Position numbers and translations under genes: made by a program
Notes under the pieces: model-generated
The model's input: the letters and a program-made list of their open reading frames with translations, nothing else
What the model was told of the DNA's origin: nothing
Database searches by the model: none
Source of the DNA: Escherichia phage OSYSP
Reading direction: 5' to 3' (one strand)
Sequence record: MF402939
Length of the DNA stretch: 64,000 bases
Shown: positions 1 to 64,000 of the stretch, piece by piece
Numbering within the stretch: position 1 is the stretch's first letter
Layout: each line of letters begins with the position of its first letter

Positions 1-159
1 ATGTGGGAAGACTGTCCAATACTTCTTGCGGTTGTTCTTCACACGTTGCCGATGGTGACGTCTTAATGCTCGATCCACACATTTCTCCTAAAACTTGAGA
101 GATAAATGGAGTTTGCTCGACTACCTTGCGTAGCTGGGAGAAATCGTACCCAAACCCCA

Positions 160-528
160 TTATATCGCCTGAGTAAATGTACGACTAATAACGTCGTTCT
201 GTTGTTCACGCGTCAATGCGTTAAATCGAACAGCATAGCCAGAGACACGGATGGTCAACTGAGGATATTTTTCAGGATGTTTCTGTGCATCCAAAAGCTG
301 ATCACGGCTTAACACATTGACATTTAGGTGCTGACCACCCTCGACTTGAGGAACCACTTCCACATCTACAATGCGAAAGGCCTCAGAGTCAAAGTGAGGT
401 GTGATACCTTCTAGATCTTCAACTAGAACTTTCTGTTTAAGTTCACCATCTTTAGAATATAGTTGAATGATCTGATTGTTATGAACAATGTTAATTACGC
501 CAGACTTAAGACTTTGATATGCTTTCAT
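160..528 (-). CDS. GrcA/YfiD-like autonomous glycyl-radical cofactor protein
   Basis: 122-aa ORF; C-terminal half carries the glycyl-radical domain signature [11 protein letters not shown]...[20 protein letters not shown]...TFT as in E. coli GrcA and pyruvate formate-lyase C-terminus; GGGAGA just upstream of ATG. Confidence 0.8.
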
Positions 529-898
529 TAGATCTCCCTGATGTTAGAATTTGGCTCAGCTTTTTGTTAACCCAGAAGCAAGATAAAAACTGGAAGGCAG
601 GCTTGCTTATTATCTAATCACTAGATACTGTTGGGGGTGCTAGCATTCCGGTGAGATTGATGGTCTCGATTAGATAAATAAGCACTGGAACTTTGATTTT
701 AACGTTGCGATCTTCCAGGTCTGTTGCAACTACGTGATTGCTCACGCTAAGACAATGGCTATCTAAAGTCTTAGCTTCTACATTTATACTCCTGGGTAGC
801 ATGGAGTTGCAGTCTACTTCCTGCTGTCACGCCCGGCCATTTATAGAATGTGGACTCTCTTCTCAGCAGGATCTGGTACAATGACCTGATCCTCTGTT

Positions 899-974
899 TG
901 GTAGTTAGTAGTGGATTTGAACCACTGTAGTCGCTCCGTATGAAGGAGGTGCATAACCGCTCTGCCAACTAACT
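899..974 (-). tRNA. tRNA, anticodon CAT (Met or Ile2)
   Basis: Cloverleaf folded by eye: acceptor AGTTAGT/ACTAACT, T-arm AGTGG-TTCAAAT-CCACT, anticodon loop TTCATAC, encoded CCA. Confidence 0.55.
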
Positions 975-980
975 ATAATT

Positions 981-1056
981 TGGTACTCCGACTTGGGATC
1001 GAACCAAGATTTGACGATTATCGGTCGCCTGTTCTAACCTGTTGAACTATCAGAGC
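981..1056 (-). tRNA. tRNA-Ile (anticodon GAT)
   Basis: Acceptor GCTCTGA/TCGGAGT (two G-U pairs), D-arm GTTC..GAAC, anticodon arm GGCGA-CCGATAA-TCGTC, T-arm CTTGG-TTCGATC-CCAAG, CCA encoded; position 33 is C. Confidence 0.55.
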
Positions 1057-1057
1057 A

Positions 1058-1351
1058 TTACATCATTTCATCTAAGTAAGAGGTATACTGGTATTTAGCT
1101 TCCCCAGTTTTATCTACTTCGACTTCTGTTCTAGGTACTTTTCGTACCAGACCATGAATCATTTTGTACTGAATAGCCTTAGATGGTTCGTGATCTTTTG
1201 GAAATACTTGTTTAACCGTTACTACTTTGAATCCTTCACGAGGAGTTAGCACAACAACTTGATCACCTTCTTTAATTTTCCAGGACTCAGGAAATTCGTA
1301 AGTGTAGCGTTGACCACCAGTTTGGAACACGACAGAAAGATAACGTTTCAT
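1058..1351 (-). CDS. hypothetical protein (97 aa)
   Basis: ORF track; AAGGGA Shine-Dalgarno upstream; sits between tRNA genes, downstream of a consensus promoter. Confidence 0.6.
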   Translation of the reverse strand: MKRYLSVVFQTGGQRYTYEFPESWKIKEGDQVVVLTPREGFKVVTVKQVFPKDHEPSKAIQYKMIHGLVRKVPRTEVEVDKTGEAKYQYTSYLDEMM

Positions 1352-1381
1352 TTGGTTTCCCTTTCATTAATTTATATAAAT

Positions 1382-1410
1382 ATTATAACAAGAAATAAGA
1401 GAGAAGGCAA
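1382..1410 (-). promoter_or_regulatory. sigma70-type early promoter (TTGCCT-17-TATAAT)
   Basis: Read on minus strand; AT-rich upstream region; member of the repeated promoter family in this window. Confidence 0.6.
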
Positions 1411-1425
1411 ATGAATTTTTAAATT

Positions 1426-1500
1426 TGGTGCTCCCACCAGGAATCGAACCCGGTTCAGATGCTTACAAGGCAACTGCATCGCCAGCAATGCTTTAGGAGC
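1426..1500 (-). tRNA. tRNA-Thr (anticodon TGT)
   Basis: Acceptor GCTCCTA/TGGGAGC, anticodon loop CTTGTAA, T-arm CCGGG-TTCGATT-CCTGG, CCA encoded. Confidence 0.6.
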
Positions 1501-1667
1501 AATAAACCCGTTATTTCAACGGGATTTCTTTTTCAAATATAGGGGACTTATCAGACATTACTGTCATAGCCAACTGCTGTAGAAATTCGAATGAGAGTTT
1601 TAAACGTTCTTCTCCTAACTCAACCTCAACGCACTTCATTCGTTTATCTACTTTTAGCTTTAGATTA

Positions 1668-1889
1668 TCAGCCATCTTCGGATTCTCTTTGCTCAGCTAT
1701 TGCTAGCCAGTCTGGTAAAAGAAACTTCGTACGAAATTCTTCATATGTTTCTTCTGGATGAAAGCTATAGCCTTGTTTTTCATCATTTAATAAAACCGAA
1801 CCATCTTCTTGCTCATAAGCTCGGTATGTTTCACCAATAATTAAAACTCGTCTATTAGGATTTTTATTACGAAACTCAAAAACGTCCAT
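1668..1889 (-). CDS. hypothetical protein (73 aa)
   Basis: ORF track; AAGGA SD upstream. Confidence 0.55.
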   Translation of the reverse strand: MDVFEFRNKNPNRRVLIIGETYRAYEQEDGSVLLNDEKQGYSFHPEETYEEFRTKFLLPDWLAIAEQRESEDG

Positions 1890-1904
1890 AACGTTTCCTT
1901 AAAT

Positions 1905-1979
1905 TGGTGCGGGATACGAGAGTCGAACTCGTGTCTACTGGTTGGAAGCCAGTTATTCTAGCCACTGAACTAATCACGC
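1905..1979 (-). tRNA. tRNA-Gly (anticodon TCC)
   Basis: Anticodon arm ACTGG-CTTCCAA-CCAGT, D-arm GTTC-AGTGGCTA-GAAT, CCA encoded; one acceptor mismatch. Confidence 0.6.
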
Positions 1980-1985
1980 ATAAAT

Positions 1986-2061
1986 TGGCTGGAGAAGGAG
2001 GAATCGAACCTACCATTAACGGAGTCAAAGGCCGTTGTGCTAACCATTACACTACTCTCCA
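1986..2061 (-). tRNA. tRNA-Gln (anticodon TTG)
   Basis: Acceptor starts U1 (TGGAGAG/TTCTCCA) with discriminator G as in bacterial tRNA-Gln; anticodon loop CTTTGAC; CCA encoded. Confidence 0.6.
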
Positions 2062-2067
2062 AGTATT

Positions 2068-2143
2068 TGGCTGGGATGCCACGGATCGAACGTGGGACCT
2101 TCGGAGTCAGAGGCCGACGATCTGCCAATTGATCTACATCCCA
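2068..2143 (-). tRNA. tRNA-Gln (anticodon CTG)
   Basis: Acceptor TGGGATG/CATCCCA, anticodon loop CTCTGAC, T-arm CCACG-TTCGATC-CGTGG, discriminator G, CCA encoded. Confidence 0.6.
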
Positions 2144-2156
2144 ATAATTCTTTACT

Positions 2157-2351
2157 CTACGGAAATAGAGTAACTGGCTCAGGTTCTTCAAGGCGCTTAC
2201 CTTCATGATCTACTCGAATGACTCCGCATCCTTCGCAAACCACAACTGCACCATAACCTTCTTTGACTTCGGCTTCTGTAATCAGACCAGCTAAGTCACC
2301 AGTATCTTTACCCCACATATCAATGGAGCATTGTTTGCAGAAATCAGCCAT
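2157..2351 (-). CDS. small zinc-ribbon-like protein (64 aa, CxxC...CxxC)
   Basis: ORF track; two CxxC pairs; AGGA upstream. Confidence 0.55.
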   Translation of the reverse strand: MADFCKQCSIDMWGKDTGDLAGLITEAEVKEGYGAVVVCEGCGVIRVDHEGKRLEEPEPVTLFP

Positions 2352-2376
2352 ATTTTATTTCCTATTTAAGTTAATT

Positions 2377-2453
2377 TGGGGTGGCTAGTGGAATTCGAAT
2401 CCACATAGGCCTGATTCACAATCAGGATCATTAACCAATTATGATATAGCCAC
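2377..2453 (-). tRNA. tRNA-His (anticodon GTG)
   Basis: Acceptor GTGGCTA/TAGCCAC, anticodon arm CCTGA-TTGTGAA-TCAGG, T-arm GTGGA-TTCGAAT-TCCAC, discriminator C, CCA encoded. Confidence 0.7.
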
Positions 2454-2820
2454 AATTGAAAACTCGCAGGGTTAGCGAAACCATCCTCAATTAGCATGTT
2501 CTAGAATACTAATCAAGTTATCTCCTATTGCACGCAGCTCAAGACGAGTACGAATTTTCAATTGTGGCGGCTCTCAGAAACTCTTCTATTCTAGCCTCAG
2601 AAGCTTACCCCCGAACGCATGTCGGGAAAGTCTTTCCAAGCGCATCAAATAGCACCGTTACACTTTGAGCCATTGATGTATCAAGGAATAGAAGGACTTG
2701 AACCTTCATGAGTTAGACCATTTAACTCAACCGCTTTTAAGGTATATTTCTAGGAGTGGATGTTCCTAGTAAACCTATTGGGCAGTCCCGTCTACCAATT
2801 CCGGCATATTCCAAGAATTT

Positions 2821-3003
2821 TTATAAACCAGCGGAAGCCTCATTTAAAGCATCAACAATAGCCTGTTGTTGAGTCCATCCTCTACCAGTAGAATTAACGT
2901 GTGGAAGATATACTTCCCAATAACCGTCTTCTAGTAAGGTTATTTGTGCACTAAACTCTGTGCCATCAGTTAGTGTAACCTTCACAGTTTTCGTTAAAGA
3001 CAT
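2821..3003 (-). CDS. hypothetical protein (60 aa)
   Basis: ORF track only; weak SD. Confidence 0.4.
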   Translation of the reverse strand: MSLTKTVKVTLTDGTEFSAQITLLEDGYWEVYLPHVNSTGRGWTQQQAIVDALNEASAGL

Positions 3004-3019
3004 ATATTACCCTATAAGT

Positions 3020-3109
3020 TGGCAGAAGATAATGGAGTCGAACCATCACCGTATCACTACAGCGGGCTGGTTTTCAAGACCAGTTACGTACCACTACGTC
3101 CTATCTTCT
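3020..3109 (-). tRNA. tRNA-Ser (anticodon TGA), type II
   Basis: Acceptor AGAAGAT/ATCTTCT, anticodon arm CTGGT-CTTGAAA-ACCAG, long variable arm, CCA encoded. Confidence 0.6.
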
Positions 3110-3122
3110 AGTATTTATTATA

Positions 3123-3470
3123 CTAATAGTCACTCGTACTAGTGAAGTTTTCTACTTTTCCACAGATTTTACAAGTCCTACGATGATAATAGGTAATTTT
3201 TACTTTAGACCAGCCATCGTGATCATTACCTAGGTTTTCTGTTACTCCCCAAGTATGAGAACACTCATTTTCAATTTGCTTAGTAAGAGCGTTATAGCGA
3301 GTATAAAACTCCTCCTGAGCAATAGCAAATTCTTTCTGTAGTTTATCACGAGCAATAATAGCACGTTCCAGATATGTTAAATCAGGCATTCCAGCTTTTT
3401 CAGCTGCATCTATAATCTTATCTTCATCTAAAGATGCTAAAAACTCTAGAGCTTTATCTTTTGCTAGCAT
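3123..3470 (-). CDS. hypothetical protein (115 aa) with C-terminal zinc-ribbon-like motif
   Basis: ORF track; GAGGT SD; C-terminal C..H...CKICG. Confidence 0.6.
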   Translation of the reverse strand: MLAKDKALEFLASLDEDKIIDAAEKAGMPDLTYLERAIIARDKLQKEFAIAQEEFYTRYNALTKQIENECSHTWGVTENLGNDHDGWSKVKITYYHRRTCKICGKVENFTSTSDY

Positions 3471-3489
3471 TATTATTACCTCAATTGTT

Positions 3490-3580
3490 TGGCGGAAGAG
3501 GAGAGATTTGAACTCTCAAGCCGTTTTACCAGTCAGCCACTTTCCAAGCGGTTTTCGTCGCCAATTCGATTTGCTCTTCC
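3490..3580 (-). tRNA. tRNA-Ser (anticodon GGA), type II
   Basis: Acceptor GGAAGAG/CTCTTCC, T-arm GAGAG-TTCAAAT-CTCTC, anticodon loop TTGGAAA with 4-bp stem, long variable arm, CCA encoded. Confidence 0.5.
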
Positions 3581-3692
3581 AATAATAAGATGATGCCTCT
3601 ATCACACCAGGCAGTTACGCCTCGCTGGGATTCGAACCCATTAAAACAGCTCAACCGAGATAGTAGGTTTAATTTACTCTGACCATCAAATT

Positions 3693-3769
3693 TGGTGCGT
3701 GACAAGGGATTCGAACCCTCAAAACCCGACTTCTAAGGACGGTATGTATGCCAATTCCATCAATCACGC
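3693..3769 (-). tRNA. tRNA, anticodon TAG (Leu CUA reader?) with short variable arm
   Basis: Acceptor GCGTGAT/GTCACGC, anticodon arm CCGTC-CTTAGAA-GTCGG, T-arm GAGGG-TTCGAAT-CCCTT, discriminator A, CCA encoded; 77 nt, not the type II length expected for Leu. Confidence 0.45.
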
Positions 3770-3774
3770 GTATT

Positions 3775-3853
3775 TGGTGGAGGATAACGAATTCGAATCG
3801 TTCTGATGTCCTCGGTGCAAGCGAGGTGTCCACCCCTAGCAGACCCATCCCCC
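3775..3853 (-). tRNA. tRNA-Ala (anticodon TGC)
   Basis: Acceptor GGGGGAT/ATCCTCC with G3-U70 pair (Ala identity), anticodon arm CCTCG-CTTGCAC-CGAGG, T-arm AACGA-TTCGAAT-TCGTT, CCA encoded. Confidence 0.65.
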
Positions 3854-4092
3854 AAATTCTTTAGTTTACTAAGGCTATTAGCTCGGCGTAACTACAGCAC
3901 CTTCGCTTCGAGCGGAAGGAACCGCGTCATCTCGCAAACCCGATACACTATTCAGTTGCCGTTGAATCTAGTGGACTAATCTAGAACTTCTCCCGAATCG
4001 TAGGGATCGTGCTTTTTGGCAGCCAGTCCTAGGTCGAGCTAATACCTTAGTGAACTATGATGGGGATTTCTCCCCTATCAATTAATATAAAT

Positions 4093-4121
4093 ATTATAAC
4101 AAGAAATTAAGCATTAAGCAA
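4093..4121 (-). promoter_or_regulatory. sigma70-type promoter (TTGCTT-17-TATAAT) driving leftward transcription into ORF-free region 3854-4092
   Basis: Consensus hexamers with 17-nt spacer on minus strand; overlaps stop of CDS 4114-4473. Confidence 0.6.
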
Positions 4122-4473
4122 GTACATTTTTGCAGATTTCTTGTAGTTCCTTTACATCACGAACGTAAAGGTAGTCTGAACTTCCAGAGTGCATACTTTG
4201 CATAAACACACCCTCATCTGGCGCAGCATCCTTCAAAGTAATTCCTAACCAAAAAGCGGCAAAACGAGGTGTTACCTCACCTTGACTTGCCTTGAATACA
4301 TCGGCTTCTGTGATCTCCTGACCAGTAGAAAGTCCCATATACGGTACGTTCAGATCAATATCTTTGTAGAATTCAGCTAGGTCTTGTTCGAAGTCCCAAC
4401 CTTTAGAGATAGCGAACTCTATTGTTACATGACCGAAATAGCCTTGAACCTTGCTTGATAATTGCATTTGCAA
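4114..4473 (-). CDS. hypothetical protein (119 aa)
   Basis: ORF track; AAGGA SD. Confidence 0.6.
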   Translation of the reverse strand: MQMQLSSKVQGYFGHVTIEFAISKGWDFEQDLAEFYKDIDLNVPYMGLSTGQEITEADVFKASQGEVTPRFAAFWLGITLKDAAPDEGVFMQSMHSGSSDYLYVRDVKELQEICKNVLA

Positions 4474-4492
4474 TTCCTTATTTTGAGTTAAT

Positions 4493-4566
4493 TGGTACTC
4501 GGTGATAGAATCGAACTATCGCAACCGCCGTGTAAAGACGGGGTTCTCCCATTAAACTAACCGAGC
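4493..4566 (-). tRNA. tRNA-Val (anticodon TAC)
   Basis: Acceptor GCTCGGT/ACCGAGT, anticodon arm CCGTC-TTTACAC-GGCGG, T-arm GATAG-TTCGATT-CTATC, CCA encoded. Confidence 0.6.
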
Positions 4567-4699
4567 AAAAGATTTGCTACTAAAAATGCTTCGAACAGAA
4601 ATTCACAAAATCCCGCTAAAAACATACCTATTGTAAAATCGGCAGAAAATACATAGGAATCTTTTATTTTCTGCTTCATTAAGTAAAACCAGATAGTCA

Positions 4700-5017
4700 T
4701 TAAAATCTCTCCATTCTAAAGCCAATGAAGTAAGGTGCATTACACGGAACATGCTTAAGATCTTTAAGGGTAATTTTACGTCCTAAGCGTCGTTCCATAC
4801 AAGTGAAACATAGAACAATATCTTTGGGCTGCTCTTTTCTTATCTGATCCCAGACCCAATCTTCAACCATACACATTTCATGGTATTGTTCACAGTCTCG
4901 ACAATAATGACACTGATGTTCTGGTACTTTTTGATTTTTAATACACAGTTCAGTAAAGCGTTTTCCGGCTCTGCCAGACATTTCTGATATTGTTTCTAGA
5001 ACTTTGTTAATATTCAT
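4700..5017 (-). CDS. cysteine/histidine-rich hypothetical protein (105 aa)
   Basis: ORF track; AAGGA SD; multiple CxxC/HxxC motifs. Confidence 0.6.
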   Translation of the reverse strand: MNINKVLETISEMSGRAGKRFTELCIKNQKVPEHQCHYCRDCEQYHEMCMVEDWVWDQIRKEQPKDIVLCFTCMERRLGRKITLKDLKHVPCNAPYFIGFRMERF

Positions 5018-5034
5018 AACAAATTCCTTTAAAT

Positions 5035-5113
5035 TGGTAGATCGCCTGGGACTCGAACCCAGAACCTTCCGATTAAAAGTCGGATGCTACTAAACCTATT
5101 GAGCTAGCGATCT
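5035..5113 (-). tRNA. tRNA-Lys (anticodon TTT)
   Basis: Acceptor AGATCGC/GCGATCT, anticodon arm TCCGA-CTTTTAA-TCGGA, T-arm CTGGG-TTCGAGT-CCCAG, CCA encoded. Confidence 0.6.
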
Positions 5114-5114
5114 A

Positions 5115-5282
5115 TTAATAACCATTGTATACTTCTTTAATAGAGTGAACTTTCAAGTAAGGGTGATTAGTACTAAACTCTACCATTACTTCATCCCAAT
5201 TTTTACCATAATGAGCAAGTAAGGATTTTGATGTATTCTTACCTAAACGTTTGTCACTTACTACTAATCGAAATACTTTCAT
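5115..5282 (-). CDS. small hypothetical protein (55 aa)
   Basis: Not in ORF track (under 60 aa); ATG preceded by GAGGA at 7-nt spacing; fills gap between two tRNAs. Confidence 0.4.
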   Translation of the reverse strand: MKVFRLVVSDKRLGKNTSKSLLAHYGKNWDEVMVEFSTNHPYLKVHSIKEVYNGY

Positions 5283-5302
5283 TTCGAAATCCTCTATTAA
5301 AG

Positions 5303-5380
5303 TGGAAGCGGGTGCAGGAATCGAACCTACCTCTTTCTAGCTTATGAGACTAGCGATCTCTACCAGAGATCTAACCCGCA
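5303..5380 (-). tRNA. tRNA, anticodon CAT (Met or Ile2)
   Basis: Anticodon arm CTAGT-CTCATAA-GCTAG, T-arm GTAGG-TTCGATT-CCTGC, CCA encoded; position 1-72 is T-T. Confidence 0.55.
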
Positions 5381-5386
5381 ATTGTT

Positions 5387-5464
5387 TGGTCTCCGTGGGA
5401 GGATTTGAACCCCCGACCCTATCGCCCCAAACGAAACGCTCTGGCCAAACTGAGCTACACGGAG
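5387..5464 (-). tRNA. tRNA-Pro (anticodon TGG)
   Basis: Acceptor CTCCGTG/CACGGAG, D-arm GCTC..GAGC, anticodon loop TTTGGGG, T-arm GGGGG-TTCAAAT-CCTCC, CCA encoded. Confidence 0.55.
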
Positions 5465-5468
5465 AATA

Positions 5469-5627
5469 TTATTTCTTTAACCACAGCAAAGATAAGCCCA
5501 GCATACTAAAACCGCTAACTAATCCGATACATTTTTCTTCTATAGTAAGAGTATCTAGATTAAATGCTGTTATAGCTATTGGCATACACCATAATGCCAT
5601 AAAAACTTGAGCTATCTTGTGTTTCAT
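5469..5627 (-). CDS. small hydrophobic peptide (52 aa, likely membrane)
   Basis: Not in ORF track; ATG with AAGGA SD immediately downstream of promoter 5660-5688; translation MKHKIAQVFMALWCMPIAITAF... is hydrophobic. Confidence 0.4.
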   Translation of the reverse strand: MKHKIAQVFMALWCMPIAITAFNLDTLTIEEKCIGLVSGFSMLGLSLLWLKK

Positions 5628-5659
5628 TTTGCTTTCCTTCTCTTCACTTTATAAAATAT

Positions 5660-5688
5660 ATTATACAGAGAATTAAGCAGAATAGCAA
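5660..5688 (-). promoter_or_regulatory. sigma70-type early promoter (TTGCTA-17-TATAAT)
   Basis: Consensus hexamers on minus strand with AT-rich upstream element. Confidence 0.65.
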
Positions 5689-5999
5689 ATGAATTTTTAA
5701 TAAATTTACTTATTGTGTAGGCCACCTGGAGGCTATGAACCCCACGGCTGACAAAGAAGTTTGCGAGACCTCTCTTAAATGCCAGAATAGACCCGCCTAT
5801 CTATCGGAACCTACTCAATAAGTAAACTTTCGTTTACTTACGCCCCGTTAGAGGGACTTTAGCGACTAGAACCGGCCGGAAACTTTATCGCCTTGTTTAT
5901 TAAGAAGTCCGTTCTCTAGGAAGCAGAAATCTAAATTTGGTGGAGTTTGGGAGACTACGTGTTACTTCCTCTGTCCGAAGTAGGACAGTGCTTAACCGT

Positions 6000-6191
6000 T
6001 TAGCTGAACCCCTTTAAATATTTATACGTTTTATCTAACAACTCTTGTTTAGAGATTATACCATCACGATATTCAGTAATAAAATTATCTATGTTGGAGT
6101 CCTTTGATACAACGTTATCAGATAGCTCTGTGAATTTATTTGCTAAAAGATCTAATTCTTTGTAATTCACAAAACCTCCAGAATATGTCAT
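6000..6191 (-). CDS. hypothetical protein (63 aa)
   Basis: ORF track; no clear SD. Confidence 0.35.
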   Translation of the reverse strand: MTYSGGFVNYKELDLLANKFTELSDNVVSKDSNIDNFITEYRDGIISKQELLDKTYKYLKGFS

Positions 6192-6431
6192 TCTAGTCAG
6201 GACTTGAACCTGCTATCACTTGTGCGGACTTACGAGAACCATTCTTTCACTCGAATCGAACGAGCTTCTGCCCTAGCCAAGCTGGTTTCCCCATCAACCA
6301 CGCTAGAATGTTTGATTGTTTTCAGTGCAAGAGTCCGAGTCTTGGACACGACCGCTTCGCAAATACATAGGCAGCTTATCATGAGTCGGCACTTCCGAAT
6401 TGCTAGCTCCGTGTTCTGCACTGAAATTTTG

Positions 6432-6779
6432 TTAATTTAATAGTAAAGTACGATCTACTTCACCATTAATTGTTCGGCATTCTTCTGGGATTGCCGGTGT
6501 AGTCTTATATTCCCACCATTCAGAACCATCATATTCACCACGTTCTAACCAAGTTCCATCGGTAAACCATACGTTACCATAAAGCAATTGTCCGCCGAAA
6601 CCAGAATCATATTTAAAGTCTAGATTATCTAGAAAATCTTCAATATCTTTTTCTGTATAACCTACGGGTAATACCCAAACTTCTTTATCCCCATAATAAC
6701 CGAATTCTATCTTAATACACTTAACTTCAGAATTAGTATTCTTTAGGGCAAGTAACAATTCTTCTTTAGCATTAATCAT
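6432..6779 (-). CDS. hypothetical protein (115 aa)
   Basis: ORF track; weak SD. Confidence 0.55.
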   Translation of the reverse strand: MINAKEELLLALKNTNSEVKCIKIEFGYYGDKEVWVLPVGYTEKDIEDFLDNLDFKYDSGFGGQLLYGNVWFTDGTWLERGEYDGSEWWEYKTTPAIPEECRTINGEVDRTLLLN

Positions 6780-6805
6780 AGCGTATTTCTCGTGCTAGTT
6801 TAGTT

Positions 6806-6882
6806 TGGCGCGACCGATGGGATTCGAACCCACATTCTCTCCCGTGACAGGGGAGTACCATTACCAAGCCAGCCCCGGTCGC
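6806..6882 (-). tRNA. tRNA-Asp (anticodon GTC)
   Basis: Acceptor GCGACCG/CGGTCGC, anticodon arm CTCCC-CTGTCAC-GGGAG, T-arm GTGGG-TTCGAAT-CCCAT, discriminator G, CCA encoded. Confidence 0.7.
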
Positions 6883-6891
6883 ATAATTCAT

Positions 6892-7077
6892 TTACTCAGC
6901 TTTGAGTTTTTCAATAGCTGCATTAAGTTCCTTAAGAAACTCTTTTCGTACATTAAGACGATTAAGACTTACTAGTATATCATGTTTAAGTTCTTCGATG
7001 TATTTCTTCTCAACTTCAATATTGTTGATAGTGCTATCACGATGAACTTCTAGCTGTGCAATTACATTCTTGGACAT
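6892..7077 (-). CDS. hypothetical protein (61 aa, predicted coiled coil)
   Basis: ORF track; GAGGA SD. Confidence 0.5.
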   Translation of the reverse strand: MSKNVIAQLEVHRDSTINNIEVEKKYIEELKHDILVSLNRLNVRKEFLKELNAAIEKLKAE

Positions 7078-7104
7078 GCTTGTTTCCTCAGTTATTAATG
7101 AAAA

Positions 7105-7177
7105 TGGTATCTGTGGCTGAATTCGATGTCAGCAATGATAGCTGGTTGGCTACCGGTTTACTTAACTCTACACAGAA
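7105..7177 (-). tRNA. tRNA-like element, non-canonical (possible TCA-containing anticodon loop)
   Basis: 3' CACAGAT-A-CCA pairs with 5' TTCTGTG; stem CAGC/GCTG flanks loop TATCATT; D-arm and T-loop are atypical. Confidence 0.3.
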
Positions 7178-7179
7178 TT

Positions 7180-7262
7180 TGGCGGGCCGTGTAGGATTCG
7201 AACCTACGTTGTCTTTCGACATGGATTAACAGTCCACCGCCAAACCGCTTGGCTAACGACCC
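7180..7262 (-). tRNA. tRNA, anticodon GTT (Asn-type anticodon arm) with extended variable hairpin
   Basis: Acceptor GGGTCGT/ACGGCCC, D-arm GCCA-AGCGGTT-TGGC, anticodon arm GTGGA-CTGTTAA-TCCAT, 13-nt variable hairpin GTCGAAAGAC, T-arm GTAGG-TTCGAAT-CCTAC, CCA encoded. Confidence 0.55.
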
Positions 7263-7269
7263 TAAAATT

Positions 7270-7345
7270 TGGACGACCGCATGAGATTTGAACTCACATA
7301 AAAAGGATTTGCAATCCTTCGCCTAAGCCATTCAGCCAACGGTCG
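7270..7345 (-). tRNA. tRNA-Cys (anticodon GCA)
   Basis: Acceptor CGACCGT/GCGGTCG, anticodon arm AAGGA-TTGCAAA-TCCTT, T-arm GTGAG-TTCAAAT-CTCAT, CCA encoded. Confidence 0.65.
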
Positions 7346-7523
7346 ATTTATCTTGTTTTTCGAGATCTTCAAATTCTAAATCATTGAAGTTCCCTAGAGT
7401 ACGTGTATAGAACCCGTCTCCTGAGTCATAGCCTGATTTAGCACAATCACACATTTTAAATTCACGAAGATGTGTGAAGACATGTTCAGAACCACAACAC
7501 TTAAATATAACTAATCGTTTCAT
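7332..7523 (-). CDS. hypothetical Cys-containing protein (63 aa)
   Basis: ORF track; start overlaps stop of upstream ORF; last codons overlap the 5' end of tRNA-Cys. Confidence 0.45.
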   Translation of the reverse strand: MKRLVIFKCCGSEHVFTHLREFKMCDCAKSGYDSGDGFYTRTLGNFNDLEFEDLEKQDKSTVG

Positions 7524-7760
7524 TTACTCTCCAGTAGGATTATCTAAGGTATACTGAGTAGCTACTCCAGCTACATCTAGCAGACTTCCCATATTCCTAA
7601 TAACTCTAGAGATTGCGTCACCTTCGGCAGTTTCTGTAAACACCTTAAGTCTTAAGAAATCGCCACCACCATCCATACCAGAGAAAATATTTAGTAAGCG
7701 AAGCATTACCAACTTACGTTCATTCAATTCTTGTTCTGTCATGTTGCTTCTCCAGTTCAA
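7524..7760 (-). CDS. hypothetical protein (78 aa)
   Basis: ORF track; GGAGA SD. Confidence 0.6.
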   Translation of the reverse strand: MNWRSNMTEQELNERKLVMLRLLNIFSGMDGGGDFLRLKVFTETAEGDAISRVIRNMGSLLDVAGVATQYTLDNPTGE

Positions 7761-7792
7761 TTTATGTAATTATTATATAGAACTTTTGGAAA

Positions 7793-8065
7793 CTAAGCAA
7801 CTACATTTTTTAAGAATTTGATGCCTTTCTTTTTCTTCTTATATTTCCACGTTAATGGATTTTGTCGATTATGAACGCTTGAGATCTTTGTCTCGTCAAA
7901 GTTCTTCAATATCATGTAATCACAGGATAATTGTTCTAGTGGAATGTGATCACCGTCAAAAGCGTATACATAAGGCTGTTGACTAGCACGATAATGATAG
8001 ACTTTGTTAATTCTACGTTTCAGCGACTTATCCGCGCAGTAAATAAAGAAGTTTTCAGGATGCAT
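7793..8065 (-). CDS. hypothetical protein (about 90 aa)
   Basis: ORF track ORF 7793-8080 trimmed to internal ATG (MHPENFF...) that has AGGAG at 6-nt spacing; the first ATG abuts the tRNA 3' end. Confidence 0.5.
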   Translation of the reverse strand: MHPENFFIYCADKSLKRRINKVYHYRASQQPYVYAFDGDHIPLEQLSCDYMILKNFDETKISSVHNRQNPLTWKYKKKKKGIKFLKNVVA

Positions 8066-8082
8066 CAGCATCTCCTTCAATT

Positions 8083-8157
8083 TGGTGCACCCTGTTCGAA
8101 TTGAACGAACCTCTCAAGCTCTTCAGGCAAGCGCTAATCCATCTCAGCTAAAGGTGC
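8083..8157 (-). tRNA. tRNA, probable anticodon GAA (Phe?), weak anticodon stem
   Basis: Acceptor GCACCTT/AGGGTGC, T-arm GTTCG-TTCAATT-CGAAC, loop CTGAAGA at standard positions 32-38 but stem has two T-T mismatches; CCA encoded. Confidence 0.4.
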
Positions 8158-8163
8158 AAATTT

Positions 8164-8234
8164 TGGCAGGGGTAAAGGTATTCGAAACCTTTTCATGGGT
8201 TTTGGAGGCCCATTTGCAACCTATGCGTACCCCA
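8164..8234 (-). tRNA. tRNA-Trp (anticodon CCA), compact D-arm
   Basis: T-arm AAGGT-TTCGAAT-ACCTT, anticodon arm TGGGC-CTCCAAA-ACCCA, 3' TACCCCT-G-CCA; T1-T72 mismatch. Confidence 0.45.
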
Positions 8235-8243
8235 ATTGTTAAT

Positions 8244-8318
8244 TGGCACACCCACGGAGAATTGAACTCCGATTCTCAGATTGAAATCCTGATGTCCTAG
8301 CCATTAGACGATAGGTGC
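8244..8318 (-). tRNA. tRNA-Glu (anticodon TTC)
   Basis: Acceptor GCACCTA/TGGGTGT (G-U pairs), anticodon arm TCAGG-ATTTCAA-TCTGA, T-arm CGGAG-TTCAATT-CTCCG, CCA encoded. Confidence 0.6.
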
Positions 8319-8326
8319 ATTAAATT

Positions 8327-8414
8327 TGGTGGGCGTTAATGGAGTCGAACCACTCGAGTCGCAATGACCAGGGATTTACAATCCCCTCCGCTACCACTTA
8401 CGGAATAAACGCCC
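8327..8414 (-). tRNA. tRNA-Tyr (anticodon GTA), type II
   Basis: Acceptor GGGCGTT/AACGCCC, anticodon arm GGGGA-TTGTAAA-TCCCT, long variable arm, T-arm TGG-TTCGACT-CCA, CCA encoded. Confidence 0.7.
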
Positions 8415-8542
8415 ATATTTAGAAGCATTCAAATACTTGTTTAAACACTTTTAAATATGTTTCCAAATTAGATAACTATTATATCAAGTTTTAAGGCACT
8501 GAGCAAGTCAGATTTTGAAGAACTTGCTCAGTGCTGTATTAG

Positions 8543-8818
8543 TTAGTCGAACTTAGGAGTGACAATTAAAGAGAATGGGAGTTCGAAAACTTCTTCACCC
8601 TCATTACTAACAGTAACTACACGACCTTTAAGTTCAGACATTGAAATATCAATATCAGCTTTTGCATCTGGAGCCATTCCAGCTTCAACACATTTAGCTT
8701 TAACTTCCGGAAGGAGTTCTACATCGTAGAAATAAAGCCATTCAATCTCACCTTCCCAGCCTTCCCAGGATTTACAGATTGCACTTTCAATACCAGTTGC
8801 TATAACACGATTTTGCAT
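8543..8818 (-). CDS. hypothetical protein (91 aa)
   Basis: ORF track; AGGAG SD; followed on minus strand by a 13-bp-stem hairpin (about 8470-8515). Confidence 0.6.
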   Translation of the reverse strand: MQNRVIATGIESAICKSWEGWEGEIEWLYFYDVELLPEVKAKCVEAGMAPDAKADIDISMSELKGRVVTVSNEGEEVFELPFSLIVTPKFD

Positions 8819-8908
8819 TCGTTAACTCCTTCATCAATTTATATAACTATTATATCAGAAATTTAAAGTAAAAGGCAAGTACATTTTTAAAAATTCTGTT
8901 CGGAGGAG

Positions 8909-9115
8909 CTAAACTCCAGATTCTTCGGCCAAGTCTAGACTAATAAGAGTTATAGCCATAATTGCTGCACCGTGTTCTTTTTCTCCGGTGTTTTTAGCAG
9001 AGCCTATAATATCCTTAATCTGTTCGTAATAACTTTTTACTTCTTGTTCAATGCCTGCCTCGGCTATCATGCCTTTAGTCATGAATCGTTGCATGGTAAT
9101 TTCAGGATTAGCCAT
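8909..9115 (-). CDS. hypothetical protein (68 aa)
   Basis: ORF track; ATG overlaps stop of upstream small ORF (ATGGCTAA). Confidence 0.55.
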   Translation of the reverse strand: MANPEITMQRFMTKGMIAEAGIEQEVKSYYEQIKDIIGSAKNTGEKEHGAAIMAITLISLDLAEESGV

Positions 9116-9275
9116 GTTGTTTCTCCAGTTTCATTTTTAATAGTTTACAGATGAAATCAACGTCTTCATCTGTGCCTAAGTCTCTATCTTCAAGGGTCGC
9201 CTTGAAGTTTTTCGTCAATTCCATAAGGATGACTTCCCTAGAACGACGTGTTGGTGGCGGAGGAGGTCTATACAT
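9108..9275 (-). CDS. small proline-rich hypothetical protein (55 aa)
   Basis: Not in ORF track; ATG with AAGGA SD; stop overlaps next start; translation MYRPPPPPTRRSREV... Confidence 0.4.
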   Translation of the reverse strand: MYRPPPPPTRRSREVILMELTKNFKATLEDRDLGTDEDVDFICKLLKMKLEKQHG

Positions 9276-9290
9276 CTTAATTCCTTAATT

Positions 9291-9367
9291 TGGTAGGGGT
9301 GGTGGGATTCGAACCCACAAAACCTGAATTTTAAGTCCAGTACCTATGCCAATTCGATTACACCCCC
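9291..9367 (-). tRNA. tRNA, anticodon TAA (Leu UUA reader?) with short variable arm
   Basis: Acceptor GGGGGTG/CACCCCT, anticodon arm CTGGA-CTTAAAA-TTCAG, T-arm GTGGG-TTCGAAT-CCCAC, discriminator A, CCA encoded; 77 nt. Confidence 0.45.
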
Positions 9368-9474
9368 ATGTAATCAGTTTATTAGTTGATACATATTATA
9401 GCCTAAAGAAAACCCTACTACTAATCCTACGAACCAACCAATATAATAATCTTTTAATTTCACGGGTGTCAACC

Positions 9475-9654
9475 TCATTCAATATCTAGAGAAATACCAC
9501 AGGTAGGATTAATGCCTGTGCCTTTGCACGTAGGACAAACCCAGATATTACAGAATGTATCCCCTGCTTCTGCATCAGAACTTTCTCCAACTCCTAGACA
9601 GTCAGGACAGGCACATTCTTCTAGCTCTTGCTTGAGTTCTTGAAACTTAGACAT
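9475..9654 (-). CDS. small zinc-ribbon protein (59 aa, two CxxC pairs)
   Basis: Not in ORF track; ATG with AAGGA SD; translation MSKFQELKQELEECACPDCLG...CPTCKGTG. Confidence 0.45.
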   Translation of the reverse strand: MSKFQELKQELEECACPDCLGVGESSDAEAGDTFCNIWVCPTCKGTGINPTCGISLDIE

Positions 9655-9663
9655 ATAGTTTCC

Positions 9664-9852
9664 TTATTCAATTACTTTTGAGGCTTCAAGGGAGTCGATA
9701 TAGTGTACGTTTTCTACCATAATCATATAATCTGCCACTTTATCCATAGCCTGAACTTCAGAGGTAGCCCTGGCTAACCTATATCCTTTTTTATATTCAT
9801 CCGGGTATTCCCTATCTGGAATAAACACAACACAAACTAGGTATAGTTCCAC
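9664..9852 (-). CDS. hypothetical protein (62 aa)
   Basis: ORF track. Confidence 0.45.
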   Translation of the reverse strand: MELYLVCVVFIPDREYPDEYKKGYRLARATSEVQAMDKVADYMIMVENVHYIDSLEASKVIE

Positions 9853-9873
9853 TTGTAACCTCTCTAATCAAGA

Positions 9874-9951
9874 TGGTGGCTCCCCGAGGATTCGAACCTA
9901 CGTACCTTCCGGTTATGAGCCGGGTGCTCATACCATATGAGCTTGAGAACC
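9874..9951 (-). tRNA. tRNA, anticodon CAT, initiator-like anticodon arm
   Basis: Acceptor GGTTCTC/GGGAGCC, anticodon arm CCGG-CTCATAA-CCGG followed by GAAGG as in initiator tRNA; T-stem imperfect; CCA encoded. Confidence 0.45.
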
Positions 9952-9957
9952 AGAATT

Positions 9958-10046
9958 TGGCGGAAGAAGTGGGAATCGAACCCACAAGGCTATATTTCAA
10001 ACCGACAGATTAGCAATCTGCTGCAATACCGTTATGCTATTCTTCC
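9958..10046 (-). tRNA. tRNA-Ser (anticodon GCT), type II
   Basis: Acceptor GGAAGAA/TTCTTCC, anticodon arm GCAGA-TTGCTAA-TCTGT, long variable arm, T-arm GTGGG-TTCGATT-CCCAC, CCA encoded. Confidence 0.65.
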
Positions 10047-10067
10047 GAATTTATAAGATATATTATA

Positions 10068-10586
10068 TTAGAAATTTAGCTTCATAGCAAGAAAATTTTT
10101 CAAGTTTTCGGTAGACATCTCATCCACATCTACAGGAGAAACAAATCCATTTAATTGTCTAGCAAATTTTTCACCAGCAGGATCATTATCCCCAACAGCT
10201 ACCAATTTAAAAGGTAGTAATTTCAATTGCTTTAACAACGCTTTTCCTGGAGAAGAACCCAACATTGCCAGGGCTGGATAACCAGCGTTATGTAATGCTA
10301 CTGCCTTAAATACAGATTCAGCAATCAATACTACTTTTTCATCCCCAGTGAGGGTTTCTAGCCCCCATACACACTGTGTAGTAGAATAAGTAAAATATCT
10401 AGCTTCAAAGGGGCACTTACCATGACCTTTTGGAGCAGAAGGATTATACGTCTGATAGCCTCTCAACATCCCAGAGAAGTCATACAATGGGACTGTTAGC
10501 CATCCTTCCGGACTTAACCAGCAATGATACTTATCTGTATCAAACCCTCTAGATAAGAGATGTTCTGTTAGTTCATCAACAGTCAT
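10068..10586 (-). CDS. small Toprim-domain protein (about 172 aa)
   Basis: Start moved to ATG (MTVDEL...) after GAGAGAGG SD, because the first ATG of track ORF 10068-10637 lies inside the promoter; motifs IAESV...GSS...LVAVGDNDPAGEKFA match a Toprim fold. Confidence 0.6.
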   Translation of the reverse strand: MTVDELTEHLLSRGFDTDKYHCWLSPEGWLTVPLYDFSGMLRGYQTYNPSAPKGHGKCPFEARYFTYSTTQCVWGLETLTGDEKVVLIAESVFKAVALHNAGYPALAMLGSSPGKALLKQLKLLPFKLVAVGDNDPAGEKFARQLNGFVSPVDVDEMSTENLKNFLAMKLNF

Positions 10587-10616
10587 ATTAGATTCCTCTC
10601 TCAAATTTATAAATAT

Positions 10617-10645
10617 ATTATACAGAGAATTTAGCATTCAAGCAA
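10617..10645 (-). promoter_or_regulatory. sigma70-type early promoter (TTGCTT-17-TATAAT) with downstream ATAAATTTGAGAGAGG box
   Basis: Consensus hexamers and conserved downstream element on minus strand. Confidence 0.65.
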
Positions 10646-10761
10646 TTGAATTTTTTAACTTTTTAGAGGAAAATCATAGGATGCTTAAGGGTAGCAGGTA
10701 AGTGATCAGGACCGAAATTTGTGACCCCACTAAAAATCTGGGGGCAATTTTTAAAGACCCC

Positions 10762-10790
10762 TTGACATTTTCGCCGGGGTAATGTAAAGT
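10762..10790 (+). promoter_or_regulatory. sigma70-type promoter (TTGACA-17-TAAAGT) for the plus-strand low-complexity cassette
   Basis: Perfect -35 hexamer, 17-nt spacer, 4/6 -10; about 60 nt upstream of AGGAGG-ATG at 10853. Confidence 0.55.
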
Positions 10791-10852
10791 ATATGTTATG
10801 GATGAGTGATCAAAGAGACACACATTTTCTATATACTAGGAGGTGTCAAAAA

Positions 10853-11833
10853 ATGACAGAAGAAGTAGCTAAGAGTCCTGAAACCGTCGCTAGCGTAGCA
10901 GCAGAACTGCATCGTCACGAGGAATCAGATAAGAAAAAGTGGGAGAAAGTCAAAGCCTACGAGGAAAAACATCGTGAACACGATGAAGATGATGAAGAAG
11001 ATGACGATGATGAACATTGTCATAAATATGGAAAACATAAAATGCAAGAACCAGTAAACGTATTTACTAACGGCTTCCCTGGCATGGGTGCATTCCCAGC
11101 TAACGCAAGTGCTTTCGGTGGAGAAGGTATGGGTCTATTCGGAGCTATCCTAATCGGTGCTCTATTAACAGGCGGATTTGGTGGTTTTGGTGGTTTTGGT
11201 CGCGGTGCTGGCGTTGCCGCTGAAGGGACTGCTGTGGACGCGATCCTTTCTAACCAAGATACTGCAAGTATTCTAGCTGCAATCAATACTACTCGTACAG
11301 AAGCTAACCAGGGCACTGGGGCTGTTCTAAGCGCAGTAAACGGTGTGGGAGCTGCTCAAGCTGCTAGCACTCAGCAAGTTCTGACTACTGTCTACGGTAC
11401 AGGTGCTAATCTGTCAAACCAGATCTGTGCTGAAACTCGTAACGTTATTCAGGGTCAGTTCGATCTTTCTCGTCAGATGGATCAATCTTTCGCTGCTAAC
11501 CAGATAGCACGTGCTCAAGATAAGTTTGACTCTGCTCAGATTGCTTTCCAGCAGTCTATTCAGACTAACAACCAGTTCGCCGCTGTTCAGGCTCAGATGT
11601 GTGCTAACCAGAACGCTATCGAACGTCAGCTTGCTGAATGTTGCTGTGAGCTTCAGACTGCGATCGCTGGTGTAACTACTGCGCGTATTCAGGACGAACT
11701 GAATGAATGCCGTCTGCGTGAAGCAATCGCTCAAGGTAGTGGTGCAAATGGTCAGGTAATCAACCAAATCGCTGTAAGTCTTGGTGCTATCACTCAGACT
11801 CTGGCTGGTCTGCAGGCTAAACTGCCGGCTTAA
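10853..11833 (+). CDS. low-complexity protein (326 aa): acidic/His-rich N-terminus, Gly-rich hydrophobic segment, Ala/Gln/Asn-rich C-terminal domain
   Basis: Start set at ATG after AGGAGG (9-nt spacing) rather than track start 10793; segments EDDEEDDDDEHCHKYGKHK, GLFGAILIGALLTGGFGGFGGFGRGAG and CCC triplet; ctg/cgt/gct-biased codons; opposite strand to neighbours. Confidence 0.7.
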   Translation: MTEEVAKSPETVASVAAELHRHEESDKKKWEKVKAYEEKHREHDEDDEEDDDDEHCHKYGKHKMQEPVNVFTNGFPGMGAFPANASAFGGEGMGLFGAILIGALLTGGFGGFGGFGRGAGVAAEGTAVDAILSNQDTASILAAINTTRTEANQGTGAVLSAVNGVGAAQAASTQQVLTTVYGTGANLSNQICAETRNVIQGQFDLSRQMDQSFAANQIARAQDKFDSAQIAFQQSIQTNNQFAAVQAQMCANQNAIERQLAECCCELQTAIAGVTTARIQDELNECRLREAIAQGSGANGQVINQIAVSLGAITQTLAGLQAKLPA

Positions 11834-11854
11834 AATTAAGGGGAGGAGCCCATT

Positions 11855-12271
11855 ATGAGTAAATATGGTTTTGTAAACAACGGATTTAATCAACAAATGG
11901 GCTCCCAGCAGCCCGTTCCGGGTCTGGATAATCCTTACCTACAACAGTTGCAACAGCGTTTAGCAGAAGCTCAACAGATGCAGCAACAACTCCAGCAAAA
12001 CCCTGGAAGTGTGAGTCCTATGCAAATGATGCAGCAAATGAGCGGGCAGTCGCAAATGCCTCAACAAATGCAGCAACAGGTGCCTCAGCAGCAAGTTCAG
12101 CAACAAACCCAACAACCGCAGGTTTCTGCGGAAGGACAGGCAGTACTAGCCCTTTTCGAAGATTTCGCAAAGACAGAGGATGGGAAACAGCTTGTATCAC
12201 TTATGGGTAAGTTTAATAGCTTCTGCCAAAGCCAAGTTGCAAAAGCTCAAAATGGTGATAATAACTCCTAA
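11855..12271 (+). CDS. glutamine-rich low-complexity protein (138 aa)
   Basis: ORF track; AAGGGGAGGAG SD; long Q/M-rich tracts (QQMQQQLQQ...QQMQQQVPQQQVQQQTQQPQ). Confidence 0.65.
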   Translation: MSKYGFVNNGFNQQMGSQQPVPGLDNPYLQQLQQRLAEAQQMQQQLQQNPGSVSPMQMMQQMSGQSQMPQQMQQQVPQQQVQQQTQQPQVSAEGQAVLALFEDFAKTEDGKQLVSLMGKFNSFCQSQVAKAQNGDNNS

Positions 12272-12280
12272 GGAGGAATT

Positions 12281-12475
12281 ATGTGTTGCAGAAAATCTGT
12301 TTCGTGCTGCCCAATGCCTGTAGCACGTTGTTGCTCTCCAGCAATGTTTACACAAATACCGGCGTTCAATCCCTTTGCCTTTAAGCCTATTCTTATCCTG
12401 CCCCCTAGAGTAGATTTTCAGTCAAGATTGGCCTCCCGTATGGGTGGTTGCTGTAACAAGAGTATATGGTTCTAA
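12281..12475 (+). CDS. small cysteine-rich protein (64 aa; CC doublets)
   Basis: ORF track; AAGGAGG SD; MCCRKSVSCCPMPVARCCSP...GGCCNKS; followed by an intrinsic terminator. Confidence 0.55.
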   Translation: MCCRKSVSCCPMPVARCCSPAMFTQIPAFNPFAFKPILILPPRVDFQSRLASRMGGCCNKSIWF

Positions 12476-12490
12476 AGAACCAAACAATAA

Positions 12491-12526
12491 AGCCCCTAGT
12501 CGAAAGACTTAGGGGCTTTTTCTTTT
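12491..12526 (+). terminator. rho-independent terminator ending the plus-strand cassette
   Basis: Hairpin AGCCCCTAG-loop-CTAGGGGCT followed by a T-run. Confidence 0.7.
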
Positions 12527-12536
12527 GCCTTAAATA

Positions 12537-12571
12537 CAGAAAAGCCCGCGCTCTCGGAGAAAACGCGGGCT
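12537..12571 (-). terminator. rho-independent terminator after the SPFH gene
   Basis: Hairpin GCCCGCG-loop-CGCGGGC followed by TTTT on minus strand; convergent with the previous terminator. Confidence 0.6.
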
Positions 12572-12595
12572 TAGTTCGAAGATTACGTGTAACTA

Positions 12596-13543
12596 TTACT
12601 TGTTACGCATATCCATGATCATTTGACCATCATAGCCAGTGCCAACTACAGTCTGAGGTACACCACCTTGATATTTCTGAGCACGAATCATCTCAACTTC
12701 CAGTTGTTTCCAACGAATCATCTCAGGAGTAATGGTACGTTGCAGTGCGGCGTTAGCTTCAGCTTCTTTCTTAGCTGCGTACAGTTTAGCATCTGCGTCA
12801 CGTTCATTAGCAATAGCTTGGTTATTGCGAGCTTCACGATCTGCTTCTGCTTGTTTAACTTTTTGCTGTGCTTCCTGTTCAACGCGGGCAAGTTCAGCTT
12901 TCGCAGCGTTAACTTGCTCTTCACGAACTTTGGTATTCTGTACCTGTTCCATGATTACCGGTGGCAAAGTAATATCTTGAAGAAACACCTGCTTAACTGT
13001 GTAACCATATGGGCGTGCATACTCTTCAACTTCCTGTTGAATTGCAGTTTGCAATTGAGCCTGAATTTTAGCATCAAACAAATCTTGTGCTTTAGGTACA
13101 GACTTACCAAACTCACAAATAGTAGATAGTAATTTTTCAGTTACATATTTGTCTAACGCTTGATCCTGAGTACCTGCATTAATACGGTTAATCGGTGCCT
13201 TAGAACCATCAAACTGCAACATAACAGTCAGATCAACAGTGGATTTAAACTTATCCTGACTAGGAACCTGAAGTTTATCTAATTTTACAGCAATATCTTT
13301 TGTACTAAAAGTATCGAAAGATGCAAACGGGTTTACAATATGGAAACCAGGTAATACTGGATTAGGGTCTACTTTACCCAGGAATGTTTGAGTTTTAACC
13401 GTACCATCAGAAACAATAGTATATGAATTAAAAGCTAGGATTAAACCTGCTAAACCAACTACAGCACCAATACCCCAACGTTTAATAGTGCGAATTACTT
13501 TTTGCTCAGAAGTCAGTTCTTTCATATTTTTAGTATTAAACAT
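12596..13543 (-). CDS. SPFH/band-7 (HflK/HflC-like) membrane protein
   Basis: 315 aa; N-terminal hydrophobic helix (IGAVVGLAGLILAF), then SPFH-like core and long Ala/Glu/Gln-rich coiled coil; AAGGA SD. Confidence 0.6.
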   Translation of the reverse strand: MFNTKNMKELTSEQKVIRTIKRWGIGAVVGLAGLILAFNSYTIVSDGTVKTQTFLGKVDPNPVLPGFHIVNPFASFDTFSTKDIAVKLDKLQVPSQDKFKSTVDLTVMLQFDGSKAPINRINAGTQDQALDKYVTEKLLSTICEFGKSVPKAQDLFDAKIQAQLQTAIQQEVEEYARPYGYTVKQVFLQDITLPPVIMEQVQNTKVREEQVNAAKAELARVEQEAQQKVKQAEADREARNNQAIANERDADAKLYAAKKEAEANAALQRTITPEMIRWKQLEVEMIRAQKYQGGVPQTVVGTGYDGQMIMDMRNK

Positions 13544-13580
13544 ATATTTCCTTTGTTTTAGTTACAGTTAATAAAATTGA

Positions 13581-13652
13581 CCGAGGTGACAGGATTCGAA
13601 CCTGCATAAAGGAATTTAGAAGACTCCTGCCTCTCCCTTAGACTACACCCCG
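13581..13652 (-). tRNA. tRNA-Arg (anticodon TCT), CCA not encoded
   Basis: Acceptor CGGGGTG/CACCTCG, anticodon arm GGAGT-CTTCTAA-ATTCC, T-arm GCAGG-TTCGAAT-CCTGT. Confidence 0.55.
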
Positions 13653-14152
13653 TTTAAGTATTTTTAAGAACTCTCGTAAAAACTCTTAAAAATACAGACG
13701 ATACCGGGAGAGTCATAAGTCTCACTCATTAAGTATTTCAAGACAAAATACAGTAACGTCTATTATTTTCCAGTTTAAGTCAGGGTGACTTAGTGGTTAT
13801 GTCCTGCGGTATATTGAGGACTCGGTTAGGCTTGGGGTCATGACTTCCCGCCTTTTGCTGCTACTCAACAGGAGTTATCGCGAATTACCTGTGCTATTGT
13901 GCACCATTAGTGACATCTCTCATGTCAGCATTTCCCACTTTGTGGATAGCTTGAAAAACTACTCCGATATGGAGAAAGAACTTCACTATCCTAGAATACC
14001 TTCTAAAGTTCTTCTTTAGCCTGGACATAGTTAAATCGTAATAAAACTATTCAGCAGACTGGTTGGTTAGTCTGGAACCAACTACCGCGTGGTTTAGGCA
14101 GTGCGCAACTAACCTCGGAAGCTTTTACGTTAAAAGCATCAGTTATCCAGTT

Positions 14153-14230
14153 CTTACCGACCGTAGGATTCGAACCTACATCTTCCACCAGTTACGGCTT
14201 GATAATACCAATTATACTAGGACGGCAGTG
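14153..14230 (-). tRNA. tRNA-like element, non-canonical (no foldable anticodon stem)
   Basis: T-arm GTAGG-TTCGAAT-CCTAC, D-loop-like AATTGGTA, acceptor GCCGTCC/GGTCGGT with one mismatch; no anticodon arm can be formed. Confidence 0.3.
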
Positions 14231-14449
14231 TTACTACATAAGTGATTTCCACACCCCACTATTTATAAATTAGAGAAGAGTTTAGGGGAGAGGTTTCAGA
14301 CGCCTCATTTTACACGTTCTAGCCACTAACCGGGATTGCCGCCCCCTGTGTACTAGTTTTACAACTAACCCACCGACTCTATTCAATGCGCTCCGGTTGG
14401 GATTCTGCACTCAGCGTAATCGGCTCGCTGTTCCCTAATTTATGAATAT

Positions 14450-14478
14450 ATTATACAGAATTTATAAGCATTTAGCAA
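14450..14478 (-). promoter_or_regulatory. sigma70-type early promoter (TTGCTA-17-TATAAT)
   Basis: Consensus hexamers on minus strand. Confidence 0.6.
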
Positions 14479-14486
14479 ATAAATTT

Positions 14487-14930
14487 TTAATTAAATTCGC
14501 CAGCAATCTGAGCAGCAGTACCACCATCATAACGCCCGGGAAATTCTTCCTTAATCGCTTTCATCAGCATACCTTTTGTAATTCCAGGGTTTAGCTTAAC
14601 TAATTCTGCAAAGTATTTACGAATCTCAGTATCAGATAACTGAGGAGGCAGATACTCCTGCAACCACTTATTTAGAATGTATTCATACTGAGCGGACTGC
14701 AAGCTATAACTATCAAGATCTTGACCATGAAGTTTAGCTTTCATCTGGTTAATGCTTTTTAGTTGAGCTTTGAGATAAGACACAAATTGTTCAGAAGTGA
14801 TGAAATCTTTATCAATACGCTGAAGATCCCCGATTATGGTCTGATAGCTTTTAGCGACTTCTTTATCAGAACCATTAAACTTAGAATCCTGCAAAGCTCT
14901 ACGCAAAACATCTAAAATATTCTCTTCCAT
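14487..14930 (-). CDS. GatB/YqeY-domain-like protein (147 aa)
   Basis: ORF track; size and motifs (GITKGMLMKAIKEEFPGRYDGGTAAQIAGE) resemble YqeY-family proteins; start overlaps stop of upstream small ORF. Confidence 0.5.
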   Translation of the reverse strand: MEENILDVLRRALQDSKFNGSDKEVAKSYQTIIGDLQRIDKDFITSEQFVSYLKAQLKSINQMKAKLHGQDLDSYSLQSAQYEYILNKWLQEYLPPQLSDTEIRKYFAELVKLNPGITKGMLMKAIKEEFPGRYDGGTAAQIAGEFN

Positions 14931-15100
14931 TATTTCATTCCTAACGCTTGGTTAAAAGATTGTTCTGTCATAACTGCTGAGACTTTGGCGAAATCAAACT
15001 TTTTAGGGTTCGTAGTGATCTCAGCAACGTTAGAAGTTTTAACAGTTTTCGTAGTACGAAAACCGCGAGTGTTAACACCAATAATTACAACTGATTTCAT
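14930..15100 (-). CDS. small hypothetical protein (56 aa)
   Basis: Not in ORF track; ATG with GAGGA SD downstream of promoter 15132-15160; stop TAA overlaps next ATG. Confidence 0.4.
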   Translation of the reverse strand: MKSVVIIGVNTRGFRTTKTVKTSNVAEITTNPKKFDFAKVSAVMTEQSFNQALGMK

Positions 15101-15131
15101 ATTTCGCTTCCTCTCATTAATTTATGGAAGT

Positions 15132-15160
15132 ATTATACGGAAATTTAAGTATTTAAGCAA
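15132..15160 (-). promoter_or_regulatory. sigma70-type promoter (TTGCTT-17-TATAAT)
   Basis: Consensus hexamers on minus strand. Confidence 0.6.
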
Positions 15161-15168
15161 GTAAATTT

Positions 15169-15636
15169 TTAAGTTTTAGTGACAACAGGTTTATAAAACG
15201 TATGTCCCTTAATCTTAGTTGTTTTCTTAAACTTCTTTGTCCAGTAAGGTTTATCTTTACCACTATGGAAGTATAGTGCTCCATATGTAGGATCTTGTGG
15301 TAAATCAACGTAGTATATCACTCTAGCTAAATTCTTAGCGGTTTGCCAAGCCTCATCAGTTTTATCAACTTTTGGTCTCTTAGATACCCAAGAGAACTGG
15401 TTAGACTGATATACTACTTTACAGTAGGAATCTGGGAATTTACCGGAGTTTACACGGTTTTTAGTAACGTGTGCAATCGCCGTCATTCCCTTTATGCCCT
15501 CACCACGACTTTCGAAATAGATATTTTTAGCAATGCAATCTATTTCTTTTGCATCGTGCGATGCCTGACTACTAAAGCTGAAGGTAAGGGCAGCTACTAA
15601 AAGCAAAGCTGCCTTCATTCTTTTTACTCCTGCCAA
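15169..15636 (-). CDS. secreted cell-wall hydrolase, SleB/CwlJ-like domain, with signal peptide
   Basis: 155 aa; N-terminal signal peptide (MKAALLLVAALTFSFSSQA); core resembles the SleB/Hydrolase_2 family; start overlaps upstream gene. Confidence 0.55.
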   Translation of the reverse strand: MAGVKRMKAALLLVAALTFSFSSQASHDAKEIDCIAKNIYFESRGEGIKGMTAIAHVTKNRVNSGKFPDSYCKVVYQSNQFSWVSKRPKVDKTDEAWQTAKNLARVIYYVDLPQDPTYGALYFHSGKDKPYWTKKFKKTTKIKGHTFYKPVVTKT

Positions 15637-15941
15637 TCATATTCAACACGATTGGGGTTTTCTTTGTACCCTAAGTCAAGCAAATCATTACGCATATGTT
15701 GCTTAGCTACTGGGTTCGAGGTTACTAGTACCACTTTCTTTGGTCTCTGCCCAAATTCTAAGAGTAAACGAAGAATTTGATAACCTTCCATACCATCTAC
15801 AGCCAAGTCATTATCCATATAAACGAAGTGGCCTGTGGTATCAGTTTTATTCAGAAACTCTACAGCGGCTTCTGGGGTTCGAATGATAATGTCCATTCCG
15901 TGAAGATTACGCACATCATCAATCAAAATATGAAAAGTCAT
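15624..15941 (-). CDS. stand-alone receiver (CheY-like REC) domain-like protein
   Basis: 105 aa; HILIDDV...VYMDNDL...DGMEGYQILR...VVLVTSNP pattern resembles a response-regulator receiver fold; GAGG SD. Confidence 0.45.
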   Translation of the reverse strand: MTFHILIDDVRNLHGMDIIIRTPEAAVEFLNKTDTTGHFVYMDNDLAVDGMEGYQILRLLLEFGQRPKKVVLVTSNPVAKQHMRNDLLDLGYKENPNRVEYDWQE

Positions 15942-15971
15942 AATAGCCTCGTTTCATCAATTTAAAAATAT

Positions 15972-16000
15972 ATTATACAGATAACTTAATAAATTAGCAA
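15972..16000 (-). promoter_or_regulatory. sigma70-type promoter (TTGCTA-17-TATAAT)
   Basis: Consensus hexamers on minus strand upstream of the receiver/hydrolase/YqeY operon. Confidence 0.6.
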
Positions 16001-16383
16001 ATACATTTTTAAATTGTGAAACTAGTAAACCGATAAACAGCCTAGAGGCGCCACAGGCCATATCTTATGAGCCATGTACCTTTGATCTAGGGTTTGAATC
16101 ATCAACGAATACTTTGCATCTTTTAGCTTTAGAAGTTTAGAAGTTTGAGTTCTTTAAACTTTTCAGCTTTCATACTTAAATGTTGATCTTTGAAGTTGTG
16201 TCGGTAATATCAACGACGCTTTGTTCTTACGTGTCAGCTTAAAAGGCTGGTGTAATAAACATAATCTCCAATAGATTATACTTTATAGTATGGTCAGCGG
16301 TCTTATTTAACCTCGTATTTCAACCGCTGCTGCGAGGTAAGATGCTTGGGCTTTCGTCTACCGATTTACTAGCTTTTAAATTA

Positions 16384-17022
16384 TTACTCTACTTCAATAA
16401 AGGTAGAGGCGTTAGACTCGGACAGAACAAAGTCAACATTTGTTGCAAAGTCCTGGTATTCCTCGTCATGCTGCTTAATCAGCTTCTCCAGTTCCAGCGG
16501 ATCAATCAAGAATGGAGTATTCTTGAGTTCTAGCAGATTGAGCTGCATTTTAACTTCATCTTCGGAAGTTTTCTTATCGCGGGTAGCCATGCTATCCTGC
16601 AAACGCTCATATTTAGCATCAAACTGTGCTTTCTGCGTATTAAACTTAACCGTAGCGGCATGGAACTGCTTACGCATGTTAGCCAACAGCTGAGCTTTAA
16701 GCTCCATAGAACGCTTAGCTTCAATTGCTTCCGCAACAGTCATCTTACGAGAGCCAATCTCAACGATTGTTTCCGCATTGCTCTTAATCAGAGCAGCTTT
16801 GATACAATCACGCTGGGACATCATATCTAGGAGAGATTGGAAATCTGCCTTAATACGAGCAGATAGATCGTCTACTTCGATTGCAGCGCCAACTACAACC
16901 TTATTTTTATCCTTACCTTCACCAACAGCGATCAGAAGCTGTTGTTCAGTAGCTTTACGGATTTTAGCTTCCAGAGATTTGATAGTTGCCAGAGCGCGAG
17001 TTTTAGAAATACGAGTAGTCAT
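16384..17022 (-). CDS. hypothetical protein (212 aa)
   Basis: ORF track; AAGGA SD. Confidence 0.65.
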   Translation of the reverse strand: MTTRISKTRALATIKSLEAKIRKATEQQLLIAVGEGKDKNKVVVGAAIEVDDLSARIKADFQSLLDMMSQRDCIKAALIKSNAETIVEIGSRKMTVAEAIEAKRSMELKAQLLANMRKQFHAATVKFNTQKAQFDAKYERLQDSMATRDKKTSEDEVKMQLNLLELKNTPFLIDPLELEKLIKQHDEEYQDFATNVDFVLSESNASTFIEVE

Positions 17023-17075
17023 TATTTGCTTCCTTATATGAAGTTTGAGATTTGAATTTGTTTAAATTTGATCTA

Positions 17076-17258
17076 TTACAGACCAATTGCCAGCAGAGTG
17101 CGCAGAACAGTATCATTACTGTTATCAATTTTAGGATTAGCACGATTTAACAGATCAAAGATTTTCTGGATACCTGATTGACGTTCAGCCATACGACGGA
17201 TACCCAGATTACGAGTAGCTTTCTTACCATTTTTACGAACATTTTTAGATACTGGCAT
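17076..17258 (-). CDS. small basic hypothetical protein (60 aa)
   Basis: ORF track; AAGGA SD; downstream of promoter 17299-17327. Confidence 0.5.
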   Translation of the reverse strand: MPVSKNVRKNGKKATRNLGIRRMAERQSGIQKIFDLLNRANPKIDNSNDTVLRTLLAIGL

Positions 17259-17298
17259 ATTTGTTTTCCTTTTATTGTTTTCTCAAATTTATGAATAT

Positions 17299-17327
17299 AT
17301 TATACAGAATTTTGGAGCCGGAAGCAA
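17299..17327 (-). promoter_or_regulatory. sigma70-type promoter (TTGCTT-17-TATAAT)
   Basis: Consensus hexamers on minus strand. Confidence 0.6.
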
Positions 17328-17328
17328 A

Positions 17329-18030
17329 TCAAATTTTCATTTTTTCGATCATAGCTGCAACACAATAGCTTTCAACTAAGGCATCAAATGCAGGATCATG
17401 CTTAACCGGATAGATCCCATAACGAATGGTGTCCATCTTCTCCATTTTAGCTATTGCCCAGCTAATACCTTCGGTCTCTAGAGCCTTATAACTGTATCCA
17501 GCTTGCATCCAGAGATTACGAAGAGATCGAACATTACCCAAATTCCAGAATTTCCACGGAACTACCTCTTCATTGGTTCCAGCATGGAACGTGTTTGCAG
17601 AGTATATAGTCATATCAAACTCTGGGCCATTGCCATAATACAAAGCATTTTCGCCTAGAGCCAACTCCATAATATTTTGAGTCATAGAGAAGGCAGCATA
17701 GTTTGAGCCTAATTTATTAGTGCAATGATGTTTACCATTTTGGAAGGCAATCAGTTTTGGATTACGTTCCTTCATAGCTTCCATAATGTGAATAGCAGAC
17801 GGGCTATTTTTAGCTTGATCCATCCAGAATGCTAGAGTAGATGCTGTAACTTTGGCACCAGAATTAAGCTGATCCTGCACATCCAAAGTAACAAATACTA
17901 AGTCAGGGTCTTTATCAATCCCATGCATAGCCACAAAAGCGAAAGAAGGCATTGCAATATGAGTAGTACCACAATCTCCTGGAGTTCCTAGAGATTCAAT
18001 ATCTAGCATACCAAATGGTTTTACTTTCAT
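17329..18030 (-). CDS. DEDDh-type 3'-5' exonuclease-like protein
   Basis: 233 aa; MLDIESLG (Exo I D-x-E) and HDPAFDALVESY (Exo III H-x4-D) motifs; AAGGA SD. Confidence 0.5.
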   Translation of the reverse strand: MKVKPFGMLDIESLGTPGDCGTTHIAMPSFAFVAMHGIDKDPDLVFVTLDVQDQLNSGAKVTASTLAFWMDQAKNSPSAIHIMEAMKERNPKLIAFQNGKHHCTNKLGSNYAAFSMTQNIMELALGENALYYGNGPEFDMTIYSANTFHAGTNEEVVPWKFWNLGNVRSLRNLWMQAGYSYKALETEGISWAIAKMEKMDTIRYGIYPVKHDPAFDALVESYCVAAMIEKMKI

Positions 18031-18058
18031 AACTTATCCTTTATTGTGTAGAAAACTA

Positions 18059-18295
18059 TTAAAGAGCTGTCTCTTTAATAGACTCCCACTTCTTGGGGTC
18101 TTTAAAACCAGGAAGCATATCCTCACTGACATCCCAGTTCTCTTCCATAGAGAAGTCGGGCCATTCATTCCAGCTACCTTCCAGCTCTTCATAACAGGTA
18201 TCTATTACCTCATGACTAGAAAGTCGTGTATAATCCCTAGCTGACTTATGTGTGCTAGCACGGTTAAAATCATTCTTTGCTACAAAATTACGCAT
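18059..18295 (-). CDS. hypothetical acidic protein (78 aa)
   Basis: ORF track; GGAGA SD. Confidence 0.55.
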   Translation of the reverse strand: MRNFVAKNDFNRASTHKSARDYTRLSSHEVIDTCYEELEGSWNEWPDFSMEENWDVSEDMLPGFKDPKKWESIKETAL

Positions 18296-18336
18296 AGTTT
18301 CTCCAAATAAGAGGGGCTTTCGCCCCCTGATTTAAA

Positions 18337-18552
18337 TTACTTGCCCAGCAGTTTAAGGATATTTTCCATAATAGTTTGGGCAGATTTTTCACTCTTGTTG
18401 GTTTCAGCCAACTTTAAAGCGAGTTCTTCCTGCTGTTTCTGAATATCCGCAGCAATTTTTTGATCAGCCTCAATACGAGCTTGAAGCTCATCAGTGATAG
18501 TGGTAAAGGAAGCAACGATTTCAGTAACGGAACGTGGTTTCTTAGAGAACAT
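18337..18552 (-). CDS. hypothetical protein (71 aa, coiled coil)
   Basis: ORF track; AAGGA SD. Confidence 0.55.
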   Translation of the reverse strand: MFSKKPRSVTEIVASFTTITDELQARIEADQKIAADIQKQQEELALKLAETNKSEKSAQTIMENILKLLGK

Positions 18553-18616
18553 AAAAAATATCCTTGATTAGTTAGAGAATCAGTAGATTGTAGGGGCTCT
18601 CGCCCCTATTTATCTA

Positions 18617-19132
18617 TTACTTCGCTTTACGCTTGCGAGCTGGTTTAGCAGATTTACGAGCAGAATCACCCGTGAACTTAATACCTACACCGTAACACAG
18701 AGCACGAACATTATCCTTGCTATATTCTACGCCAAAGATATTTGGCTTAACAGAACCAAACTGGCCACGAGTATCACGCAGTACATCTGCCGTTGGTTTA
18801 CGCTTCTGGTTAACTGCTTTCTCATAGTCTTTCATGGCCATGCCATTACGAGAGAACAATTCAGCTCCAGCATTGAAACTCAGTGTTACTGAAACAGATT
18901 TGTGGCCATAACCCTGTACATAGGTCACAAGGCGGGCTACAGAACGAGTAGCATTCTTAGCCTTCGGCTTTTGACGAATCGGAGCCGGACGATTCAGTGC
19001 CTGTGCAGCTTGAGCATCAGTAGGGTGCTTGCGCAGGTGGCGTTCCAGACGAGCTTTGCGGTTAGCCTCAGTCTGCGGGAAAGTTTTAACTGTAGTAGCT
19101 GCTTGAGTTTTTGCGTTTTTCTGCTTAGCCAT
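18617..19132 (-). CDS. basic hypothetical protein (171 aa), possible nucleic-acid binding
   Basis: ORF track; Lys/Arg-rich termini; AAGGA SD. Confidence 0.6.
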   Translation of the reverse strand: MAKQKNAKTQAATTVKTFPQTEANRKARLERHLRKHPTDAQAAQALNRPAPIRQKPKAKNATRSVARLVTYVQGYGHKSVSVTLSFNAGAELFSRNGMAMKDYEKAVNQKRKPTADVLRDTRGQFGSVKPNIFGVEYSKDNVRALCYGVGIKFTGDSARKSAKPARKRKAK

Positions 19133-19170
19133 TATTTGTTTTCCTTTTTGTTTATCAATTTATGAAGTAT

Positions 19171-19199
19171 ATTATACGAGAATTTGAAGCGTTTAGCAA
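19171..19199 (-). promoter_or_regulatory. sigma70-type promoter (TTGCTA-17-TATAAT)
   Basis: Consensus hexamers on minus strand. Confidence 0.6.
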
Positions 19200-19207
19200 A
19201 TGAATTT

Positions 19208-19657
19208 TTAATTTATTAACTGTAATCTTCTTTTAATTTCAGACCTTACCTGCATCAAAAGAACTCCCAAAGTATTATCCCCGATGCCTCGGCAAACACC
19301 CCAATATGTATCTCCCCAGGTATTTCCTTCAATCAAAGTTGCACTTTCTGTTGCTAACAGTTTATCTCTCAAATCAGGGATTGCAAACTTTAACCGTAAA
19401 AGCTCTAGCATTACATCATCTTTTACCTTATCCCAGTCAGAGCGTAGAGTTAATTTACGTCCTCTACGTTTAGCAACTCCTGCATTCAGGGAGCGTAGTA
19501 CATGAGCTACATCATCTTTTTGGTCGGATTTTATAGCCTGAAAAGCATGTTCTACAGTATCAGCATGCCATATTTCATTTAGATATTCGAAAGTAATTGG
19601 TGATAAATAAAAGTTAGATAAGAAACTATAAGCACCTTTAAATTCAGTAATCTTCAT
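19208..19657 (-). CDS. NADAR (YbiA-like, DUF1768) domain protein
   Basis: 149 aa; matches YbiA pattern: YSFLSNFY, W..DTVEHAFQAIK, KRRGRK, LL.LKF, LLAT....LIEGN..GD.YWG...G.G.N.LG.LLM.VR. Confidence 0.75.
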   Translation of the reverse strand: MKITEFKGAYSFLSNFYLSPITFEYLNEIWHADTVEHAFQAIKSDQKDDVAHVLRSLNAGVAKRRGRKLTLRSDWDKVKDDVMLELLRLKFAIPDLRDKLLATESATLIEGNTWGDTYWGVCRGIGDNTLGVLLMQVRSEIKRRLQLIN

Positions 19658-19938
19658 TTTTTACGCCCCGCATCTTTAGCCTCTTCGGCTGTATAGATAT
19701 ACTGATAAGCCCCTTTGGAGTAGGCTGGAGCAGTACACATTTTCTTACGCTCAATCTCTTCTTGAGCTTTTCTTTCGCGTTCAGCTAATTCTTCATCCAG
19801 ATAAACTAAACGTTGTTCTGGAGGAGGTGGAAGACGTGTTTCTGGCTCACCAATATTAGCCTTTCTTATTTGACGAGGTGATTGTGCACGTTTTCTCAAC
19901 GGTTTAAATCCTAATGAATTTGAGTTATAAATTCGCAT
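19654..19938 (-). CDS. hypothetical protein (94 aa)
   Basis: ORF track; GAGGAGG SD; translationally coupled to NADAR gene (ATGA overlap). Confidence 0.6.
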   Translation of the reverse strand: MRIYNSNSLGFKPLRKRAQSPRQIRKANIGEPETRLPPPPEQRLVYLDEELAERERKAQEEIERKKMCTAPAYSKGAYQYIYTAEEAKDAGRKK

Positions 19939-20014
19939 AAAGCCCTCCTCACTTTCAATACGAATATTATACTAAATTAGAGGGCTTTAAGCAAGAAGAT
20001 TTTTAATTTATTTA

Positions 20015-20491
20015 TCACATCTCGGCCATTTCAGCTTCAGTAATAACTGTGTTACACAGTGCATCTACAGCTTCATTACCACTAATACCAGAATGTCCTT
20101 TAACCTTAATAAAGGTAGGATTAGTATTATGAAAGTTGATATACTGCTGTGTTAATTTAAATGCTTCCTGCCAAAGTTCTAGATTAAGAGGAACTTCACC
20201 ATCTGCTTTCTTCCAGCCTTTCCTTTGCCAAGAAAACATCCAACTTTCCATACCATTTTTGCAATAAGCAGAGTCAGTATAGATAACAATTGGTCTATTA
20301 TCTTTTTTAACGGACCAACGTAGAGCTTCTACAATAGCTGTGAGTTCCATCTCATTATTTGTAGTTTTAGGACTATAACCAGATTTAGAGCCTAAACGAT
20401 CGTCGTTATCATCATAGACAATAAAACCCCAAGCACCTGGGCCTGGGTTAGACTTACAAGCACCATCTGTGTAAATGTGGAAAACCGACAT
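20015..20491 (-). CDS. rnhA: ribonuclease H (RNase HI family)
   Basis: 158 aa; IYTDGAC..NPGPG, ELTAI, TDS.Y, W...W...GWK, GHSG...NE.VD motifs. Confidence 0.85.
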   Translation of the reverse strand: MSVFHIYTDGACKSNPGPGAWGFIVYDDNDDRLGSKSGYSPKTTNNEMELTAIVEALRWSVKKDNRPIVIYTDSAYCKNGMESWMFSWQRKGWKKADGEVPLNLELWQEAFKLTQQYINFHNTNPTFIKVKGHSGISGNEAVDALCNTVITEAEMAEM

Positions 20492-20691
20492 TATTTTTCA
20501 CCTTCTGTTATCTCTTTAGTTTTTGACTGGGTAGGAGGCTTGGGTTTTATAGCCTCTAACTCTCTATCCAGAAATTCCTCTATTGCTCTATCTACAAAAT
20601 AATCATATGGTAAATGATAATATTCTGATAGAGTAAGAAGTTTGAGTTCTTGCTTTTCTGTTAAATAAACTTTCTTTCTAAAGAGTCCCAT
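20491..20691 (-). CDS. hypothetical protein (66 aa)
   Basis: ORF track; GGAGA SD; coupled to rnh. Confidence 0.55.
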   Translation of the reverse strand: MGLFRKKVYLTEKQELKLLTLSEYYHLPYDYFVDRAIEEFLDRELEAIKPKPPTQSKTKEITEGEK

Positions 20692-20785
20692 ATGTGTATC
20701 TCCAATTTATAAAATATATTATATTTAAATTTCACTAAATAAGCAAATGAAATTTAAATATAATAGCCCCGAAGGGCTATTTGAG

Positions 20786-21625
20786 TTAAGAAGACATCTT
20801 AGCTTTAAGAGCTGGGTGAGGGTCGTACCCCTCTAAATGGAATGACCAAGCTGCCGTATTATTTTCTAATAAATCGTAAAGATCTACAAACTCTGGCATT
20901 ACTAGAGTTGGCAGAGGGCGTGGCTTGCGTTTTACCTGTTCTTCTACCTGTTCCATGTGGTCATTATAGATATGAGTATCACCGCCGCTAAAGATAAGAT
21001 AACGAGGTTTTAATCCTGTCAGTTTTGCTAATATATGCGTTAATAAAGCATAACTAGCAATATTGAAAGGTAAACCGAGGAAACAATCCACAGAGCGTTG
21101 TGTCCATTTAAGATCTAGGTATCCATCGTTACTTACATAGCACTGGAAGCCGTAGTGACAAGGTGGTAATGCCATTTTATCAAGTTCAGCTACGTTCCAT
21201 GCAGAAACTAGATGTCTGCGGCCATGGGGATTATTCTTGAGTCCTTCAATAAGCTCTAGAATCTGATCTCGCCCACCAAAGTTACGCCACTGTTTACCAT
21301 ATACCGGTCCTAGATTACCCTTATCATACCCCATACTTATAGCTTGGTCTTCATAATTTGGAGTCCAGATGGTCCACTGTCCTTCGTCACGCCCAAATGT
21401 GAATACACGTAGATCATGAAGATTTGTGGAACCAGACAAGAACCATAAAAGTTCTCCTACTACTGATTTCCAGGCCAGGCGTTTAGTAGTTACAGCCGGG
21501 AACCCTTCACGTAGATCGAACTTAGCATAGGAATCAAAAATTGAAACTGTGCCTGTTCCTGTACGGTCATTACGGGGTTCACCTAATAAAATTACATCTG
21601 TCAAAATTTTTAAGTATTGTTGCAT
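20786..21625 (-). CDS. thyA: thymidylate synthase
   Basis: 279 aa; ThyA signatures (LAWKSVVGELLWFLSG, active-site PPCH, FQCYV, FLGLPFNIASYALL). Confidence 0.9.
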   Translation of the reverse strand: MQQYLKILTDVILLGEPRNDRTGTGTVSIFDSYAKFDLREGFPAVTTKRLAWKSVVGELLWFLSGSTNLHDLRVFTFGRDEGQWTIWTPNYEDQAISMGYDKGNLGPVYGKQWRNFGGRDQILELIEGLKNNPHGRRHLVSAWNVAELDKMALPPCHYGFQCYVSNDGYLDLKWTQRSVDCFLGLPFNIASYALLTHILAKLTGLKPRYLIFSGGDTHIYNDHMEQVEEQVKRKPRPLPTLVMPEFVDLYDLLENNTAAWSFHLEGYDPHPALKAKMSS

Positions 21626-22158
21626 TAATAAGTAACCAATTCCTGTACAAATCGCAGGCTGTTATCACTGTTTGCGCCAACTGCATAGACTAATCGAGTG
21701 GATTCATAGTTATAATCCAGTATCATACTATCTAAGTGTATATCTGCCTCTAGCTTCTGTTCGCTAAAGATTGTAGATACAAAAGCACTTTCTATATGCC
21801 CATGTTGGTACATTTCTAGAAGAAGATTAGCTCCACCTAGAACTACTGTTTGCTGATCTTTTAGAAAAGTAGGTAATGTATCACCTATCATTGATATGGG
21901 AGTGTAAATATCATGCGTAATATCGTCTGGCAATGGACGATCAGCACGAATAAATAGGTCAGAAGCTCCAATCATACGTTCCCTAACGGCATATGGAAGA
22001 GCTAAATAAGTACCTGCCCCAATAATAATATTATCAGGATTTAGTACATCTAATTGTGAATAAAAAGCATCTAGTTCTTCTTTAAAAGAACCCCAGGGAA
22101 GTTTACCACGGAGGCCGAACTCCCCATTCGGCCCAACTGCATACATTGCTGTAATCAT
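21625..22158 (-). CDS. dihydrofolate reductase-like protein
   Basis: 177 aa; N-terminal MITAMYAVGPNGEFG...LPW pattern; sits between thyA and nrdB as in T5-like phages. Confidence 0.65.
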   Translation of the reverse strand: MITAMYAVGPNGEFGLRGKLPWGSFKEELDAFYSQLDVLNPDNIIIGAGTYLALPYAVRERMIGASDLFIRADRPLPDDITHDIYTPISMIGDTLPTFLKDQQTVVLGGANLLLEMYQHGHIESAFVSTIFSEQKLEADIHLDSMILDYNYESTRLVYAVGANSDNSLRFVQELVTY

Positions 22159-23300
22159 AGGAAATCTCCAAATTCATTGCCCAGATCTTTCAGAGTATCA
22201 GTAGAGGTCTCAGTTACCTGACCTACACGGTAGGCTGCACCAATCTGGATTTCTTGTGGAGCAGGCTGTAGGGAAGTAGTATCCAACCAGTTCATGATCC
22301 ACGGAATAGGGTTTTTGGTGATTACTGGTAAGTGATTAGGCCATTCTACACCAATGTGCATAAATGCATTACGCCCCACAAAGTACAAGTATTCTTCTAG
22401 AAGTTCTGCATTCAAACCAATCAGACTACGACCTTTGAAAATGAAATGACCCCATTCAATTTCAGTTTTCAGAGTTTTCAGAAGCTGTGCTGGTGCTTTA
22501 GCCACTGCTTCATCTACCAGATCTTTGTCAAACTGCTGGAACATAATCTGGATGATTGTTTTAGACATCTGCGTGTGAAGGGCCTCATCCTTAGCAATCA
22601 ACTGCAGATTTTTAGCAATACCTTGCAGGATATCGTTCTCTGCTAACGCAAAGGTACATGCAAAGGATGCGTAGAATTGCATTGCTTCTAGACCGTAGAT
22701 TGCAAAATAAGCATCTAACAGTTTAGCCTGAGTTTCACGCTTAACTTCAGGGAACTCAGTTTCTGGGTATGTATTGTCACCACGATGATCACGTACTGCG
22801 ATGAAATACTGACCTAACTGATACAGTTCATCGAACAGTTCAACAGAATCTGCGATACGTGCGAATGCTTCTTGGTTTTTGGTTACAGAATCAATAAATT
22901 CTGCTGGATCAGTCAGCACATTACGAATAATATTGCTATAGGCACGGCTATGCAGGTCTTCGAAGTAGCTCCACTGCTTTAGCATTCCTTCCAATTCTGG
23001 ACGACTTACAAGTGGCATAATAGCTGCTTCAGGAGCACGACTGATAAAGGAATCTGTTTGGGTCTGCCATGCTAAGTTCAGGAGTGTAATTTCCTGAATT
23101 TCACGTGGGAGGTTAGGCCATTGTTTCTTATCTGCTTCCAGACTGATTTCAGTTTCAGTCCAAAATTGAGAGCGTTGCAGAAGTGCCAGACGCTCTAATT
23201 CTGGATGTGCTACACGCACATAATCTGCGATACCTAGAGAATCGCCCAGGAAAAGATCAGCGTTAGTATGATCCCAATTCAGGTTTAGTAAAGTAGTCAT
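22155..23300 (-). CDS. nrdB: ribonucleotide reductase class Ia beta subunit
   Basis: 381 aa; ferritin-like di-iron radical protein pattern; directly downstream of nrdA. Confidence 0.8.
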   Translation of the reverse strand: MTTLLNLNWDHTNADLFLGDSLGIADYVRVAHPELERLALLQRSQFWTETEISLEADKKQWPNLPREIQEITLLNLAWQTQTDSFISRAPEAAIMPLVSRPELEGMLKQWSYFEDLHSRAYSNIIRNVLTDPAEFIDSVTKNQEAFARIADSVELFDELYQLGQYFIAVRDHRGDNTYPETEFPEVKRETQAKLLDAYFAIYGLEAMQFYASFACTFALAENDILQGIAKNLQLIAKDEALHTQMSKTIIQIMFQQFDKDLVDEAVAKAPAQLLKTLKTEIEWGHFIFKGRSLIGLNAELLEEYLYFVGRNAFMHIGVEWPNHLPVITKNPIPWIMNWLDTTSLQPAPQEIQIGAAYRVGQVTETSTDTLKDLGNEFGDFL

Positions 23301-23407
23301 TGATTTTCCTCTTTCTCACTATTTCAGGAATATTATAGCAAATCAGGTAGCGATTAGCAAGTAAAATTTCAAAGAAAAAGGAGACCCGAAGATCTCCTTG
23401 TTTTTTA

Positions 23408-25738
23408 TTATAGCTGGCAACCACCAGAAGCACAACCCGCTGCTTCTTCTCCAGCACCTCCACCATTTGCGGTATTGAAGTTAGCATAATACCAAGTTTT
23501 CCACCCATACTTAACAGCAGTCATGAAATCACGAACTACTACTGGGCCAGGAATAATTTCATTCTCAAACTTGGTGTAGTCATAGTACATATTCGTGCTG
23601 ATAGACTGACTGAAGAATTTCTGCATAGTTGCTACCCATTTGATCCACTCGATACGATCTACATCATAAGCCAATTTATAGCTCATTAACGTTTCCCAAT
23701 CGGTTGCACCTGGAGCAATTGCAATTACTTTATTTACTGCACTACCTTTGATAGATACAATCTTACGAGGTGGTTCGATAGAGTTAGTAACACCTAACAG
23801 AACAGAAGAACTTTCTCCCGGCATCTGAGCAGTCAGAACAGAGTTACGCATACCATATTTCAGAATATCTGCACGCAGAGACTCCCAATCCATTTCTAGA
23901 CCTACGGATACCAGTTCATCAACAGTTTTCTTGTACGTGTCGATTACCAGAATTCCTTTAGATGGTTTAGTACGATCAAACCACTCACATGCGCCCTGTT
24001 CTTTAGCCAGGCGTACGGAGGCTTTATGCAGGAAGTAAGATAGTTTTTCAGCCTCACGGTGGATCCAGTTACGAGCTTCAATACCTTCGTAAGCCAGACC
24101 TTCTGCTGCCATTGCACCTGCTGCGTTCATTAGTCCAATACCAACATTACGACGTTTCTTAGCTGTATATTCCATAGTTGGGAACGGATAATCCTGAATT
24201 TCAATAATTGTATCAACGAATTTCAGAAGGATATAGCAAGTTTTTTCCCACTCAGCCAGAGATTCCATGCGCCCAAGTACAACACCACCTAAGTTACACA
24301 GAGATACTTCACCAATATCCTCCGGCTTCATTTGATCAAGCTGCTCTTTTGTCTTGTACAGCTCTGTAATGTGATGGAACGGGCGTGTAGGCTGAGTAAT
24401 CTCAACACAAAGGTTTGTCATACGGATCGGATCAAGGAAGTTACCGTGACGATTAGATTCCCCGATGTGATGAGCATACATACGTCCTGTTTCCATTCGG
24501 ATACGTAGCCAAGTATCTAGGATTTCTTTTGCAGAGACTTTAGGAGCTGCTGGAACTGTTTTTCCTTCGTGGTCGATCTTTGTAAGAGATGCCACACGTT
24601 TCTCCGCTGCCACGTAGGTTTCTTCAAATTTGGCCTCGTCATCACTATAAAACGCTTCATGAACTTCTGGAGCATAGAAGTATGACATTAGCGTAATATC
24701 TTCGTTTTTAAGATAACGTTTTAACAAAAGATTGTTAAAGCTCAGAGAATAATCCATCTTATCGATTTTATTCTCATCTGTAGCACGTTGTTGCTTAACC
24801 TGCATCAATTGAATGATTTCAGGGTCGAAGTACGGATAAGACACTGTGGCAGAACCACCACGAGTTTGCTGGGTATTGGCCTTTACTGAGCGGTCAATGT
24901 GTCGATAATATGGCAGTTTTCCGGAATGCGGGAATGCCCCATTTCGCACCGGATCAGCAATTGATCGGCTTTCAAGATGATACCCGATTCCCGCCCTGGC
25001 TGCGACCATTTTGAAGACGATGTGCTCGGCGGTGTCGATTGAATCCAACGTGTCAGTGGAATCCACGAGGCAGCAACTAGCAAATCCACGGTCACTAGAG
25101 CGCAGACCAACCAGTGGCGGCGTAGGAACGTTGATTTTGTGGAGTGACATTGCGTTGTAGAGGTCGATTGCATCTAGAATTGTCCAGTTAGGTTGAGATA
25201 GCATCGCCATTGCCATACCCATGTAGGCAAACTGCGGAGTTTCATAAATTTCACCAGTGGCTATGTTACGACGGGAATACTTATCAAAGAACTGCTTCAG
25301 TCCACCACTAGTAAAAAGTCGGTCACGATCATGGTCGATAACCTGATTCAGAGCTTCAAATTGCTCATCGGTAATCCATGCACTCATGTCTTCCCATGCA
25401 CCTACGCTAACCATATGGTCATGGAAGAAGCGTAGAGAAGGTGGTTCGAAAGAGTCATAAAGGCGCTTACGCATTTGCGCAAGACGTAATTCCTTTGCTG
25501 GCACATCGTATGCTGGATTATCTTTAATAAGACTTTCAGCAGCTTTAATTAATGCATCCATCAGAGTGTCGGAATCTACAACCCCTTTAGGCAGAGTTTT
25601 TTGAGCAGCCATAGTAATGGCTGACCAACTTACATCAACTGTTTTGCAACCATACTCTGCCCAACCATTGAGTTTTTCAGGAGCAAAGTCTTCTACAGTA
25701 CCGTCACGTTTAATTACTTTTTCAATGCGATGGCTCAT
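23408..25738 (-). CDS. nrdA: ribonucleotide reductase class Ia alpha subunit
   Basis: Start set at ATG (MSHRIEKVIKRDG, ATP-cone) with AAGGA SD; the longer track ORF (to 25843) would start upstream of the apparent promoter; C-terminal Cys pair. Confidence 0.85.
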   Translation of the reverse strand: MSHRIEKVIKRDGTVEDFAPEKLNGWAEYGCKTVDVSWSAITMAAQKTLPKGVVDSDTLMDALIKAAESLIKDNPAYDVPAKELRLAQMRKRLYDSFEPPSLRFFHDHMVSVGAWEDMSAWITDEQFEALNQVIDHDRDRLFTSGGLKQFFDKYSRRNIATGEIYETPQFAYMGMAMAMLSQPNWTILDAIDLYNAMSLHKINVPTPPLVGLRSSDRGFASCCLVDSTDTLDSIDTAEHIVFKMVAARAGIGYHLESRSIADPVRNGAFPHSGKLPYYRHIDRSVKANTQQTRGGSATVSYPYFDPEIIQLMQVKQQRATDENKIDKMDYSLSFNNLLLKRYLKNEDITLMSYFYAPEVHEAFYSDDEAKFEETYVAAEKRVASLTKIDHEGKTVPAAPKVSAKEILDTWLRIRMETGRMYAHHIGESNRHGNFLDPIRMTNLCVEITQPTRPFHHITELYKTKEQLDQMKPEDIGEVSLCNLGGVVLGRMESLAEWEKTCYILLKFVDTIIEIQDYPFPTMEYTAKKRRNVGIGLMNAAGAMAAEGLAYEGIEARNWIHREAEKLSYFLHKASVRLAKEQGACEWFDRTKPSKGILVIDTYKKTVDELVSVGLEMDWESLRADILKYGMRNSVLTAQMPGESSSVLLGVTNSIEPPRKIVSIKGSAVNKVIAIAPGATDWETLMSYKLAYDVDRIEWIKWVATMQKFFSQSISTNMYYDYTKFENEIIPGPVVVRDFMTAVKYGWKTWYYANFNTANGGGAGEEAAGCASGGCQL

Positions 25739-25820
25739 TTGGCTTTCCTTTTTATAGTTATCAGGATTTAGGAAATAGTTTACTTTATTCTCAGTCATTT
25801 GGCAAATAAAATTTTCTGAT

Positions 25821-25856
25821 AGAAAAGGCCCGAGTATTTTCATACCCAGGCCTTAT
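25821..25856 (-). terminator. rho-independent terminator upstream of nrdA
   Basis: 10-bp stem (two G-U) plus T-run on minus strand after stop of CDS 25860-26102. Confidence 0.45.
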
Positions 25857-25859
25857 GTA

Positions 25860-26102
25860 TTACCAGTCTAGCTTTTTAGCTTGTTCAATTACTTTAGCTC
25901 TAGCTACTTCTTTTAATAGAATATCTATGGAAGTGCTTAGCTCATTATAGTTGAACGGTTTATTCGGATTTGAGGTTACAATTTTCCACGCTAGGGTAGT
26001 CTTAGGACTTTCTTCCCCTTCCTTACGTGTAATCATATTAGCAGCACTCAGTGAAGTACGATGTATTTTAGTTTTACGGTGTAGGTGTACGACGTTTCCC
26101 AT
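25860..26102 (-). CDS. hypothetical protein (80 aa)
   Basis: Track ORF 25860-26171 trimmed to ATG located 1 nt after phoH stop. Confidence 0.5.
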   Translation of the reverse strand: MGNVVHLHRKTKIHRTSLSAANMITRKEGEESPKTTLAWKIVTSNPNKPFNYNELSTSIDILLKEVARAKVIEQAKKLDW

Positions 26103-26103
26103 A

Positions 26104-26865
26104 TTACACCTTCCCCATGTCTTTAAAAATATCGTAGAATGCTTTAGACTCAGCAGAACGAACGTTATCAATCAATTCGATCATTGAGAATGGAGCATTT
26201 TCATATTTCTCATAAACTTCCATAAGAAGTGCTAGACCTGAGTCACCTTTAATGTCTTTCTGAGCTATATCTCCGCAGATAATTAAACGGCAGTCTTGTC
26301 CCACACGAGTTAGGAGACAAACCATTGCCTCAACGGAAATATTCTGAGCTTCATCGACAATTACATAGGAGTTGTTGAAAGTTCTGCCACGAGCATGTTC
26401 TATAGCCAAAAATTTAATTTTCTGACGTTCGACATATCCCTTATAGGCATGATCACCGATGGCCCATTTCATACCATCAGCTATTGGCTCCAACCAAGGC
26501 TCTAGCTTTTCTGCTAGATCACCAGGAAGCATACCAAGAGACTTACCTAGAGGTTCATTAGGACGTACGAGAATCACTTGCTCAATATCTGAGTGAATGT
26601 CTACGAGTTCCTGAGCTGCAAGAACGGACGGGATAAAGGTTTTACCGGTACCTGGCTCACCGATGCCCACAGTCACTGTGTTGTTCTTGATCATATTGAT
26701 ATATGATTTTTGCTCTCGGTTTTTACCTACTAGGGATTTAGCAACTGGGTTAGCGTAATCATTAGAAAAATCAGCCTGAATTACGTTATTCTCATATTTG
26801 TTGCCACGCTTTCTTGAACCATTGCGGTTCTCTCTTTTTTGACGTGCTTTTCCCATAAATAACAC
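26104..26865 (-). CDS. phoH: PhoH-like ATPase
   Basis: 253 aa; Walker A GEPGTGKT and PhoH-like core; AGGAG SD. Confidence 0.85.
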   Translation of the reverse strand: MLFMGKARQKRENRNGSRKRGNKYENNVIQADFSNDYANPVAKSLVGKNREQKSYINMIKNNTVTVGIGEPGTGKTFIPSVLAAQELVDIHSDIEQVILVRPNEPLGKSLGMLPGDLAEKLEPWLEPIADGMKWAIGDHAYKGYVERQKIKFLAIEHARGRTFNNSYVIVDEAQNISVEAMVCLLTRVGQDCRLIICGDIAQKDIKGDSGLALLMEVYEKYENAPFSMIELIDNVRSAESKAFYDIFKDMGKV

Positions 26866-26929
26866 TCCTATAGTGTACTTCGCTAACAGAGGATCAACAA
26901 AAAGATCTTGTTTATCAACTTACAAATAT

Positions 26930-26958
26930 ATTATACCAGTATATGCAGTAAAAAGCAA
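26930..26958 (-). promoter_or_regulatory. sigma70-type early promoter (TTGCTT-17-TATAAT) for phoH-nrd operon
   Basis: Perfect hexamers on minus strand; divergent control region 26866-27226 also holds promoters near 27004-27032 (+) and 27060-27090 (-). Confidence 0.7.
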
Positions 26959-27168
26959 CTACAATTTTAAATAAGCCTATGATATTGCATTTAAATAAAA
27001 AATTTGCTTGCTTTTAATGGGAAATGTATGATATTAGATAATCATTTTATATCGCGTACATAGGCGCGTGATTATACTATTTTAAGTACAAAATAGCAAA
27101 TAAATTTTTTAACAATTTGCTAACCTTTTAGCACAGATCAAAATACAATATCTAAGAGAAAAATTATA

Positions 27169-27198
27169 TTGACATTTGCCCTTGAATAAGCTATAATA
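27169..27198 (+). promoter_or_regulatory. sigma70 promoter (TTGACA-18-TATAAT) for nrdD
   Basis: Perfect -35 and -10 hexamers. Confidence 0.7.
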
Positions 27199-27226
27199 GT
27201 AGTCTTAGTTAGAGAAGGAGAGTATA

Positions 27227-29101
27227 ATGAATCGCAATGATGAACTAAAATACAAGGAAATGCAGTCCTTGATTAGAAACTGCAAAGAAATTATTGAGGG
27301 TTCTGCTGATGAAGAGCTTCTCTTTAATAATGCGAATAAACCCTCTGAGCGTTTCCCTACACAAAGGGATATGCTTGCAGGGGAATTGAGTAAATATCTG
27401 ATTCTAGAAGAAATGCCAATTCAGATTCGAAATGCTCATATGATTGGTGATATTCACTTTCATGATGCTGATTACGCTGCTTTAGGCATGACTAACTGTT
27501 GTCTAGTAGCCCTGGAAGATATGTTGAAAAATGGTATGAAAGTTGGTAATGCTGAAATTAGCACTCCAAATTCTATTACTACTGCGGCTGCTATTACAGC
27601 TCAGATTATCACACAGGTTAGCTCCCATCAGTATGGTGGTACTTCTGTAGACCGATTAGATGAAGTATTGGCTCCTTATGTTCGTAAGTCTTACGATAAG
27701 AATCATGCGTTTGCAAAACGTTGGACTAAGGACGAAGCCAAAGCATCAGTAATGGCTACGGAGATGACTGAAAAAGAAGTCTATGATGCTTGTCAGGGTC
27801 TAGAGTATGAAATCAATACGATGTTCAACTCTAATGGTCAGAGTCCATTTATTACCTTTGGTTTTGGTCTAGGAACTTCTTGGGAATCACGTCTAGTACA
27901 GAAAGCAATACTGAAAGTACGTATGGATGGCCTAGGCATCAATAAACGTACAGCTATCTTTCCTAAACTGGTGTTTGTTCTGCGCGATGGCGTAAATATG
28001 AAGCCAGGAGATGTTAATTATGACATCAAGAAGTTAGCTATGAAATGTACTGCTGAACGTATGTATCCAGACTATATCAGCTATGATAAGGTTGTGGAAG
28101 TTACTGGTGACTATAAAGTTTCTATGGGCTGCCGTTCATTCCTAGCTGCTGCAGAAGATGGTGAAACTGCCGGTCGTAATAACTTAGGTGTTGTTTCTGT
28201 AAACTTGCCTAGAATTGCTATCGAAGCTGAAGGGAATATTGATCTATTCTTTGATTTGCTTGAGTTACGTGTGGATACAGCGTTAAAAGCATTGGAGTGG
28301 AGGGTTGATCGCTTAAAATACATTCAAGCTAAAGCCGCACCCATCCTCTATATGTCAGGAGCCTTTGGATTACGCTTAGGGCCTGATGAGTATGTATTCG
28401 ATCATTTCTATAACCGTGCTTCTGTATCTCTGGGGTATATTGGTTGCCATGAAATGCTACAGTTCATGTTTGGCAAAGATGTAGATACAATGTCAGATAC
28501 CTGTATTAAGTTTGTACAACGTGTTCTACAGTATATGCGGGATAGAGTGGATCAGAAGAAGGAAGAGACTCAGTTAGGCTATAGTCTGTATGCTACACCA
28601 TCTGAATCCTTATGTGATCGTTTCTGTCGTTTAGATCGTGAATATTTTCCAGAGCATGAAGATATTCTTGGTAAAGGTTACTACACTAACTCACACCACC
28701 TCGATGTGGAGCGTAAGGTTGCTCCAAACGTGAAGTTTGACTATGAATCTAATTTTACTCCAATTGCATCTGGTGGGTGTATTTCCTACGTGGAATTACC
28801 AGACATGAAACGATTCCCAGATGCACTGGAATGGGTTATTAACTATGCTGCTAGTAAGGTTCATTACTTCGGTATTAATACTCCAGTGGATTCCTGTGGT
28901 AAATGTGGATTCTTAGGTGAAACAGTAGCATCCGAAGATGGATTCAAGTGCCCTATCTGTGGTAATCATGACCCTGAAACTCTTGAAGTAACTCGTCGAG
29001 TTTGTGGGTATCTTGGAAATCCAGGCGCTCGTCCATTTAACCCAGGCAAACAACATGAGGTTATGGGCAGGGTGAAACATCAGGATATTCGAGCTAAATA
29101 A
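27227..29101 (+). CDS. nrdD: anaerobic ribonucleoside-triphosphate reductase (class III)
   Basis: 624 aa; C-terminal glycyl-radical motif RVCGYLG and preceding Cys cluster (CGKCGF...CPICG); AAGGAGAG SD. Confidence 0.85.
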   Translation: MNRNDELKYKEMQSLIRNCKEIIEGSADEELLFNNANKPSERFPTQRDMLAGELSKYLILEEMPIQIRNAHMIGDIHFHDADYAALGMTNCCLVALEDMLKNGMKVGNAEISTPNSITTAAAITAQIITQVSSHQYGGTSVDRLDEVLAPYVRKSYDKNHAFAKRWTKDEAKASVMATEMTEKEVYDACQGLEYEINTMFNSNGQSPFITFGFGLGTSWESRLVQKAILKVRMDGLGINKRTAIFPKLVFVLRDGVNMKPGDVNYDIKKLAMKCTAERMYPDYISYDKVVEVTGDYKVSMGCRSFLAAAEDGETAGRNNLGVVSVNLPRIAIEAEGNIDLFFDLLELRVDTALKALEWRVDRLKYIQAKAAPILYMSGAFGLRLGPDEYVFDHFYNRASVSLGYIGCHEMLQFMFGKDVDTMSDTCIKFVQRVLQYMRDRVDQKKEETQLGYSLYATPSESLCDRFCRLDREYFPEHEDILGKGYYTNSHHLDVERKVAPNVKFDYESNFTPIASGGCISYVELPDMKRFPDALEWVINYAASKVHYFGINTPVDSCGKCGFLGETVASEDGFKCPICGNHDPETLEVTRRVCGYLGNPGARPFNPGKQHEVMGRVKHQDIRAK

Positions 29102-29108
29102 GCTAATC

Positions 29109-29142
29109 AGCCAGGTTGCTAGTCGACCTGGCTTTTATTTTA
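29109..29142 (+). terminator. rho-independent terminator after nrdD
   Basis: 8-bp stem AGCCAGGT/ACCTGGCT followed by TTTTATTTTATTT. Confidence 0.65.
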
Positions 29143-29143
29143 T

Positions 29144-29172
29144 TTGCTTTCAGCTAAAAATTTATGTATAAT
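29144..29172 (+). promoter_or_regulatory. sigma70 promoter (TTGCTT-17-TATAAT) with downstream ATAAATTTGAGGGGAG box
   Basis: Consensus hexamers. Confidence 0.65.
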
Positions 29173-29200
29173 AGATTTATAAATTTGAGGGGAGAAAGAT

Positions 29201-29482
29201 ATGAGCGAATTGCTTCCGAAAGTAGATGTTTCTCATCTTGGAGAGCCTAGTGAAGAACGTAAGGCTCTTGATTGGTTGGGTGGATTTGATTATCGTCGTG
29301 TTGTTGCAACATGGAATGATAAGAAAGTTAAGAAGTTTCGGGTACATTATGTAGGTAAAGACAAGTGGCTCTGGATTGATTATGAAGAATCGAAGGGGTC
29401 TACTAAGGCTGTGAAAATTTATTGTATGTATGGGTATTATTATGCTCACTGTGACAAGAATGAATTTACAGTACAGAACTAA
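29201..29482 (+). CDS. hypothetical protein (93 aa)
   Basis: ORF track; GAGGGGAG SD. Confidence 0.6.
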   Translation: MSELLPKVDVSHLGEPSEERKALDWLGGFDYRRVVATWNDKKVKKFRVHYVGKDKWLWIDYEESKGSTKAVKIYCMYGYYYAHCDKNEFTVQN

Positions 29483-29491
29483 GGAACAAGA

Positions 29492-29698
29492 ATGAAAAAC
29501 GTAAAACACCTTAAATATCGCTTAATTTACAACGGACGTATGGAAACAGAAGATCTGGCCCAATTAGCTATTAATTCTAATGAGGTTACAGTGCGTGCAC
29601 TGGCAATTGAAAAGTTGCGTGCTTCTTATGAAAGTCGTATTATGGAATTAGAGGAGAAACTTTATGGCATTCTCGAAGCCGATGCTACCCGGCAGTGA
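29492..29698 (+). CDS. hypothetical protein (68 aa)
   Basis: ORF track; AAGGA SD. Confidence 0.5.
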   Translation: MKNVKHLKYRLIYNGRMETEDLAQLAINSNEVTVRALAIEKLRASYESRIMELEEKLYGILEADATRQ

Positions 29699-29885
29699 TT
29701 TAAACACCGCTTTGGAAAACGCACTAATGCAGCACTGGGAAACTGGTTATAAGGATGGTGTTGAATCCTGCGCTACTATGCTAGAAGTTATTGCTAGTAC
29801 CTTAGTGGAGAAAGGTAATAAAGAATTGGCTGAGCTATTAGACAGTATTGGGCAAAACTTTAGAGAACAGGTGAAAAATGCGTAG
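29664..29885 (+). CDS. hypothetical protein (73 aa)
   Basis: ORF track; GAGGAG SD; overlaps previous ORF by 35 nt. Confidence 0.45.
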   Translation: MAFSKPMLPGSDLNTALENALMQHWETGYKDGVESCATMLEVIASTLVEKGNKELAELLDSIGQNFREQVKNA

Positions 29886-30702
29886 ATTAATTATTATCAG
29901 TGGTGCAGGTTTGAGTGTTGAAAGCGGTGTACGAGCCTTCCGTACTGATACTGCTAGTGGTAAAGCATTGTGGGATGATTATGATTTAGAAGAGGTATGT
30001 AGTATTCATGCCTTTCGTGGTAACTTTTATCATAAAACCCATATGTTTTACAACAAGCGACGTGAAGAGCTAAAAACTGTTGAGCCTAACCTTGCGCATC
30101 TTCGTATTGGTGAGTGGTATAAGAAATATCCGGGTCAAGTAGTAAATTTGACTACTAACGTTGATGACCTTATTGAGCGTGCTGGTGTTCCCCATAATGA
30201 TATTCTCCACATTCATGGATACTTAAAGGAGGTTGTTGTAGCTGATAGCTACAATAGTAGTAATAAACGAATTATTGATGTTGGGTATAACTCTATTGAT
30301 CCGGATGATTATAAATGGGTTAAACCTAATGTAATCTTCTTTGGGGAGCATGCTCCAGCGTACGCAGAAATGTACAATATTTTTGATGGTATTACCAGTC
30401 AAGATATGGTCGTTGTAGTTGGTTGCTCTAACCAAGTAATTAACTTCTACTGGGAATTATTCCCTGTTCTTAACCGTACTGCTGCGAAACTTATGGTGGT
30501 TAACTACTACGATAGTGCCCTAGCGGCAGAACCAGGTTATCAAGGTATGACTCGTAGTGAGATGTACCAGTTGGAAGAACGCGGTATCCCCTACTGGAGT
30601 AAAGGTGCGGTAGATGCTTTCAGTGATCCTGGTTTTATTGCTCGTGTAGAAGCTCATCTAGAGGGTAGACCTTATATGCCGGGAAAACAGATATGTCCAT
30701 AG
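29878..30702 (+). CDS. Sir2 (sirtuin)-like NAD-binding protein
   Basis: 274 aa; N-terminal IISGAGLSVESGVRAFR matches the sirtuin GAGxS..SGIP.FR NAD-binding motif; TTNVDDL and HIHG motifs; no zinc-binding Cys pairs seen. Confidence 0.6.
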   Translation: MRRLIIISGAGLSVESGVRAFRTDTASGKALWDDYDLEEVCSIHAFRGNFYHKTHMFYNKRREELKTVEPNLAHLRIGEWYKKYPGQVVNLTTNVDDLIERAGVPHNDILHIHGYLKEVVVADSYNSSNKRIIDVGYNSIDPDDYKWVKPNVIFFGEHAPAYAEMYNIFDGITSQDMVVVVGCSNQVINFYWELFPVLNRTAAKLMVVNYYDSALAAEPGYQGMTRSEMYQLEERGIPYWSKGAVDAFSDPGFIARVEAHLEGRPYMPGKQICP

Positions 30703-30875
30703 TTAAATCTGTGTATACACATCCAGATGATATATTTGTATGGGCGGATGGTAGTTGGTGCTATCGATGTGAGTTATGGGAAATGGACTATAAATCTGAT
30801 GACTATGGTGTCATATATGTTGATACGGTTGAGTATGATACGTTCTTAGAAAGGGACAAAAATGGAAATAAGTAA
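30693..30875 (+). CDS. hypothetical protein (60 aa)
   Basis: ORF track; overlaps both neighbours by a few nt. Confidence 0.4.
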   Translation: MSIVKSVYTHPDDIFVWADGSWCYRCELWEMDYKSDDYGVIYVDTVEYDTFLERDKNGNK

Positions 30876-31368
30876 TACTCCAATTATTTTTCTAGATATT
30901 GATGGGGTGCTCAACTCGAGCATCTCCCATCACCATGCACCTGATGATGAAAAGATTTTCTTTGGAAGTGACTGGGTTTTTAAACCGCTTCTCAAGGCTT
31001 TTCAGGACTTTATTCGTCCTTCCCCAATAATGATTGTTGGGGTATCTTCATGGTTCTCTGTCAGGAATGAGATGGAGAACGTTCAGATTATGACCGGATT
31101 AGATCTTATCGATCGTTTTCTTGGTACAACGGATTTTACTGGTGGTGGGCTATCTAGGGGTAATTCTGTTCTTCGCTTCGTTGAAAAACACAAGCTCAAA
31201 CATTGGTGTGTGCTGGATGATGCTGGTGCTATGATGTATCAGTATCCAACGGTTATAGTCAATGGTAGAACTGGAATAAATCTTCAAGATTTAAGAGCTG
31301 TTAGCTATATGTTAGAATTTAGTCCAGATCTTGAAATGTGTAAAGCCCTACAACAATTTAAGGTGTAA
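30862..31368 (+). CDS. HAD-superfamily phosphatase-like protein (possible deoxynucleotide monophosphatase)
   Basis: 168 aa; N-terminal FLDIDGVL motif (DxDx(T/V) nucleophile) typical of HAD hydrolases. Confidence 0.55.
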   Translation: MEISNTPIIFLDIDGVLNSSISHHHAPDDEKIFFGSDWVFKPLLKAFQDFIRPSPIMIVGVSSWFSVRNEMENVQIMTGLDLIDRFLGTTDFTGGGLSRGNSVLRFVEKHKLKHWCVLDDAGAMMYQYPTVIVNGRTGINLQDLRAVSYMLEFSPDLEMCKALQQFKV

Positions 31369-31370
31369 AT

Positions 31371-31799
31371 ATGTTCAATAATGTATTCTCTAAAGAGGCT
31401 AACCCGATATTGGTTAATTTTTGGCGTACTCTTCCAGCCAACCTGTACAATGAGGCTATTAATGCTCTGAAAATATGGTGTGAGAATAATGAAATCTCCT
31501 TTGCTTTTAAAGGCGAGATTGAGGAGGCTCCCTGTATTGGTTTAATTGTGCAGGTGGAGGATGGTCTTGAAGAGATTGTCGGCTGGAAAGAGTTGGATGA
31601 AATGGGCTTGGTTTTTGCGTTAAACTATAAGCTATTTATGCCCAATAAACACCGTATTGTTGTTAACTATAAAACCAATGAATCTCCTGGTTTTCAAGTT
31701 AATGAACGGTATGGTTGGTCTTACTCACCAGAAGAAGTAAATGATGGTATCCAAAAACTTCGTCGTTTTGGTTATCAAATTCCGGGTTTAACCGCCTAA
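31371..31799 (+). CDS. hypothetical protein, paralog A (142 aa)
   Basis: ORF track; AAGGTG SD; shares PCIG...W.ELD.MGL..ALN..LF.P motif with next ORF. Confidence 0.6.
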   Translation: MFNNVFSKEANPILVNFWRTLPANLYNEAINALKIWCENNEISFAFKGEIEEAPCIGLIVQVEDGLEEIVGWKELDEMGLVFALNYKLFMPNKHRIVVNYKTNESPGFQVNERYGWSYSPEEVNDGIQKLRRFGYQIPGLTA

Positions 31800-31808
31800 G
31801 GGGGCACA

Positions 31809-32207
31809 ATGGAACAAGTATATTGGCGTCAGATTGATCCTAGTTTGGTGAAGCGTGCGGAGAAGCTGCTACAACGTTGGTTGGGGGTAAGACAAGCCTC
31901 CTTCACTTTTCCGGAGCAGCAAATAGACGATCCCTGTATTGGTGTTTTCCTATCAGGCTACGCTAGGGAATGGGAATGGGAATTGGATTGGAATGAGTTG
32001 TCTGCTATGGGTTTAATTGTTGCCCTAAATTTCTCTTTGTTCCATCCACGTGGTTTGGCTATATGTCGTATGCCTGATGATGGTTGTTCACCCCATCTTT
32101 TACAGGTGGAAGATGATATTTGGGAGTACACTCCAGATATTCTCAAAGAAGCTAAAGAACAGTTAAACCATGTTGGGATCTATGTTCCAGGCTTGAATGA
32201 TGAATGA
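31809..32207 (+). CDS. hypothetical protein, paralog B (132 aa)
   Basis: ORF track; AAGGGGG SD; similar to preceding ORF. Confidence 0.6.
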   Translation: MEQVYWRQIDPSLVKRAEKLLQRWLGVRQASFTFPEQQIDDPCIGVFLSGYAREWEWELDWNELSAMGLIVALNFSLFHPRGLAICRMPDDGCSPHLLQVEDDIWEYTPDILKEAKEQLNHVGIYVPGLNDE

Positions 32208-32231
32208 TTTTTATTAGCTGAACTCTGATTA

Positions 32232-32256
32232 CCGAGTCATTTTGGCTCGGTTTTAT
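32232..32256 (+). terminator. possible intrinsic terminator
   Basis: CCGAG-loop-CTCGG hairpin followed by TTTTAT. Confidence 0.35.
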
Positions 32257-32298
32257 CCGTACTCAAGACCAATGATAGCACCATCCGGAAAATTTTAC

Positions 32299-32327
32299 TT
32301 GCAGGATGCCCAAAATCTTGATATAAT
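32299..32327 (+). promoter_or_regulatory. sigma70 promoter (TTGCAG-17-TATAAT, extended -10 TGATATAAT)
   Basis: Hexamers read directly; followed by about 500 nt of ORF-free leader. Confidence 0.6.
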
Positions 32328-32826
32328 ATTTATATTGAATTGAGAGACATTAGTAAAAATTGATTTTGCTAATTTTTCTTGTTTACAATCCGCGATACGG
32401 AACAGTTAGGCTGCCCCATTAAGGGTTGTTTTAACTGTTACGTGTTAGTTTTTAAACAAATAATTAATAGAATACTTAGCGATCTGCGTCCCGTAGGAAC
32501 CCTGGTAAGGCCTCGAAGCAACCTAGATAGAGGTGGTTGTGAAGTGAGACGGGAGGAGTGAAAAACTCCGAGACGTGATTCTGTAAGTTATATTGCATCT
32601 AGTATGAGCTAGTATATGAAGCATTAGGTGAGCAAATCTGGCTTAGCGGCCATCCTCAAGGATTTGTGCGGTATAGCAAAGCAGCAGCGCAGCGTGAAAG
32701 TGGAAGTTGCCACCCCACTTCAGTATTTGCGATTAATTTGTTGAGAAATTGACAGTAACAGTTGTTCTATTCTTTCTGAATAGTCCTAAAGAAAACTTAT
32801 TTCATTTCCAATACAGGAGTATTGTT

Positions 32827-35616
32827 GTGTTTTCAATCCTACAAGGTCATGCAGGATTTCATCGCGATTTAGCCACAGGCAATTGGCGAGAAGTTAAGGC
32901 AGAAGATTATCTTTTTGCTAAAAGATTTTCCTCAAAGCATCCTGAAGGTAAACCAGCTTCAATGCCCTTCAAGTTTGATGTAATTGACGAAGTTGATCCT
33001 CAAACCCTAGTAGAAATGCTTCCTCTTATGAGACGTTTAACGTCTGATCCTCATATCGTTGCGGTACGAGGTAGATGTCTTGCACCTAAAAATAATGTGC
33101 GACGTAAGAAGGGCAACTTTAATGTATCTAATCCAAGTCATATAATCGCAATGGATGTGGATGGTATTGTAGATACAGGAGGTTGTAACAAGTTTGATCT
33201 TGTTGGCATGGCGCGTCATATTATTAGGATGTTGAATAGTATTAGTGAGGATATGTTTCCTCTTGATGCAGGGTTTATTGCTCATGCATCGTCTTCGGCT
33301 GGACTAAAACCAGGTATCCGAATGCATTTAATACTAGAATCTAATGTTAAAGTTACACAGGGTCAGATCAAGTTCTTATTTACATCTATCAACGAAAGTA
33401 GTAGACAAAAGTATGGTTTTGATATTGCCGACTTAGCTTATTACTCTTCAGTACAGCTCCACTATTTTGCAGATCCTTTATTTATTGATGGTATAGTTGA
33501 TCCGTTTAAAGCGGAGGATGCTTCACGTCTGGTATTTGTTAAGGGTTCTAAAGTAAATTTACCTAATAATCTAGTTGACTATGAAACAACTAGAGGGGAG
33601 TTTAAAGAGGAATTCTACTCTTTACTCGATCAAATTAAAGGTAAAAAAGCTGCCTCTGATAAAGTAGAAGAAACCATCAGCGAGTTAGAGGAAGCTGAGG
33701 ATGGTGTATATCTACGTATTATTCCTAAACTCTATCACCGAGCACTAGAGGATGGTGTAGATTTTGGTTGGCTAGAGAAGGAGATCCGCCCAGCTTTATC
33801 TGAGTATATTGCAACTAAAGATAATAGTCGTAATATTCAGGATTATTTTAATAACGGTCGAAAACAGGCTCTGAAAGCATTTGTTAATAATTCTAAACGT
33901 GATATACCTGATGTTTTAAAAGGTATTCCACTTAAAAAGCTAGAAACTAACTCTCTAGAAACAGATAATTTCTTGAAATTAAACACTGTGCCACCAGAAG
34001 GTTATATGACTTTTGTAAAAGCAAGTCTAGGTACAGGTAAAACCACGGCGGTTGTGCGTTGGTTAGATTCAGGAGTTATTAAAGGTAATTTCTTAGCAAT
34101 TACCAATACTAGGGCACTGGTGTCTTCAAATGCCAAGAAATTTAGTGCAGGACAATATGATAAGTCTGTAGATATGCTTAATTTTAAGCGTGGTGCTATT
34201 GACCGTATGTCCACAACTATCCACTCTTTACATAAGTTTAAGAGTTTTATTGGTCAAATTGATGCAATCTTTATCGATGAATGTGATGCAGTAATGAATG
34301 ACCTATTATTCGCCCCGGTTGTTAAGCAACGTCGTGAGTGTATTCAGGTTCTTCGTGATATTCTTGCAACTGCAAAAATCATTATACTATCCGATGGTGA
34401 TATTAGTGCGGAAACAATTGAAGCATATGGTTCTTTGATTGAGTTCGATAAACCAGTTGCATTCTATAATCATCACCGTAAGATGCTGTCAAAAGCCCAC
34501 GCTTATGAGTTTCCAGATGAATCCAGTATTTGGGTTGCACTTCAGACTTCTCTAGAGATGGGGGAGAAATCTATTCTAGTATCTGATTGTGGCCCTGATG
34601 AGCTGAATGAGAAGGGTATGGCACTGCGTCGTAACACGGGTGCGTTAGTTAAGGAAATCCATTCAAACTCTACCTCAGATGTGGATATTCGACGTATTCT
34701 GGATTATACAACTAATGAGCTAATTGATCAACAAATTGATTGCTTATTATGTAGTCCATCCGTAACGAGCGGTGTTGACTTCAACTATTTTGATAACGTA
34801 TTCGTTATTACTAGAACCAGTAATCAAGCGCCAAACATGCGTTTTCAAGCAATCAGGCGCGACCGTGGTGCTCAGAATATCTATTATTTTATTGATAAAT
34901 CCACTAGTGGGTTCTCTGCAGGTTCTGAACAATATAATATTGATGAAGGTTGGCTGGAGTTAGCACAGCAATTATACGCACGTCGTAGAGAGCTGGAATC
35001 TAGAAACTATACTAGTACCTTACGGTATTACTTGCTTGATCAGGGTGCAACTATTGATATTTTCAGCGAAAGCTGGGGAACTATTGAAGGTGCTGGTAAA
35101 GAATATACAGAAGAGCGAATCAAAGCTATTCTGCATTCAACTCCAGATTATTGTGCCCCACGTCATGCAGATGCATATGAAGCTAAACTACTTCTTGTTC
35201 GCTATTATCATCTTGAGTCTATTAAAGATGTAACAGTTGAGCATGTTGAACAATATATCAAAGATAAACCGAATGATCGAGCTGCATTCTTCCATAAGAT
35301 GCACGAGATGTTCTGGGAAGATATTAAAAAGTGTTCAAATGTGACCATTAAACCATTCATAGAGGCTCTGAAAGGTAAGAAGAAAGACTTCTTCCTTAAA
35401 ACAGGTCAGAGTGCTAACCCAAAATATGCTAGAATGTATCTTGGTATGATGGGTATTGGTAAGGATATGAACACTGAAAATATCGTAGACTGGTATAGAA
35501 CCTATTGTAAAATCGAGTGTATGCCAATTCCATATAAGTTCATGACTGACGAGGAAAAACATATGCACGATGAAGCAATGTCAGAGCTAGGTGCTAGAAA
35601 TGACAGTGAAGAATAA
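32827..35616 (+). CDS. large DExD-box NTPase/helicase-like protein (putative replication origin-binding type)
   Basis: Walker A LGTGKTT, Walker B IFIDECD, downstream CSPSVTSGVDF; start tentatively GTG at 32827 after AGGAG (track start is ATG 32749). Confidence 0.7.
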   Translation: MFSILQGHAGFHRDLATGNWREVKAEDYLFAKRFSSKHPEGKPASMPFKFDVIDEVDPQTLVEMLPLMRRLTSDPHIVAVRGRCLAPKNNVRRKKGNFNVSNPSHIIAMDVDGIVDTGGCNKFDLVGMARHIIRMLNSISEDMFPLDAGFIAHASSSAGLKPGIRMHLILESNVKVTQGQIKFLFTSINESSRQKYGFDIADLAYYSSVQLHYFADPLFIDGIVDPFKAEDASRLVFVKGSKVNLPNNLVDYETTRGEFKEEFYSLLDQIKGKKAASDKVEETISELEEAEDGVYLRIIPKLYHRALEDGVDFGWLEKEIRPALSEYIATKDNSRNIQDYFNNGRKQALKAFVNNSKRDIPDVLKGIPLKKLETNSLETDNFLKLNTVPPEGYMTFVKASLGTGKTTAVVRWLDSGVIKGNFLAITNTRALVSSNAKKFSAGQYDKSVDMLNFKRGAIDRMSTTIHSLHKFKSFIGQIDAIFIDECDAVMNDLLFAPVVKQRRECIQVLRDILATAKIIILSDGDISAETIEAYGSLIEFDKPVAFYNHHRKMLSKAHAYEFPDESSIWVALQTSLEMGEKSILVSDCGPDELNEKGMALRRNTGALVKEIHSNSTSDVDIRRILDYTTNELIDQQIDCLLCSPSVTSGVDFNYFDNVFVITRTSNQAPNMRFQAIRRDRGAQNIYYFIDKSTSGFSAGSEQYNIDEGWLELAQQLYARRRELESRNYTSTLRYYLLDQGATIDIFSESWGTIEGAGKEYTEERIKAILHSTPDYCAPRHADAYEAKLLLVRYYHLESIKDVTVEHVEQYIKDKPNDRAAFFHKMHEMFWEDIKKCSNVTIKPFIEALKGKKKDFFLKTGQSANPKYARMYLGMMGIGKDMNTENIVDWYRTYCKIECMPIPYKFMTDEEKHMHDEAMSELGARNDSEE

Positions 35617-35833
35617 AAAATGGGAAACAAGGAAGTTTCCAGTAAAAGAACGTAAAGTTCCTGTTTATGATACTTCGGAAAAGCTATGTAGGGTGGTACC
35701 GCACAGATTAGCTGGCATCCCTAACATATCCGAATGGTTACTTAAACAACGGAGGACTAACGTATCTCTTCGCATAGGGTTTGAGTTAGATAAAGTATAT
35801 GCTGAACTTTCTTCTTTGCTCAAAGAATCATAA
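35600..35833 (+). CDS. hypothetical basic protein (about 77 aa)
   Basis: Track ORF 35591-35833 trimmed to ATG with AGGTG SD; overlaps end of helicase gene. Confidence 0.4.
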   Translation: MTVKNKKWETRKFPVKERKVPVYDTSEKLCRVVPHRLAGIPNISEWLLKQRRTNVSLRIGFELDKVYAELSSLLKES

Positions 35834-35842
35834 AAAATTTAT

Positions 35843-35871
35843 TTGCTTTCAGGAAAATTTTTCTGTATAAT
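35843..35871 (+). promoter_or_regulatory. sigma70 promoter (TTGCTT-17-TATAAT) with ATAAATTTGAGAGAGGAG box
   Basis: Consensus hexamers. Confidence 0.65.
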
Positions 35872-35902
35872 AGATTCATAAATTTGAGAGAGGAGTTTAA
35901 AT

Positions 35903-36607
35903 ATGGCTGGTTCTCACAGAAAGAAACATATCCATGAAATCCCGGATGAAGTCTTTAAAAAAGTTATAGAGCATCTGGAGAACGGTGGTACTAAGAAAGC
36001 AGCATGTGAAATGCTAGGCGTATCATCCAATCCAACTATGGAAAGGATGATTGAAGAGTGGCAAGACCGCCAGATTCAAGTTGCCGAAATGAAGAAAAAG
36101 AAACGTGGTACACTCATTGAAGGTATTGAGTTGGCCAACGTTATTGAACAGTATCTATCTGGCGATTCTTTTGAAGAGATTGCCGATCGTAATTACCGCT
36201 CTGTAGCAATGGTTAAATCTGTTCTGGAACGCTATGGTGCTCTGCTTCGTTTGAATGATATTGTAGATCCATTGAGTCCTCCAATTATTCCTGACGATGC
36301 TGTGGCAGAAGAATTTGAGGTAGGTGAGCTTGTTTGGGTTCCTGGATACCAGTGTATCGGTGAAATCAAAAAAGCAATGGATAACCCTGTTGGTTGTTAC
36401 CGTGTATGGCTCTTATCAGAAGGCAAACAACAGAACGTTCATTATATGAATTATGAGCTGGCTTCTGTTAAACACCTGGAAAAGCTAGGGGTTGATGTAA
36501 AGTCTCTGGGGTACAAATGGTCCCGGGAAGAAGTTATCACACTGATTAACGAAGCTGTTAAGGCTGCCTTGAAACTTGATAAAGATAAAGGAAAACGCCG
36601 TGAGTAG
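35903..36607 (+). CDS. putative DNA-binding protein with helix-turn-helix motifs
   Basis: 234 aa; HTH-like GGTKKAACEMLGVSSNPTMERMI and a second sigma-region-4-like segment; GAGAGGAG SD. Confidence 0.6.
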   Translation: MAGSHRKKHIHEIPDEVFKKVIEHLENGGTKKAACEMLGVSSNPTMERMIEEWQDRQIQVAEMKKKKRGTLIEGIELANVIEQYLSGDSFEEIADRNYRSVAMVKSVLERYGALLRLNDIVDPLSPPIIPDDAVAEEFEVGELVWVPGYQCIGEIKKAMDNPVGCYRVWLLSEGKQQNVHYMNYELASVKHLEKLGVDVKSLGYKWSREEVITLINEAVKAALKLDKDKGKRRE

Positions 36608-36851
36608 ACTAACTGATTTACTTAAAGATGGGGAAGTAAAAACGCTATATCGTAGAAGCTGGGATAACGATAATTACGGCTTAGTGTTACTAACTTTAGA
36701 TGCTGACTCGGATGTAGCTACTCAACATACCTGGGTAGCCGGTAACTATCCATATAGCGAGGCTGTTTCATTAACAGTATGCGAAGCTATTGCAGATGAT
36801 TGGGAGGTTGCCAGCATCGATGATATGCGTGCTGTTGGCCTGCTGGAGTAA
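36600..36851 (+). CDS. hypothetical protein (about 83 aa)
   Basis: Track ORF 36576-36851 trimmed to GTG after AAAGGA SD; overlaps stop of upstream gene. Confidence 0.45.
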   Translation: MSRLTDLLKDGEVKTLYRRSWDNDNYGLVLLTLDADSDVATQHTWVAGNYPYSEAVSLTVCEAIADDWEVASIDDMRAVGLLE

Positions 36852-36954
36852 CTACTTAAAAATTTCAGTTGCTTAATCCTACAATTCTTGATATAATATT
36901 CTCATAGTTTGAAAGAACTATTCTGTTTAATTCTTAATTAAGGAAATATAAAAT

Positions 36955-37365
36955 ATGACTACTCCAACTCAGTGGACTGATGAACTGTTCGAAAAAATGT
37001 CTTCCGAATACGTTGCTCGTATGGAGCAATTCCCAGAGGATGAACGTCCGGGTGTTAGCATGGAAATTGTTAGCGAAATTGCCCAGGAAAATGGTGTAAC
37101 TCCGAACGGTTTTCGTATGAAGCTGACTAAAGCAGGTTTGTATATCAAGAAAGCTGCTGGTTCTACTTCTAAATCTAGCGCATCTACTGGAGAAAAAGCT
37201 TCCGGTGGTTCTCGTACCTCCAAAGCCCAAGCTCATGCTGATCTTCGTTCAGCATTCTCTGATGCTGGCTTAGCGCCAGATTTTCTGGATGATGCAATTA
37301 TCGACAAACTGACCGGTAAAGCGGCTGCTCATCTGGCAGAAGCAATCCGAGCTATCACTAAGTAA
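36955..37365 (+). CDS. hypothetical protein (136 aa) with Ser/Thr/Ala-rich linker
   Basis: ORF track; AAGGA SD; ctg/cgt/gct-biased codons. Confidence 0.65.
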   Translation: MTTPTQWTDELFEKMSSEYVARMEQFPEDERPGVSMEIVSEIAQENGVTPNGFRMKLTKAGLYIKKAAGSTSKSSASTGEKASGGSRTSKAQAHADLRSAFSDAGLAPDFLDDAIIDKLTGKAAAHLAEAIRAITK

Positions 37366-37401
37366 TTTTAGATAAATCCACCAACAAAAGGAACTATAGC
37401 T

Positions 37402-37698
37402 ATGACTAAAGCTGAAATTATTGCACAGTGCGAAAAATTTGGTGAGTTTTATCTTCATTACGAGAAACTTCGTCAGAAAGGAACCACGTATCTTCAGGGT
37501 ACAATGGAATTTGATCCGGCCCAAGATAAATATCTGGCTGAGCGTATTAAACGCGAACGTATTCGTAAAGCGAAAGATGATGAAATCCTTGTCTTCTCTC
37601 GTACTAATGATAGCTTCCGTTTTATTCCTGTCGAGAAAGTTCGTCGTGTGACTAGCCTCCAATCAGAGTTAGATCGTGCTTCTCCAGTAGGCCGATAA
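37402..37698 (+). CDS. hypothetical protein (98 aa)
   Basis: ORF track; AAAGGA SD. Confidence 0.65.
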   Translation: MTKAEIIAQCEKFGEFYLHYEKLRQKGTTYLQGTMEFDPAQDKYLAERIKRERIRKAKDDEILVFSRTNDSFRFIPVEKVRRVTSLQSELDRASPVGR

Positions 37699-37748
37699 GA
37701 AAACAATTAGCCCCTATATGGGGCTTTTTGTGTATTTGGGATATGTAA

Positions 37749-38057
37749 ATGAGCGAACAGGTAAATCAAAACTATGAAGGACACGTTGATGACCAGTCCA
37801 TCATACTTTGGGAGAAGGAGGGGGAACAAGTAAGATTAACAGTATCTGAATTTCGTGGGAATCTATACATGGGTATTCGTTACTGGCTTCTTGATATTAA
37901 TGATGAGTGGTTTCCAACGAAATCTGGCTTCTCTTTTCCTTACACCCTAGAAACAACATCACAGCTTTTCTATGCGTTTACACAGATTCTTAGCGAATCT
38001 GAGGTTTTACATGAAGTACAGAAACGAGCTGAAGAACTCAAAGCCAAGAATGCCTAG
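37749..38057 (+). CDS. hypothetical protein (102 aa)
   Basis: ORF track; followed by terminator. Confidence 0.6.
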   Translation: MSEQVNQNYEGHVDDQSIILWEKEGEQVRLTVSEFRGNLYMGIRYWLLDINDEWFPTKSGFSFPYTLETTSQLFYAFTQILSESEVLHEVQKRAEELKAKNA

Positions 38058-38073
38058 TTCTTGGCTTTTTCTT
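38042..38073 (+). terminator. rho-independent terminator
   Basis: 9-bp stem AGCCAAGAA/TTCTTGGCT plus TTTTTCTTT. Confidence 0.65.
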
Positions 38074-38084
38074 TATAAATGTAT

Positions 38085-38113
38085 TTGCTTTCAACTCAGT
38101 TTTGTTATATAAT
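38085..38113 (+). promoter_or_regulatory. sigma70 promoter (TTGCTT-17-TATAAT)
   Basis: Consensus hexamers. Confidence 0.65.
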
Positions 38114-38144
38114 ATTTATATAAATTAATGAGAGATATAAATAA

Positions 38145-39116
38145 ATGACTAATGTAAAAGAATTTATTAAACGCTGTCAAGAAGCATATTATCAAGGCAT
38201 GTCTTTAATCTCTGATGAGGAGTATGATCGCCTGGTAAAACGCTTCCCGTTAGAGGAAGAGATCGGGCCTAAGGGTGATATTCCACATCTATATCGTATG
38301 TATTCTTTACAGAAAGTTTACTATAACCGTGGAGATAAACCACCATTCAATCCTTTAGGTCAGGTGGAAACCGATAAGTTAGATGGTTGTGCAATTTCTC
38401 TGCTATATATTAATGGCGAATTTGTTCAAGCACTAACTCGTGGTAATGGTATTCTGGGGAATGATGTCACAAGCAACGTAAGATTGCTGAACATTCCTAA
38501 AAAGATTTCCCAAAAAGTACCTACTCAAATCACTGGTGAAGTTCTAATTACAAAAGAAGTAGAAAATAAACGTAACTTTGCCTCTGGTGCTATTAACCTC
38601 AAAGATAGCGATGCTTTCGTACAACGCATTGGAGAAGGCGGTTTAATCTTTGTTGCTTATGGTATCCAGTGTTCTGCTGAATCTGTAGGTATTACAGAAG
38701 CATATTTAAAAGATATGCTTTGGCTAGAGAATGAGAACTTCTTAACAGTCGTTAATGTGCGTTCCTTTTTTAAATGGATTCCGACGGACGGTAAAGTTGT
38801 TCGTATTAATGACAACAACAAATTCTTCCGCGAAGGCTGGACTAATAAATTCCCTCGTGGAGCATTCGCTATTAAAGAGGATGAAGAAGGCGAGATTACA
38901 ACTCTTACTAAAGTTGAATGGCAGGTAGGGGCTTCTGGTAAAGTAACTCCAGTTGGTTATTTCGAACCGGTAATTATTGATGATGCTACGATTGTTAAAG
39001 CGACTCTTAATAACGTTGATTATATTAACTCTCTCGATCTAGAGATCGGTTGCCAGATTCGAGTGATTCGTGCTGGTGGTGTAATCCCGTGCATAGTAGA
39101 GCGAGTATATGATTAA
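38145..39116 (+). CDS. NAD-dependent DNA ligase, N-terminal adenylation/OB-fold part (split ligase subunit A)
   Basis: 323 aa; adenylation-lysine motif KLDGCA and LigA-like N-terminal pattern; ends before Zn-finger/HhH/BRCT modules. Confidence 0.7.
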   Translation: MTNVKEFIKRCQEAYYQGMSLISDEEYDRLVKRFPLEEEIGPKGDIPHLYRMYSLQKVYYNRGDKPPFNPLGQVETDKLDGCAISLLYINGEFVQALTRGNGILGNDVTSNVRLLNIPKKISQKVPTQITGEVLITKEVENKRNFASGAINLKDSDAFVQRIGEGGLIFVAYGIQCSAESVGITEAYLKDMLWLENENFLTVVNVRSFFKWIPTDGKVVRINDNNKFFREGWTNKFPRGAFAIKEDEEGEITTLTKVEWQVGASGKVTPVGYFEPVIIDDATIVKATLNNVDYINSLDLEIGCQIRVIRAGGVIPCIVERVYD

Positions 39117-39166
39117 TACATAACCCTTTGCTACCCATCTACCATATCGGAATTATAAAGTGGTTA

Positions 39167-39195
39167 TTGACATTTTCGCCGCTTAGGTATATACT
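39167..39195 (+). promoter_or_regulatory. sigma70 promoter (TTGACA-17-TATACT) between ligase parts
   Basis: Hexamers read directly. Confidence 0.55.
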
Positions 39196-39259
39196 ATTAT
39201 CATTCAGTTGAGGGATAGAAAGTTATGGCGAGGGTAAGCAAAGTTAGTTAAAATTGTAG

Positions 39260-39289
39260 TTGCTAAATGCTTAAATACTTGCTATAATA
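39260..39289 (+). promoter_or_regulatory. sigma70 promoter (TTGCTA-18-TATAAT) between ligase parts
   Basis: Consensus hexamers. Confidence 0.6.
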
Positions 39290-39318
39290 TTTATATAAAT
39301 TGATAAGGAAGAAATTTG

Positions 39319-40095
39319 ATGAAAATCGAAATTCCAACACAATGTCCCTCTTGTGGTTCTAAGCTAGATCTTGTCAACGGACAATTATTCTGTCGTAATA
39401 AGTCCAACTGTCCAGCGCAATCAAGTAAGTTAATTGAGAACTTCTGTACAAAAATGAAGTTAAAGGGCTTTGGCCCGAAAACTATTGAAAAGCTGGAGCT
39501 GACTAAGATTTCAGAACTATTTTACCTAACCGAAGAAGATTTGGTTAGAGCCGTGGGTAGCAAGGTTGCCGCTAAGTTAATTAGCGAATTAAATACTAAA
39601 GTTCGTGGAGACATTGACTTTGGTTCAGTTCTCGGTTCTTTAGGAATCCCTCTAATTGGAGAGGTTGCAGCAAAGAAATTGTCCCAAAATTGCACCAGTT
39701 TTCAAGATGTGAGAGCTGATGGCAAAGCTGGAGAAAACTATAAAGCCTGGCTAAATTCCCCACAAGGCAAGGATGTTATCGAATTACCGTGGAAATTCTC
39801 AAATGGTATTAAGGGTGCTAAAGCTGACATCATTACTGATGGTCTAGTAGCCCAACCAAACGGAATAACGGTGTGTATTACCGGATCTTTGCAAGATTTT
39901 GCAAATCGAACGGATGCAACAAACTATTTAGAAGGTCTAGGATACACGGTTAAGAAATCCGTTACCAAAGACGTCAAATACCTAATCTGTGAGGATGAAT
40001 CGAAGCGTTCTTCCTCATCTTATAAGAAAGCCGAAACGAATGGGATAGAAATCCTGTCGATTAAAGAACTATTGGAGAAAAATAATAATGTCTAA
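39319..40095 (+). CDS. NAD-dependent DNA ligase, C-terminal part (Zn-finger, HhH, BRCT-like; split ligase subunit B)
   Basis: Start at ATG after AAGGAAG; N-terminal CPSCGS...C..KSNCP zinc finger as found after the OB-fold in LigA. Confidence 0.65.
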   Translation: MKIEIPTQCPSCGSKLDLVNGQLFCRNKSNCPAQSSKLIENFCTKMKLKGFGPKTIEKLELTKISELFYLTEEDLVRAVGSKVAAKLISELNTKVRGDIDFGSVLGSLGIPLIGEVAAKKLSQNCTSFQDVRADGKAGENYKAWLNSPQGKDVIELPWKFSNGIKGAKADIITDGLVAQPNGITVCITGSLQDFANRTDATNYLEGLGYTVKKSVTKDVKYLICEDESKRSSSSYKKAETNGIEILSIKELLEKNNNV

Positions 40096-40855
40096 ACTGA
40101 ACTGGAACGTAGAAGGTGTAACCGAGTCTCTGAAAGCAAAAGCCACTGCTCTGGGTGTTGCTGTAATCTCTCAAGAACAAGTAGCTGCTATCGCTGCTGA
40201 ACTGGCTGCTGAAACTGGCAAAGACGTTACCGCTCGCTCTGTTGGCTCTAAGCTGCGTAAAGAAGGTTTCGAAGTACAGAAAGCTAACGAAGTACAGAAA
40301 TCTCCGTGGACTCCTGAGCAGGAAGCTGAACTGGTTGATTTCCTGAACGCTCATGCTGGTCAGTATACCTATGCTGAAATCGCTGCTGCTGTAGCTGGTG
40401 GTCAATTTGGTGCTAGGCAGGTACAGGGTAAGATCCTGAGTCTGGAAATGACCGCTTCTGTTAAACCAACTGAAAAAGCAGCTGCTGTTCGTTCCTTCAC
40501 TCCTGATGAAGAAACTGATTTTGTTAATCAGGTTGTTGCTGGTGCTACTATTGAAGCTATCGCTGCTCACTTCGGTCGTAATATCAAGCAGATCCGTGGT
40601 AAAGCTCTGAGCCTGCTTCGTGAAGGTCGTATCGCTGCTATGCCGGTACAGGAAACTTCAAGTGCTAAAACTCGTGAAGATCTGCTAGAAGGTCTGGATC
40701 TGGTTAACATGACCGTTGCTGAGATCGCTGAGAAAACTGGTAAGTCTGAGCGTGGTGTTAAATCTATGTTGTCTCGTCGTGGTCTGGTTGCTAAGGACTA
40801 TGATGGTGCCGCTAAGCGTGCTAAACTGGATGCAAAAGCTGCGGCTGCTGAATAA
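40088..40855 (+). CDS. hypothetical protein (255 aa) with three internal HTH-like repeats
   Basis: ORF track; GGAGAAAAA SD; repeated segments (EIAAAV..., IEAIAAHFGRNIKQIRGKALSLLREGRI, VAEIAEKTGKSERGVKSMLSRRGLV); strongly biased codon usage. Confidence 0.7.
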   Translation: MSKLNWNVEGVTESLKAKATALGVAVISQEQVAAIAAELAAETGKDVTARSVGSKLRKEGFEVQKANEVQKSPWTPEQEAELVDFLNAHAGQYTYAEIAAAVAGGQFGARQVQGKILSLEMTASVKPTEKAAAVRSFTPDEETDFVNQVVAGATIEAIAAHFGRNIKQIRGKALSLLREGRIAAMPVQETSSAKTREDLLEGLDLVNMTVAEIAEKTGKSERGVKSMLSRRGLVAKDYDGAAKRAKLDAKAAAAE

Positions 40856-40874
40856 TCTGGTAAATTAAACCTAA

Positions 40875-40905
40875 GGGGAGGGGGCTATGCTCCTTCCCCT
40901 TTTTG
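40875..40905 (+). terminator. strong rho-independent terminator (10-bp stem, loop CTATG, TTTTT)
   Basis: GGGGAGGGGG-CTATG-CTCCTTCCCC-TTTTT; the first ATG of track ORF 40887 lies in the loop. Confidence 0.7.
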
Positions 40906-40937
40906 CATTTAGAAGGCACGAAAGCGTGCAAAGGAGA

Positions 40938-42410
40938 ATGACCTTGTTTAACGTGCAAGCTGTAGTGTTGAAGATGCTTCTAGCTTCCGAACAGAAGCAA
41001 ATAGCATTGGAAACATTCTCAAAACTGCATAAAGATCATTTTAATGACGCTTTCTCCTCAATTTACCAAGCCGTCCAGAATTATTATAAAAAATATAACA
41101 CAATGCCGTCCATTGACGCACTGATGCTTGAGGCTAATAGGAACGCCCGCCTTTCTCAAGCTCTAGTCGTTTTAGCTAACACTCAAATTCCAGAAGTTAG
41201 CATGGAACAGGCACTTGAAGTCCTAGAGGCCGAGTATACACAGGATTTATTCCTGAAGCTTCTAGAAACAGACGTGCTTCAAGATTTAACAATGCTGGAT
41301 CAGGGAGAAATTCTTAACCGAGTTGCCTCCCTTCACTTAAAATTAGAAGAGAAAGTAACGAATACTGGAAAAGTATTCAACGCAGATAATATGCGTATTT
41401 TCCAGAGAGAAGAAGATACCAAACTGAACTTAATCGCTCTTGGTATTTGTAATGAGTTCGACGCTCAAATTGGTTTAGCTCGCACAGAAACGTTACTGCT
41501 TGGTGGTTGGCGTGGTACTGGTAAATCCATTATCTGTTCAAACATACAGGTTCAGCAATATTTGAATGGGGATATTGCTCCATACTTCTCAATTGAGATG
41601 AAAGAACATGAAGTATTTAGACGTAATCTAGCCATGTTAGCTGGTGTATCAGCACTAGCAATGCGTAATAATACTCTAGAAGGTGCAGCTCTGTTGAGAT
41701 TAGCCAGAACTAGAGCTAGGATGTTTAACGGTGGTGAAGAGCTCTTCGATAACTTCGTTAAACAGTATACAATGGCTAAGATGAGTGATTTCTACGACAT
41801 GGAGAGTAAGCTAATAGAAGGGTATGAGCTACATACTCCTATGATTATTGTTTATGACCCTGAGCTGTCTATTACAACAGTTGACGTAGAATTAAATAAA
41901 TTAGTTGCTAGATATGGGGATAAAGTTACAGTAGCTTTACTGGACTATATTAACCAAACCCGACTTCCAGACTCTAAAACCATTGATATGTATGACTGGA
42001 AAGAACAGATGGTTGTTAGCTCGTCTTTCAAATCTATCTGCCAGAAACATAACGTGGCTGGTGTAGCTCCTTACCAGATTGATCAAGATGGTAGAACACG
42101 TATGTCAAAAGGGATTCTTGATTCCGCAGACATGGCTGCTAATCTTAATGCTGCAAAAGCTGATAATGGTCAAGGTGCTATTATGTTTGACTTCGTTAAG
42201 ACTCGTTCTTCTGATAGCGTGAAGTTTATGCCTAAAATGAACTGGGAAACCCTGCGGATGGATAACACTACCAACCTAGCAATGGAAGATATATCTCAAA
42301 TGGAAGCTGAGTTCGTTATCCCTATTGAGAAGGATAAGCCGGCTCAATCTAAACGTGCTAAGAAAGACAAAGCTGAAAATTCAACAGGTGAACAGGCCAG
42401 CGATATATGA
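40938..42410 (+). CDS. DnaB-like replicative helicase
   Basis: Walker A GGWRGTGKS and RecA-like core; start uncertain (ATG 40938 after AAAGGAGA, or ATG 40887 inside the terminator hairpin). Confidence 0.7.
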   Translation: MTLFNVQAVVLKMLLASEQKQIALETFSKLHKDHFNDAFSSIYQAVQNYYKKYNTMPSIDALMLEANRNARLSQALVVLANTQIPEVSMEQALEVLEAEYTQDLFLKLLETDVLQDLTMLDQGEILNRVASLHLKLEEKVTNTGKVFNADNMRIFQREEDTKLNLIALGICNEFDAQIGLARTETLLLGGWRGTGKSIICSNIQVQQYLNGDIAPYFSIEMKEHEVFRRNLAMLAGVSALAMRNNTLEGAALLRLARTRARMFNGGEELFDNFVKQYTMAKMSDFYDMESKLIEGYELHTPMIIVYDPELSITTVDVELNKLVARYGDKVTVALLDYINQTRLPDSKTIDMYDWKEQMVVSSSFKSICQKHNVAGVAPYQIDQDGRTRMSKGILDSADMAANLNAAKADNGQGAIMFDFVKTRSSDSVKFMPKMNWETLRMDNTTNLAMEDISQMEAEFVIPIEKDKPAQSKRAKKDKAENSTGEQASDI

Positions 42411-43297
42411 GTAGAATAACAGAACTACTTGATCTGAAAGGCATTGAATATAAAGACACAGGTGGGGACATCCTCATCTGTTGTCTCAATCCAGATCATG
42501 ACGATAAACACCCAAGTTTGCGTATTGACCCTGAAACAGGTATTATGCACTGCTTGAGTTGTGGCTTCGGTAAAGGTATACCGAGCATTTACCATTATTT
42601 TAATGAGACTCAGTACCGACAGTCCCCAAGGCTATCGCAAGTACGTAAAAAGATTTCAGAGATTAGGAATGGATCAACGAATCTTGCAATTCCTGAATCT
42701 GCTTACCTTTTCGAAGGTGATTTCCGAGGTATAAGTTCTAAGACCTTGAAGAAATATTTTGCTTTCCAACACCAAGCAGACTGGGAAGGCAGAATTGTAT
42801 TCCCAATCACAGATGCTGTTGGACGCAATATCCTATTTTTGGGTCGTTCTATAAACAGTTCTGCCCCTCCTAAATACTTAGTAAAACCAAAACAAGTTTC
42901 ACCGCCAATTTTTCCTGTACGATATAATACTCCAGTCCTTATTCTAGTTGAAGGCATCTTTGATATGCTGAACCTAGAGGATAATGGTATAGACTATGCT
43001 TCTTGCTGCTTTGGTACACATCAGTTTACTTCGGATAACATTGCAGATAAGTTCAGTCCTTATATTATCGCCGGTGTAAAAGTTGTTGTTATCTTACTAG
43101 ATAATGATGCTTCTGGTAATAAAGCTGCCCAGGCTCTAGCAAAATTAATTCGTACAAAAACACGTTTAACACCTGTAGTTGCTAACTTCTTACTTCCAGA
43201 GGGTAAGGATCCTGGTGATTTAAATAAAGAAGAAGTCGATACGTTAGCAAAACGTATTGAAATTTTAGTTGCTGAATCACTTAAAGATTTGGTATAA
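42407..43297 (+). CDS. DnaG-like DNA primase (zinc-binding plus Toprim)
   Basis: 296 aa; zinc motif CCLNPDHDDKHPS...HCLSCGFGKG; Toprim motifs ILVEGIFDML and LLDNDASGNKAAQ; ATGA overlap with helicase. Confidence 0.8.
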   Translation: MSRITELLDLKGIEYKDTGGDILICCLNPDHDDKHPSLRIDPETGIMHCLSCGFGKGIPSIYHYFNETQYRQSPRLSQVRKKISEIRNGSTNLAIPESAYLFEGDFRGISSKTLKKYFAFQHQADWEGRIVFPITDAVGRNILFLGRSINSSAPPKYLVKPKQVSPPIFPVRYNTPVLILVEGIFDMLNLEDNGIDYASCCFGTHQFTSDNIADKFSPYIIAGVKVVVILLDNDASGNKAAQALAKLIRTKTRLTPVVANFLLPEGKDPGDLNKEEVDTLAKRIEILVAESLKDLV

Positions 43298-43359
43298 TAT
43301 ATTGGTAAGTTAGAGAAGAAACACTGAAGTTATACTTACTTACCAAGAGGAGATTAAAT

Positions 43360-45927
43360 TTGAAAATCGCAGTAGTTGATAAAGCTCTAAATAACACTCG
43401 TTACGATAAACATTTCCAGCTATACGGCGAGGAAGTTGATGTATTCCATATGTGTAACGAGAAGTTGTCCGGTCGTTTGCTCAAAAAGCATATTACTATC
43501 GGGACTCCGGAAAACCCATTTGACCCGAATGATTATGATTTTGTTATACTGGTAGGTGCCGAACCTTTTCTGTACTTTGCAGGTAAGAAAGGTATTGGTG
43601 ATTATACCGGTAAACGTGTAGAGTATAATGGATATGCTAACTGGATTGCTAGTATCAGCCCAGCCCAGTTACACTTTAAACCTGAAATGAAACCAGTTTT
43701 TGATGCAACAGTAGAGAATATCCACGATATTATCAATGGTCGTGAGAAGATTGCAAAAGCTGGTGATTACCGTCCTATTACTGACCCTGACGAGGCAGAA
43801 GAATATATCAAGATGGTGTATAATATGGTTATCGGACCTGTCGCATTCGACTCCGAAACCTCAGCACTATACTGTCGAGATGGTTATCTGCTTGGTGTTT
43901 CTATATCTCACCAAGAGTATCAGGGTGTATATATTGATTCTGATTGTCTCACAGAGGTTGCAGTATATTATCTCCAGAAAATTCTAGATAGTGAAAACCA
44001 CACTATTGTTTTTCACAACTTGAAGTTTGATATGCACTTTTATAAGTACCATCTGGGACTTACTTTTGATAAAGCACATAAAGAACGCAGGCTCCATGAT
44101 ACCATGTTGCAGCACTATGTTCTAGATGAACGTCGTGGTACTCATGGCTTGAAATCTCTAGCAATGAAGTATACCGATATGGGTGACTATGACTTCGAAC
44201 TAGATAAGTTCAAAGATGATTACTGCAAAGCACATAAAATCAAGAAAGAAGATTTCACCTATGATTTAATTCCATTTGATATTATGTGGCCGTATGCTGC
44301 GAAAGATACAGATGCTACTATACGTTTGCACAACTTCTTTTTACCAAAAATTGAGAAGAATGAAAAACTTTGCAGTCTGTACTATGATGTTTTGATGCCT
44401 GGTTGCGTATTCTTGCAACGTGTTGAGGATCGTGGAGTACCTATCTCTATTGATCGTTTGAAAGAAGCTCAGTATCAATTGACCCATAATTTGAATAAAG
44501 CCCGTGAGAAACTGTACACTTATCCAGAAGTTAAACAGCTAGAACAAGGTCAGAATGAAGCATTTAACCCGAACTCTGTTAAGCAACTTCGTGTTCTTCT
44601 GTTCGATTATGTTGGTTTGACTCCAACTGGTAAGTTAACAGATACGGGTGCAGATTCTACAAACGCAGAAGCTCTGAATGAGTTGGCAACCCAGCATCCT
44701 ATTGCTAAAACTCTTCTAGAGATTCGTAAGCTGACTAAGCTGATCTCTACTTATGTTGAGAAGATTCTACTGAGTATTGATGCAGATGGTTGCATTCGTA
44801 CTGGTTTCCATGAACATATGACTACTTCTGGTCGTCTGAGTTCTTCTGGTAAACTGAACCTGCAACAGCTACCTCGTGATGAATCTATTATTAAGGGTTG
44901 TGTAGTTGCACCACCTGGATACCGTGTAATCGCGTGGGACTTAACAACTGCGGAAGTTTACTATGCTGCTGTTCTATCTGGTGATAGAAATATGCAACAA
45001 GTATTTATCAACATGAGAAATGAACCCGATAAATACCCTGACTTCCACTCTAACATCGCCCACATGGTATTTAAATTGCAATGTGAACCTCGTGATGTTA
45101 AGAAGCTGTTCCCAGCTCTACGTCAGGCAGCTAAGGCAATTACCTTTGGTATTTTGTATGGTTCTGGCCCGGCTAAAGTAGCACATTCTGTTAACGAAGC
45201 ATTGCTAGAGCAAGCAGCCAAAACTGGTGAACCGTTTGTTGAATGTACTGTTGCAGATGCTAAAGAGTACATTGAGACTTACTTTAGTCAATTCCCACAG
45301 CTTAAGCGTTGGATTGATAAGTGCCACGATCAGATCAAGAATCATGGGTTTATCTATAGTCACTTTGGTCGTAAACGTCGTCTGCATAATATCCATTCCG
45401 AAGACCGTGGCGTTCAGGGTGAAGAAATTCGTTCTGGATTTAACGCAATCATTCAGTCTGCTTCTTCTGATAGTCTCCTTTTAGGTGCTGTAGATGCAGA
45501 TAATGAGATCATTTCTCTTGGCTTAGAACAAGAGATGAAGATTGTTATGCTGGTTCATGACTCCGTAGTTGCTATTGTTCGCGAGGATTTGATCGACCAG
45601 TACAATGAAATCCTGATTCGTAATATTCAGAAAGACCGTGGTATCAGTATTCCTGGCTGTCCTATTGGTATTGATTCAGATTCTGAAGCTGGAGGTTCTC
45701 GTGACTATTCTTGTGGTAAGATGAAGAAACAGCATCCATCAATTGCTTGTATTGATGATGACGAATATACTCGTTACGTTAAAGAAATGCTACTTGATGC
45801 AGATTTCGAGTATAAGAAATTAGCTGCAATGGATAAAGAACATCCAGACCACAGCAAGTACAAGGATGATAAGTTTATTGCTGTATGTAAAGATCTGGAT
45901 AACGTGAAAAGGATTCTCGGTGCTTAA
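43360..45927 (+). CDS. family A DNA polymerase with 3'-5' exonuclease domain
   Basis: 855 aa; TTG start after GAGGAG; exo motifs FDSETSALY and HNLKFDMHF; pol motifs RQAAKAITFGILYGSGPAKVA and VHDSVV. Confidence 0.85.
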   Translation: MKIAVVDKALNNTRYDKHFQLYGEEVDVFHMCNEKLSGRLLKKHITIGTPENPFDPNDYDFVILVGAEPFLYFAGKKGIGDYTGKRVEYNGYANWIASISPAQLHFKPEMKPVFDATVENIHDIINGREKIAKAGDYRPITDPDEAEEYIKMVYNMVIGPVAFDSETSALYCRDGYLLGVSISHQEYQGVYIDSDCLTEVAVYYLQKILDSENHTIVFHNLKFDMHFYKYHLGLTFDKAHKERRLHDTMLQHYVLDERRGTHGLKSLAMKYTDMGDYDFELDKFKDDYCKAHKIKKEDFTYDLIPFDIMWPYAAKDTDATIRLHNFFLPKIEKNEKLCSLYYDVLMPGCVFLQRVEDRGVPISIDRLKEAQYQLTHNLNKAREKLYTYPEVKQLEQGQNEAFNPNSVKQLRVLLFDYVGLTPTGKLTDTGADSTNAEALNELATQHPIAKTLLEIRKLTKLISTYVEKILLSIDADGCIRTGFHEHMTTSGRLSSSGKLNLQQLPRDESIIKGCVVAPPGYRVIAWDLTTAEVYYAAVLSGDRNMQQVFINMRNEPDKYPDFHSNIAHMVFKLQCEPRDVKKLFPALRQAAKAITFGILYGSGPAKVAHSVNEALLEQAAKTGEPFVECTVADAKEYIETYFSQFPQLKRWIDKCHDQIKNHGFIYSHFGRKRRLHNIHSEDRGVQGEEIRSGFNAIIQSASSDSLLLGAVDADNEIISLGLEQEMKIVMLVHDSVVAIVREDLIDQYNEILIRNIQKDRGISIPGCPIGIDSDSEAGGSRDYSCGKMKKQHPSIACIDDDEYTRYVKEMLLDADFEYKKLAAMDKEHPDHSKYKDDKFIAVCKDLDNVKRILGA

Positions 45928-46417
45928 TTTCAAATTGCCCGTCTATGCGTTACGGGCGTTTGTATCAATTGAGCAAGAAGGTGATTATTCCGTAATTACA
46001 ACAAGGTATAATAAATATGTGCTAGATAACAGGAAGTTGCCTGGCACGTTTTCTCAACGTAGGCTTATTCTATTTGAGAAACGGAAAGAATTACCATACA
46101 AGCTCTACCCTATTAGAGGTAGAATATCAATGTTGTCTCAATTAGTTGGGTCAAAGCGTAGCCAATTTATAGATTCTGATGGAAATCTTATTAACTGGAA
46201 GAAAACTACGTTCTATGATGTTGTCACCTCTAAAGTTTTGCATTCAGCTAGAATTTATAATGGAAAATACCAATGCTATGTGGCTAAAGTCCCTTATCCA
46301 TTTGTATTATCCTATGTTCCAGCTTATATAAGCTATATTCTGGTAAATAATAGCCATGTTATTTATCAAGTCCATCAAGAGGAGCCTGAAATTCCTAGAC
46401 TTAGAATAAAATTATGA
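45920..46417 (+). CDS. hypothetical protein (165 aa)
   Basis: ORF track; GTG start after AAAGGA; overlaps polymerase stop; AT-rich codon usage unlike neighbours. Confidence 0.5.
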   Translation: MLNFKLPVYALRAFVSIEQEGDYSVITTRYNKYVLDNRKLPGTFSQRRLILFEKRKELPYKLYPIRGRISMLSQLVGSKRSQFIDSDGNLINWKKTTFYDVVTSKVLHSARIYNGKYQCYVAKVPYPFVLSYVPAYISYILVNNSHVIYQVHQEEPEIPRLRIKL

Positions 46418-47766
46418 AGGTTGTTATATCTAATAAAGCCTATTTCAAGCCCGATGATGAACTTTGGGATTATTGTAGTAAGCAAACCACTTATCACATA
46501 GAGACAATGACTAGTAAATACCCTATTATGTATAAGAATAGTGGTGTTGTTGCCAAAGAGATTAAGTGGATTCCTATTACGCGTCTGGACTTACTAGATG
46601 CTAAAGGAGTAAAATACGAATTAGTCGATAAACGTACATTAGCTCCGGTAGACATACCAAAACCTAAGTTCAAATTGCGCGAAGAAGATCAACTTCCAAT
46701 ATACGAAGAGTGCGATGATACCTGTATTATTAATGGTAAGCCTGGATTTGGTAAAACTATCCTAGCCCTTGCACTTGCGTATAAATTTGGTCAGAAAACT
46801 TTGGTAATCTGTACGAATACATCCATTCGTGAAATGTGGGCGGCAGAAGTTCGTAAATGGTTTGGGTTTGAACCAGGCATCATAGGTTCTGGGAAATACA
46901 ATATTGATCCACCAATTGTAGTCAGTAATATTCAAACAGTGAATAAACACGCGAATAATCTTTCTAAAGTATTCGGTACTGTTATAGTTGATGAAGTTCA
47001 CCATTGTGTGGCTACAACTTTCACTAACTTCCTAGAAATATCATGTGCTCGCTATAAAATTGGACTATCCGGTACACTAAAACGAAAAGATGGTTTACAA
47101 GTTATGTTCAAAGATTTCTTTGGATATAAGATATTTAGCCCGCCGGTTAATAATACTGTTGCACCTACAATCCATAGGTACTCCGTGCCTGTTGAGCTAT
47201 CAGGAAACCAAAACGTGCCGTGGGCATTACGTGCTAACGATGTGTATAATCATCCTGAATATCGAGAGACTATTATAAACCTAGCACATTTATATGTGAA
47301 TATGGGACATAAAGTACTCATTGTAAGTGATAGAACAGAGTTAATCCAAACAGTACTAGAAGCACTATCTCAGAGAGGAGTCACAACCTATGAGATTATT
47401 GGCGCAACTCACTTAGATGACCGATTAAAAATTCAGGAAGATATAGCAAAAGGTGGGCCTTGTGTGCTTGCAGCAGCTCAAAGTATCTTCTCTGAGGGTA
47501 TTTCCCTTAATGAGCTATCTTGTTTAATAATGGGAAGCCTTATTAATAATGAATCTCTCATTGAACAGCTTGCAGGCCGTGTTCAACGTATTGTCGATGG
47601 TAAACTCGACCCTATTGTTGTAGATCTAATTATGAAAGGTGGCACTGGACTAAGACAGGCTTCTGGACGTATGGCAGTATATCGTAACAACGGGTGGAAA
47701 ACTATTACTATGACTCCGGAGAAAGCAGTTCAATTAGCTAAAATTGCATTTGGCAACAGCTCATAA
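46414..47766 (+). CDS. SF2 (SNF2/DEAD-like) helicase
   Basis: 450 aa; Walker A GKPGFGKT, Walker B VDEVHH, C-terminal helicase motifs; ATGA overlap. Confidence 0.8.
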   Translation: MKVVISNKAYFKPDDELWDYCSKQTTYHIETMTSKYPIMYKNSGVVAKEIKWIPITRLDLLDAKGVKYELVDKRTLAPVDIPKPKFKLREEDQLPIYEECDDTCIINGKPGFGKTILALALAYKFGQKTLVICTNTSIREMWAAEVRKWFGFEPGIIGSGKYNIDPPIVVSNIQTVNKHANNLSKVFGTVIVDEVHHCVATTFTNFLEISCARYKIGLSGTLKRKDGLQVMFKDFFGYKIFSPPVNNTVAPTIHRYSVPVELSGNQNVPWALRANDVYNHPEYRETIINLAHLYVNMGHKVLIVSDRTELIQTVLEALSQRGVTTYEIIGATHLDDRLKIQEDIAKGGPCVLAAAQSIFSEGISLNELSCLIMGSLINNESLIEQLAGRVQRIVDGKLDPIVVDLIMKGGTGLRQASGRMAVYRNNGWKTITMTPEKAVQLAKIAFGNSS

Positions 47767-47778
47767 ATGATGTATAAT
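47749..47778 (+). promoter_or_regulatory. sigma70 promoter (TTGGCA-18-TATAAT)
   Basis: Hexamers at end of helicase gene; downstream ATAAATTTGAGAGAGAG box. Confidence 0.5.
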
Positions 47779-47851
47779 ATATACATAAATTTGAGAGAGA
47801 GAAAGTTTCGGATTGATAAGAAAGTCCGAAGCAGAAAAATAAAAATTTTAG

Positions 47852-47881
47852 TTGCTAAATTCTCTCGAAATCTAGTATAAT
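47852..47881 (+). promoter_or_regulatory. sigma70 promoter (TTGCTA-18-TATAAT)
   Basis: Consensus hexamers; downstream ATAAATTCGAGGAG box. Confidence 0.6.
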
Positions 47882-47988
47882 ATATACATAAATTCGAGGA
47901 GAAAACAAAAATTAAATTCTTCGATTATGAAAAGCTATACTTACTAGCTAGAGGAAATTCCGACCTAATTATTAAGCTATTCAAAAGA

Positions 47989-48273
47989 ATGCTTACGGAG
48001 CCTGATGCTCACCAATTATTGGTCGGTTCCTCATTCATTTTGAATGAATCAACAATAGTTGATAATCCAAATAAATTGTCTAATAGACAACTGGCAGAAT
48101 ATCTAGGAATTTTAAGTCTACGAAATTATGCCGAATACAAGTTTACAAACGATCCTAGTTTGGACATACAATATGTTCCAGTATGGATACCACGTTTAGT
48201 AATCGACACTAACCCACTAATCGCAATTAACAAATCGAAATTAATCTTTAAAGAGGAAATAAAATATGGCTAA
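47989..48273 (+). CDS. hypothetical protein (94 aa), doubtful
   Basis: ORF track only; no SD; overlaps start of next gene. Confidence 0.25.
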   Translation: MLTEPDAHQLLVGSSFILNESTIVDNPNKLSNRQLAEYLGILSLRNYAEYKFTNDPSLDIQYVPVWIPRLVIDTNPLIAINKSKLIFKEEIKYG

Positions 48274-49039
48274 GTCTTGGGGCGAAACTACTGGCGGTTC
48301 TAACGATAAAATCGAATTCCTGAAGTTCAACAACGGTATCACTCGTGTTCGTATCGTTTCTGGTGTTCTTCCACGTTATGTCTATTGGCTGACTAATAAA
48401 GAGGGTAGCGTAGCTCCTTTCGAATGTCTCCGTTTTAACCGTGACAAAGAGAGTTTTGTTCGTGGTAAAGCTGATCCGGTTCATGAGATGGGCTTCTTTG
48501 AGAAAGAGCTGGATAAAGATGGTAATCGCGTTCCGCTGAAACCGAAGAAAAACTATATCGCTTTTGTTATCGACCGTTCTGATAACAAACTGAAAGTAAT
48601 GGAAGTCAAAGCTACTATTCTGAAAGGCATCCAGTCTATCATGAAGCAGTTGAATCTGGCAACTCCGTTTGATATTGATATTTCTATCGAGAAAAAAGGT
48701 AAAGGTTTCGATACTGAGTATGATGTACAGCAGATTGCTGCTATGCAGTTCCAGATTAAGCTGCAAGATCCTAACAGTGCAGAATCTAAGCAATATGCTG
48801 CGGATGTAGATCTGATTGGTGAAGCTATGTGTGACGAAGATGGCGACATCATTAAGTTCGAAAAAGTTCCTTCTCTGGAACAAACTTATCCGGTTCCTAC
48901 CTATGAAGAGCAGAAAGAAGCAATTCAAGCCTTCATGGAAGGTCGTGAGAATAAAGATGATGATGCCAAGTCTGGTAACAGCACTGCTGGTTCCCAGAAA
49001 GGTATTGATCACGAAGCTGCAAGCGATCTGGATGACTAA
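48266..49039 (+). CDS. putative ssDNA-binding protein (acidic C-terminal tail)
   Basis: 257 aa; strong SD AAAGAGGAAA; highly biased codons; acidic C-terminus ...HEAASDLDD typical of phage SSBs; function inferred. Confidence 0.7.
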   Translation: MAKSWGETTGGSNDKIEFLKFNNGITRVRIVSGVLPRYVYWLTNKEGSVAPFECLRFNRDKESFVRGKADPVHEMGFFEKELDKDGNRVPLKPKKNYIAFVIDRSDNKLKVMEVKATILKGIQSIMKQLNLATPFDIDISIEKKGKGFDTEYDVQQIAAMQFQIKLQDPNSAESKQYAADVDLIGEAMCDEDGDIIKFEKVPSLEQTYPVPTYEEQKEAIQAFMEGRENKDDDAKSGNSTAGSQKGIDHEAASDLDD

Positions 49040-49046
49040 TAAATAG

Positions 49047-49070
49047 AGGGGCTTCGGCCCCTTTCTTTTT
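49047..49070 (+). terminator. rho-independent terminator
   Basis: AGGGGC-TTCG-GCCCCT hairpin followed by TTCTTTTT. Confidence 0.7.
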
Positions 49071-49075
49071 AACCA

Positions 49076-50053
49076 ATGAGAATATTATTTAGTGCTGATC
49101 ATCATATCAAACTAGGACAGGATAAAGTTCCAAAGGAATGGCAGAAGCGTCGCTTCCTGATGCTAGGAGAACGGTTAAATGATATATTCCATAATCATAA
49201 CTGTGATCTTCATATTGCTGGTGGTGATATACTTGATGTTGCCGACCCGTCGTCAGAAGAAATAGAACTGCTTGAACAGTTCATGTCAAGACTTGACCAT
49301 CCAGGCAAAATCTTTACTGGAAATCATGAAATGTTAACTAAAACCATTTCGTGTCTATATCATTATGCGGGGGTTATTAATAAAGTAACTAGTGGGAAGT
49401 GGGAAGTAATTACCAAACCATATCGTTCCCCTGAATTTGATATTGTTCCGTATGATGAAATCCATAAGTCTAAGTGGAAACCATCTGAATCAAAACTATG
49501 TTTCACGCATGTTCGTGGTGAAATCCCTCCACATGTAAAACCAGAAATTGATCTAACTAAGTACAACTGTTATGATACTGTAATTGCTGGCGATTTACAT
49601 TCTTATACTAATAGCCAGACTATCGGATCTACTAGACTCCTCTACCCAGGGTCTCCATTAACTACATCGTTCCATAGAGAACGCACAAAAGGTACAAATG
49701 GTTGCTTTATCATTGATACCGACACATTAAAAGTAGAATGGATTGAACTAGGTGATTTACCACAACTGATCCGTAAAACAATCGGAGCAGGTGAAGAGAT
49801 GGAACCTAGTGATTATGATCGTGTAGTCTACGAAGTTACTGGTGACGTTGTTCAATTAAAGTCTATCAAAGACTCTGATTTATTAGATAAGAAGATTAAC
49901 CATCGAGTTACTAAAGATGCTAAGTTAAATCTTGTTGATCTTGATATGTTGGGCGAACTTGAACTTTACTTCCGTGAAGTCGAGAAGCTATCTCAAGGCG
50001 ACATTGATAGAATCTTGGCTAGAGCTGCGAAATATGTCAAAGATTACAATTAA
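49076..50053 (+). CDS. SbcD/Mre11-like nuclease (calcineurin-like phosphoesterase)
   Basis: 325 aa; N-terminal ILFSADHH metallophosphatase motif and later GNHE and GDLH motifs. Confidence 0.75.
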   Translation: MRILFSADHHIKLGQDKVPKEWQKRRFLMLGERLNDIFHNHNCDLHIAGGDILDVADPSSEEIELLEQFMSRLDHPGKIFTGNHEMLTKTISCLYHYAGVINKVTSGKWEVITKPYRSPEFDIVPYDEIHKSKWKPSESKLCFTHVRGEIPPHVKPEIDLTKYNCYDTVIAGDLHSYTNSQTIGSTRLLYPGSPLTTSFHRERTKGTNGCFIIDTDTLKVEWIELGDLPQLIRKTIGAGEEMEPSDYDRVVYEVTGDVVQLKSIKDSDLLDKKINHRVTKDAKLNLVDLDMLGELELYFREVEKLSQGDIDRILARAAKYVKDYN

Positions 50054-51872
50054 GACACTAAAATTTAGTAACGTTATGTCTTACGGTAAGGACATCGTAA
50101 TTCATTTCGATAAGAATCCAGTTACTCAACTAATCGGTGGCAATGGGCTAGGGAAATCTACTATCGCCACGGTTATAGAAGAGCTGTTCTATAATAAGAA
50201 CTCACGTGGTATTAAGAAAGATGCTCTGTTCTCTTGGTCTTCTCCGAAAAAAGAGTATGATATGCACGCTTACTTCTCAAAAGATGAAGATGAGTATGAA
50301 TTGCATAAAGTAGTTAAATCAACTGCTAAGGTTACACTCATTAAGAATGGAGAAGATATTAGTGGGCATACGGCAACCCAAACATATAAGATGATTGAAG
50401 AAATTATGGGGGGTGACTTTCAAACATTCACCAAACTGATTTATCAATCAGTGGGTTCTAATCTAGACTTCCTAAAAGCAACAGATGCAACACGTAAGGC
50501 TTTTCTTGTTAACTTGTTCAATCAAGAGCAATACAAAGAAATGTCAGAAACTATTAAGGCTGACCGTAAAGAAATAGCAAATACCTTAAATAATTTGCAG
50601 GGCCAGATGGCTGTAATTACGAAAATCCTTAATGGAAAAAATAATCTAGGAACTTTGCAGGAACCTGTAGAGGTGCCGGAGTTTGATGAAGAGCCATTAG
50701 CACAAGAACTTACTGAATCGAAAATTAAGGCGGCATTAGCCAAGTCTCAAGAGGCTAATATTACTAAGTTGCGTAATTTGGACAAAGCTGTACAAGTTGC
50801 CGAACAATCTTTCGAACCTTTCAAAAATTTGCCCGCGCCCACCGACCAAAGTGAAGAGATCTCGAGTGTTACGCGTGACCTAACGATTGTGACCTCACGT
50901 GCGAGCGAAGTTAAGAAACGTTATCAGAAGTTCAAGCAAGAGGCTTCAAATACTGAATGCCCTACTTGCGGTACTCATCTGGATACAACTGCTGCCCAAA
51001 AAGCAATGGATATGGCTAGAACAGAATATGATCCTCTGTTCAAAGAGAAGCAATCTCTTGAAGCTAAGCTAGAACAGTTGAAGAAAGAACAACTTGAGTA
51101 CGTTGCGTATACTAGAGCAAAGGATGCTTTGGATAAAGCGGTGGTAGCTAGAGACGAGTTCAAAAATTCAATGAGTGATGCTTCTTTTGAAGAACTCAAT
51201 GTGCAAATCCTACAGGTGCAAATCCGACAATTAGAACAGGAAATCGCTGATGGCCGCTCTAAGGTTGCAATTGCCAAAGAGCATAATGCAAATGTCGAAT
51301 TAGCCAACGCAAAATATAAAGCGAAACTAGAACAGATTGAGAAAGCTGAAGCAGAAATGTCTGAGATTACTTCCAAACTTGATGGAGTAGCCGAAGCTGT
51401 AGCTGATCTTGATATTCTAATTGCTGCTTTGAAAAATCTGGTGGGATATAAACTAGAGCATAGTGTGAAAGTATTCGAAGAATTAATTAATAAATACCTT
51501 TCTATTATGACTGGAGGTAAATTCGCACTTGGATTTGAACTTGATGAAACGAAGTTACAAGTAGTAATCTTCAATGATGGAAATCGTACCAGTATGGAGA
51601 ACTGCTCTACTGGTCAGCAAAGTAGAATTAATCTAGCAACCCTGTTAGCTATTCGTATGCTGTTAACATCTATTAGTAAAGTTAATATTAATCTTCTATT
51701 CCTTGATGAAGTAATTAGCTTTATTGATACGAAAGGACTTGATACTCTCGTTGAACTATTAAATGAGGAAGAAAGTCTAAATTCTATCATTGTTTCTCAT
51801 GGGCATACGCATCCATTAGCTCATAAGATTACTGTCAAAAAAGATGCAGAAGGATTTTCCTACTTAGAATAA
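50034..51872 (+). CDS. SbcC/Rad50-like ATPase
   Basis: Start at ATG (MSKITIKTLKF...) overlapping sbcD-like stop; Walker A GGNGLGKST; long coiled coil; C-terminal LLFLDEVISFID (Walker B/D-loop). Confidence 0.75.
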   Translation: MSKITIKTLKFSNVMSYGKDIVIHFDKNPVTQLIGGNGLGKSTIATVIEELFYNKNSRGIKKDALFSWSSPKKEYDMHAYFSKDEDEYELHKVVKSTAKVTLIKNGEDISGHTATQTYKMIEEIMGGDFQTFTKLIYQSVGSNLDFLKATDATRKAFLVNLFNQEQYKEMSETIKADRKEIANTLNNLQGQMAVITKILNGKNNLGTLQEPVEVPEFDEEPLAQELTESKIKAALAKSQEANITKLRNLDKAVQVAEQSFEPFKNLPAPTDQSEEISSVTRDLTIVTSRASEVKKRYQKFKQEASNTECPTCGTHLDTTAAQKAMDMARTEYDPLFKEKQSLEAKLEQLKKEQLEYVAYTRAKDALDKAVVARDEFKNSMSDASFEELNVQILQVQIRQLEQEIADGRSKVAIAKEHNANVELANAKYKAKLEQIEKAEAEMSEITSKLDGVAEAVADLDILIAALKNLVGYKLEHSVKVFEELINKYLSIMTGGKFALGFELDETKLQVVIFNDGNRTSMENCSTGQQSRINLATLLAIRMLLTSISKVNINLLFLDEVISFIDTKGLDTLVELLNEEESLNSIIVSHGHTHPLAHKITVKKDAEGFSYLE

Positions 51873-51875
51873 AAC

Positions 51876-52358
51876 ATGGCTGTAGATAGTAGAGAGAAAG
51901 GTAAACGTGGTGAATATCAGGTAAGGGATATTCTACGTGAGCGTACAGGTCTTGAGTGGGAACGTGTTCCTGGCTCTGGTGCTTTTGGCCAGAGCCACGG
52001 ACTGAAGGGTGACATCTACCTTCCACCACAAAGCGGACACATTAGTAAATACTGCTTCGAAGTTAAGTGGTATAAAGATGATAATATATCAAGTAATTTA
52101 TTTAATGTTGGTGAATCCACTCTAGAGAAGTGGTGGCAGCAGTGCTCACGTGAAGGTGAGCAGATGAACTCCAAACCTGCATTAATATTCAAAAAAGACA
52201 GAGGACAGTGGTTAATAGCTTTGGATAGCTCAGACCCGATGGTTGACAACTTAATGAGTCGTACCCATATGGTGTTAAATAAGAAAGGCATGGAAATCGT
52301 AATCGGTTTATTTGAGCCGTGGCTACATAATGCATCTGTTGAGGACTTAATTAAATAA
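51876..52358 (+). CDS. PD-(D/E)XK nuclease-like protein (Holliday-junction-resolvase-like)
   Basis: 160 aa; GEYQVRDIL...GSGAFG...GDIYLP...FEVK pattern resembles archaeal Hjc-type nucleases. Confidence 0.55.
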   Translation: MAVDSREKGKRGEYQVRDILRERTGLEWERVPGSGAFGQSHGLKGDIYLPPQSGHISKYCFEVKWYKDDNISSNLFNVGESTLEKWWQQCSREGEQMNSKPALIFKKDRGQWLIALDSSDPMVDNLMSRTHMVLNKKGMEIVIGLFEPWLHNASVEDLIK

Positions 52359-53233
52359 TGAGTAAATCCTGGGGAAAATTTATTGAAGAAGAGGAAGCTG
52401 AAATGGCTTCCCGTCGTAACCTAATGATTGTCGATGGAACTAACTTAGGCTTTCGCTTCAAACATAACAACAGTAAAAAACCATTTGCCTCAAGTTATGT
52501 TTCCACTATTCAATCTTTAGCAAAATCCTACTCCGCAAGAACTACGATTGTTCTAGGTGATAAGGGGAAATCTGTATTTCGTCTAGAACATCTACCAGAG
52601 TATAAAGGTAATCGTGATGAAAAGTATGCACAACGTACAGAAGAAGAGAAAGCACTGGATGAACAGTTCTTTGAGTATTTGAAAGATGCTTTCGAGTTGT
52701 GTGAAACTACATTCCCAACTTTTACCATTCGTGGTGTAGAAGCAGATGATATGGCAGCTTATATTGTTAAACTCATCGGGCATCTTTATGATCACGTTTG
52801 GTTGATTTCTACCGATGGTGACTGGGATACGTTATTAACGGATAAAGTTTCTCGATTTTCTTTTACTACACGTCGTGAGTATCATCTTCGTGATATGTAT
52901 GAACATCATAATGTTGATGATGTTGAGCAGTTTATCTCCCTGAAAGCAATTATGGGTGATCTAGGGGATAATATTCGCGGCGTTGAAGGTATTGGGGCAA
53001 AACGCGGATATAATATTATTCGTGAGTTTGGTAACGTACTAGATATTATTGATCAGCTTCCACTGCCTGGAAAACAGAAATATATACAGAATCTGAATGC
53101 ATCGGAAGAACTGCTTTTCCGAAACTTGATTCTGGTTGATTTACCGACGTATTGTGTAGATGCTATTGCTGCCGCAGGGCAAGATGTATTAGATAAATTT
53201 ACAAAAGATATTTTGGAGATTGCAGGACAATGA
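52358..53233 (+). CDS. flap endonuclease / 5'-3' exonuclease (T5 D15-like)
   Basis: 291 aa; N-terminal LMIVDGTNLGFRF and downstream EADDMAAY, TDGDWD, GVEGIGAKRG motifs of the FEN family. Confidence 0.85.
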   Translation: MSKSWGKFIEEEEAEMASRRNLMIVDGTNLGFRFKHNNSKKPFASSYVSTIQSLAKSYSARTTIVLGDKGKSVFRLEHLPEYKGNRDEKYAQRTEEEKALDEQFFEYLKDAFELCETTFPTFTIRGVEADDMAAYIVKLIGHLYDHVWLISTDGDWDTLLTDKVSRFSFTTRREYHLRDMYEHHNVDDVEQFISLKAIMGDLGDNIRGVEGIGAKRGYNIIREFGNVLDIIDQLPLPGKQKYIQNLNASEELLFRNLILVDLPTYCVDAIAAAGQDVLDKFTKDILEIAGQ

Positions 53234-53676
53234 TTAAAATTAAATTAACTCACCCAGATTGTATGCCTAAGATTGGTTCCGAAGATGCCGCAGGTATGGA
53301 TCTGCGAGCATTCTTTGGTACTAACCCTGCCGCAGATTTACGTGCTATTGCACCAGGCAAATCCTTAATGATTGACACCGGTGTCGCGGTGTCAATTCCG
53401 CGAGGCTGGTTCGGTTTGGTGGTTCCTCGTAGCTCTTTAGGTAAGCGCCATTTGATGATTGCAAACACCGCAGGGGTGATCGACTCAGACTATCGTGGTA
53501 CTATTAAGATGAACCTCTATAATTACGGTTCTGAAATGCAAACTCTGGAGAATTTCGAGAGACTTTGTCAGCTAGTAGTGCTACCACACTATTCAACTCG
53601 TAATTTTGAAATAGTTGACGAACTAGAGGAGACTATTCGTGGAGAAGGTGGATTTGGAAGCTCAGGAAGCAAATAA
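53230..53676 (+). CDS. dut: dUTPase
   Basis: 148 aa; motifs AAGMDLRA, PRSSLG, GVIDSDYRG, C-terminal GGFGSSG. Confidence 0.85.
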   Translation: MIKIKLTHPDCMPKIGSEDAAGMDLRAFFGTNPAADLRAIAPGKSLMIDTGVAVSIPRGWFGLVVPRSSLGKRHLMIANTAGVIDSDYRGTIKMNLYNYGSEMQTLENFERLCQLVVLPHYSTRNFEIVDELEETIRGEGGFGSSGSK

Positions 53677-53896
53677 TTTTACTGATCCTAATATGGTAGG
53701 TATTGATACTAATATGTCGGCTTATCAGATTAAAACTGAACCAGAAAAGTATGTACTGAAAACAGACAAAGAAGGTAATGTTACTTTCTGGGATCCTGAA
53801 GGTTTTGTGGAGCTTTGTACTAATAGTGACAACGAGCATTTAAAAATACTATTAACCATTTATAATCTTGGTATTATAGAAGGTTGTAGAAGCTAG
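53639..53896 (+). CDS. hypothetical protein (85 aa), start uncertain
   Basis: ORF track; GTG start overlapping dut; no convincing SD. Confidence 0.3.
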   Translation: MEKVDLEAQEANNFTDPNMVGIDTNMSAYQIKTEPEKYVLKTDKEGNVTFWDPEGFVELCTNSDNEHLKILLTIYNLGIIEGCRS

Positions 53897-53902
53897 TTAT
53901 AG

Positions 53903-53940
53903 AAAAACCCCAGCGGATTTTGTCCGCTGGGGTTTCTTTT
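53903..53940. terminator. bidirectional rho-independent terminator between convergent early and tail modules
   Basis: CCCCAGCGGA-loop-TCCGCTGGGG hairpin flanked by A-run on the left and T-run on the right. Confidence 0.75.
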
Positions 53941-53953
53941 TACTATGTATACA

Positions 53954-56863
53954 TTATGAGTTATCTGGCTTAATGAGCTCACTCACAAGTTTTTTCAGTT
54001 CGGTTAATTCTTGCTCAAGTTTGTTAACTTTATCAGCTTGATAACGAAATGCACAAGCTAAATCCGCCATAATTACGTTATTATCAAGAGCTAATGTATC
54101 GTCCGCTTTATCAACAACAATTTGACGGTCTACATATTCTTCACCTTCTTCATTAACACCTATAACATCTGCAAAAATATCCCCGCCAGGAATTAATTTT
54201 ACATATTCCGGGTCTATTTTTAGTAGGTCTTGGGCTATTAAACCAAATCGCTGGATGTTGCTTCCATTGTATTTAAACATTGTAGGCAGCCACTGCATAA
54301 CGCGATCATAGCTTTCTTTTCCATCTGTATAAATTATATCATGCTTTAAATCTCTGTCAGAGTTGGCGGCCTTTTGAAAAATGAAATTTCCACTTGATGA
54401 CCATGTAGTTATATCGTTTGATGCTGGCTGAAACTGGAAGTTACAGAAAAAATTGCCATCACCACGAAGCCTTAACGAGCAAAAAGGCCAAGCATTATTT
54501 CCCTGTGGGATAAGACCCCAAGTTGCACGAATTGGATAACCACCAGTTGATTGTGTACCCCATGAAAGTCCAGGCGCCCATCCACCATCATTGTTAGGAA
54601 TAATCTCGCCCCAAACAAGAGCATTACCCCAATAGTTAGGATCATCCCAGCCCATTTGTTGGGTTTTGCCAGTGTATTGGGCGGAATGAGTTCTGCCGTC
54701 AGGGTAAAACTTGTGCATATAGGCCTGTATCCCTGCTTGATACAATTCTATTCCAAAAGATTCAATGTGTGTGTCGCCTCTTCTGATTAAACCAGCGATA
54801 GCGTAATCGTCATACCAATTGTAACGACTTACACCAGTCCATGTGTTTATGGGTGGATTCATGGTTGAAAATAGTTGTGACGCATTGCGTTCATTCCCGT
54901 CTGCATAAATACCAGCCCCCGGAGCTAATGAGATTGATTTTGCTCCTGAAAAAGTACCATTTTCATTAAATTGATAATAGTGAAACAAGTTATTATGAAA
55001 CACACCTATTGTATGTTTTCCTACGCCTACTTGAGTTTCGAAATAAGACTGAGAAGAACCAATATCCTCGCCTTGTGTGTTCTTTAATTTTGAATGGTAT
55101 ATACCTGCGTTTGCAGTATTTGCATTTTCCGTTTCATTTTCAACATTAAGGCTTAGAAATTTTGGTGCATGTTTTTCGCCAAGTCCTATATTGTTTCTAA
55201 TACCATTCGCATCCTTAGCACCCGTACCACCAAATTGAATACCTAGTGGTAGCCATTGATTGGTTGTAGCATCATAAACGCCCCAATGATCCCCACCATC
55301 TGGAATGGTTAGATACTTGTTTTTATTTGGGGAATATAAAACTGTTTCACCAGAAGTCTGAAACAGCCTATCAACTCCTAAATTATATCTAGCACCTTCA
55401 AGTGTATCCGCTCCAGTACCACCAGCAATAATTGATAATGGAAGAGATTCCCATGAGATACCATCACCATTTATGTTTTTCTGGAGTACAATAAGCCCAT
55501 CATCTCGCATAACAAATCTATATAATCTATTATGCGAGTATAAAAAAGTATGAACCCCATCCTGCACAAGTGAGTCTATAAGGAGCGTCTGACGAGAAGC
55601 ATTAATATCCGACAGATCTGAAAGATTATTTTCTTTTAGTAACGATTTACCAATAATACCTTCAGCTTTTCCAGCAGCCACTTCTGCACGTCCAGCGTCG
55701 GTAGATGCGCTTTGTGCGCTACTAGCAGCATTACTAGCTTGTTGCCCGGCCTCAACAGCACTGTTACCCGCTTGTGTAGCGGAAATAGCAGCGGCGTCTT
55801 TTAGCACGGTAGTTTCGGACACAGCGGCATCCTTAATTGCTTGCGTCTCGCTTACTGCACTATCCTTAATAGTCTGTGTGTCAGACTTTAATTTTTCAAC
55901 ATCTGCTTTTAAAGCTGTTGTTTCACCTACAGCGGCATCCTTAATTGCTTGCGTCTCGCTTACTGCACTATCCTTAATAGTCTGTGTGTCAGACTTTAAT
56001 TTTTCAACATCTGCTTTTAAAGCTGTTGTTTCACCTACAGCGCTATCTTTAATTAGTTGAGTATCTGATTTTAGTTGCTCAACATCTGATTTTAAGCCTT
56101 GAATAGTGGTTACTGACTGACTAGCTGAGGTTGCAGAACTAGCTGCGTTAGTCTCACTATCTTTGGCTTTAGTCTCACTAGTTTTAGCATTTGTTTCACT
56201 AGTTTTAGCATTTGTTTCAGAGGTTTTTGCAGCAGACGCTGATGTAGCAGCTTGTGTAGAGAATGTTTCCGCCTCATTCCTAAAACCACTGGAATCCGCA
56301 GCGGAAGCGGCAGCATTAGTCTCACTGATTTTTGCTTTATCTTCACTAATTTTTGCAACAGCAGCAGATGCAGCAGCATTAGTCTCACTGATTTTTGCTT
56401 TATCTTCACTAGCCTTTGCATTAATTTCGCTAGTTTTAGCTTTATCTTCACTAGCCTTTGCATTAATTTCGCTAGTTTTAGCTTTATCTTCACTAGTCTT
56501 TGCATTAGTTTCGGATATTTTAGCTGCTGCAGCGGATTCTGCAGACTTATTGGCTGACGTTGCGGACTGAGTAGCAGAAGTAGCTGATTGGGTAGCCGAT
56601 GCTTCAGAAGCTTCCGCGGAAATCGCAGCTTCCTGTTCAGAATTCTTAGCATTAAGCTCTGAAGTCTTAGCAGCTATTTCAGAATCTTTTGCAGCCGCAG
56701 CAGATTTAGCAGTGGCCTCTATAGAAGATACTAACTCATTAGCAGTAATAGAGCTAATAGAATTTCCAAGAGTTACTGTGTATCTAGGAAATTTACTAGC
56801 AGTAGCTTTAGTATCATCAATATTTAATATTTGTTGTACAATAATCTTAGTAGTTATTGCCAT
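53954..56863 (-). CDS. L-shaped tail-fibre-like protein with repeat array and C-terminal intramolecular chaperone (peptidase S74-like) domain
   Basis: 969 aa; N-terminal Ala/Ser/Glu-rich tandem repeats; C-terminal ...DLKHDIIY...LIAQDL...DLACAFRYQ block resembles auto-cleaving chaperone domains of phage fibres. Confidence 0.75.
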   Translation of the reverse strand: MAITTKIIVQQILNIDDTKATASKFPRYTVTLGNSISSITANELVSSIEATAKSAAAAKDSEIAAKTSELNAKNSEQEAAISAEASEASATQSATSATQSATSANKSAESAAAAKISETNAKTSEDKAKTSEINAKASEDKAKTSEINAKASEDKAKISETNAAASAAVAKISEDKAKISETNAAASAADSSGFRNEAETFSTQAATSASAAKTSETNAKTSETNAKTSETKAKDSETNAASSATSASQSVTTIQGLKSDVEQLKSDTQLIKDSAVGETTALKADVEKLKSDTQTIKDSAVSETQAIKDAAVGETTALKADVEKLKSDTQTIKDSAVSETQAIKDAAVSETTVLKDAAAISATQAGNSAVEAGQQASNAASSAQSASTDAGRAEVAAGKAEGIIGKSLLKENNLSDLSDINASRQTLLIDSLVQDGVHTFLYSHNRLYRFVMRDDGLIVLQKNINGDGISWESLPLSIIAGGTGADTLEGARYNLGVDRLFQTSGETVLYSPNKNKYLTIPDGGDHWGVYDATTNQWLPLGIQFGGTGAKDANGIRNNIGLGEKHAPKFLSLNVENETENANTANAGIYHSKLKNTQGEDIGSSQSYFETQVGVGKHTIGVFHNNLFHYYQFNENGTFSGAKSISLAPGAGIYADGNERNASQLFSTMNPPINTWTGVSRYNWYDDYAIAGLIRRGDTHIESFGIELYQAGIQAYMHKFYPDGRTHSAQYTGKTQQMGWDDPNYWGNALVWGEIIPNNDGGWAPGLSWGTQSTGGYPIRATWGLIPQGNNAWPFCSLRLRGDGNFFCNFQFQPASNDITTWSSSGNFIFQKAANSDRDLKHDIIYTDGKESYDRVMQWLPTMFKYNGSNIQRFGLIAQDLLKIDPEYVKLIPGGDIFADVIGVNEEGEEYVDRQIVVDKADDTLALDNNVIMADLACAFRYQADKVNKLEQELTELKKLVSELIKPDNS
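55821..56096. repeat. tandem 108-bp repeat (about 2.5 copies, 36-aa units) inside tail fibre gene
   Basis: Two identical copies (55821-55928, 55929-56036) plus a diverged third copy. Confidence 0.8.
56174..56215. repeat. tandem 21-bp repeat inside tail fibre gene
   Basis: TCACTAGTTTTAGCATTTGTT x2, then partial copy. Confidence 0.7.
56399..56524. repeat. tandem 42-bp repeat (3 copies, 14-aa units) inside tail fibre gene
   Basis: Two identical 42-bp units (56399-56440, 56441-56482) plus a diverged third. Confidence 0.8.
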
Positions 56864-57285
56864 TATCTAGTTACCCCATCACTGATAAATACTTTACCCT
56901 CCATTATACGAAAAGAACTAATAGCTGATCCTATGACGTCTCGTGTCATAATTATATCATAGTATCCTGCAAAACGTTGGCGAGGGTTATACTTATCTCT
57001 CTCTTTGGTAGCTTTTTCGCCAATATTATCTACTGCCTCTACAGGTAAACTTATAGCTATAGCACCTTGAGCAGCATCAGTAATTTTAGTAGTAAAAGAT
57101 GCCAAAGTTTCCGCATTCTCATCAAGCCCGGCCTTTATAGTACCCCTTAGGGAATACCCTGTTAAGTTAACAGGGGTATTTGTAGGTGGATAAGTACTAT
57201 CATCAACATCTAAGAATTGCATCATTAGACCATAAGGTACTTTCTCATCTATCACTAAGTCTATAACTCTATTTTCAGTACTCAT
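56863..57285 (-). CDS. tail collar-like protein (140 aa; same length and position as T5 p132)
   Basis: ORF track; ATGA overlap with fibre gene; assignment by size and synteny only. Confidence 0.5.
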
Positions 57286-57291
57286 TATTTA

Positions 57292-59364
57292 TTACCTTAT
57301 ATGGATATACCCACTATTTAGGTCTATCTTCATCTTGTAGTATGCCTCAGGATTTCCTGATAACGCAGCGTTCCTATCATAAATGATGTTAACACCGATC
57401 TGAGATAAGAAAGCATTTCCTGCTACAATTTTATCTGCCGTCACCGTCCCGTTAACAATCATGTTTCCGTGGAGAACCATTGCAGGGTTAACCCAACCAG
57501 ACCCGTTCCATTGCCTTGTAAATGCTGATTGTGGGGCATTACTGTTAAATTCAGTTAATACATCATATTTAACTGGAGGAGAACCGAAGTTACTTTGAAA
57601 GAAGGAATTAGCTTGTCCATCATCCCAACCACCTAAACCTGCTATACCTACAGAGTACATCCCAGGACCACGTTGTCCATCATGCCCTATAGTACCTTCA
57701 GTACCACTCCACTGAACCACATCTGACCAGCTAGTACCCTCTAATAACCTATTAGTAACTGGATCAAGTGTACCCGTAGTCGCATAGATATTTTGTGTCA
57801 TATCTGTACGGTTAGGTGGAGTTTTTGACCAACCAGGAGGTGGATAATCTTGTTCTAGTGGTTTAGCAGGTAGAGATGTTGCTAACTTATAAACAAATAC
57901 TGTCTGTTTACCTTGTAAACCAGTTTCAATATCTACGTCACCATTTGGTGTCCCAATTACTACACCACTAGAGATACGCAAGGTAGTACCATCATAACGT
58001 ATCCATTGTGTAGCGTTACCAATGTCTAATTTAGCTTTGGCAGAGGTATTATCCATACCCATCCAAATACCGGAGTTATTATCCCCCCAAGATTTACCTT
58101 GAGTGTAAATTGCTGGGTTATCCTTACCAGATAAGTTAGTCATAATAAAGTTCGCAGCATTAATATCTCTAGTAATTACTTTACCATCAACGTTAACAAC
58201 ACGGTTTATAGGGTCGAAAGAAATAGGTGCTTTTCCTTCTTCATCCAGTAGACCAATGTTAATAGCACCAGTAGCTGCGTCGATTAAGAATGTCTGTCTC
58301 CAGATTTCTCCATCTTTCATGCTACCCTTAATAAAGGCATAATTAACGTCAATACCTGTCTCATTGACAAAGCTATTGTCTAGAGGAGTATCTTCATTCA
58401 ATATAAATGTTACAGGAGCTGATTCTGTTATATCTTGCTTATTTGGTCCCCAGGCAATTGATGATACCTTAAAAGTATGCTCAACTTTCCATGGGAATGA
58501 TATAATCGTTGCAGCTCTAGCAGCCCCAACGTTTATCTTTTGAGCTTTATCCCAGCCAGTCTTAGCGTATTCTTCAGAGTTTATATAAGTAACCAGAAAT
58601 TCACGGACATTAGCACCCGCACCACGTTCCCAGTCCCACTCTATTCTGACATCATATCGTTCCTTACCATCTGCAATTCGTGCAGCTTTAAAGGCAATGT
58701 TAGTAGGTGCAGTAGGTGGTACAAAATTATAAGCTACAGTGAAAACGCTAGGATATTCATAATAACCAGATGAGTCAACTGTAACACCATCTGGCATCGT
58801 AACTTGACCAGATATTCTGATCTTATAGTCGCCAACGGGAACACCACCAAATTTGATAGTAGGTCCCAGCGCGCCTATATAGTATTTAACCCATTCACTA
58901 TCTTCTGATGCAGTACTTTTTAATTCAATAGTGCAGTAACTAGCTTCACCAGTAGTCTCTACAACAACTATTGGAGCACCAACACCAACGTCAACGGGTT
59001 CTGATTCAGATCTTGCTGCAGTAATTATTGGCTTTTCCTTTGTTCTAAAGTTAGTTTCATTAGAGAGGTTTATACCAATTTTTGCATTTAAAAGTTCTGA
59101 GTCGATAATTGAATCATAGAAAGCCCCCTGAACCTGGTAGGTGGTTGAGGGGGTTAAATTATTAATCATTACGAAGAAAGTATCTATACCGGTATAATCA
59201 CGTCTATCTATACTTTCTCCTATTTTTAACCAAAAAGATCTACCAATAACATCATAATCAGTATAAATGGAGTGCTGGACATAAGCCAAAGTATATCCAG
59301 TCATTATACTATTTAAGACCATTTTGGCTGGTGCATTATTTGAAATCATTAAATGGATGCCCAC
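57292..59364 (-). CDS. baseplate/central-fibre protein (T5 pb4-like by size and position)
   Basis: 690-aa ORF between hub and collar genes; assignment by synteny. Confidence 0.6.
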   Translation of the reverse strand: MGIHLMISNNAPAKMVLNSIMTGYTLAYVQHSIYTDYDVIGRSFWLKIGESIDRRDYTGIDTFFVMINNLTPSTTYQVQGAFYDSIIDSELLNAKIGINLSNETNFRTKEKPIITAARSESEPVDVGVGAPIVVVETTGEASYCTIELKSTASEDSEWVKYYIGALGPTIKFGGVPVGDYKIRISGQVTMPDGVTVDSSGYYEYPSVFTVAYNFVPPTAPTNIAFKAARIADGKERYDVRIEWDWERGAGANVREFLVTYINSEEYAKTGWDKAQKINVGAARAATIISFPWKVEHTFKVSSIAWGPNKQDITESAPVTFILNEDTPLDNSFVNETGIDVNYAFIKGSMKDGEIWRQTFLIDAATGAINIGLLDEEGKAPISFDPINRVVNVDGKVITRDINAANFIMTNLSGKDNPAIYTQGKSWGDNNSGIWMGMDNTSAKAKLDIGNATQWIRYDGTTLRISSGVVIGTPNGDVDIETGLQGKQTVFVYKLATSLPAKPLEQDYPPPGWSKTPPNRTDMTQNIYATTGTLDPVTNRLLEGTSWSDVVQWSGTEGTIGHDGQRGPGMYSVGIAGLGGWDDGQANSFFQSNFGSPPVKYDVLTEFNSNAPQSAFTRQWNGSGWVNPAMVLHGNMIVNGTVTADKIVAGNAFLSQIGVNIIYDRNAALSGNPEAYYKMKIDLNSGYIHIR

Positions 59365-62198
59365 TCCACAGACTGTTCTCCATCATCCCCTTCTGCCCTA
59401 ATACGAAAATACAATTTTCTATTTATACCTAGAGCACCGCTGTTCTGGAGAGCAAAGTCTGCCTTATTATATGTTAATAAATAGTCATAAGTATACTGAT
59501 TTTCAATACGTACACTTCTTAACATCCTATTTTGTGAATCGTGTATTTCAAGGGTATAAAATATACTCTCTATTATATCTTCTTCAGGTATTCTATCCCA
59601 GGCTAGTTTCACATCTGGGCCAACAAACTCAGTTACATCTCCAGAAGCAGTATTAGTTACCCTAAAATTAGATACTACACTAAGGTTTTTAGCAGAGTTA
59701 AGTTCTATAGACAGAGTCACCGGGGAACTTCTTCTACCATTAATATCTACTGCCCTTATCTCAAATATAGCCAGACCTGCTGGTTCCCCAATTATTTCTT
59801 GGACCATACGTTCGTTAGGATTGGTCTCTAACTGTTGTATTATGTAAGGTTCGGCATGGCCTGAGTGCACAATAGAGTAGTAAACTACATTATTGGTTAG
59901 ACTCGGAAGCCAGGATAACTCACCATTTTTACCTATAGAGCCTACTAAACCGCCAGGAGTAGGAGTATATTTAAAGTCTCTAGGAGGAAGGACATTGTTA
60001 CTAATATCAGGAATATCATTACCGCTATTATCAACCTGCTCAGAGTTGATGAATACATCCTCTCCATACTCCTGTAAGGTAACATTTATCTTACCCTCTC
60101 TAGAGTTTTCAACCTCATCAACTAGGAAATACTTTTTGTTCCACCCGTAACGGTCATACGTGAATGCAATAGCATCATTGGGTTCAATCCCTATGAACTG
60201 GTATGGTAATGAGAAAGAAAGTGTTCTTGAGTATCTGGATTTCTTAAGTTCTCTATCCGCAAAACTTCTTGCAGTATAGTAGTTAGTAATATTAGCAAAA
60301 GATAGTTGTAATTTTTTATCTAGGTTCTTGTCCTGTTCCTTATACTTGGAATTATAGAATGTAATAGAATTAGTTTTCCAGCTAAGGGCGGGATCTACGA
60401 TAGATGCTTGAACTGAGTTGAATTTATTTCTACCAGTAGTATCTGATAGCTCCAAATCACCGTAAGTATCTAGAAAATTAATCTCTAAGGGAGTATTAGA
60501 GTATTTTTCTACAGTAACCCTATACTGACCAGATAAATTGTTAATAGCCCCACCATAGGACTCTAACAAACCTTGCACATTTTTAAATACTGATTCAGAT
60601 GTATCCAAAATAGTATTCATTTGTACTATTTGTCTATTTTCTGCTAGTGGATCAGTCCACCCAACGTATCTCCAATATGGCTGCCAAGATACCTGATAGG
60701 ATTCATCTATAATATCTAAAATAGCTGCCTCCTGTATTAATTGCTGAAGAGGGAACTGATCAATGGTAATATTAGCGCCATATCTATCAGAGGTTAAGTA
60801 ATCAAGTGTTTGCCAAATACCATTTAAACTAGTACTATTAGCAGTTACTCTACCATCAGAATGATAGACTTTTACTTTTTTACCTTGAATTTCAGCACTA
60901 ACTTCTGGAATCTCAGTCCTATTTTCATTAATAGTGAAGCGCACCACTGCGTATGCAGTATCTAGTAGCTTATATCTAGCATCCCAGTACTCCGGCCCAT
61001 TGCCATTCATATTCTGAAGGTAGAATCCACGTTCTTTAGCTATATCTACTAGTACTTCAGAGGCTGTTTGATCAGATTTTCCGTGATAAGTCCAAATCCT
61101 TATGTCACCATTTCCATCATTATACTTATACTCTTGACCATGGACGGATGGACTACTAGAAGAGGTTCCAGATGCTATCCTCTGCATTGTATCTCCTGCT
61201 ATTTTTTTAGTACCAAAGCAGGTTCTAGCGGAGCTATCATTAGCATCTACGCAGATCATAGGATTATCACCGAAGGAGAAATCAAGAAAACCATCAATCT
61301 CCCCCTCAGCAAAGGCGTATACGACATAAACTATGTTGGGATTGTGTAGTTCTGTATCAGCAAAAATAGGTATTCCAGGAATTTTTTGAACCCCATAAAC
61401 CACCGGTATGTATTTAGCAGCAAGGTTAAAATCTATATCCACTTCCTTAGTGACAGTTTCATAGTATTTTTTAAGGCTGTAGCTTCTAGATAAACCAAAT
61501 AATTTTTTCTTTGATTTTAGCTTGTATCTTTCTTCTTGAACCTGATATTTTGCTAGGATAGAGATACTTTTATTAGAGTGGAAGAAGCCGTAGTCTTCTT
61601 GATACTCTGGTCTTTTAGCACCATTAGATGGTACTAACTGTCCAGCTACAACTTCAAGCCCCCTATGGGAAGCGTCATCAGTATATCTACCATTAACTCT
61701 ATCAAAGTCATAGAATTGGTTAGAACAATTCCAGGTAATTGTAGAGGTTCCTACTCCAGAGGTACTAATGTTATCTTTAATACCCCCTCCAGTAATCCTC
61801 CCCCTAAAATATAGTAAAGGACCATTTGTATCTGGGTCTACTGGCAGAATAGAACCATCTTCAGTAATAATTGCTTGATGAATTGATACGGTTCTATCTA
61901 AGAAGGATACACCATTTTGTACTAGTTTTAGTACTTCATCCTGAGCTGTACCAGTAATAGTAAAAGATAGACTACCAATAGATAAATCTCTATTTTGTTT
62001 ATGTGAGCTAATAGACTTAACTTTACCCGCCTGGTATAAGATGCCATTATATAGTACATCCCTAAAATAATCAGTTAAATAAATAAAAGCAGTACTAGTA
62101 CCAGTAGAGCCAGGTAACTCTAGAGAAATTAGACTAGCAGTTTTTATTCTGCTATTATTTTTTAAGTAGTTTCTAGCACTATCTAGTATTTTTTTCAT
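59349..62198 (-). CDS. baseplate hub protein (T5 pb3-like; 949 aa)
   Basis: 949-aa ORF immediately downstream of Dit-like gene; same length as T5 pb3; assignment by size and synteny. Confidence 0.65.
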   Translation of the reverse strand: MKKILDSARNYLKNNSRIKTASLISLELPGSTGTSTAFIYLTDYFRDVLYNGILYQAGKVKSISSHKQNRDLSIGSLSFTITGTAQDEVLKLVQNGVSFLDRTVSIHQAIITEDGSILPVDPDTNGPLLYFRGRITGGGIKDNISTSGVGTSTITWNCSNQFYDFDRVNGRYTDDASHRGLEVVAGQLVPSNGAKRPEYQEDYGFFHSNKSISILAKYQVQEERYKLKSKKKLFGLSRSYSLKKYYETVTKEVDIDFNLAAKYIPVVYGVQKIPGIPIFADTELHNPNIVYVVYAFAEGEIDGFLDFSFGDNPMICVDANDSSARTCFGTKKIAGDTMQRIASGTSSSSPSVHGQEYKYNDGNGDIRIWTYHGKSDQTASEVLVDIAKERGFYLQNMNGNGPEYWDARYKLLDTAYAVVRFTINENRTEIPEVSAEIQGKKVKVYHSDGRVTANSTSLNGIWQTLDYLTSDRYGANITIDQFPLQQLIQEAAILDIIDESYQVSWQPYWRYVGWTDPLAENRQIVQMNTILDTSESVFKNVQGLLESYGGAINNLSGQYRVTVEKYSNTPLEINFLDTYGDLELSDTTGRNKFNSVQASIVDPALSWKTNSITFYNSKYKEQDKNLDKKLQLSFANITNYYTARSFADRELKKSRYSRTLSFSLPYQFIGIEPNDAIAFTYDRYGWNKKYFLVDEVENSREGKINVTLQEYGEDVFINSEQVDNSGNDIPDISNNVLPPRDFKYTPTPGGLVGSIGKNGELSWLPSLTNNVVYYSIVHSGHAEPYIIQQLETNPNERMVQEIIGEPAGLAIFEIRAVDINGRRSSPVTLSIELNSAKNLSVVSNFRVTNTASGDVTEFVGPDVKLAWDRIPEEDIIESIFYTLEIHDSQNRMLRSVRIENQYTYDYLLTYNKADFALQNSGALGINRKLYFRIRAEGDDGEQSVEWASI

Positions 62199-62809
62199 AA
62201 ACTTTCCCGTAAATTTAATGAGATGCCGGAATATGTTCCGTTATTATTTAATGTAGATCCGAAAGCATCACCATTCATGAGTTTTGTTCTAAACAGTATC
62301 CCATTAAATACTGGTTTTTCAGCTCCAGTAGTCGTTACAAATAAATCAGGGTATACGTTAATAGACCATGAATTACCAGATCTATTAAATGATGTTATTT
62401 TATAAACTTTTGGGTGATTGGATAATTTAAATAAATCACCTGGTTTAGGGATGCCGGTAAGAACACCTTTTGTATCCATAGTAATATTGGAACCTTTTTG
62501 TCCTGCTGGTATATTTACTAAGTTAGTATTGCCCCTAACCCTAAAAGCCTCATACTGAGGTAATATAACATCAATGTAGCCTCCTGTCCTCTTATACTCT
62601 AGAATAAAGGAATCTAGAACACTATATTCATCAGGAAACAATTCTGGGTAAGAAATATTTATACCCCAGTACTGAGCAGATACCTTAACTTCGTTAACTT
62701 TACCATTAGGTAACTCATCACGAATTACTGGGTCATTATCAATCAGGTTAACACTTTCGAATCCTAATCCTGAAAGTTCTGGATTCGTGTATGGGTCTGG
62801 TAATCTCAT
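62195..62809 (-). CDS. distal tail protein (Dit; T5 pb9-like, 204 aa)
   Basis: 204-aa ORF downstream of tape measure gene; size and position as in T5. Confidence 0.6.
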   Translation of the reverse strand: MRLPDPYTNPELSGLGFESVNLIDNDPVIRDELPNGKVNEVKVSAQYWGINISYPELFPDEYSVLDSFILEYKRTGGYIDVILPQYEAFRVRGNTNLVNIPAGQKGSNITMDTKGVLTGIPKPGDLFKLSNHPKVYKITSFNRSGNSWSINVYPDLFVTTTGAEKPVFNGILFRTKLMNGDAFGSTLNNNGTYSGISLNLRESL

Positions 62810-62918
62810 AGTTAATTTCTCCTCTTAGATACAATTATTATAATAGTATTAGAAAATTTTATCAAGAAATTTTTATTTTTCCATATAGAAAAGGAGGACT
62901 CAAAGTCCTCCTCCAGTT

Positions 62919-64000
62919 TTAAGAATTTCCTAGTGTTTTTAGGCTAGCACCATTCTCATTCAGAGCTAGTTCTACTGCATCCCTCAGAGCACCGCTATTA
63001 CTAGAGGCGAACTCTCTAAAACTAGCAGCATCCATAGCACTAATATTCAGGATGATAGGTCTTCCTGAGATTGAATTAGAGGAATTTTTTAACTCATCAT
63101 TAGGTGTAGCTTTCATAGGAATCATAGGTGTAATTACTTCTGTACCATGTTCTCCCATCTGGTAGCTAACCCCTGGGTACATATTACCACCTTCGGCACG
63201 AGGCACAAATGAATTAGCATTACCAATACCTTGATCACCACGTATATAGGATAGTTCCCCAGCGTTAGCAGACATAGATACATCAATGTTCTTCTGACGC
63301 TCTCCAAGAGTTAAATAACTAGTAGTATCCGCTCCAGAATCTGCAATACTTGACATACTAGAGGCAGAGGATGCCTGCGCTAATGCCAGAGCACCTGCTA
63401 ATCCTGCCGCTACCATCAGAGGGATAGAGAACGGGTATGGTACAGCTGTTGCTGCCTGCATAACTGCTACTGCAGTTTGGATGATAATCTGCTTCTTAGC
63501 TGCATCTTGTTGAATCTTCAGCTTTTCAGCTTCTAGCTTCTTCAATTTAGCTTTAGATGCTTCTGATTTACCATCACGTTTCTGCTCCGCTGCGATAGCT
63601 GCATCAATAGCACTAACCTGCTGACTAGTACTGTATTGAATCATAGAAGCCACAGTTTGCATACCAGAAGCAATCAAGGAAGTAGTATCTAGAGATCCCT
63701 GAGAGAACTGAATCATAGCATTAGTTAAGTTACCCATACTTTGTGCTACTGCAGTTGCTTCAGAATTTAGCTCAGATAGCTTAGAGATTGCTTGGTCATA
63801 AGAAGCCATTCTATTTTGCATATCAGCAAAATCTTTATCTTCTCCAGATAATCCCGTTGTAGGAGTGTACACAGCACCTACAGAGGATCCTACCTGTTGT
63901 TGCATTTGAGCATTACGTTGCGCCGTTAAAGCAGACATTTGAGCCCTTGTCTTAGCTATTTCAGCATTCCAGCGCATTTGCTCGTTAGCATTACCTTTGG
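62919..64000 (-). CDS. tape measure protein, C-terminal part (gene continues beyond window end)
   Basis: Open on minus strand to the window edge; Ala/Gln/Ser-rich coiled coil and Gly-rich C-terminus; first gene of the tail module. Confidence 0.65.
   Translation of the reverse strand, partial: KGNANEQMRWNAEIAKTRAQMSALTAQRNAQMQQQVGSSVGAVYTPTTGLSGEDKDFADMQNRMASYDQAISKLSELNSEATAVAQSMGNLTNAMIQFSQGSLDTTSLIASGMQTVASMIQYSTSQQVSAIDAAIAAEQKRDGKSEASKAKLKKLEAEKLKIQQDAAKKQIIIQTAVAVMQAATAVPYPFSIPLMVAAGLAGALALAQASSASSMSSIADSGADTTSYLTLGERQKNIDVSMSANAGELSYIRGDQGIGNANSFVPRAEGGNMYPGVSYQMGEHGTEVITPMIPMKATPNDELKNSSNSISGRPIILNISAMDAASFREFASSNSGALRDAVELALNENGASLKTLGNS

What the first reader, a model, noticed from the sequence alone, without database searches (positions are those of the whole stretch)
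40088..40855. Highly codon-biased protein with three HTH-like repeats
The 255-aa protein has three internally similar segments resembling helix-turn-helix units and strongly biased codon usage, suggesting an abundant DNA-binding or transcription-modulating protein, possibly a host RNA polymerase modifier for the early-to-late switch.
Basis: inference. Interest (0 to 1): 0.35.

Follow-up and report, generated by a model that had tools for sequence, protein, structure and literature searches.

The report
Phage T5 D5 DNA-binding protein gene
This gene is the already-known D5 protein of bacteriophage T5 (253 of 255 residues identical), a DNA-binding protein needed for phage DNA replication and late transcription, so the finding is real but ordinary.

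Summary
The ORF 40088..40855 (+, 255 aa) is real. It is 253/255 identical to T5.118, the gene D5 product of phage T5, and has the same neighbours: ligA, ligB, D5, a DnaB-like helicase, then primase. The codon bias is real and extreme. Its CAI with E. coli weights is 0.69, the highest of 60 window ORFs (median 0.28). Its ENC is 31.4, the lowest. ligB overlaps its start but has CAI 0.23.

The internal repeats exist, but there are four, not three. A confident AlphaFold2 model (pLDDT 93.5) shows three complete three-helix HTH units, a fourth lacking helix 1, and a C-terminal helix. Only units 2 and 3 are clearly similar in sequence (hhalign 96%, E 2e-9). Fourteen of 20 family-invariant residues lie in the four third helices (P = 5e-8). 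The best fold matches are Myb-repeat arrays, and no solved homologue exists.

The one Pfam hit above cut-off (Sigma70_r4_2) covers only the HTH core of unit 4. There is no sigma region 2, so it is not a sigma factor.

"RNA polymerase modifier" is unsupported.

Novelty: already known. Interest: low.

The parts
40088..40855 (+). D5 coding sequence (255 aa, 27.1 kDa, pI 6.8), ortholog of T5.118
   Evidence: ORF list. 253/255 identical to the T5 D5 protein. phrog_323 'transcriptional regulator, D5-like', E 4e-71. 512 phage records cover at least 80% of the gene.
40100..40285 (+). HTH unit 1 (aa 5-66): helices 11-22, 29-43, 49-58. Invariant residues W6, R50, K55, L56, R57.
   Evidence: AF2 model. 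Alignment A1. The profile matches the engrailed homeodomain at E 0.0045. Pfam HTH_33 at 16.1 bits, below cut-off.
40304..40465 (+). HTH unit 2 (aa 73-126): helices 76-88, 95-101, 109-118. W74 is nearly invariant; E97, Q113, G114, K115 and L117 are invariant.
   Evidence: hhalign of unit 2 against unit 3 gives 96%, E 2.3e-9. Pfam Myb_DNA-binding at 17.6 bits, below the 24.4 cut-off.
40493..40645 (+). HTH unit 3 (aa 136-186): helices 139-150, 155-162, 166-178. Invariant residues E156, G171, K172, L174.
   Evidence: Pfam HTH_23 at 21.8 bits, below the 24.6 cut-off.
40673..40804 (+). HTH unit 4 (aa 196-239): no helix 1 is predicted; helices 210-217 and 221-231. Invariant residues G223, L228, R231.
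   Evidence: Pfam Sigma70_r4_2 at 28.7 bits, above the 25.7 cut-off, but it covers only profile positions 23-49 of 54.
40805..40852 (+). Conserved C-terminal helix (aa 240-254, AAKRAKLDAKAAAAE). G240 is invariant; D237 and K246 are nearly invariant. A role in self-association or partner binding is inferred only.
   Evidence: AF2 model and alignment A1. The function is inference.
40074..40077 (+). GGAG Shine-Dalgarno-like motif 10 nt upstream of the D5 ATG, inside the end of ligB. The D5 start overlaps the last 8 nt of ligB.
   Evidence: Read directly from the sequence. The same overlap is annotated in T5. A 14-nt overlap occurs in a marine relative.
39316..40095 (+). ligB (NAD-dependent DNA ligase subunit B), probably co-transcribed with D5 and overlapping it. 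CAI is only 0.23.
39167..39195 (+). Sigma-70-type promoter (TTGACA-17-TATACT, 11/12), probably the counterpart of T5 P-K28b, upstream of ligB-D5. The match to T5 rests on relative position, not on alignment.
   Evidence: Consensus scan. T5 annotates two promoters (P-K28b, P-K28a) in the same ligA-ligB gap. Activity was not tested.
39260..39288 (+). Sigma-70-type promoter (TTGCTA-17-TATAAT, extended -10 TG), probably the counterpart of T5 P-K28a. The match to T5 rests on relative position, not on alignment.
   Evidence: Activity was not tested.
40873..40908 (+). Intrinsic-terminator-like hairpin (13-bp stem, 8 G-C pairs, 3-nt loop, followed by TTTTTGCATTT) 18 nt after the D5 stop codon.
   Evidence: Scan. 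The RNA fold of 40853-40945 gives -33.9 kcal/mol, z -3.4. A hairpin with a T-rich tract also follows the D5 homologue in marine locus L002.

Best explanation
This is the gene D5 ortholog of a T5-like phage (Demerecviridae, Tequintavirus-like). It sits in the early replication module. It is most likely transcribed with ligB from two strong sigma-70 promoters, with a hairpin terminator immediately downstream. Its codons are tuned to E. coli-type optimal codons, so it is probably made in far larger amounts than its operon partner.

The protein is a chain of four small Myb/homeodomain-like helix-turn-helix units plus a conserved C-terminal helix. Nearly all family-invariant residues lie on the third (recognition) helix of each unit.

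The most likely mechanism is as follows. All four units contact duplex DNA in successive grooves, so one monomer covers a few helical turns. Many copies then coat phage DNA, in line with the dsDNA binding reported for T5 D5. This nucleoprotein state of the template then supports replication, shuts down early promoters and permits late transcription.

Shown here: identity with D5, synteny, codon bias, the four-HTH architecture and the clustering of conservation on the third helices.

Taken from the T5 annotation and literature: DNA binding and the requirement for replication and late transcription.

Inferred: multi-groove binding by all four units, coating of DNA, action at the template level, and any role of the C-terminal helix in cooperativity.
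For: Identity: 253/255 to T5.118, with 16 synonymous and 2 non-synonymous codon differences. The T5 record note reads 'DNA-binding protein; required for DNA replication and late transcription; also is involved in shutoff...'. phrog_323, E 4e-71.

Synteny: the order ligA-ligB-D5-DnaB-like helicase-primase-PolA holds in T5 and in marine relatives at 52% identity.

Expression: CAI 0.69, against 0.23 for ligB and 0.26 for D6. The next two highest-CAI ORFs in the window are also DNA-binding proteins: D11, SSB-like (0.563), and D3 (0.562).

Architecture: pLDDT 93.5 with four HTH units. 14 of 20 invariant columns fall in the four third helices, which make up 17% of the residues (hypergeometric P = 5e-8). 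These helices carry net positive charge although the whole protein is near neutral.

Fold: the top PDB matches are multi-Myb arrays, SNAPc chains 7xur_A and 7zwc_c at probability 0.96-0.99.

Abundance: a D5 homologue was among the most abundant proteins in mass spectrometry of phiR2-01 particle preparations (PMC8624392).
Against: No DNA-binding experiment can be run here, and the primary D5 papers of 1979-1983 are not in the held library.

Foldseek E-values against the PDB are weak, 5e-3 at best, with global TM about 0.2, because the arrangement of the domains is uncertain (pTM 0.54).

The protein has no net positive charge (pI 6.8), which is unusual for a DNA-coating protein.

The marine homologue shows no marked codon bias (ENC 41.5, mid-range among its neighbours). 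High expression is therefore inferred only for the enterobacterial phages.

Unit 4 lacks helix 1, and its sequence similarity to the other units is weak.
Confidence: 0.85

Rival explanations
1. It is a phage sigma factor or sigma-region-4 mimic. It would bind host RNA polymerase core or the beta-flap and redirect it to late promoters, as the 'RNA polymerase sigma factor' annotation in phage Shivani and the first reader's RNAP-modifier idea suggest.
For: Pfam Sigma70_r4_2 scores 28.7 bits, above the curated cut-off of 25.7. Weaker Sigma70_r4 and r3 hits fall on the same stretch, aa 204-230. D5 is needed for late transcription in T5 (record note). The mechanism of the T5 early-to-late switch is still unknown (PMC7472727).
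Against: The hit covers only profile positions 23-49 of 54, which is the generic HTH core. No Sigma70_r2 hit appears even at E up to 10. TIGR02937 (sigma70-ECF) scores 12.6 bits against a cut-off of 42.9. All T5 gene classes are reported to be transcribed by sigma-70 holoenzyme, and the proteins that co-purify with RNAP are of other sizes (PMC7472727). The other three units look like Myb or homeodomain units, not sigma regions. Extreme codon bias fits a stoichiometric DNA ligand better than an RNAP subunit.
Confidence: 0.05
2. It is a conventional sequence-specific transcription factor. It would recognise a defined operator at early and/or late promoters through its four HTH units, repressing early genes and activating late ones, rather than acting as a general DNA coat.
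For: Tandem Myb or homeodomain-like arrays, such as the SNAPc chains that are the top fold hits, are typically sequence-specific. PHROGs files the family under 'transcription regulation'. The D5 phenotype includes early shutoff and late activation.
Against: The codon adaptation is the highest in the window. It is shared with the SSB-like D11 and with D3, which points to bulk, stoichiometric use. D5 sits in the replication module next to ligase, helicase and primase across distant relatives. From memory and not verified here, the classical biochemistry described cooperative binding to duplex DNA in general.
Confidence: 0.12
3. It is primarily a replisome accessory factor, a duplex-DNA clamp or organiser that acts with T5 DNA polymerase, helicase and ligase. 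The late-transcription defect of D5 mutants would then be an indirect result of failed replication.
For: The position between ligB and the DnaB-like helicase, primase and PolA is conserved at 52% identity. The start overlaps ligB. The T5 record lists a requirement for DNA replication.
Against: This overlaps with the best explanation rather than excluding it. The T5 record also lists roles in late transcription and shutoff. Nothing in the sequence suggests an enzyme or a polymerase-interaction motif.
Confidence: 0.2

Closest known systems
Bacteriophage T5 gene D5 product (T5.118, YP_006946.1; PHROG 323 'transcriptional regulator, D5-like')
   Same: 253/255 residues are identical, the length is the same, the 8-nt overlap with ligB is the same, and so are the flanking genes. 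It is the same protein in a sister phage.
   Different: Two substitutions (A25D, R110K). The window phage lacks the HNH endonuclease gene hegJ that T5 carries between D6 and the primase gene. Neither difference has any bearing on function.
Eukaryotic multi-Myb-repeat DNA-binding arrays (the SNAPc chains 7xur_A and 7zwc_c; spliceosome chain 7b9v_O; the Timeless DNA-binding domain 6taz). That these are the SNAP190/SNAPC4 and Cef1/CDC5 Myb repeats is my recollection, not stated in the tool output.
   Same: Tandem three-helix HTH units on one polypeptide. Each of units 1-3 starts with an aromatic residue followed by T/S-x-x-E. These are the best Foldseek matches in the PDB.
   Different: Sequence identity is only 16-22% and the E-values are weak (5e-3 and above). 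The Pfam Myb model scores below its cut-off (17.6 against 24.4 bits). Only one conserved aromatic residue per unit was noted in alignment A1 (W6, W74, F137), where canonical Myb repeats have three regularly spaced tryptophans (general knowledge). This is a fold resemblance, and membership is not demonstrated.
Sigma-70 region 4 (Pfam PF08281)
   Same: The HTH core of unit 4 scores above the curated threshold (28.7 bits).
   Different: There is no region 2 and no full region 4 (profile positions 23-49 only). It fails the sigma-70 family superfamily model. It is not a sigma factor.
Abundant phage 'histone-like' duplex-DNA-binding proteins that couple replication to the early-late switch: phi29 p6 and SPO1 TF1. 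This is a functional analogy from general knowledge; PMC4974454 reviews the phi29 DNA-binding proteins (seen).
   Same: They are small, very abundant early phage proteins that bind the phage's own duplex DNA and are needed both for replication and for temporal transcription control.
   Different: The folds are unrelated: as I recall, p6 has its own fold and TF1 is an HU-family protein, whereas D5 is a four-HTH array. The analogy concerns how it may work, not membership.

Membership tests
T5 D5 protein family (PHROG 323) | Full-length sequence homology to T5.118 | tested here: met
   99% identity over 255/255 aa. phrog_323 at E 4.1e-71, covering residues 1-253.
T5 D5 protein family (PHROG 323) | Position in the early replication module between ligB and the DnaB-like helicase | tested here: met
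   Window ORF order, T5 record and marine relatives L002-L004.
T5 D5 protein family (PHROG 323) | Binding to double-stranded DNA | not testable with these tools
   Only the T5 record note and a citation to McCorquodale et al. 1979 in PMC12630848. The primary paper is not held.
T5 D5 protein family (PHROG 323) | Requirement for phage DNA replication, late transcription and early shutoff | not testable with these tools
   T5 record note and PMC12630848.
Sigma-70 family sigma factors | Region 2 (core binding and -10 recognition) | tested here: not met
   No Sigma70_r2 hit at E up to 10 in Pfam. TIGR02937 scores 12.6 bits against a cut-off of 42.9.
Sigma-70 family sigma factors | Region 4 HTH (-35 recognition) | tested here: inconclusive
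   PF08281 scores 28.7 bits, above the 25.7 cut-off, but covers only profile positions 23-49 of 54 at aa 204-230. PF04545 scores 17.4 bits, below its 24.1 cut-off.
Myb/SANT (homeodomain-like) repeats | Three-helix bundle with the HTH formed by helices 2 and 3 | tested here: met
   AF2 model at pLDDT 93.5. Units 1-3 have three helices each and unit 4 has two.
Myb/SANT (homeodomain-like) repeats | Match to the curated Myb_DNA-binding profile at its threshold | tested here: not met
   PF00249 scores 17.6 bits against a cut-off of 24.4, and only on unit 2.
Myb/SANT (homeodomain-like) repeats | Structural similarity to solved Myb arrays | tested here: inconclusive
   7xur_A at E 5.1e-3, probability 0.96, TM 0.22. 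7zwc_c at E 2.9e-2, probability 0.99. The profile matches the engrailed homeodomain at E 0.0045.

The most novel reading that the evidence does not exclude
D5 may be a new structural class of phage chromatin protein. A single chain of four Myb/homeodomain-like HTH units would polymerise on phage duplex DNA, perhaps through its conserved C-terminal helix, and this template coating would itself be the missing early-to-late transcription switch of T5-like phages. The small D3 protein may carry a single paralogous unit and act alongside it.
Probability: 0.3. Interest if true: 0.45.

Novelty: already known. Interest (0 to 1): 0.15.

Why it matters
As a genome feature it is routine: a well-conserved, long-named gene of T5-like phages.

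There are two modest points of value.

First, public annotation of this gene is chaotic. Records call it 'hypothetical protein', 'RNA polymerase sigma factor' or 'D5 protein'. Labels such as 'single stranded DNA-binding protein' and 'endonuclease' also appear under the match, though the table does not say which gene they belong to. The analysis here shows which label is defensible and which is not: it is not a sigma factor.

Second, no solved structure of a homologue exists. The confident four-HTH model, with conservation focused on the recognition helices, gives concrete residues to mutate. That bears on a question still described as open, namely how T5 switches from early to late transcription (PMC7472727).

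Tried and rejected
(1) A single-sequence ungapped self-dot-plot did not exceed shuffles, so I used family profiles instead.

(2) Biopython's built-in Sharp E. coli index was missing.

(3) The sigma-factor reading was rejected because region 2 is absent and the region-4 match is partial.

(4) The DRT4 paper on a T5 'DNA binding protein' trigger concerns ORF55, not D5, and is irrelevant here.

(5) The primary D5 paper (PMC353123) is not held. Several literature queries failed on the three-character minimum for search terms or on the term limit. One query returned only unrelated papers.

(6) The antisense ORF 40061..40570 (169 aa, Ser-rich) matches no PHROG. I treat it as a shadow of the GCT-rich sense frame.

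(7) NCBIfam has no model for this family, and this Pfam copy has only generic HTH hits.

(8) The codon bias is not conserved in a marine homologue, so it is not a family-wide trait.

(9) I did not run the 1.84-billion-protein representative search or a metagenome scan, because the identity was already settled.

Full report
**What is there**

The + strand carries an ORF from ATG 40088 to the stop at 40853-40855, 255 aa. Its start overlaps the last 8 nt of the upstream ORF (39316..40095). A GGAG motif lies 10 nt upstream of the ATG.

The neighbours are a split NAD-dependent DNA ligase upstream (38145..39116 and 39316..40095). Downstream are a DnaB-like helicase (40887..42410) and a primase (42407..43297). 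The window also carries 23 tRNA genes at 899..13652 on the - strand. This is the layout of a T5-like phage.

**Identity**

Megablast of the ORF finds 514 phage records, and 512 of them cover at least 80% of it. Most are Salmonella, Escherichia and Klebsiella T5-like phages. The best is Salmonella phage SPLA5b at 99.1%.

In the T5 reference record (NC_005859) the syntenic gene is D5, T5.118. Its note reads [quoted passage not shown]. The window protein is 253/255 identical to it. At the DNA level there are 16 synonymous and 2 non-synonymous codon differences. PHROGs assigns it to phrog_323, "transcriptional regulator, D5-like", at E 4e-71.

The finding is therefore an already-named gene.

**Check of the codon-bias observation**

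Among 60 non-overlapping window ORFs of at least 80 aa, this one has the lowest effective number of codons: 31.4 against a median of 44.

It also has the highest CAI with E. coli highly-expressed-gene weights: 0.69 against a median of 0.28 and sd of 0.10.

The preference is for GCT (39/45 Ala), CTG (16/19 Leu), GGT (17/19 Gly), CGT (11/13 Arg) and ATC (9/10 Ile). The rest of the window uses CTG for only 16% of Leu and ATC for 24% of Ile.

The contrast with neighbouring genes is stark. ligB scores 0.23, D6 0.26 and the primase gene 0.235.

The next two highest-CAI ORFs are also DNA-binding proteins:
- 48266..49039 is D11, 255/258 translated positions (stop included) identical to T5.126, phrog "single strand DNA binding protein", CAI 0.563.
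- 36955..37365 is D3, 136/137 translated positions (stop included) identical to T5.113, phrog "DNA binding protein", CAI 0.562.

The bias is real. It groups D5 with proteins needed in stoichiometric amounts.

It is not a family-wide trait. A marine homologue at 52% identity has an ENC of 41.5, mid-range among its neighbours.

**Check of the repeat observation**

A single-sequence ungapped self-comparison is not above chance. The best 25-aa window scores 32, against shuffles of mean 26.4, sd 3.9 and max 39.

I built a 38-sequence family alignment (A1, down to 49% identity), cut it into four segments and compared them as profiles.
- Units 2 and 3 are clearly homologous (96%, E 2.3e-9).
- The other pairs are weak (5-64%, E 6e-5 to 7e-3).

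An AlphaFold2 model built on A1 is confident, with mean pLDDT 93.5 and no segment below 50. Its pTM of 0.54 means the arrangement between domains is not fixed. The model has:
- three-helix units at 11-22/29-43/49-58, 76-88/95-101/109-118 and 139-150/155-162/166-178;
- a two-helix unit at 210-217/221-231;
- a terminal helix at 240-254.

There are therefore four HTH-like units, not three.

Each unit attracts its own HTH-type Pfam hit: HTH_33, Myb_DNA-binding, HTH_23 and Sigma70_r4_2 respectively. Only the last exceeds a curated cut-off.

**Where the conservation lies**

Of the 20 columns invariant across A1, 14 fall in the four third helices. These are R50, K55, L56, R57; Q113, G114, K115, L117; G171, K172, L174; and G223, L228, R231. 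Those helices make up 44 of 255 residues (hypergeometric P = 5e-8).

These helices are net basic, although the protein as a whole is near neutral (pI 6.8, 27.1 kDa).

A recurring G-K-x-L signature marks helix 3 of units 1-3.

This is the pattern expected if every unit uses its recognition helix on nucleic acid.

**Comparison with known structures**

A profile search of PDB sequences finds nothing significant. The only notable hit is a marginal match of unit 1 to the engrailed homeodomain (E 0.0045).

Foldseek against the PDB gives no hit at E ≤ 1e-3. The best matches are multi-Myb arrays and related proteins:
- human SNAPc chains 7xur_A (E 5e-3, probability 0.96) and 7zwc_c (probability 0.99);
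- a yeast spliceosome chain (7b9v_O);
- the Timeless Myb-like DNA-binding domain;
- LuxR/NarL-type and transposase HTH pairs.

Against predicted viral structures, the only strong full-length match is the D5 protein of a Vibrio phage (E 9e-27).

D5 is thus a tandem array of homeodomain/Myb-like HTH units with no solved homologue.

**Not a sigma factor**

Some records label this gene "RNA polymerase sigma factor". The evidence does not support that label.
- The Sigma70_r4_2 hit (28.7 bits against a cut-off of 25.7) spans only profile positions 23-49 of 54, the generic HTH core of unit 4.
- No region 2 hit appears even at E up to 10.
- The NCBIfam sigma-70 superfamily model scores 12.6 bits against a cut-off of 42.9.

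A defining feature was tested and not met.

**Context and expression signals**

Two sigma-70-type promoters lie in the ligA-ligB gap: 39167-39195 (11/12 match) and 39260-39288 (10/12 with an extended -10). T5 annotates P-K28b and P-K28a in the same gap. The promoter scan as a whole is not enriched over shuffles, so the T5 annotation is the stronger evidence.

A 13-bp G+C-rich hairpin followed by a T-run lies 18 nt after the D5 stop (40873-40901). The fold of the region gives -33.9 kcal/mol, z -3.4.

The order PC4-like, ligA, ligB, D5, DnaB-like helicase, primase, PolA is kept in marine metagenomic relatives at 52% identity. Those relatives also keep the ligB/D5 overlap and a hairpin after D5.

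**Literature**

The held library does not contain the primary D5 papers.
- PMC12630848 cites McCorquodale et al. 1979 (J Virol 29:322) for D5 as a DNA-binding protein affecting replication and late gene expression.
- PMC7472727 states that all T5 gene classes are transcribed by sigma-70 holoenzyme and that the class-switching mechanism remains unknown. It lists RNAP-associated T5 proteins of 11, 15, 60 and 90 kDa plus gpT5.026. None of these has the size of D5.
- PMC8624392 found the D5 homologue among the most abundant proteins in mass spectrometry of phiR2-01 particle preparations. This fits an abundant protein that sticks to DNA.
- From my own memory and unverified here, Rice et al. 1979 (J Biol Chem) and Fujimura and Roop 1983 (J Virol) described cooperative binding of D5 to duplex DNA and effects on T5 DNA polymerase.

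**Most likely mechanism**

The steps below are marked as shown or inferred.
- D5 is probably co-transcribed with ligB from strong early promoters. Co-transcription is inferred from the overlap and the promoter and terminator positions. The promoters are supported only by a consensus match and the T5 annotation.
- It is translated very efficiently because of host-optimal codons. The bias is shown; the resulting abundance is inferred.
- The protein is a flexible chain of four HTH units. This rests on a confident model.
- Its conserved, basic third helices bind successive grooves of duplex DNA. This is inferred.
- Many copies coat phage DNA, perhaps through the conserved C-terminal helix. This is inferred.
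- The coated template supports replication, silences early promoters and allows late transcription. The phenotype comes from the T5 record; the link to coating is inferred.

Functionally this resembles phi29 p6 or SPO1 TF1, which have unrelated folds.

**Rivals**

The rival explanations, with my confidence in each, are:
- a sigma or RNAP-modifier role (0.05);
- a classical sequence-specific regulator (0.12);
- a mainly replisome-accessory role with indirect transcription effects (0.2, and not exclusive of the best explanation).

**Verdict**

The ORF and the codon bias hold, but there are four units rather than three, and only one pair is clearly similar in sequence.

[quoted passage not shown] holds; "RNAP modifier" does not.

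Novelty is "already known" and interest is low (0.15). The residual value is the four-HTH architecture and the list of residues to mutate, for a protein with no solved structure that sits at an unresolved regulatory switch.

Noticed in passing
window 36955..37365 (+), D3 ortholog: The 136-aa D3 protein (phrog_1725 'DNA binding protein', CAI 0.56) aligns over aa 3-69 with HTH unit 1 of the D5 family profile (hhalign 63%, E 7e-5, 25% identity). The shared pattern is W-T...I-A-x-E-x-G...K-L-x-K-x-G. It may be a single-unit paralogue of the D5 repeat.
   Followed up: partly
window 40873..40946 (+): The start codon annotated for the D6 helicase (ATG 40887) sits in the 3-nt loop of the strong hairpin that follows D5, and the purine-rich run upstream of it forms the 5' arm. 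Downstream, AAGGAG (40931-40936) precedes an in-frame ATG at 40938 (1-nt spacing) and an in-frame TTG at 40944 (7-nt spacing). Either D6 translation is throttled by the hairpin, or the true start is 17-19 codons downstream. The T5 record annotates no terminator here.
   Followed up: partly
window 36955..37365, 40088..40855, 48266..49039: The three ORFs best adapted to E. coli codon usage in the window are all DNA-binding proteins of the replication region: D3 0.562, D5 0.69 and the SSB-like D11 0.563, against a median of 0.28. The enzymes interleaved with them (ligase, helicase, primase) score 0.23-0.34.
   Followed up: yes
window 899..13652 (- strand): A cluster of 23 tRNA genes. The anticodons are mostly those that read A/U-ending codons (for example Leu-UAA, Leu-UAG, Arg-UCU, Gly-UCC, Ala-UGC). 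D5's preferred codons (CTG, CGT, GGT, GCT, ATC) largely match the major E. coli codons instead. This suggests D5 translation relies mainly on the host tRNA pool.
   Followed up: partly
phage records matched (e.g. KP143763.1 Shivani, MZ079855.1 vB_Kpn_3, OR413584.1 SPLA5b): The same gene at over 98% identity is labelled variously in public records as 'hypothetical protein', 'D5 protein' or 'RNA polymerase sigma factor'. 'Single stranded DNA-binding protein' and 'endonuclease' also appear among the features under the match, possibly on adjacent genes. The sigma-factor label is not supported by the membership test.
   Followed up: partly
window 42407 (D6/primase junction) compared with L001 14615-15148: T5 carries an HNH homing-endonuclease gene (hegJ, T5.120) between D6 and the primase gene. 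In this window the two genes abut directly, with a 4-nt overlap, so the endonuclease insertion is absent.
   Followed up: no
L002 8144-8509 (marine T5-like contig): In the marine relatives, a 121-aa protein with a SET domain (PF00856) lies between the DnaB-like helicase and the primase. An acyl-carrier-like PP-binding protein lies upstream in the same early region.
   Followed up: no
window 40061..40570 (- strand): A 169-aa Ser-rich antisense ORF overlaps D5. It matches no PHROG family and is most simply a by-product of the GCT-rich sense frame.
   Followed up: yes

What the first reader, a model, noticed from the sequence alone, without database searches (positions are those of the whole stretch)
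40875..40945. Intrinsic terminator hairpin overlapping the first in-frame ATG of the DnaB-like helicase
A 10-bp GC-rich stem plus TTTTT terminates the upstream gene, and the first ATG of the helicase ORF (40887) lies in its loop. The next in-frame ATG (40938) follows AAAGGAGA with very short spacing. Helicase expression may depend on terminator read-through or on a structure-controlled start.
Basis: seen in the sequence. Interest (0 to 1): 0.35.

Follow-up and report, generated by a model that had tools for sequence, protein, structure and literature searches.

The report
Conserved terminator before phage T5 helicase
This is an ordinary but strongly conserved transcription terminator that sits between a very highly expressed DNA-binding-protein gene and the helicase gene of a T5-like phage; the ATG in its loop is a decoy that many database records wrongly use as the helicase start, and the real start is most likely a TTG 57 bases further on.

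Summary
The window is a T5-like phage (99.5% identical to T5). The hairpin is real: 13 bp at 40873-40901, about -22 kcal/mol, followed by TTTTT. The first in-frame ATG (40887) lies in its loop, and the second ATG (40938) follows GGAG by 1 nt. Comparable hairpins were absent from 30 shuffles of the window.

The same stem-plus-T-run follows the D5 gene in every Demerecviridae lineage sampled, each with a different stem sequence. 98% of cells are paired and 10 of 13 pairs changed on both sides. It is a conserved intrinsic terminator, already annotated in some relatives.

The helicase start is neither ATG. In all lineages the protein begins M-[F/Y/I]-N-V-Q at the codon matching TTG 40944, which lies 7 nt after GGAG. 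That codon is ATG, GTG or TTG in relatives, often with in-frame stops just upstream. RefSeq T5 and most database entries use the loop ATG (507 aa), which is probably wrong.

No promoter fits between terminator and start (15-48 nt). Helicase and primase are therefore most likely expressed by read-through. Published RNA-seq of a close relative shows a roughly 20-25-fold drop from D5 to the next genes.

Verdict: read-through is supported, a structure-controlled start is not. Low novelty.

The parts
39144..39311 (+). Early promoters P-K28b and P-K28a upstream of ligB, the nearest promoters upstream of the helicase
   Evidence: Annotated in T5 records AY692264 and NC_005859 (coordinates transferred to the window). 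The consensus scan finds TTGACA-17-TATACT at 39167-39195 and TTGCTA-17-TATAAT with TG at 39260-39288. In Bas33, mRNA rises about 5-fold from ligA to ligB.
40088..40855 (+). D5 gene (255-aa DNA-binding protein / transcription factor), very highly expressed, ending in TAA
   Evidence: ORF list and annotation of relatives. Pfam gives a sigma-70 region-4-like HTH. The fraction of E. coli-preferred codons is 0.83, against 0.43-0.55 in neighbouring genes. It has the highest TPM among the eleven genes of this region that were looked up in Bas33 and is among the major proteins by spectral count in phiR2-01 (PMC8624392).
40873..40901 (+). Terminator stem-loop, 13 bp, loop TAT
   Evidence: -22.4 kcal/mol. 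Present in 14 of 14 distinct D5-helicase spacers across the family. Covariation: 98.3% of cells paired, 10 of 13 pairs changed on both sides, 0 of 500 shuffles reach this. The sense strand is always more stable than the antisense because of G.U pairs.
40900..40910 (+). T-rich tract (TTTTTGCATTT) of the terminator
   Evidence: A T-rich tail follows the stem in all lineages.
40887..40889 (+). Decoy ATG in the hairpin loop, with the SD-like GGAGG (40877-40881) in the 5' arm. It is the annotated helicase start in RefSeq T5 and most records.
   Evidence: the 507-aa form is on 141 contigs. Not conserved: relatives have in-frame stops downstream of the equivalent position. GSW6 has a +1 T that puts it out of frame. 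Opening energy is 23.9 kcal/mol.
40916..40929 (+). Small second hairpin GCACG-AAAG-CGTGC just 5' of the ribosome-binding site; role unknown
   Evidence: -7.2 kcal/mol, z -2.7. Identical in phiR2-01 and Pantoea AAS21. Enterobacter phage KKP_3711 has ACGCA-AGCA-TGCGT at the same place. There is no family-wide consensus by RNAalifold, it is not significant in four other lineages, and it is absent in Vibrio phages.
40931..40936 (+). Shine-Dalgarno sequence AAGGAG of the helicase
   Evidence: Annotated as the RBS in Lindwurm and phiR2-01. Duplex with the 16S 3' end is -8.7 kcal/mol.
40938..40940 (+). Second in-frame ATG, 1 nt after GGAG; an unlikely start
   Evidence: Spacing. Absent at this position in Pantoea, Klebsiella, Proteus and Vibrio relatives and in the HNH-insertion variants. 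Used as the start in a few records (490 aa).
40944..42410 (+). DnaB-like replicative helicase (D6), most likely starting at TTG 40944 (488 aa)
   Evidence: The N-terminus M-[F/Y/I]-N-V-Q-A-V-V-L-K aligns from residue 1 in all lineages, with invariant N3, Q5 and A6. The start codon at this position is ATG, GTG or TTG in relatives. It is an ATG in VSe12 and Bas33, where the spacer is replaced. Spacing after GGAG is 7 nt. Pfam gives DnaB_C.
42407..43297 (+). DNA primase, overlapping the helicase stop by 4 nt; same transcription unit
   Evidence: TPM equals that of the helicase in Bas33.

Best explanation
The hairpin plus T-run at 40873-40910 is a factor-independent (intrinsic) transcription terminator that ends most transcripts of the abundantly expressed D5 gene. 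These transcripts start at the strong early promoters P-K28a/b upstream of ligB.

A minority of polymerases read through the terminator. They provide the only mRNA for the low-abundance replication enzymes downstream, the DnaB-like helicase and the primase. The terminator therefore acts as a fixed intra-operon attenuator that sets a large D5-to-helicase expression ratio.

Translation of the helicase starts at TTG 40944, 7 nt after the AAGGAG Shine-Dalgarno sequence and outside the hairpin. A weak start codon lowers output further. The ATG in the loop (40887) and the ATG at 40938 are not the start. The loop ATG, with an SD-like GGAGG in the stem, is a by-product of the stem sequence that misleads gene callers.

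Shown here: the structure, its conservation and covariation, the homologous N-terminus, and the absence of a promoter-like site.

Inferred: termination and read-through in this phage (the nearest experimental support comes from a relative with a variant hairpin), and use of the TTG.
For: Identity of the locus:
- The window is 99.5% identical to T5, and ligB-D5-helicase-primase-pol synteny holds across Demerecviridae.

The hairpin:
- It folds at -22.4 kcal/mol and is the only centroid structure in context.
- Comparable sites: 5 in the window, 0 in 30 shuffles.
- All 14 distinct D5-helicase spacers sampled (Tequintavirus, Epseptimavirus, Klebsiella, Pantoea, Proteus, three Vibrio groups, IMG/VR contigs) have a 12-14-bp stem (9 bp in the HNH variant), -12 to -25 kcal/mol, plus a T-rich tail, 11-39 nt after the D5 stop.
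- Covariation in 9 distinct sequences: 98.3% of cells paired, 10 of 13 pairs with changes on both sides, 0 of 500 shuffles as high, slid controls 53-76% paired.
- The only differences between T5 and phiR2-01 or Gostya9 in the whole spacer are 4 pair-preserving substitutions in the stem.
- 12 of the 13 stems compared (all the canonical ones) contain 1-3 G.U pairs; all 13 are more stable in the sense RNA than in the antisense.

No promoter:
- No promoter-like site lies on the + strand between 39288 and 41314.
- The distance from hairpin to start is 41-48 nt in enterobacterial phages and 15-22 nt in Vibrio phages.

Expression data for Bas33/HildyBeyeler at 20 min, TPM in two replicates (PMC13250531 Dataset S1):
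- ligA 1966/1649
- ligB 10850/7448
- D5 22868/16641
- next gene (HNH) 860/680
- helicase 1103/882
- primase 1050/867

D5 codon bias is 0.83 against 0.43-0.55 in neighbours.

The start codon:
- tblastn and the alignment begin at residue 1 of the TTG-started protein in all lineages.
- The codon at that position is ATG (Klebsiella, Proteus, Vibrio, KKP_3711, L037, L040), GTG (L038) or TTG (T5, phiR2-01, Pantoea).
- In-frame stops lie 0-36 nt upstream in those lineages.
- VSe12, SHSML-45 and Bas33, whose spacer is replaced by an HNH gene, have ATG at exactly this codon.
- SD spacing is 6-7 nt for the TTG, 0-1 nt for ATG 40938 and 15 nt for GTG 40953. Opening energy is 23.9 kcal/mol for ATG 40887 against 12.3 for the TTG.
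- The neighbouring DNA polymerase gene also uses TTG, 7 nt after GAGGAG.
- BB1, Lindwurm and phiR2-01 records already annotate the TTG start. BB1, Lindwurm, AKFV33 and AKM_ECS annotate a terminator here.
Against: - No 3'-end mapping, in vitro termination or N-terminal protein data exist for this phage or for T5 with the canonical spacer.
- The RNA-seq comes from a relative whose spacer carries a different, shorter hairpin. It is gene-level, was analysed without strand specificity, covers one time point, and cannot separate termination from differential mRNA decay.
- The U-tract is short: 5 U, two of them formally in the stem, then GCAUUU. Efficiency therefore cannot be predicted.
- ATG is a stronger initiator than TTG, and within Tequintavirus and Epseptimavirus the ATG 40938 is as invariant as everything else in the spacer. 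Some initiation there cannot be excluded.
- The promoter scan covers only sigma-70 consensus. T5 modifies host RNA polymerase, so an unconventional promoter cannot be formally excluded.
Confidence: 0.75

Rival explanations
1. The helicase really starts at the loop ATG 40887 (507 aa, as in RefSeq T5), and the hairpin gates its translation as a structure-controlled start.
For: - It is the first in-frame ATG.
- A strong SD-like GGAGG lies 4-5 nt upstream, with a duplex of -11.7 kcal/mol.
- It is the annotation in NC_005859, AY692264 and most database entries.
Against: - The SD and ATG are both buried in a -22 kcal/mol stem, with an opening cost of 23.9 kcal/mol.
- The 19-aa extension has no counterpart in any other lineage, and in-frame stops lie 0-36 nt upstream of the conserved start in those lineages.
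- The HNH-insertion variants lack it entirely yet encode an identical helicase.
- GSW6 has a frameshifting extra T between this ATG and the helicase.
- The 57 nt show zero variation at all codon positions, whereas 38% of helicase third positions vary. That is not a coding pattern.
Confidence: 0.03
2. The helicase starts at ATG 40938 (490 aa, MTLFNVQ...).
For: - It is an ATG immediately downstream of AAAGGAGA.
- It is used in the OSYSP and GSW6 annotations.
- It is invariant in the genus.
Against: - Only 0-1 nt separate the SD-antiSD duplex from the ATG. From my own knowledge of E. coli initiation, about 4-5 nt is the minimum.
- There is no ATG at this position in Pantoea AAS21, which keeps the TTG, nor in Klebsiella, Proteus, Vibrio or KKP_3711.
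- VSe12 and Bas33 have no 'MT' extension.
Confidence: 0.1
3. The hairpin acts mainly as a 3' stabiliser or processing barrier of the D5 mRNA rather than as a terminator. D5 and helicase are fully co-transcribed, and the expression difference comes from differential decay.
For: - Gene-level RNA-seq cannot separate termination from decay.
- An AU-rich stretch and a small 5' hairpin (40916-40929) follow the stem. Together they could define a processing site and a protected 5' end.
Against: - A T-rich tract directly after the stem is kept in every lineage. Termination needs this; a decay barrier does not.
- The geometry (12-14 bp G/C-rich stem, 3-5-nt loop, U-tract) is canonical for intrinsic terminators.
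- The two roles are not mutually exclusive.
Confidence: 0.1
4. The helicase and primase have their own promoter between D5 and the helicase, so read-through is irrelevant.
For: T5 early genes have many promoters, and the consensus scan is crude.
Against: - No promoter-like hit lies there, and there is no TAnnnT hexamer between 40900 and 40930.
- Only 42 nt are available here and 15-22 nt in Vibrio relatives.
- In Bas33 the genes after the terminator stay at a flat low level.
Confidence: 0.04

Closest known systems
Intrinsic (Rho-independent) transcription terminators of E. coli and its phages
   Same: A G/C-rich stem-loop followed by a U-tract, placed shortly after a stop codon on the coding strand. 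This very site is already annotated as 'terminator' in the GenBank records of BB1, Lindwurm, AKFV33 and AKM_ECS.
   Different: Nothing essential. The U-tract is on the short side, and the 5' arm is almost pure purine and contains an SD-like GGAGG.
Internal attenuating terminator of the E. coli rpsU-dnaG-rpoD operon, which lies between an abundant protein gene and the primase gene (from my own knowledge, not tested here)
   Same: A partial terminator inside an operon separates a highly expressed gene from a replication enzyme needed in small amounts. The downstream gene also has weak translation signals, here a TTG start.
   Different: Unrelated sequences and a phage context. Read-through efficiency has not been measured here.
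Start codons sequestered in hairpins as translational switches, for example in RNA phage and T4 genes (from my own knowledge)
   Same: An ATG with a good SD is buried in a stable stem-loop.
   Different: Here the buried ATG is not the conserved start of the protein, so there is nothing to switch.

Membership tests
Intrinsic transcription terminator | Stable G/C-rich RNA stem-loop (about 5-14 bp, loop 3-8 nt) | tested here: met
   13 bp, 8 G-C pairs, loop 3 nt, -22.4 kcal/mol.
Intrinsic transcription terminator | U-rich tract immediately 3' of the stem | tested here: met
   TTTTTGCATTT at 40900-40910. T-rich tails occur in all 14 spacers. The contiguous run is only 5 T.
Intrinsic transcription terminator | Lies downstream of a gene end on the transcribed strand, and works as RNA in that sense | tested here: met
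   It lies 17 nt after the D5 stop (11-39 nt in relatives). G.U pairs make the sense RNA 1-9 kcal/mol more stable than the antisense in all 13 stems.
Intrinsic transcription terminator | Structure kept by selection (compensatory changes) | tested here: met
   98.3% of cells paired, 10 of 13 pairs changed on both sides, 0 of 500 shuffles as high, slid controls 53-76%.
Intrinsic transcription terminator | RNA polymerase actually releases transcripts there | not testable with these tools
   The only indirect evidence is a 20-27-fold TPM drop after D5 in Bas33, which carries a variant hairpin.
Regulated attenuator or riboswitch (terminator versus antiterminator) | A competing alternative structure or a known leader family | tested here: not met
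   No Rfam match reaches threshold. The hairpin is the only centroid structure. No second complement of either arm was seen in the sequence read here, 40500-41300 (by eye, not searched systematically). SD-to-3'-arm pairing is only 6 bp.
Hairpin-gated translation start | The sequestered codon is the authentic, conserved initiation codon | tested here: not met
   The homologous N-terminus begins 57 nt downstream. Stops or frameshifts lie between the two positions in relatives.
DnaB-like (SF4) replicative helicase, the downstream gene | DnaB C-terminal ATPase domain | tested here: met
   PF03796 DnaB_C, E = 7.6e-9, above the curated cut-off.

The most novel reading that the evidence does not exclude
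The terminator is not a fixed leak but a controlled gate. Read-through, or processing at the AU-rich stretch with the small hairpin 40916-40929 acting as a protective 5' cap, would be modulated during infection by a phage factor such as D5 itself or T5-modified RNA polymerase. This would time or dose helicase-primase synthesis. The absolute invariance of all 88 spacer bases in about 400 genomes would then reflect a protein- or RNase-recognition element in addition to the terminator and the ribosome-binding site.
Probability: 0.1. Interest if true: 0.45.

Novelty: already known. Interest (0 to 1): 0.15.

Why it matters
Biologically this is textbook operon design: a partial terminator, and probably a weak start codon, keep a catalytic replication enzyme about 20-fold or more below a stoichiometric DNA-binding protein.

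The practical value is in curation. The reference T5 records (NC_005859 D6/T5.119 and AY692264 T5p117) and most entries in this protein cluster carry a 19-residue N-terminal extension, MLLPLFAFRRHESVQRRMT. It is most likely translated terminator and spacer sequence. Four different starts are in circulation for an essentially identical gene: 507, 490, 488 and 485 aa.

Anyone expressing, modelling or targeting the T5 replicative helicase should use the 488-aa form. This includes RBS-directed knock-down libraries built on the reference annotation. The family-wide conservation of the D5-helicase attenuator and the invariant spacer are small additions to T5 biology.

Tried and rejected
- Rfam, permissive on 40000-42000 and at gathering threshold on the whole window: only tRNAs, nothing at the site.
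- RNAalifold on the region between terminator and start in 7 lineages: no consensus pairs. Single-sequence folds of the small second hairpin were significant only in T5 and Pantoea. It is therefore reported as an aside, not as part of the mechanism.
- A long-range stem enclosing the SD and start, seen in one MFE fold: it changes with the length of sequence folded and is absent from the centroid. Rejected.
- In-frame GTG 40926 (used in the Pantoea AAS21 record) and GTG 40953 (485-aa TPA entry) as starts. The first lies in the 3' arm of hairpin 2 and has no start codon at the equivalent position in Klebsiella or Proteus. The second is 15 nt from the SD and is GTC, GTA or GTT in relatives. Rejected.
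- Opposite-strand or DNA-level cruciform function: the antisense hairpin is weaker in all 13 stems (by only 1-2 kcal/mol in two) and has no T-run (sequence). Rejected.
- Literature: no paper in the held library maps T5 transcript ends at this site. The CRISPRi-ART, Eco2 retron and DRT9 papers gave no usable per-gene data. Supplements of the phiR2-01 proteomics paper are not held.
- The MAFFT alignment of the hairpins was out of structural register. It was replaced by a covariance-model alignment.
Full report
**What the window is.** The region 40600-41400 is 99.5% identical to phage T5, and 436 T5-like phage records match it at 90% identity or more. The local gene order is:
- ligA, 38145-39116
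- ligB, 39316-40095
- D5 DNA-binding protein, 40088-40855
- DnaB-like helicase, ORF 40887-42410
- primase, 42407-43297
- DNA polymerase, 43360-45927

The same order, ligB-D5-helicase-primase-pol, holds in every Demerecviridae lineage I fetched. Those were Yersinia phiR2-01, Klebsiella Riker, Pantoea AAS21, Proteus phage 1, and Vibrio Ceto and 70E35-1.

**The observation.**
- The stem-loop AAGGGGAGGGGGC-TAT-GCTCCTTCCCCTT lies at 40873-40901, followed by TTTTT (40900-04) and GCATTT.
- ATG 40887 sits in the loop and is in frame with the helicase.
- AAAGGAGA (40930-37) is followed by ATG 40938, 1 nt after GGAG.
- The hairpin folds at -22.4 kcal/mol. It is the only element kept in the centroid structure of a 126-nt context, and the terminator scan detects it.
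- A strict scan of my own finds five such sites in the 64-kb window and none in 30 dinucleotide-preserving shuffles.

**Is the hairpin functional?** I collected 50 loci around helicase homologues. They gave 23 distinct upstream segments.
- Every spacer in which D5 precedes the helicase (14 distinct) carries a 12-14-bp stem of -17.5 to -24.6 kcal/mol. The exception is a 9-bp, -12 kcal/mol stem in the HNH-insertion variant.
- Each stem has a T-rich tail and begins 11-39 nt after the D5 stop.
- The stem sequences differ between lineages.
- On a covariance-model alignment of nine distinct hairpins, 98.3% of cells form standard pairs and 10 of 13 pairs show changes on both sides. None of 500 shuffles reaches these values, and sliding the 3' partner drops pairing to 53-76%.
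- T5 and phiR2-01 or Gostya9 differ in the whole 88-nt spacer only by four substitutions, all in the stem and all pair-preserving.
- Every canonical stem has 1-3 G.U pairs, and all 13 stems compared are more stable as sense RNA than as antisense. This points to an RNA-level function on the coding strand.
- Several GenBank records of close relatives already annotate this site as a terminator. Neither T5 reference record annotates a terminator at this site.

**Where the helicase starts.** Four starts are in circulation for essentially the same gene:
- ATG 40887, 507 aa. This is used in RefSeq T5 D6 and AY692264 T5p117. This exact sequence occurs on 141 contigs, and 10 of 15 listed cluster members have this length.
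- ATG 40938, 490 aa.
- TTG 40944, 488 aa.
- GTG 40953, 485 aa.

Comparative evidence points to 40944.
- tblastn hits from 92% down to 34% identity begin at residue 1-2 of the TTG-started protein.
- The alignment shows M-[F/Y/I]-N-V-Q-A-V-V-L-K with N3, Q5 and A6 invariant.
- The codon at that position is ATG in the Klebsiella, Proteus, Vibrio, KKP_3711, L037 and L040 lineages. It is GTG in L038 and TTG in T5, phiR2-01 and Pantoea.
- In the non-T5 lineages, in-frame stops lie 0-36 nt upstream.
- Three phages (VSe12, SHSML-45 and HildyBeyeler/Bas33) have the whole spacer replaced by an HNH homing-endonuclease gene. They carry ATG-TTT-AAC-GTG-CAA at exactly this codon.
- GSW6 has an extra T in the T-run, which puts the loop ATG out of frame. 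A homopolymer sequencing error cannot be excluded.
- The SD-antiSD duplex ends 6-7 nt before the TTG, 0-1 nt before ATG 40938 and 15 nt before GTG 40953. Opening the initiation region costs 23.9 kcal/mol for ATG 40887 against 12.3 for the TTG.
- The DNA polymerase gene next door also starts with TTG, 7 nt after GAGGAG.
- The 57 nt between the loop ATG and the TTG do not evolve like coding sequence. They have zero variable sites in 24 distinct sequences, whereas 38% of helicase third positions vary.

**How the helicase is transcribed.**
- The nearest promoters upstream are P-K28b/a in front of ligB (annotation; consensus hits at 39167-39195 and 39260-39288).
- No promoter-like site occurs on the + strand between 39288 and 41314.
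- The spacer after the hairpin has no TAnnnT hexamer and is only 42 nt long. In the Vibrio lineages it is 15-22 nt, which leaves no room for a promoter plus leader. Transcripts reaching the helicase must therefore pass the terminator.

The closest experimental data are RNA-seq of the Tequintavirus Bas33 at 20 min (PMC13250531, Dataset S1). TPM values in two replicates were:

| Gene | Replicate 1 | Replicate 2 |
|---|---|---|
| ligA | 1966 | 1649 |
| ligB | 10850 | 7448 |
| D5 | 22868 | 16641 |
| HNH | 860 | 680 |
| helicase | 1103 | 882 |
| primase | 1050 | 867 |
| pol | 1754 | 1455 |

- This is a 25-27-fold drop immediately after D5, followed by a flat low level.
- Caveats: Bas33 carries the variant hairpin AAGGAGAAC-TTCG-GTTCTCCTT. 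The analysis was gene-level and not strand-specific. Decay cannot be separated from termination.

D5 is clearly built for high expression. Its fraction of E. coli-preferred codons is 0.83, against 0.43-0.55 for its neighbours (the list of preferred codons comes from my own knowledge). It was also among the major proteins by spectral count in phiR2-01 preparations (PMC8624392).

**Mechanism.** Most transcripts from P-K28a/b end at the hairpin and give abundant ligB-D5 mRNA. A few percent read through and encode helicase and primase, whose genes overlap by 4 nt. The helicase initiates at a weak TTG codon with a good, unstructured SD.

The logic matches the internal terminator of the E. coli rpsU-dnaG-rpoD operon (my own knowledge, not tested). 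I found no sign of a regulated switch. There is no Rfam family and no competing structure. SD pairing with the CUCCUU of the 3' arm spans only 6 bp.

The terminator and the read-through dependence are supported. The structure-controlled start is not supported, because neither ATG is the likely start.

**Novelty and score.** This is an ordinary intrinsic terminator in one of the best-known phages, already annotated in relatives, so I score interest at 0.15. The useful by-product is a curation point: the reference T5 helicase entry and most copies in databases probably carry a spurious 19-residue N-terminal extension derived from the terminator and spacer.

Two things remain unexplained. The whole 88-nt spacer is invariant across about 400 genomes. 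A small GC hairpin at 40916-40929 lies just 5' of the SD, with an apparently compensated counterpart in Enterobacter phage KKP_3711. Both leave a small chance (about 0.1) of an additional processing or regulatory element.

Noticed in passing
window 40856-40943: The whole 88-nt D5-helicase spacer has 0 variable sites among 24 distinct Tequintavirus/Epseptimavirus sequences. Flanking coding sequence has 12.6-15.5% variable sites, and 32-38% at third positions. 409 of 426 phage records are at least 99% identical over 40856-40960. The terminator and RBS account for only about half of these bases.
   Followed up: partly
window 40916-40929: A small hairpin GCACG-AAAG-CGTGC (-7.2 kcal/mol) lies directly 5' of the helicase SD. 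It is identical in phiR2-01 and Pantoea AAS21. Enterobacter phage KKP_3711 has ACGCA-AGCA-TGCGT at the same place, with 3 of 5 pairs changed on both sides. It is not significant in Klebsiella, Proteus and other lineages, and absent in Vibrio phages. It may be a 5' stabiliser after processing; this was not tested.
   Followed up: partly
L055 1868-2508; L056 4257-4897; L010: In VSe12, HildyBeyeler (Bas33) and SHSML-45 an HNH homing-endonuclease gene replaces the entire spacer from the D5 stop to the helicase start. It brings its own shorter hairpin (AAGGAGAAC-TTCG-GTTCTCCTT), and its stop overlaps helicase codons 2-3. The motif TTAGAAGGC occurs in both the canonical and the replaced spacers.
   Followed up: partly
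window 42407-42410 (helicase/primase junction): The window lacks the 534-bp HNH endonuclease gene (hegJ, T5.120/T5p118) that sits between helicase and primase in both T5 reference records. Here the two genes overlap directly, as in BB1 and phiR2-01.
   Followed up: no
window 40088-40855: The D5 gene has a codon usage unlike its neighbours. The fraction of E. coli-preferred codons is 0.83 against 0.43-0.55, GC is 0.48 against 0.38-0.40, 16 of 19 Leu codons are CTG and 11 of 13 Arg codons are CGT. Pfam finds a sigma-70 region-4-like HTH at residues 204-230.
   Followed up: partly
window 43360 and 39316: The DNA polymerase ORF starts with TTG, 7 nt after GAGGAG, the same arrangement as proposed for the helicase. 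Records disagree on the ligB start: TTG 39316 or ATG 39319.
   Followed up: no
window 29109-29133 (+), 53905-53935 (+), 25854-25825 (-), 12572-12542 (-): Four other strong terminator-like hairpins (10-14 bp, -15 to -25 kcal/mol, T-rich tails). Together with the D5 terminator they are the only five in the window that pass a strict scan; none passes in shuffled sequence.
   Followed up: no
window 899-14226 (- strand): This is the T5 tRNA cluster: 23 tRNA genes by ARAGORN. Rfam adds two more tRNA-like hits, at 9877-9951 and 14155-14226.
   Followed up: no
L008 3780-3821, L043 3780-3821, L045 3809-3854, L009 2908-2949: The covariance model of the D5 terminator also picks up similar purine-arm hairpins after the primase gene (Ceto-like Vibrio phages) and between helicase and primase (Vibrio 70E35-1). 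This suggests a shared terminator style within these genomes.
   Followed up: no
L046 and L049 (IMG/VR contigs, 36-39% identical helicase): In these two distant relatives the gene upstream of the helicase is not D5, and no terminator hairpin precedes the helicase within 160 nt. The arrangement is therefore not universal outside the sampled Demerecviridae core.
   Followed up: no
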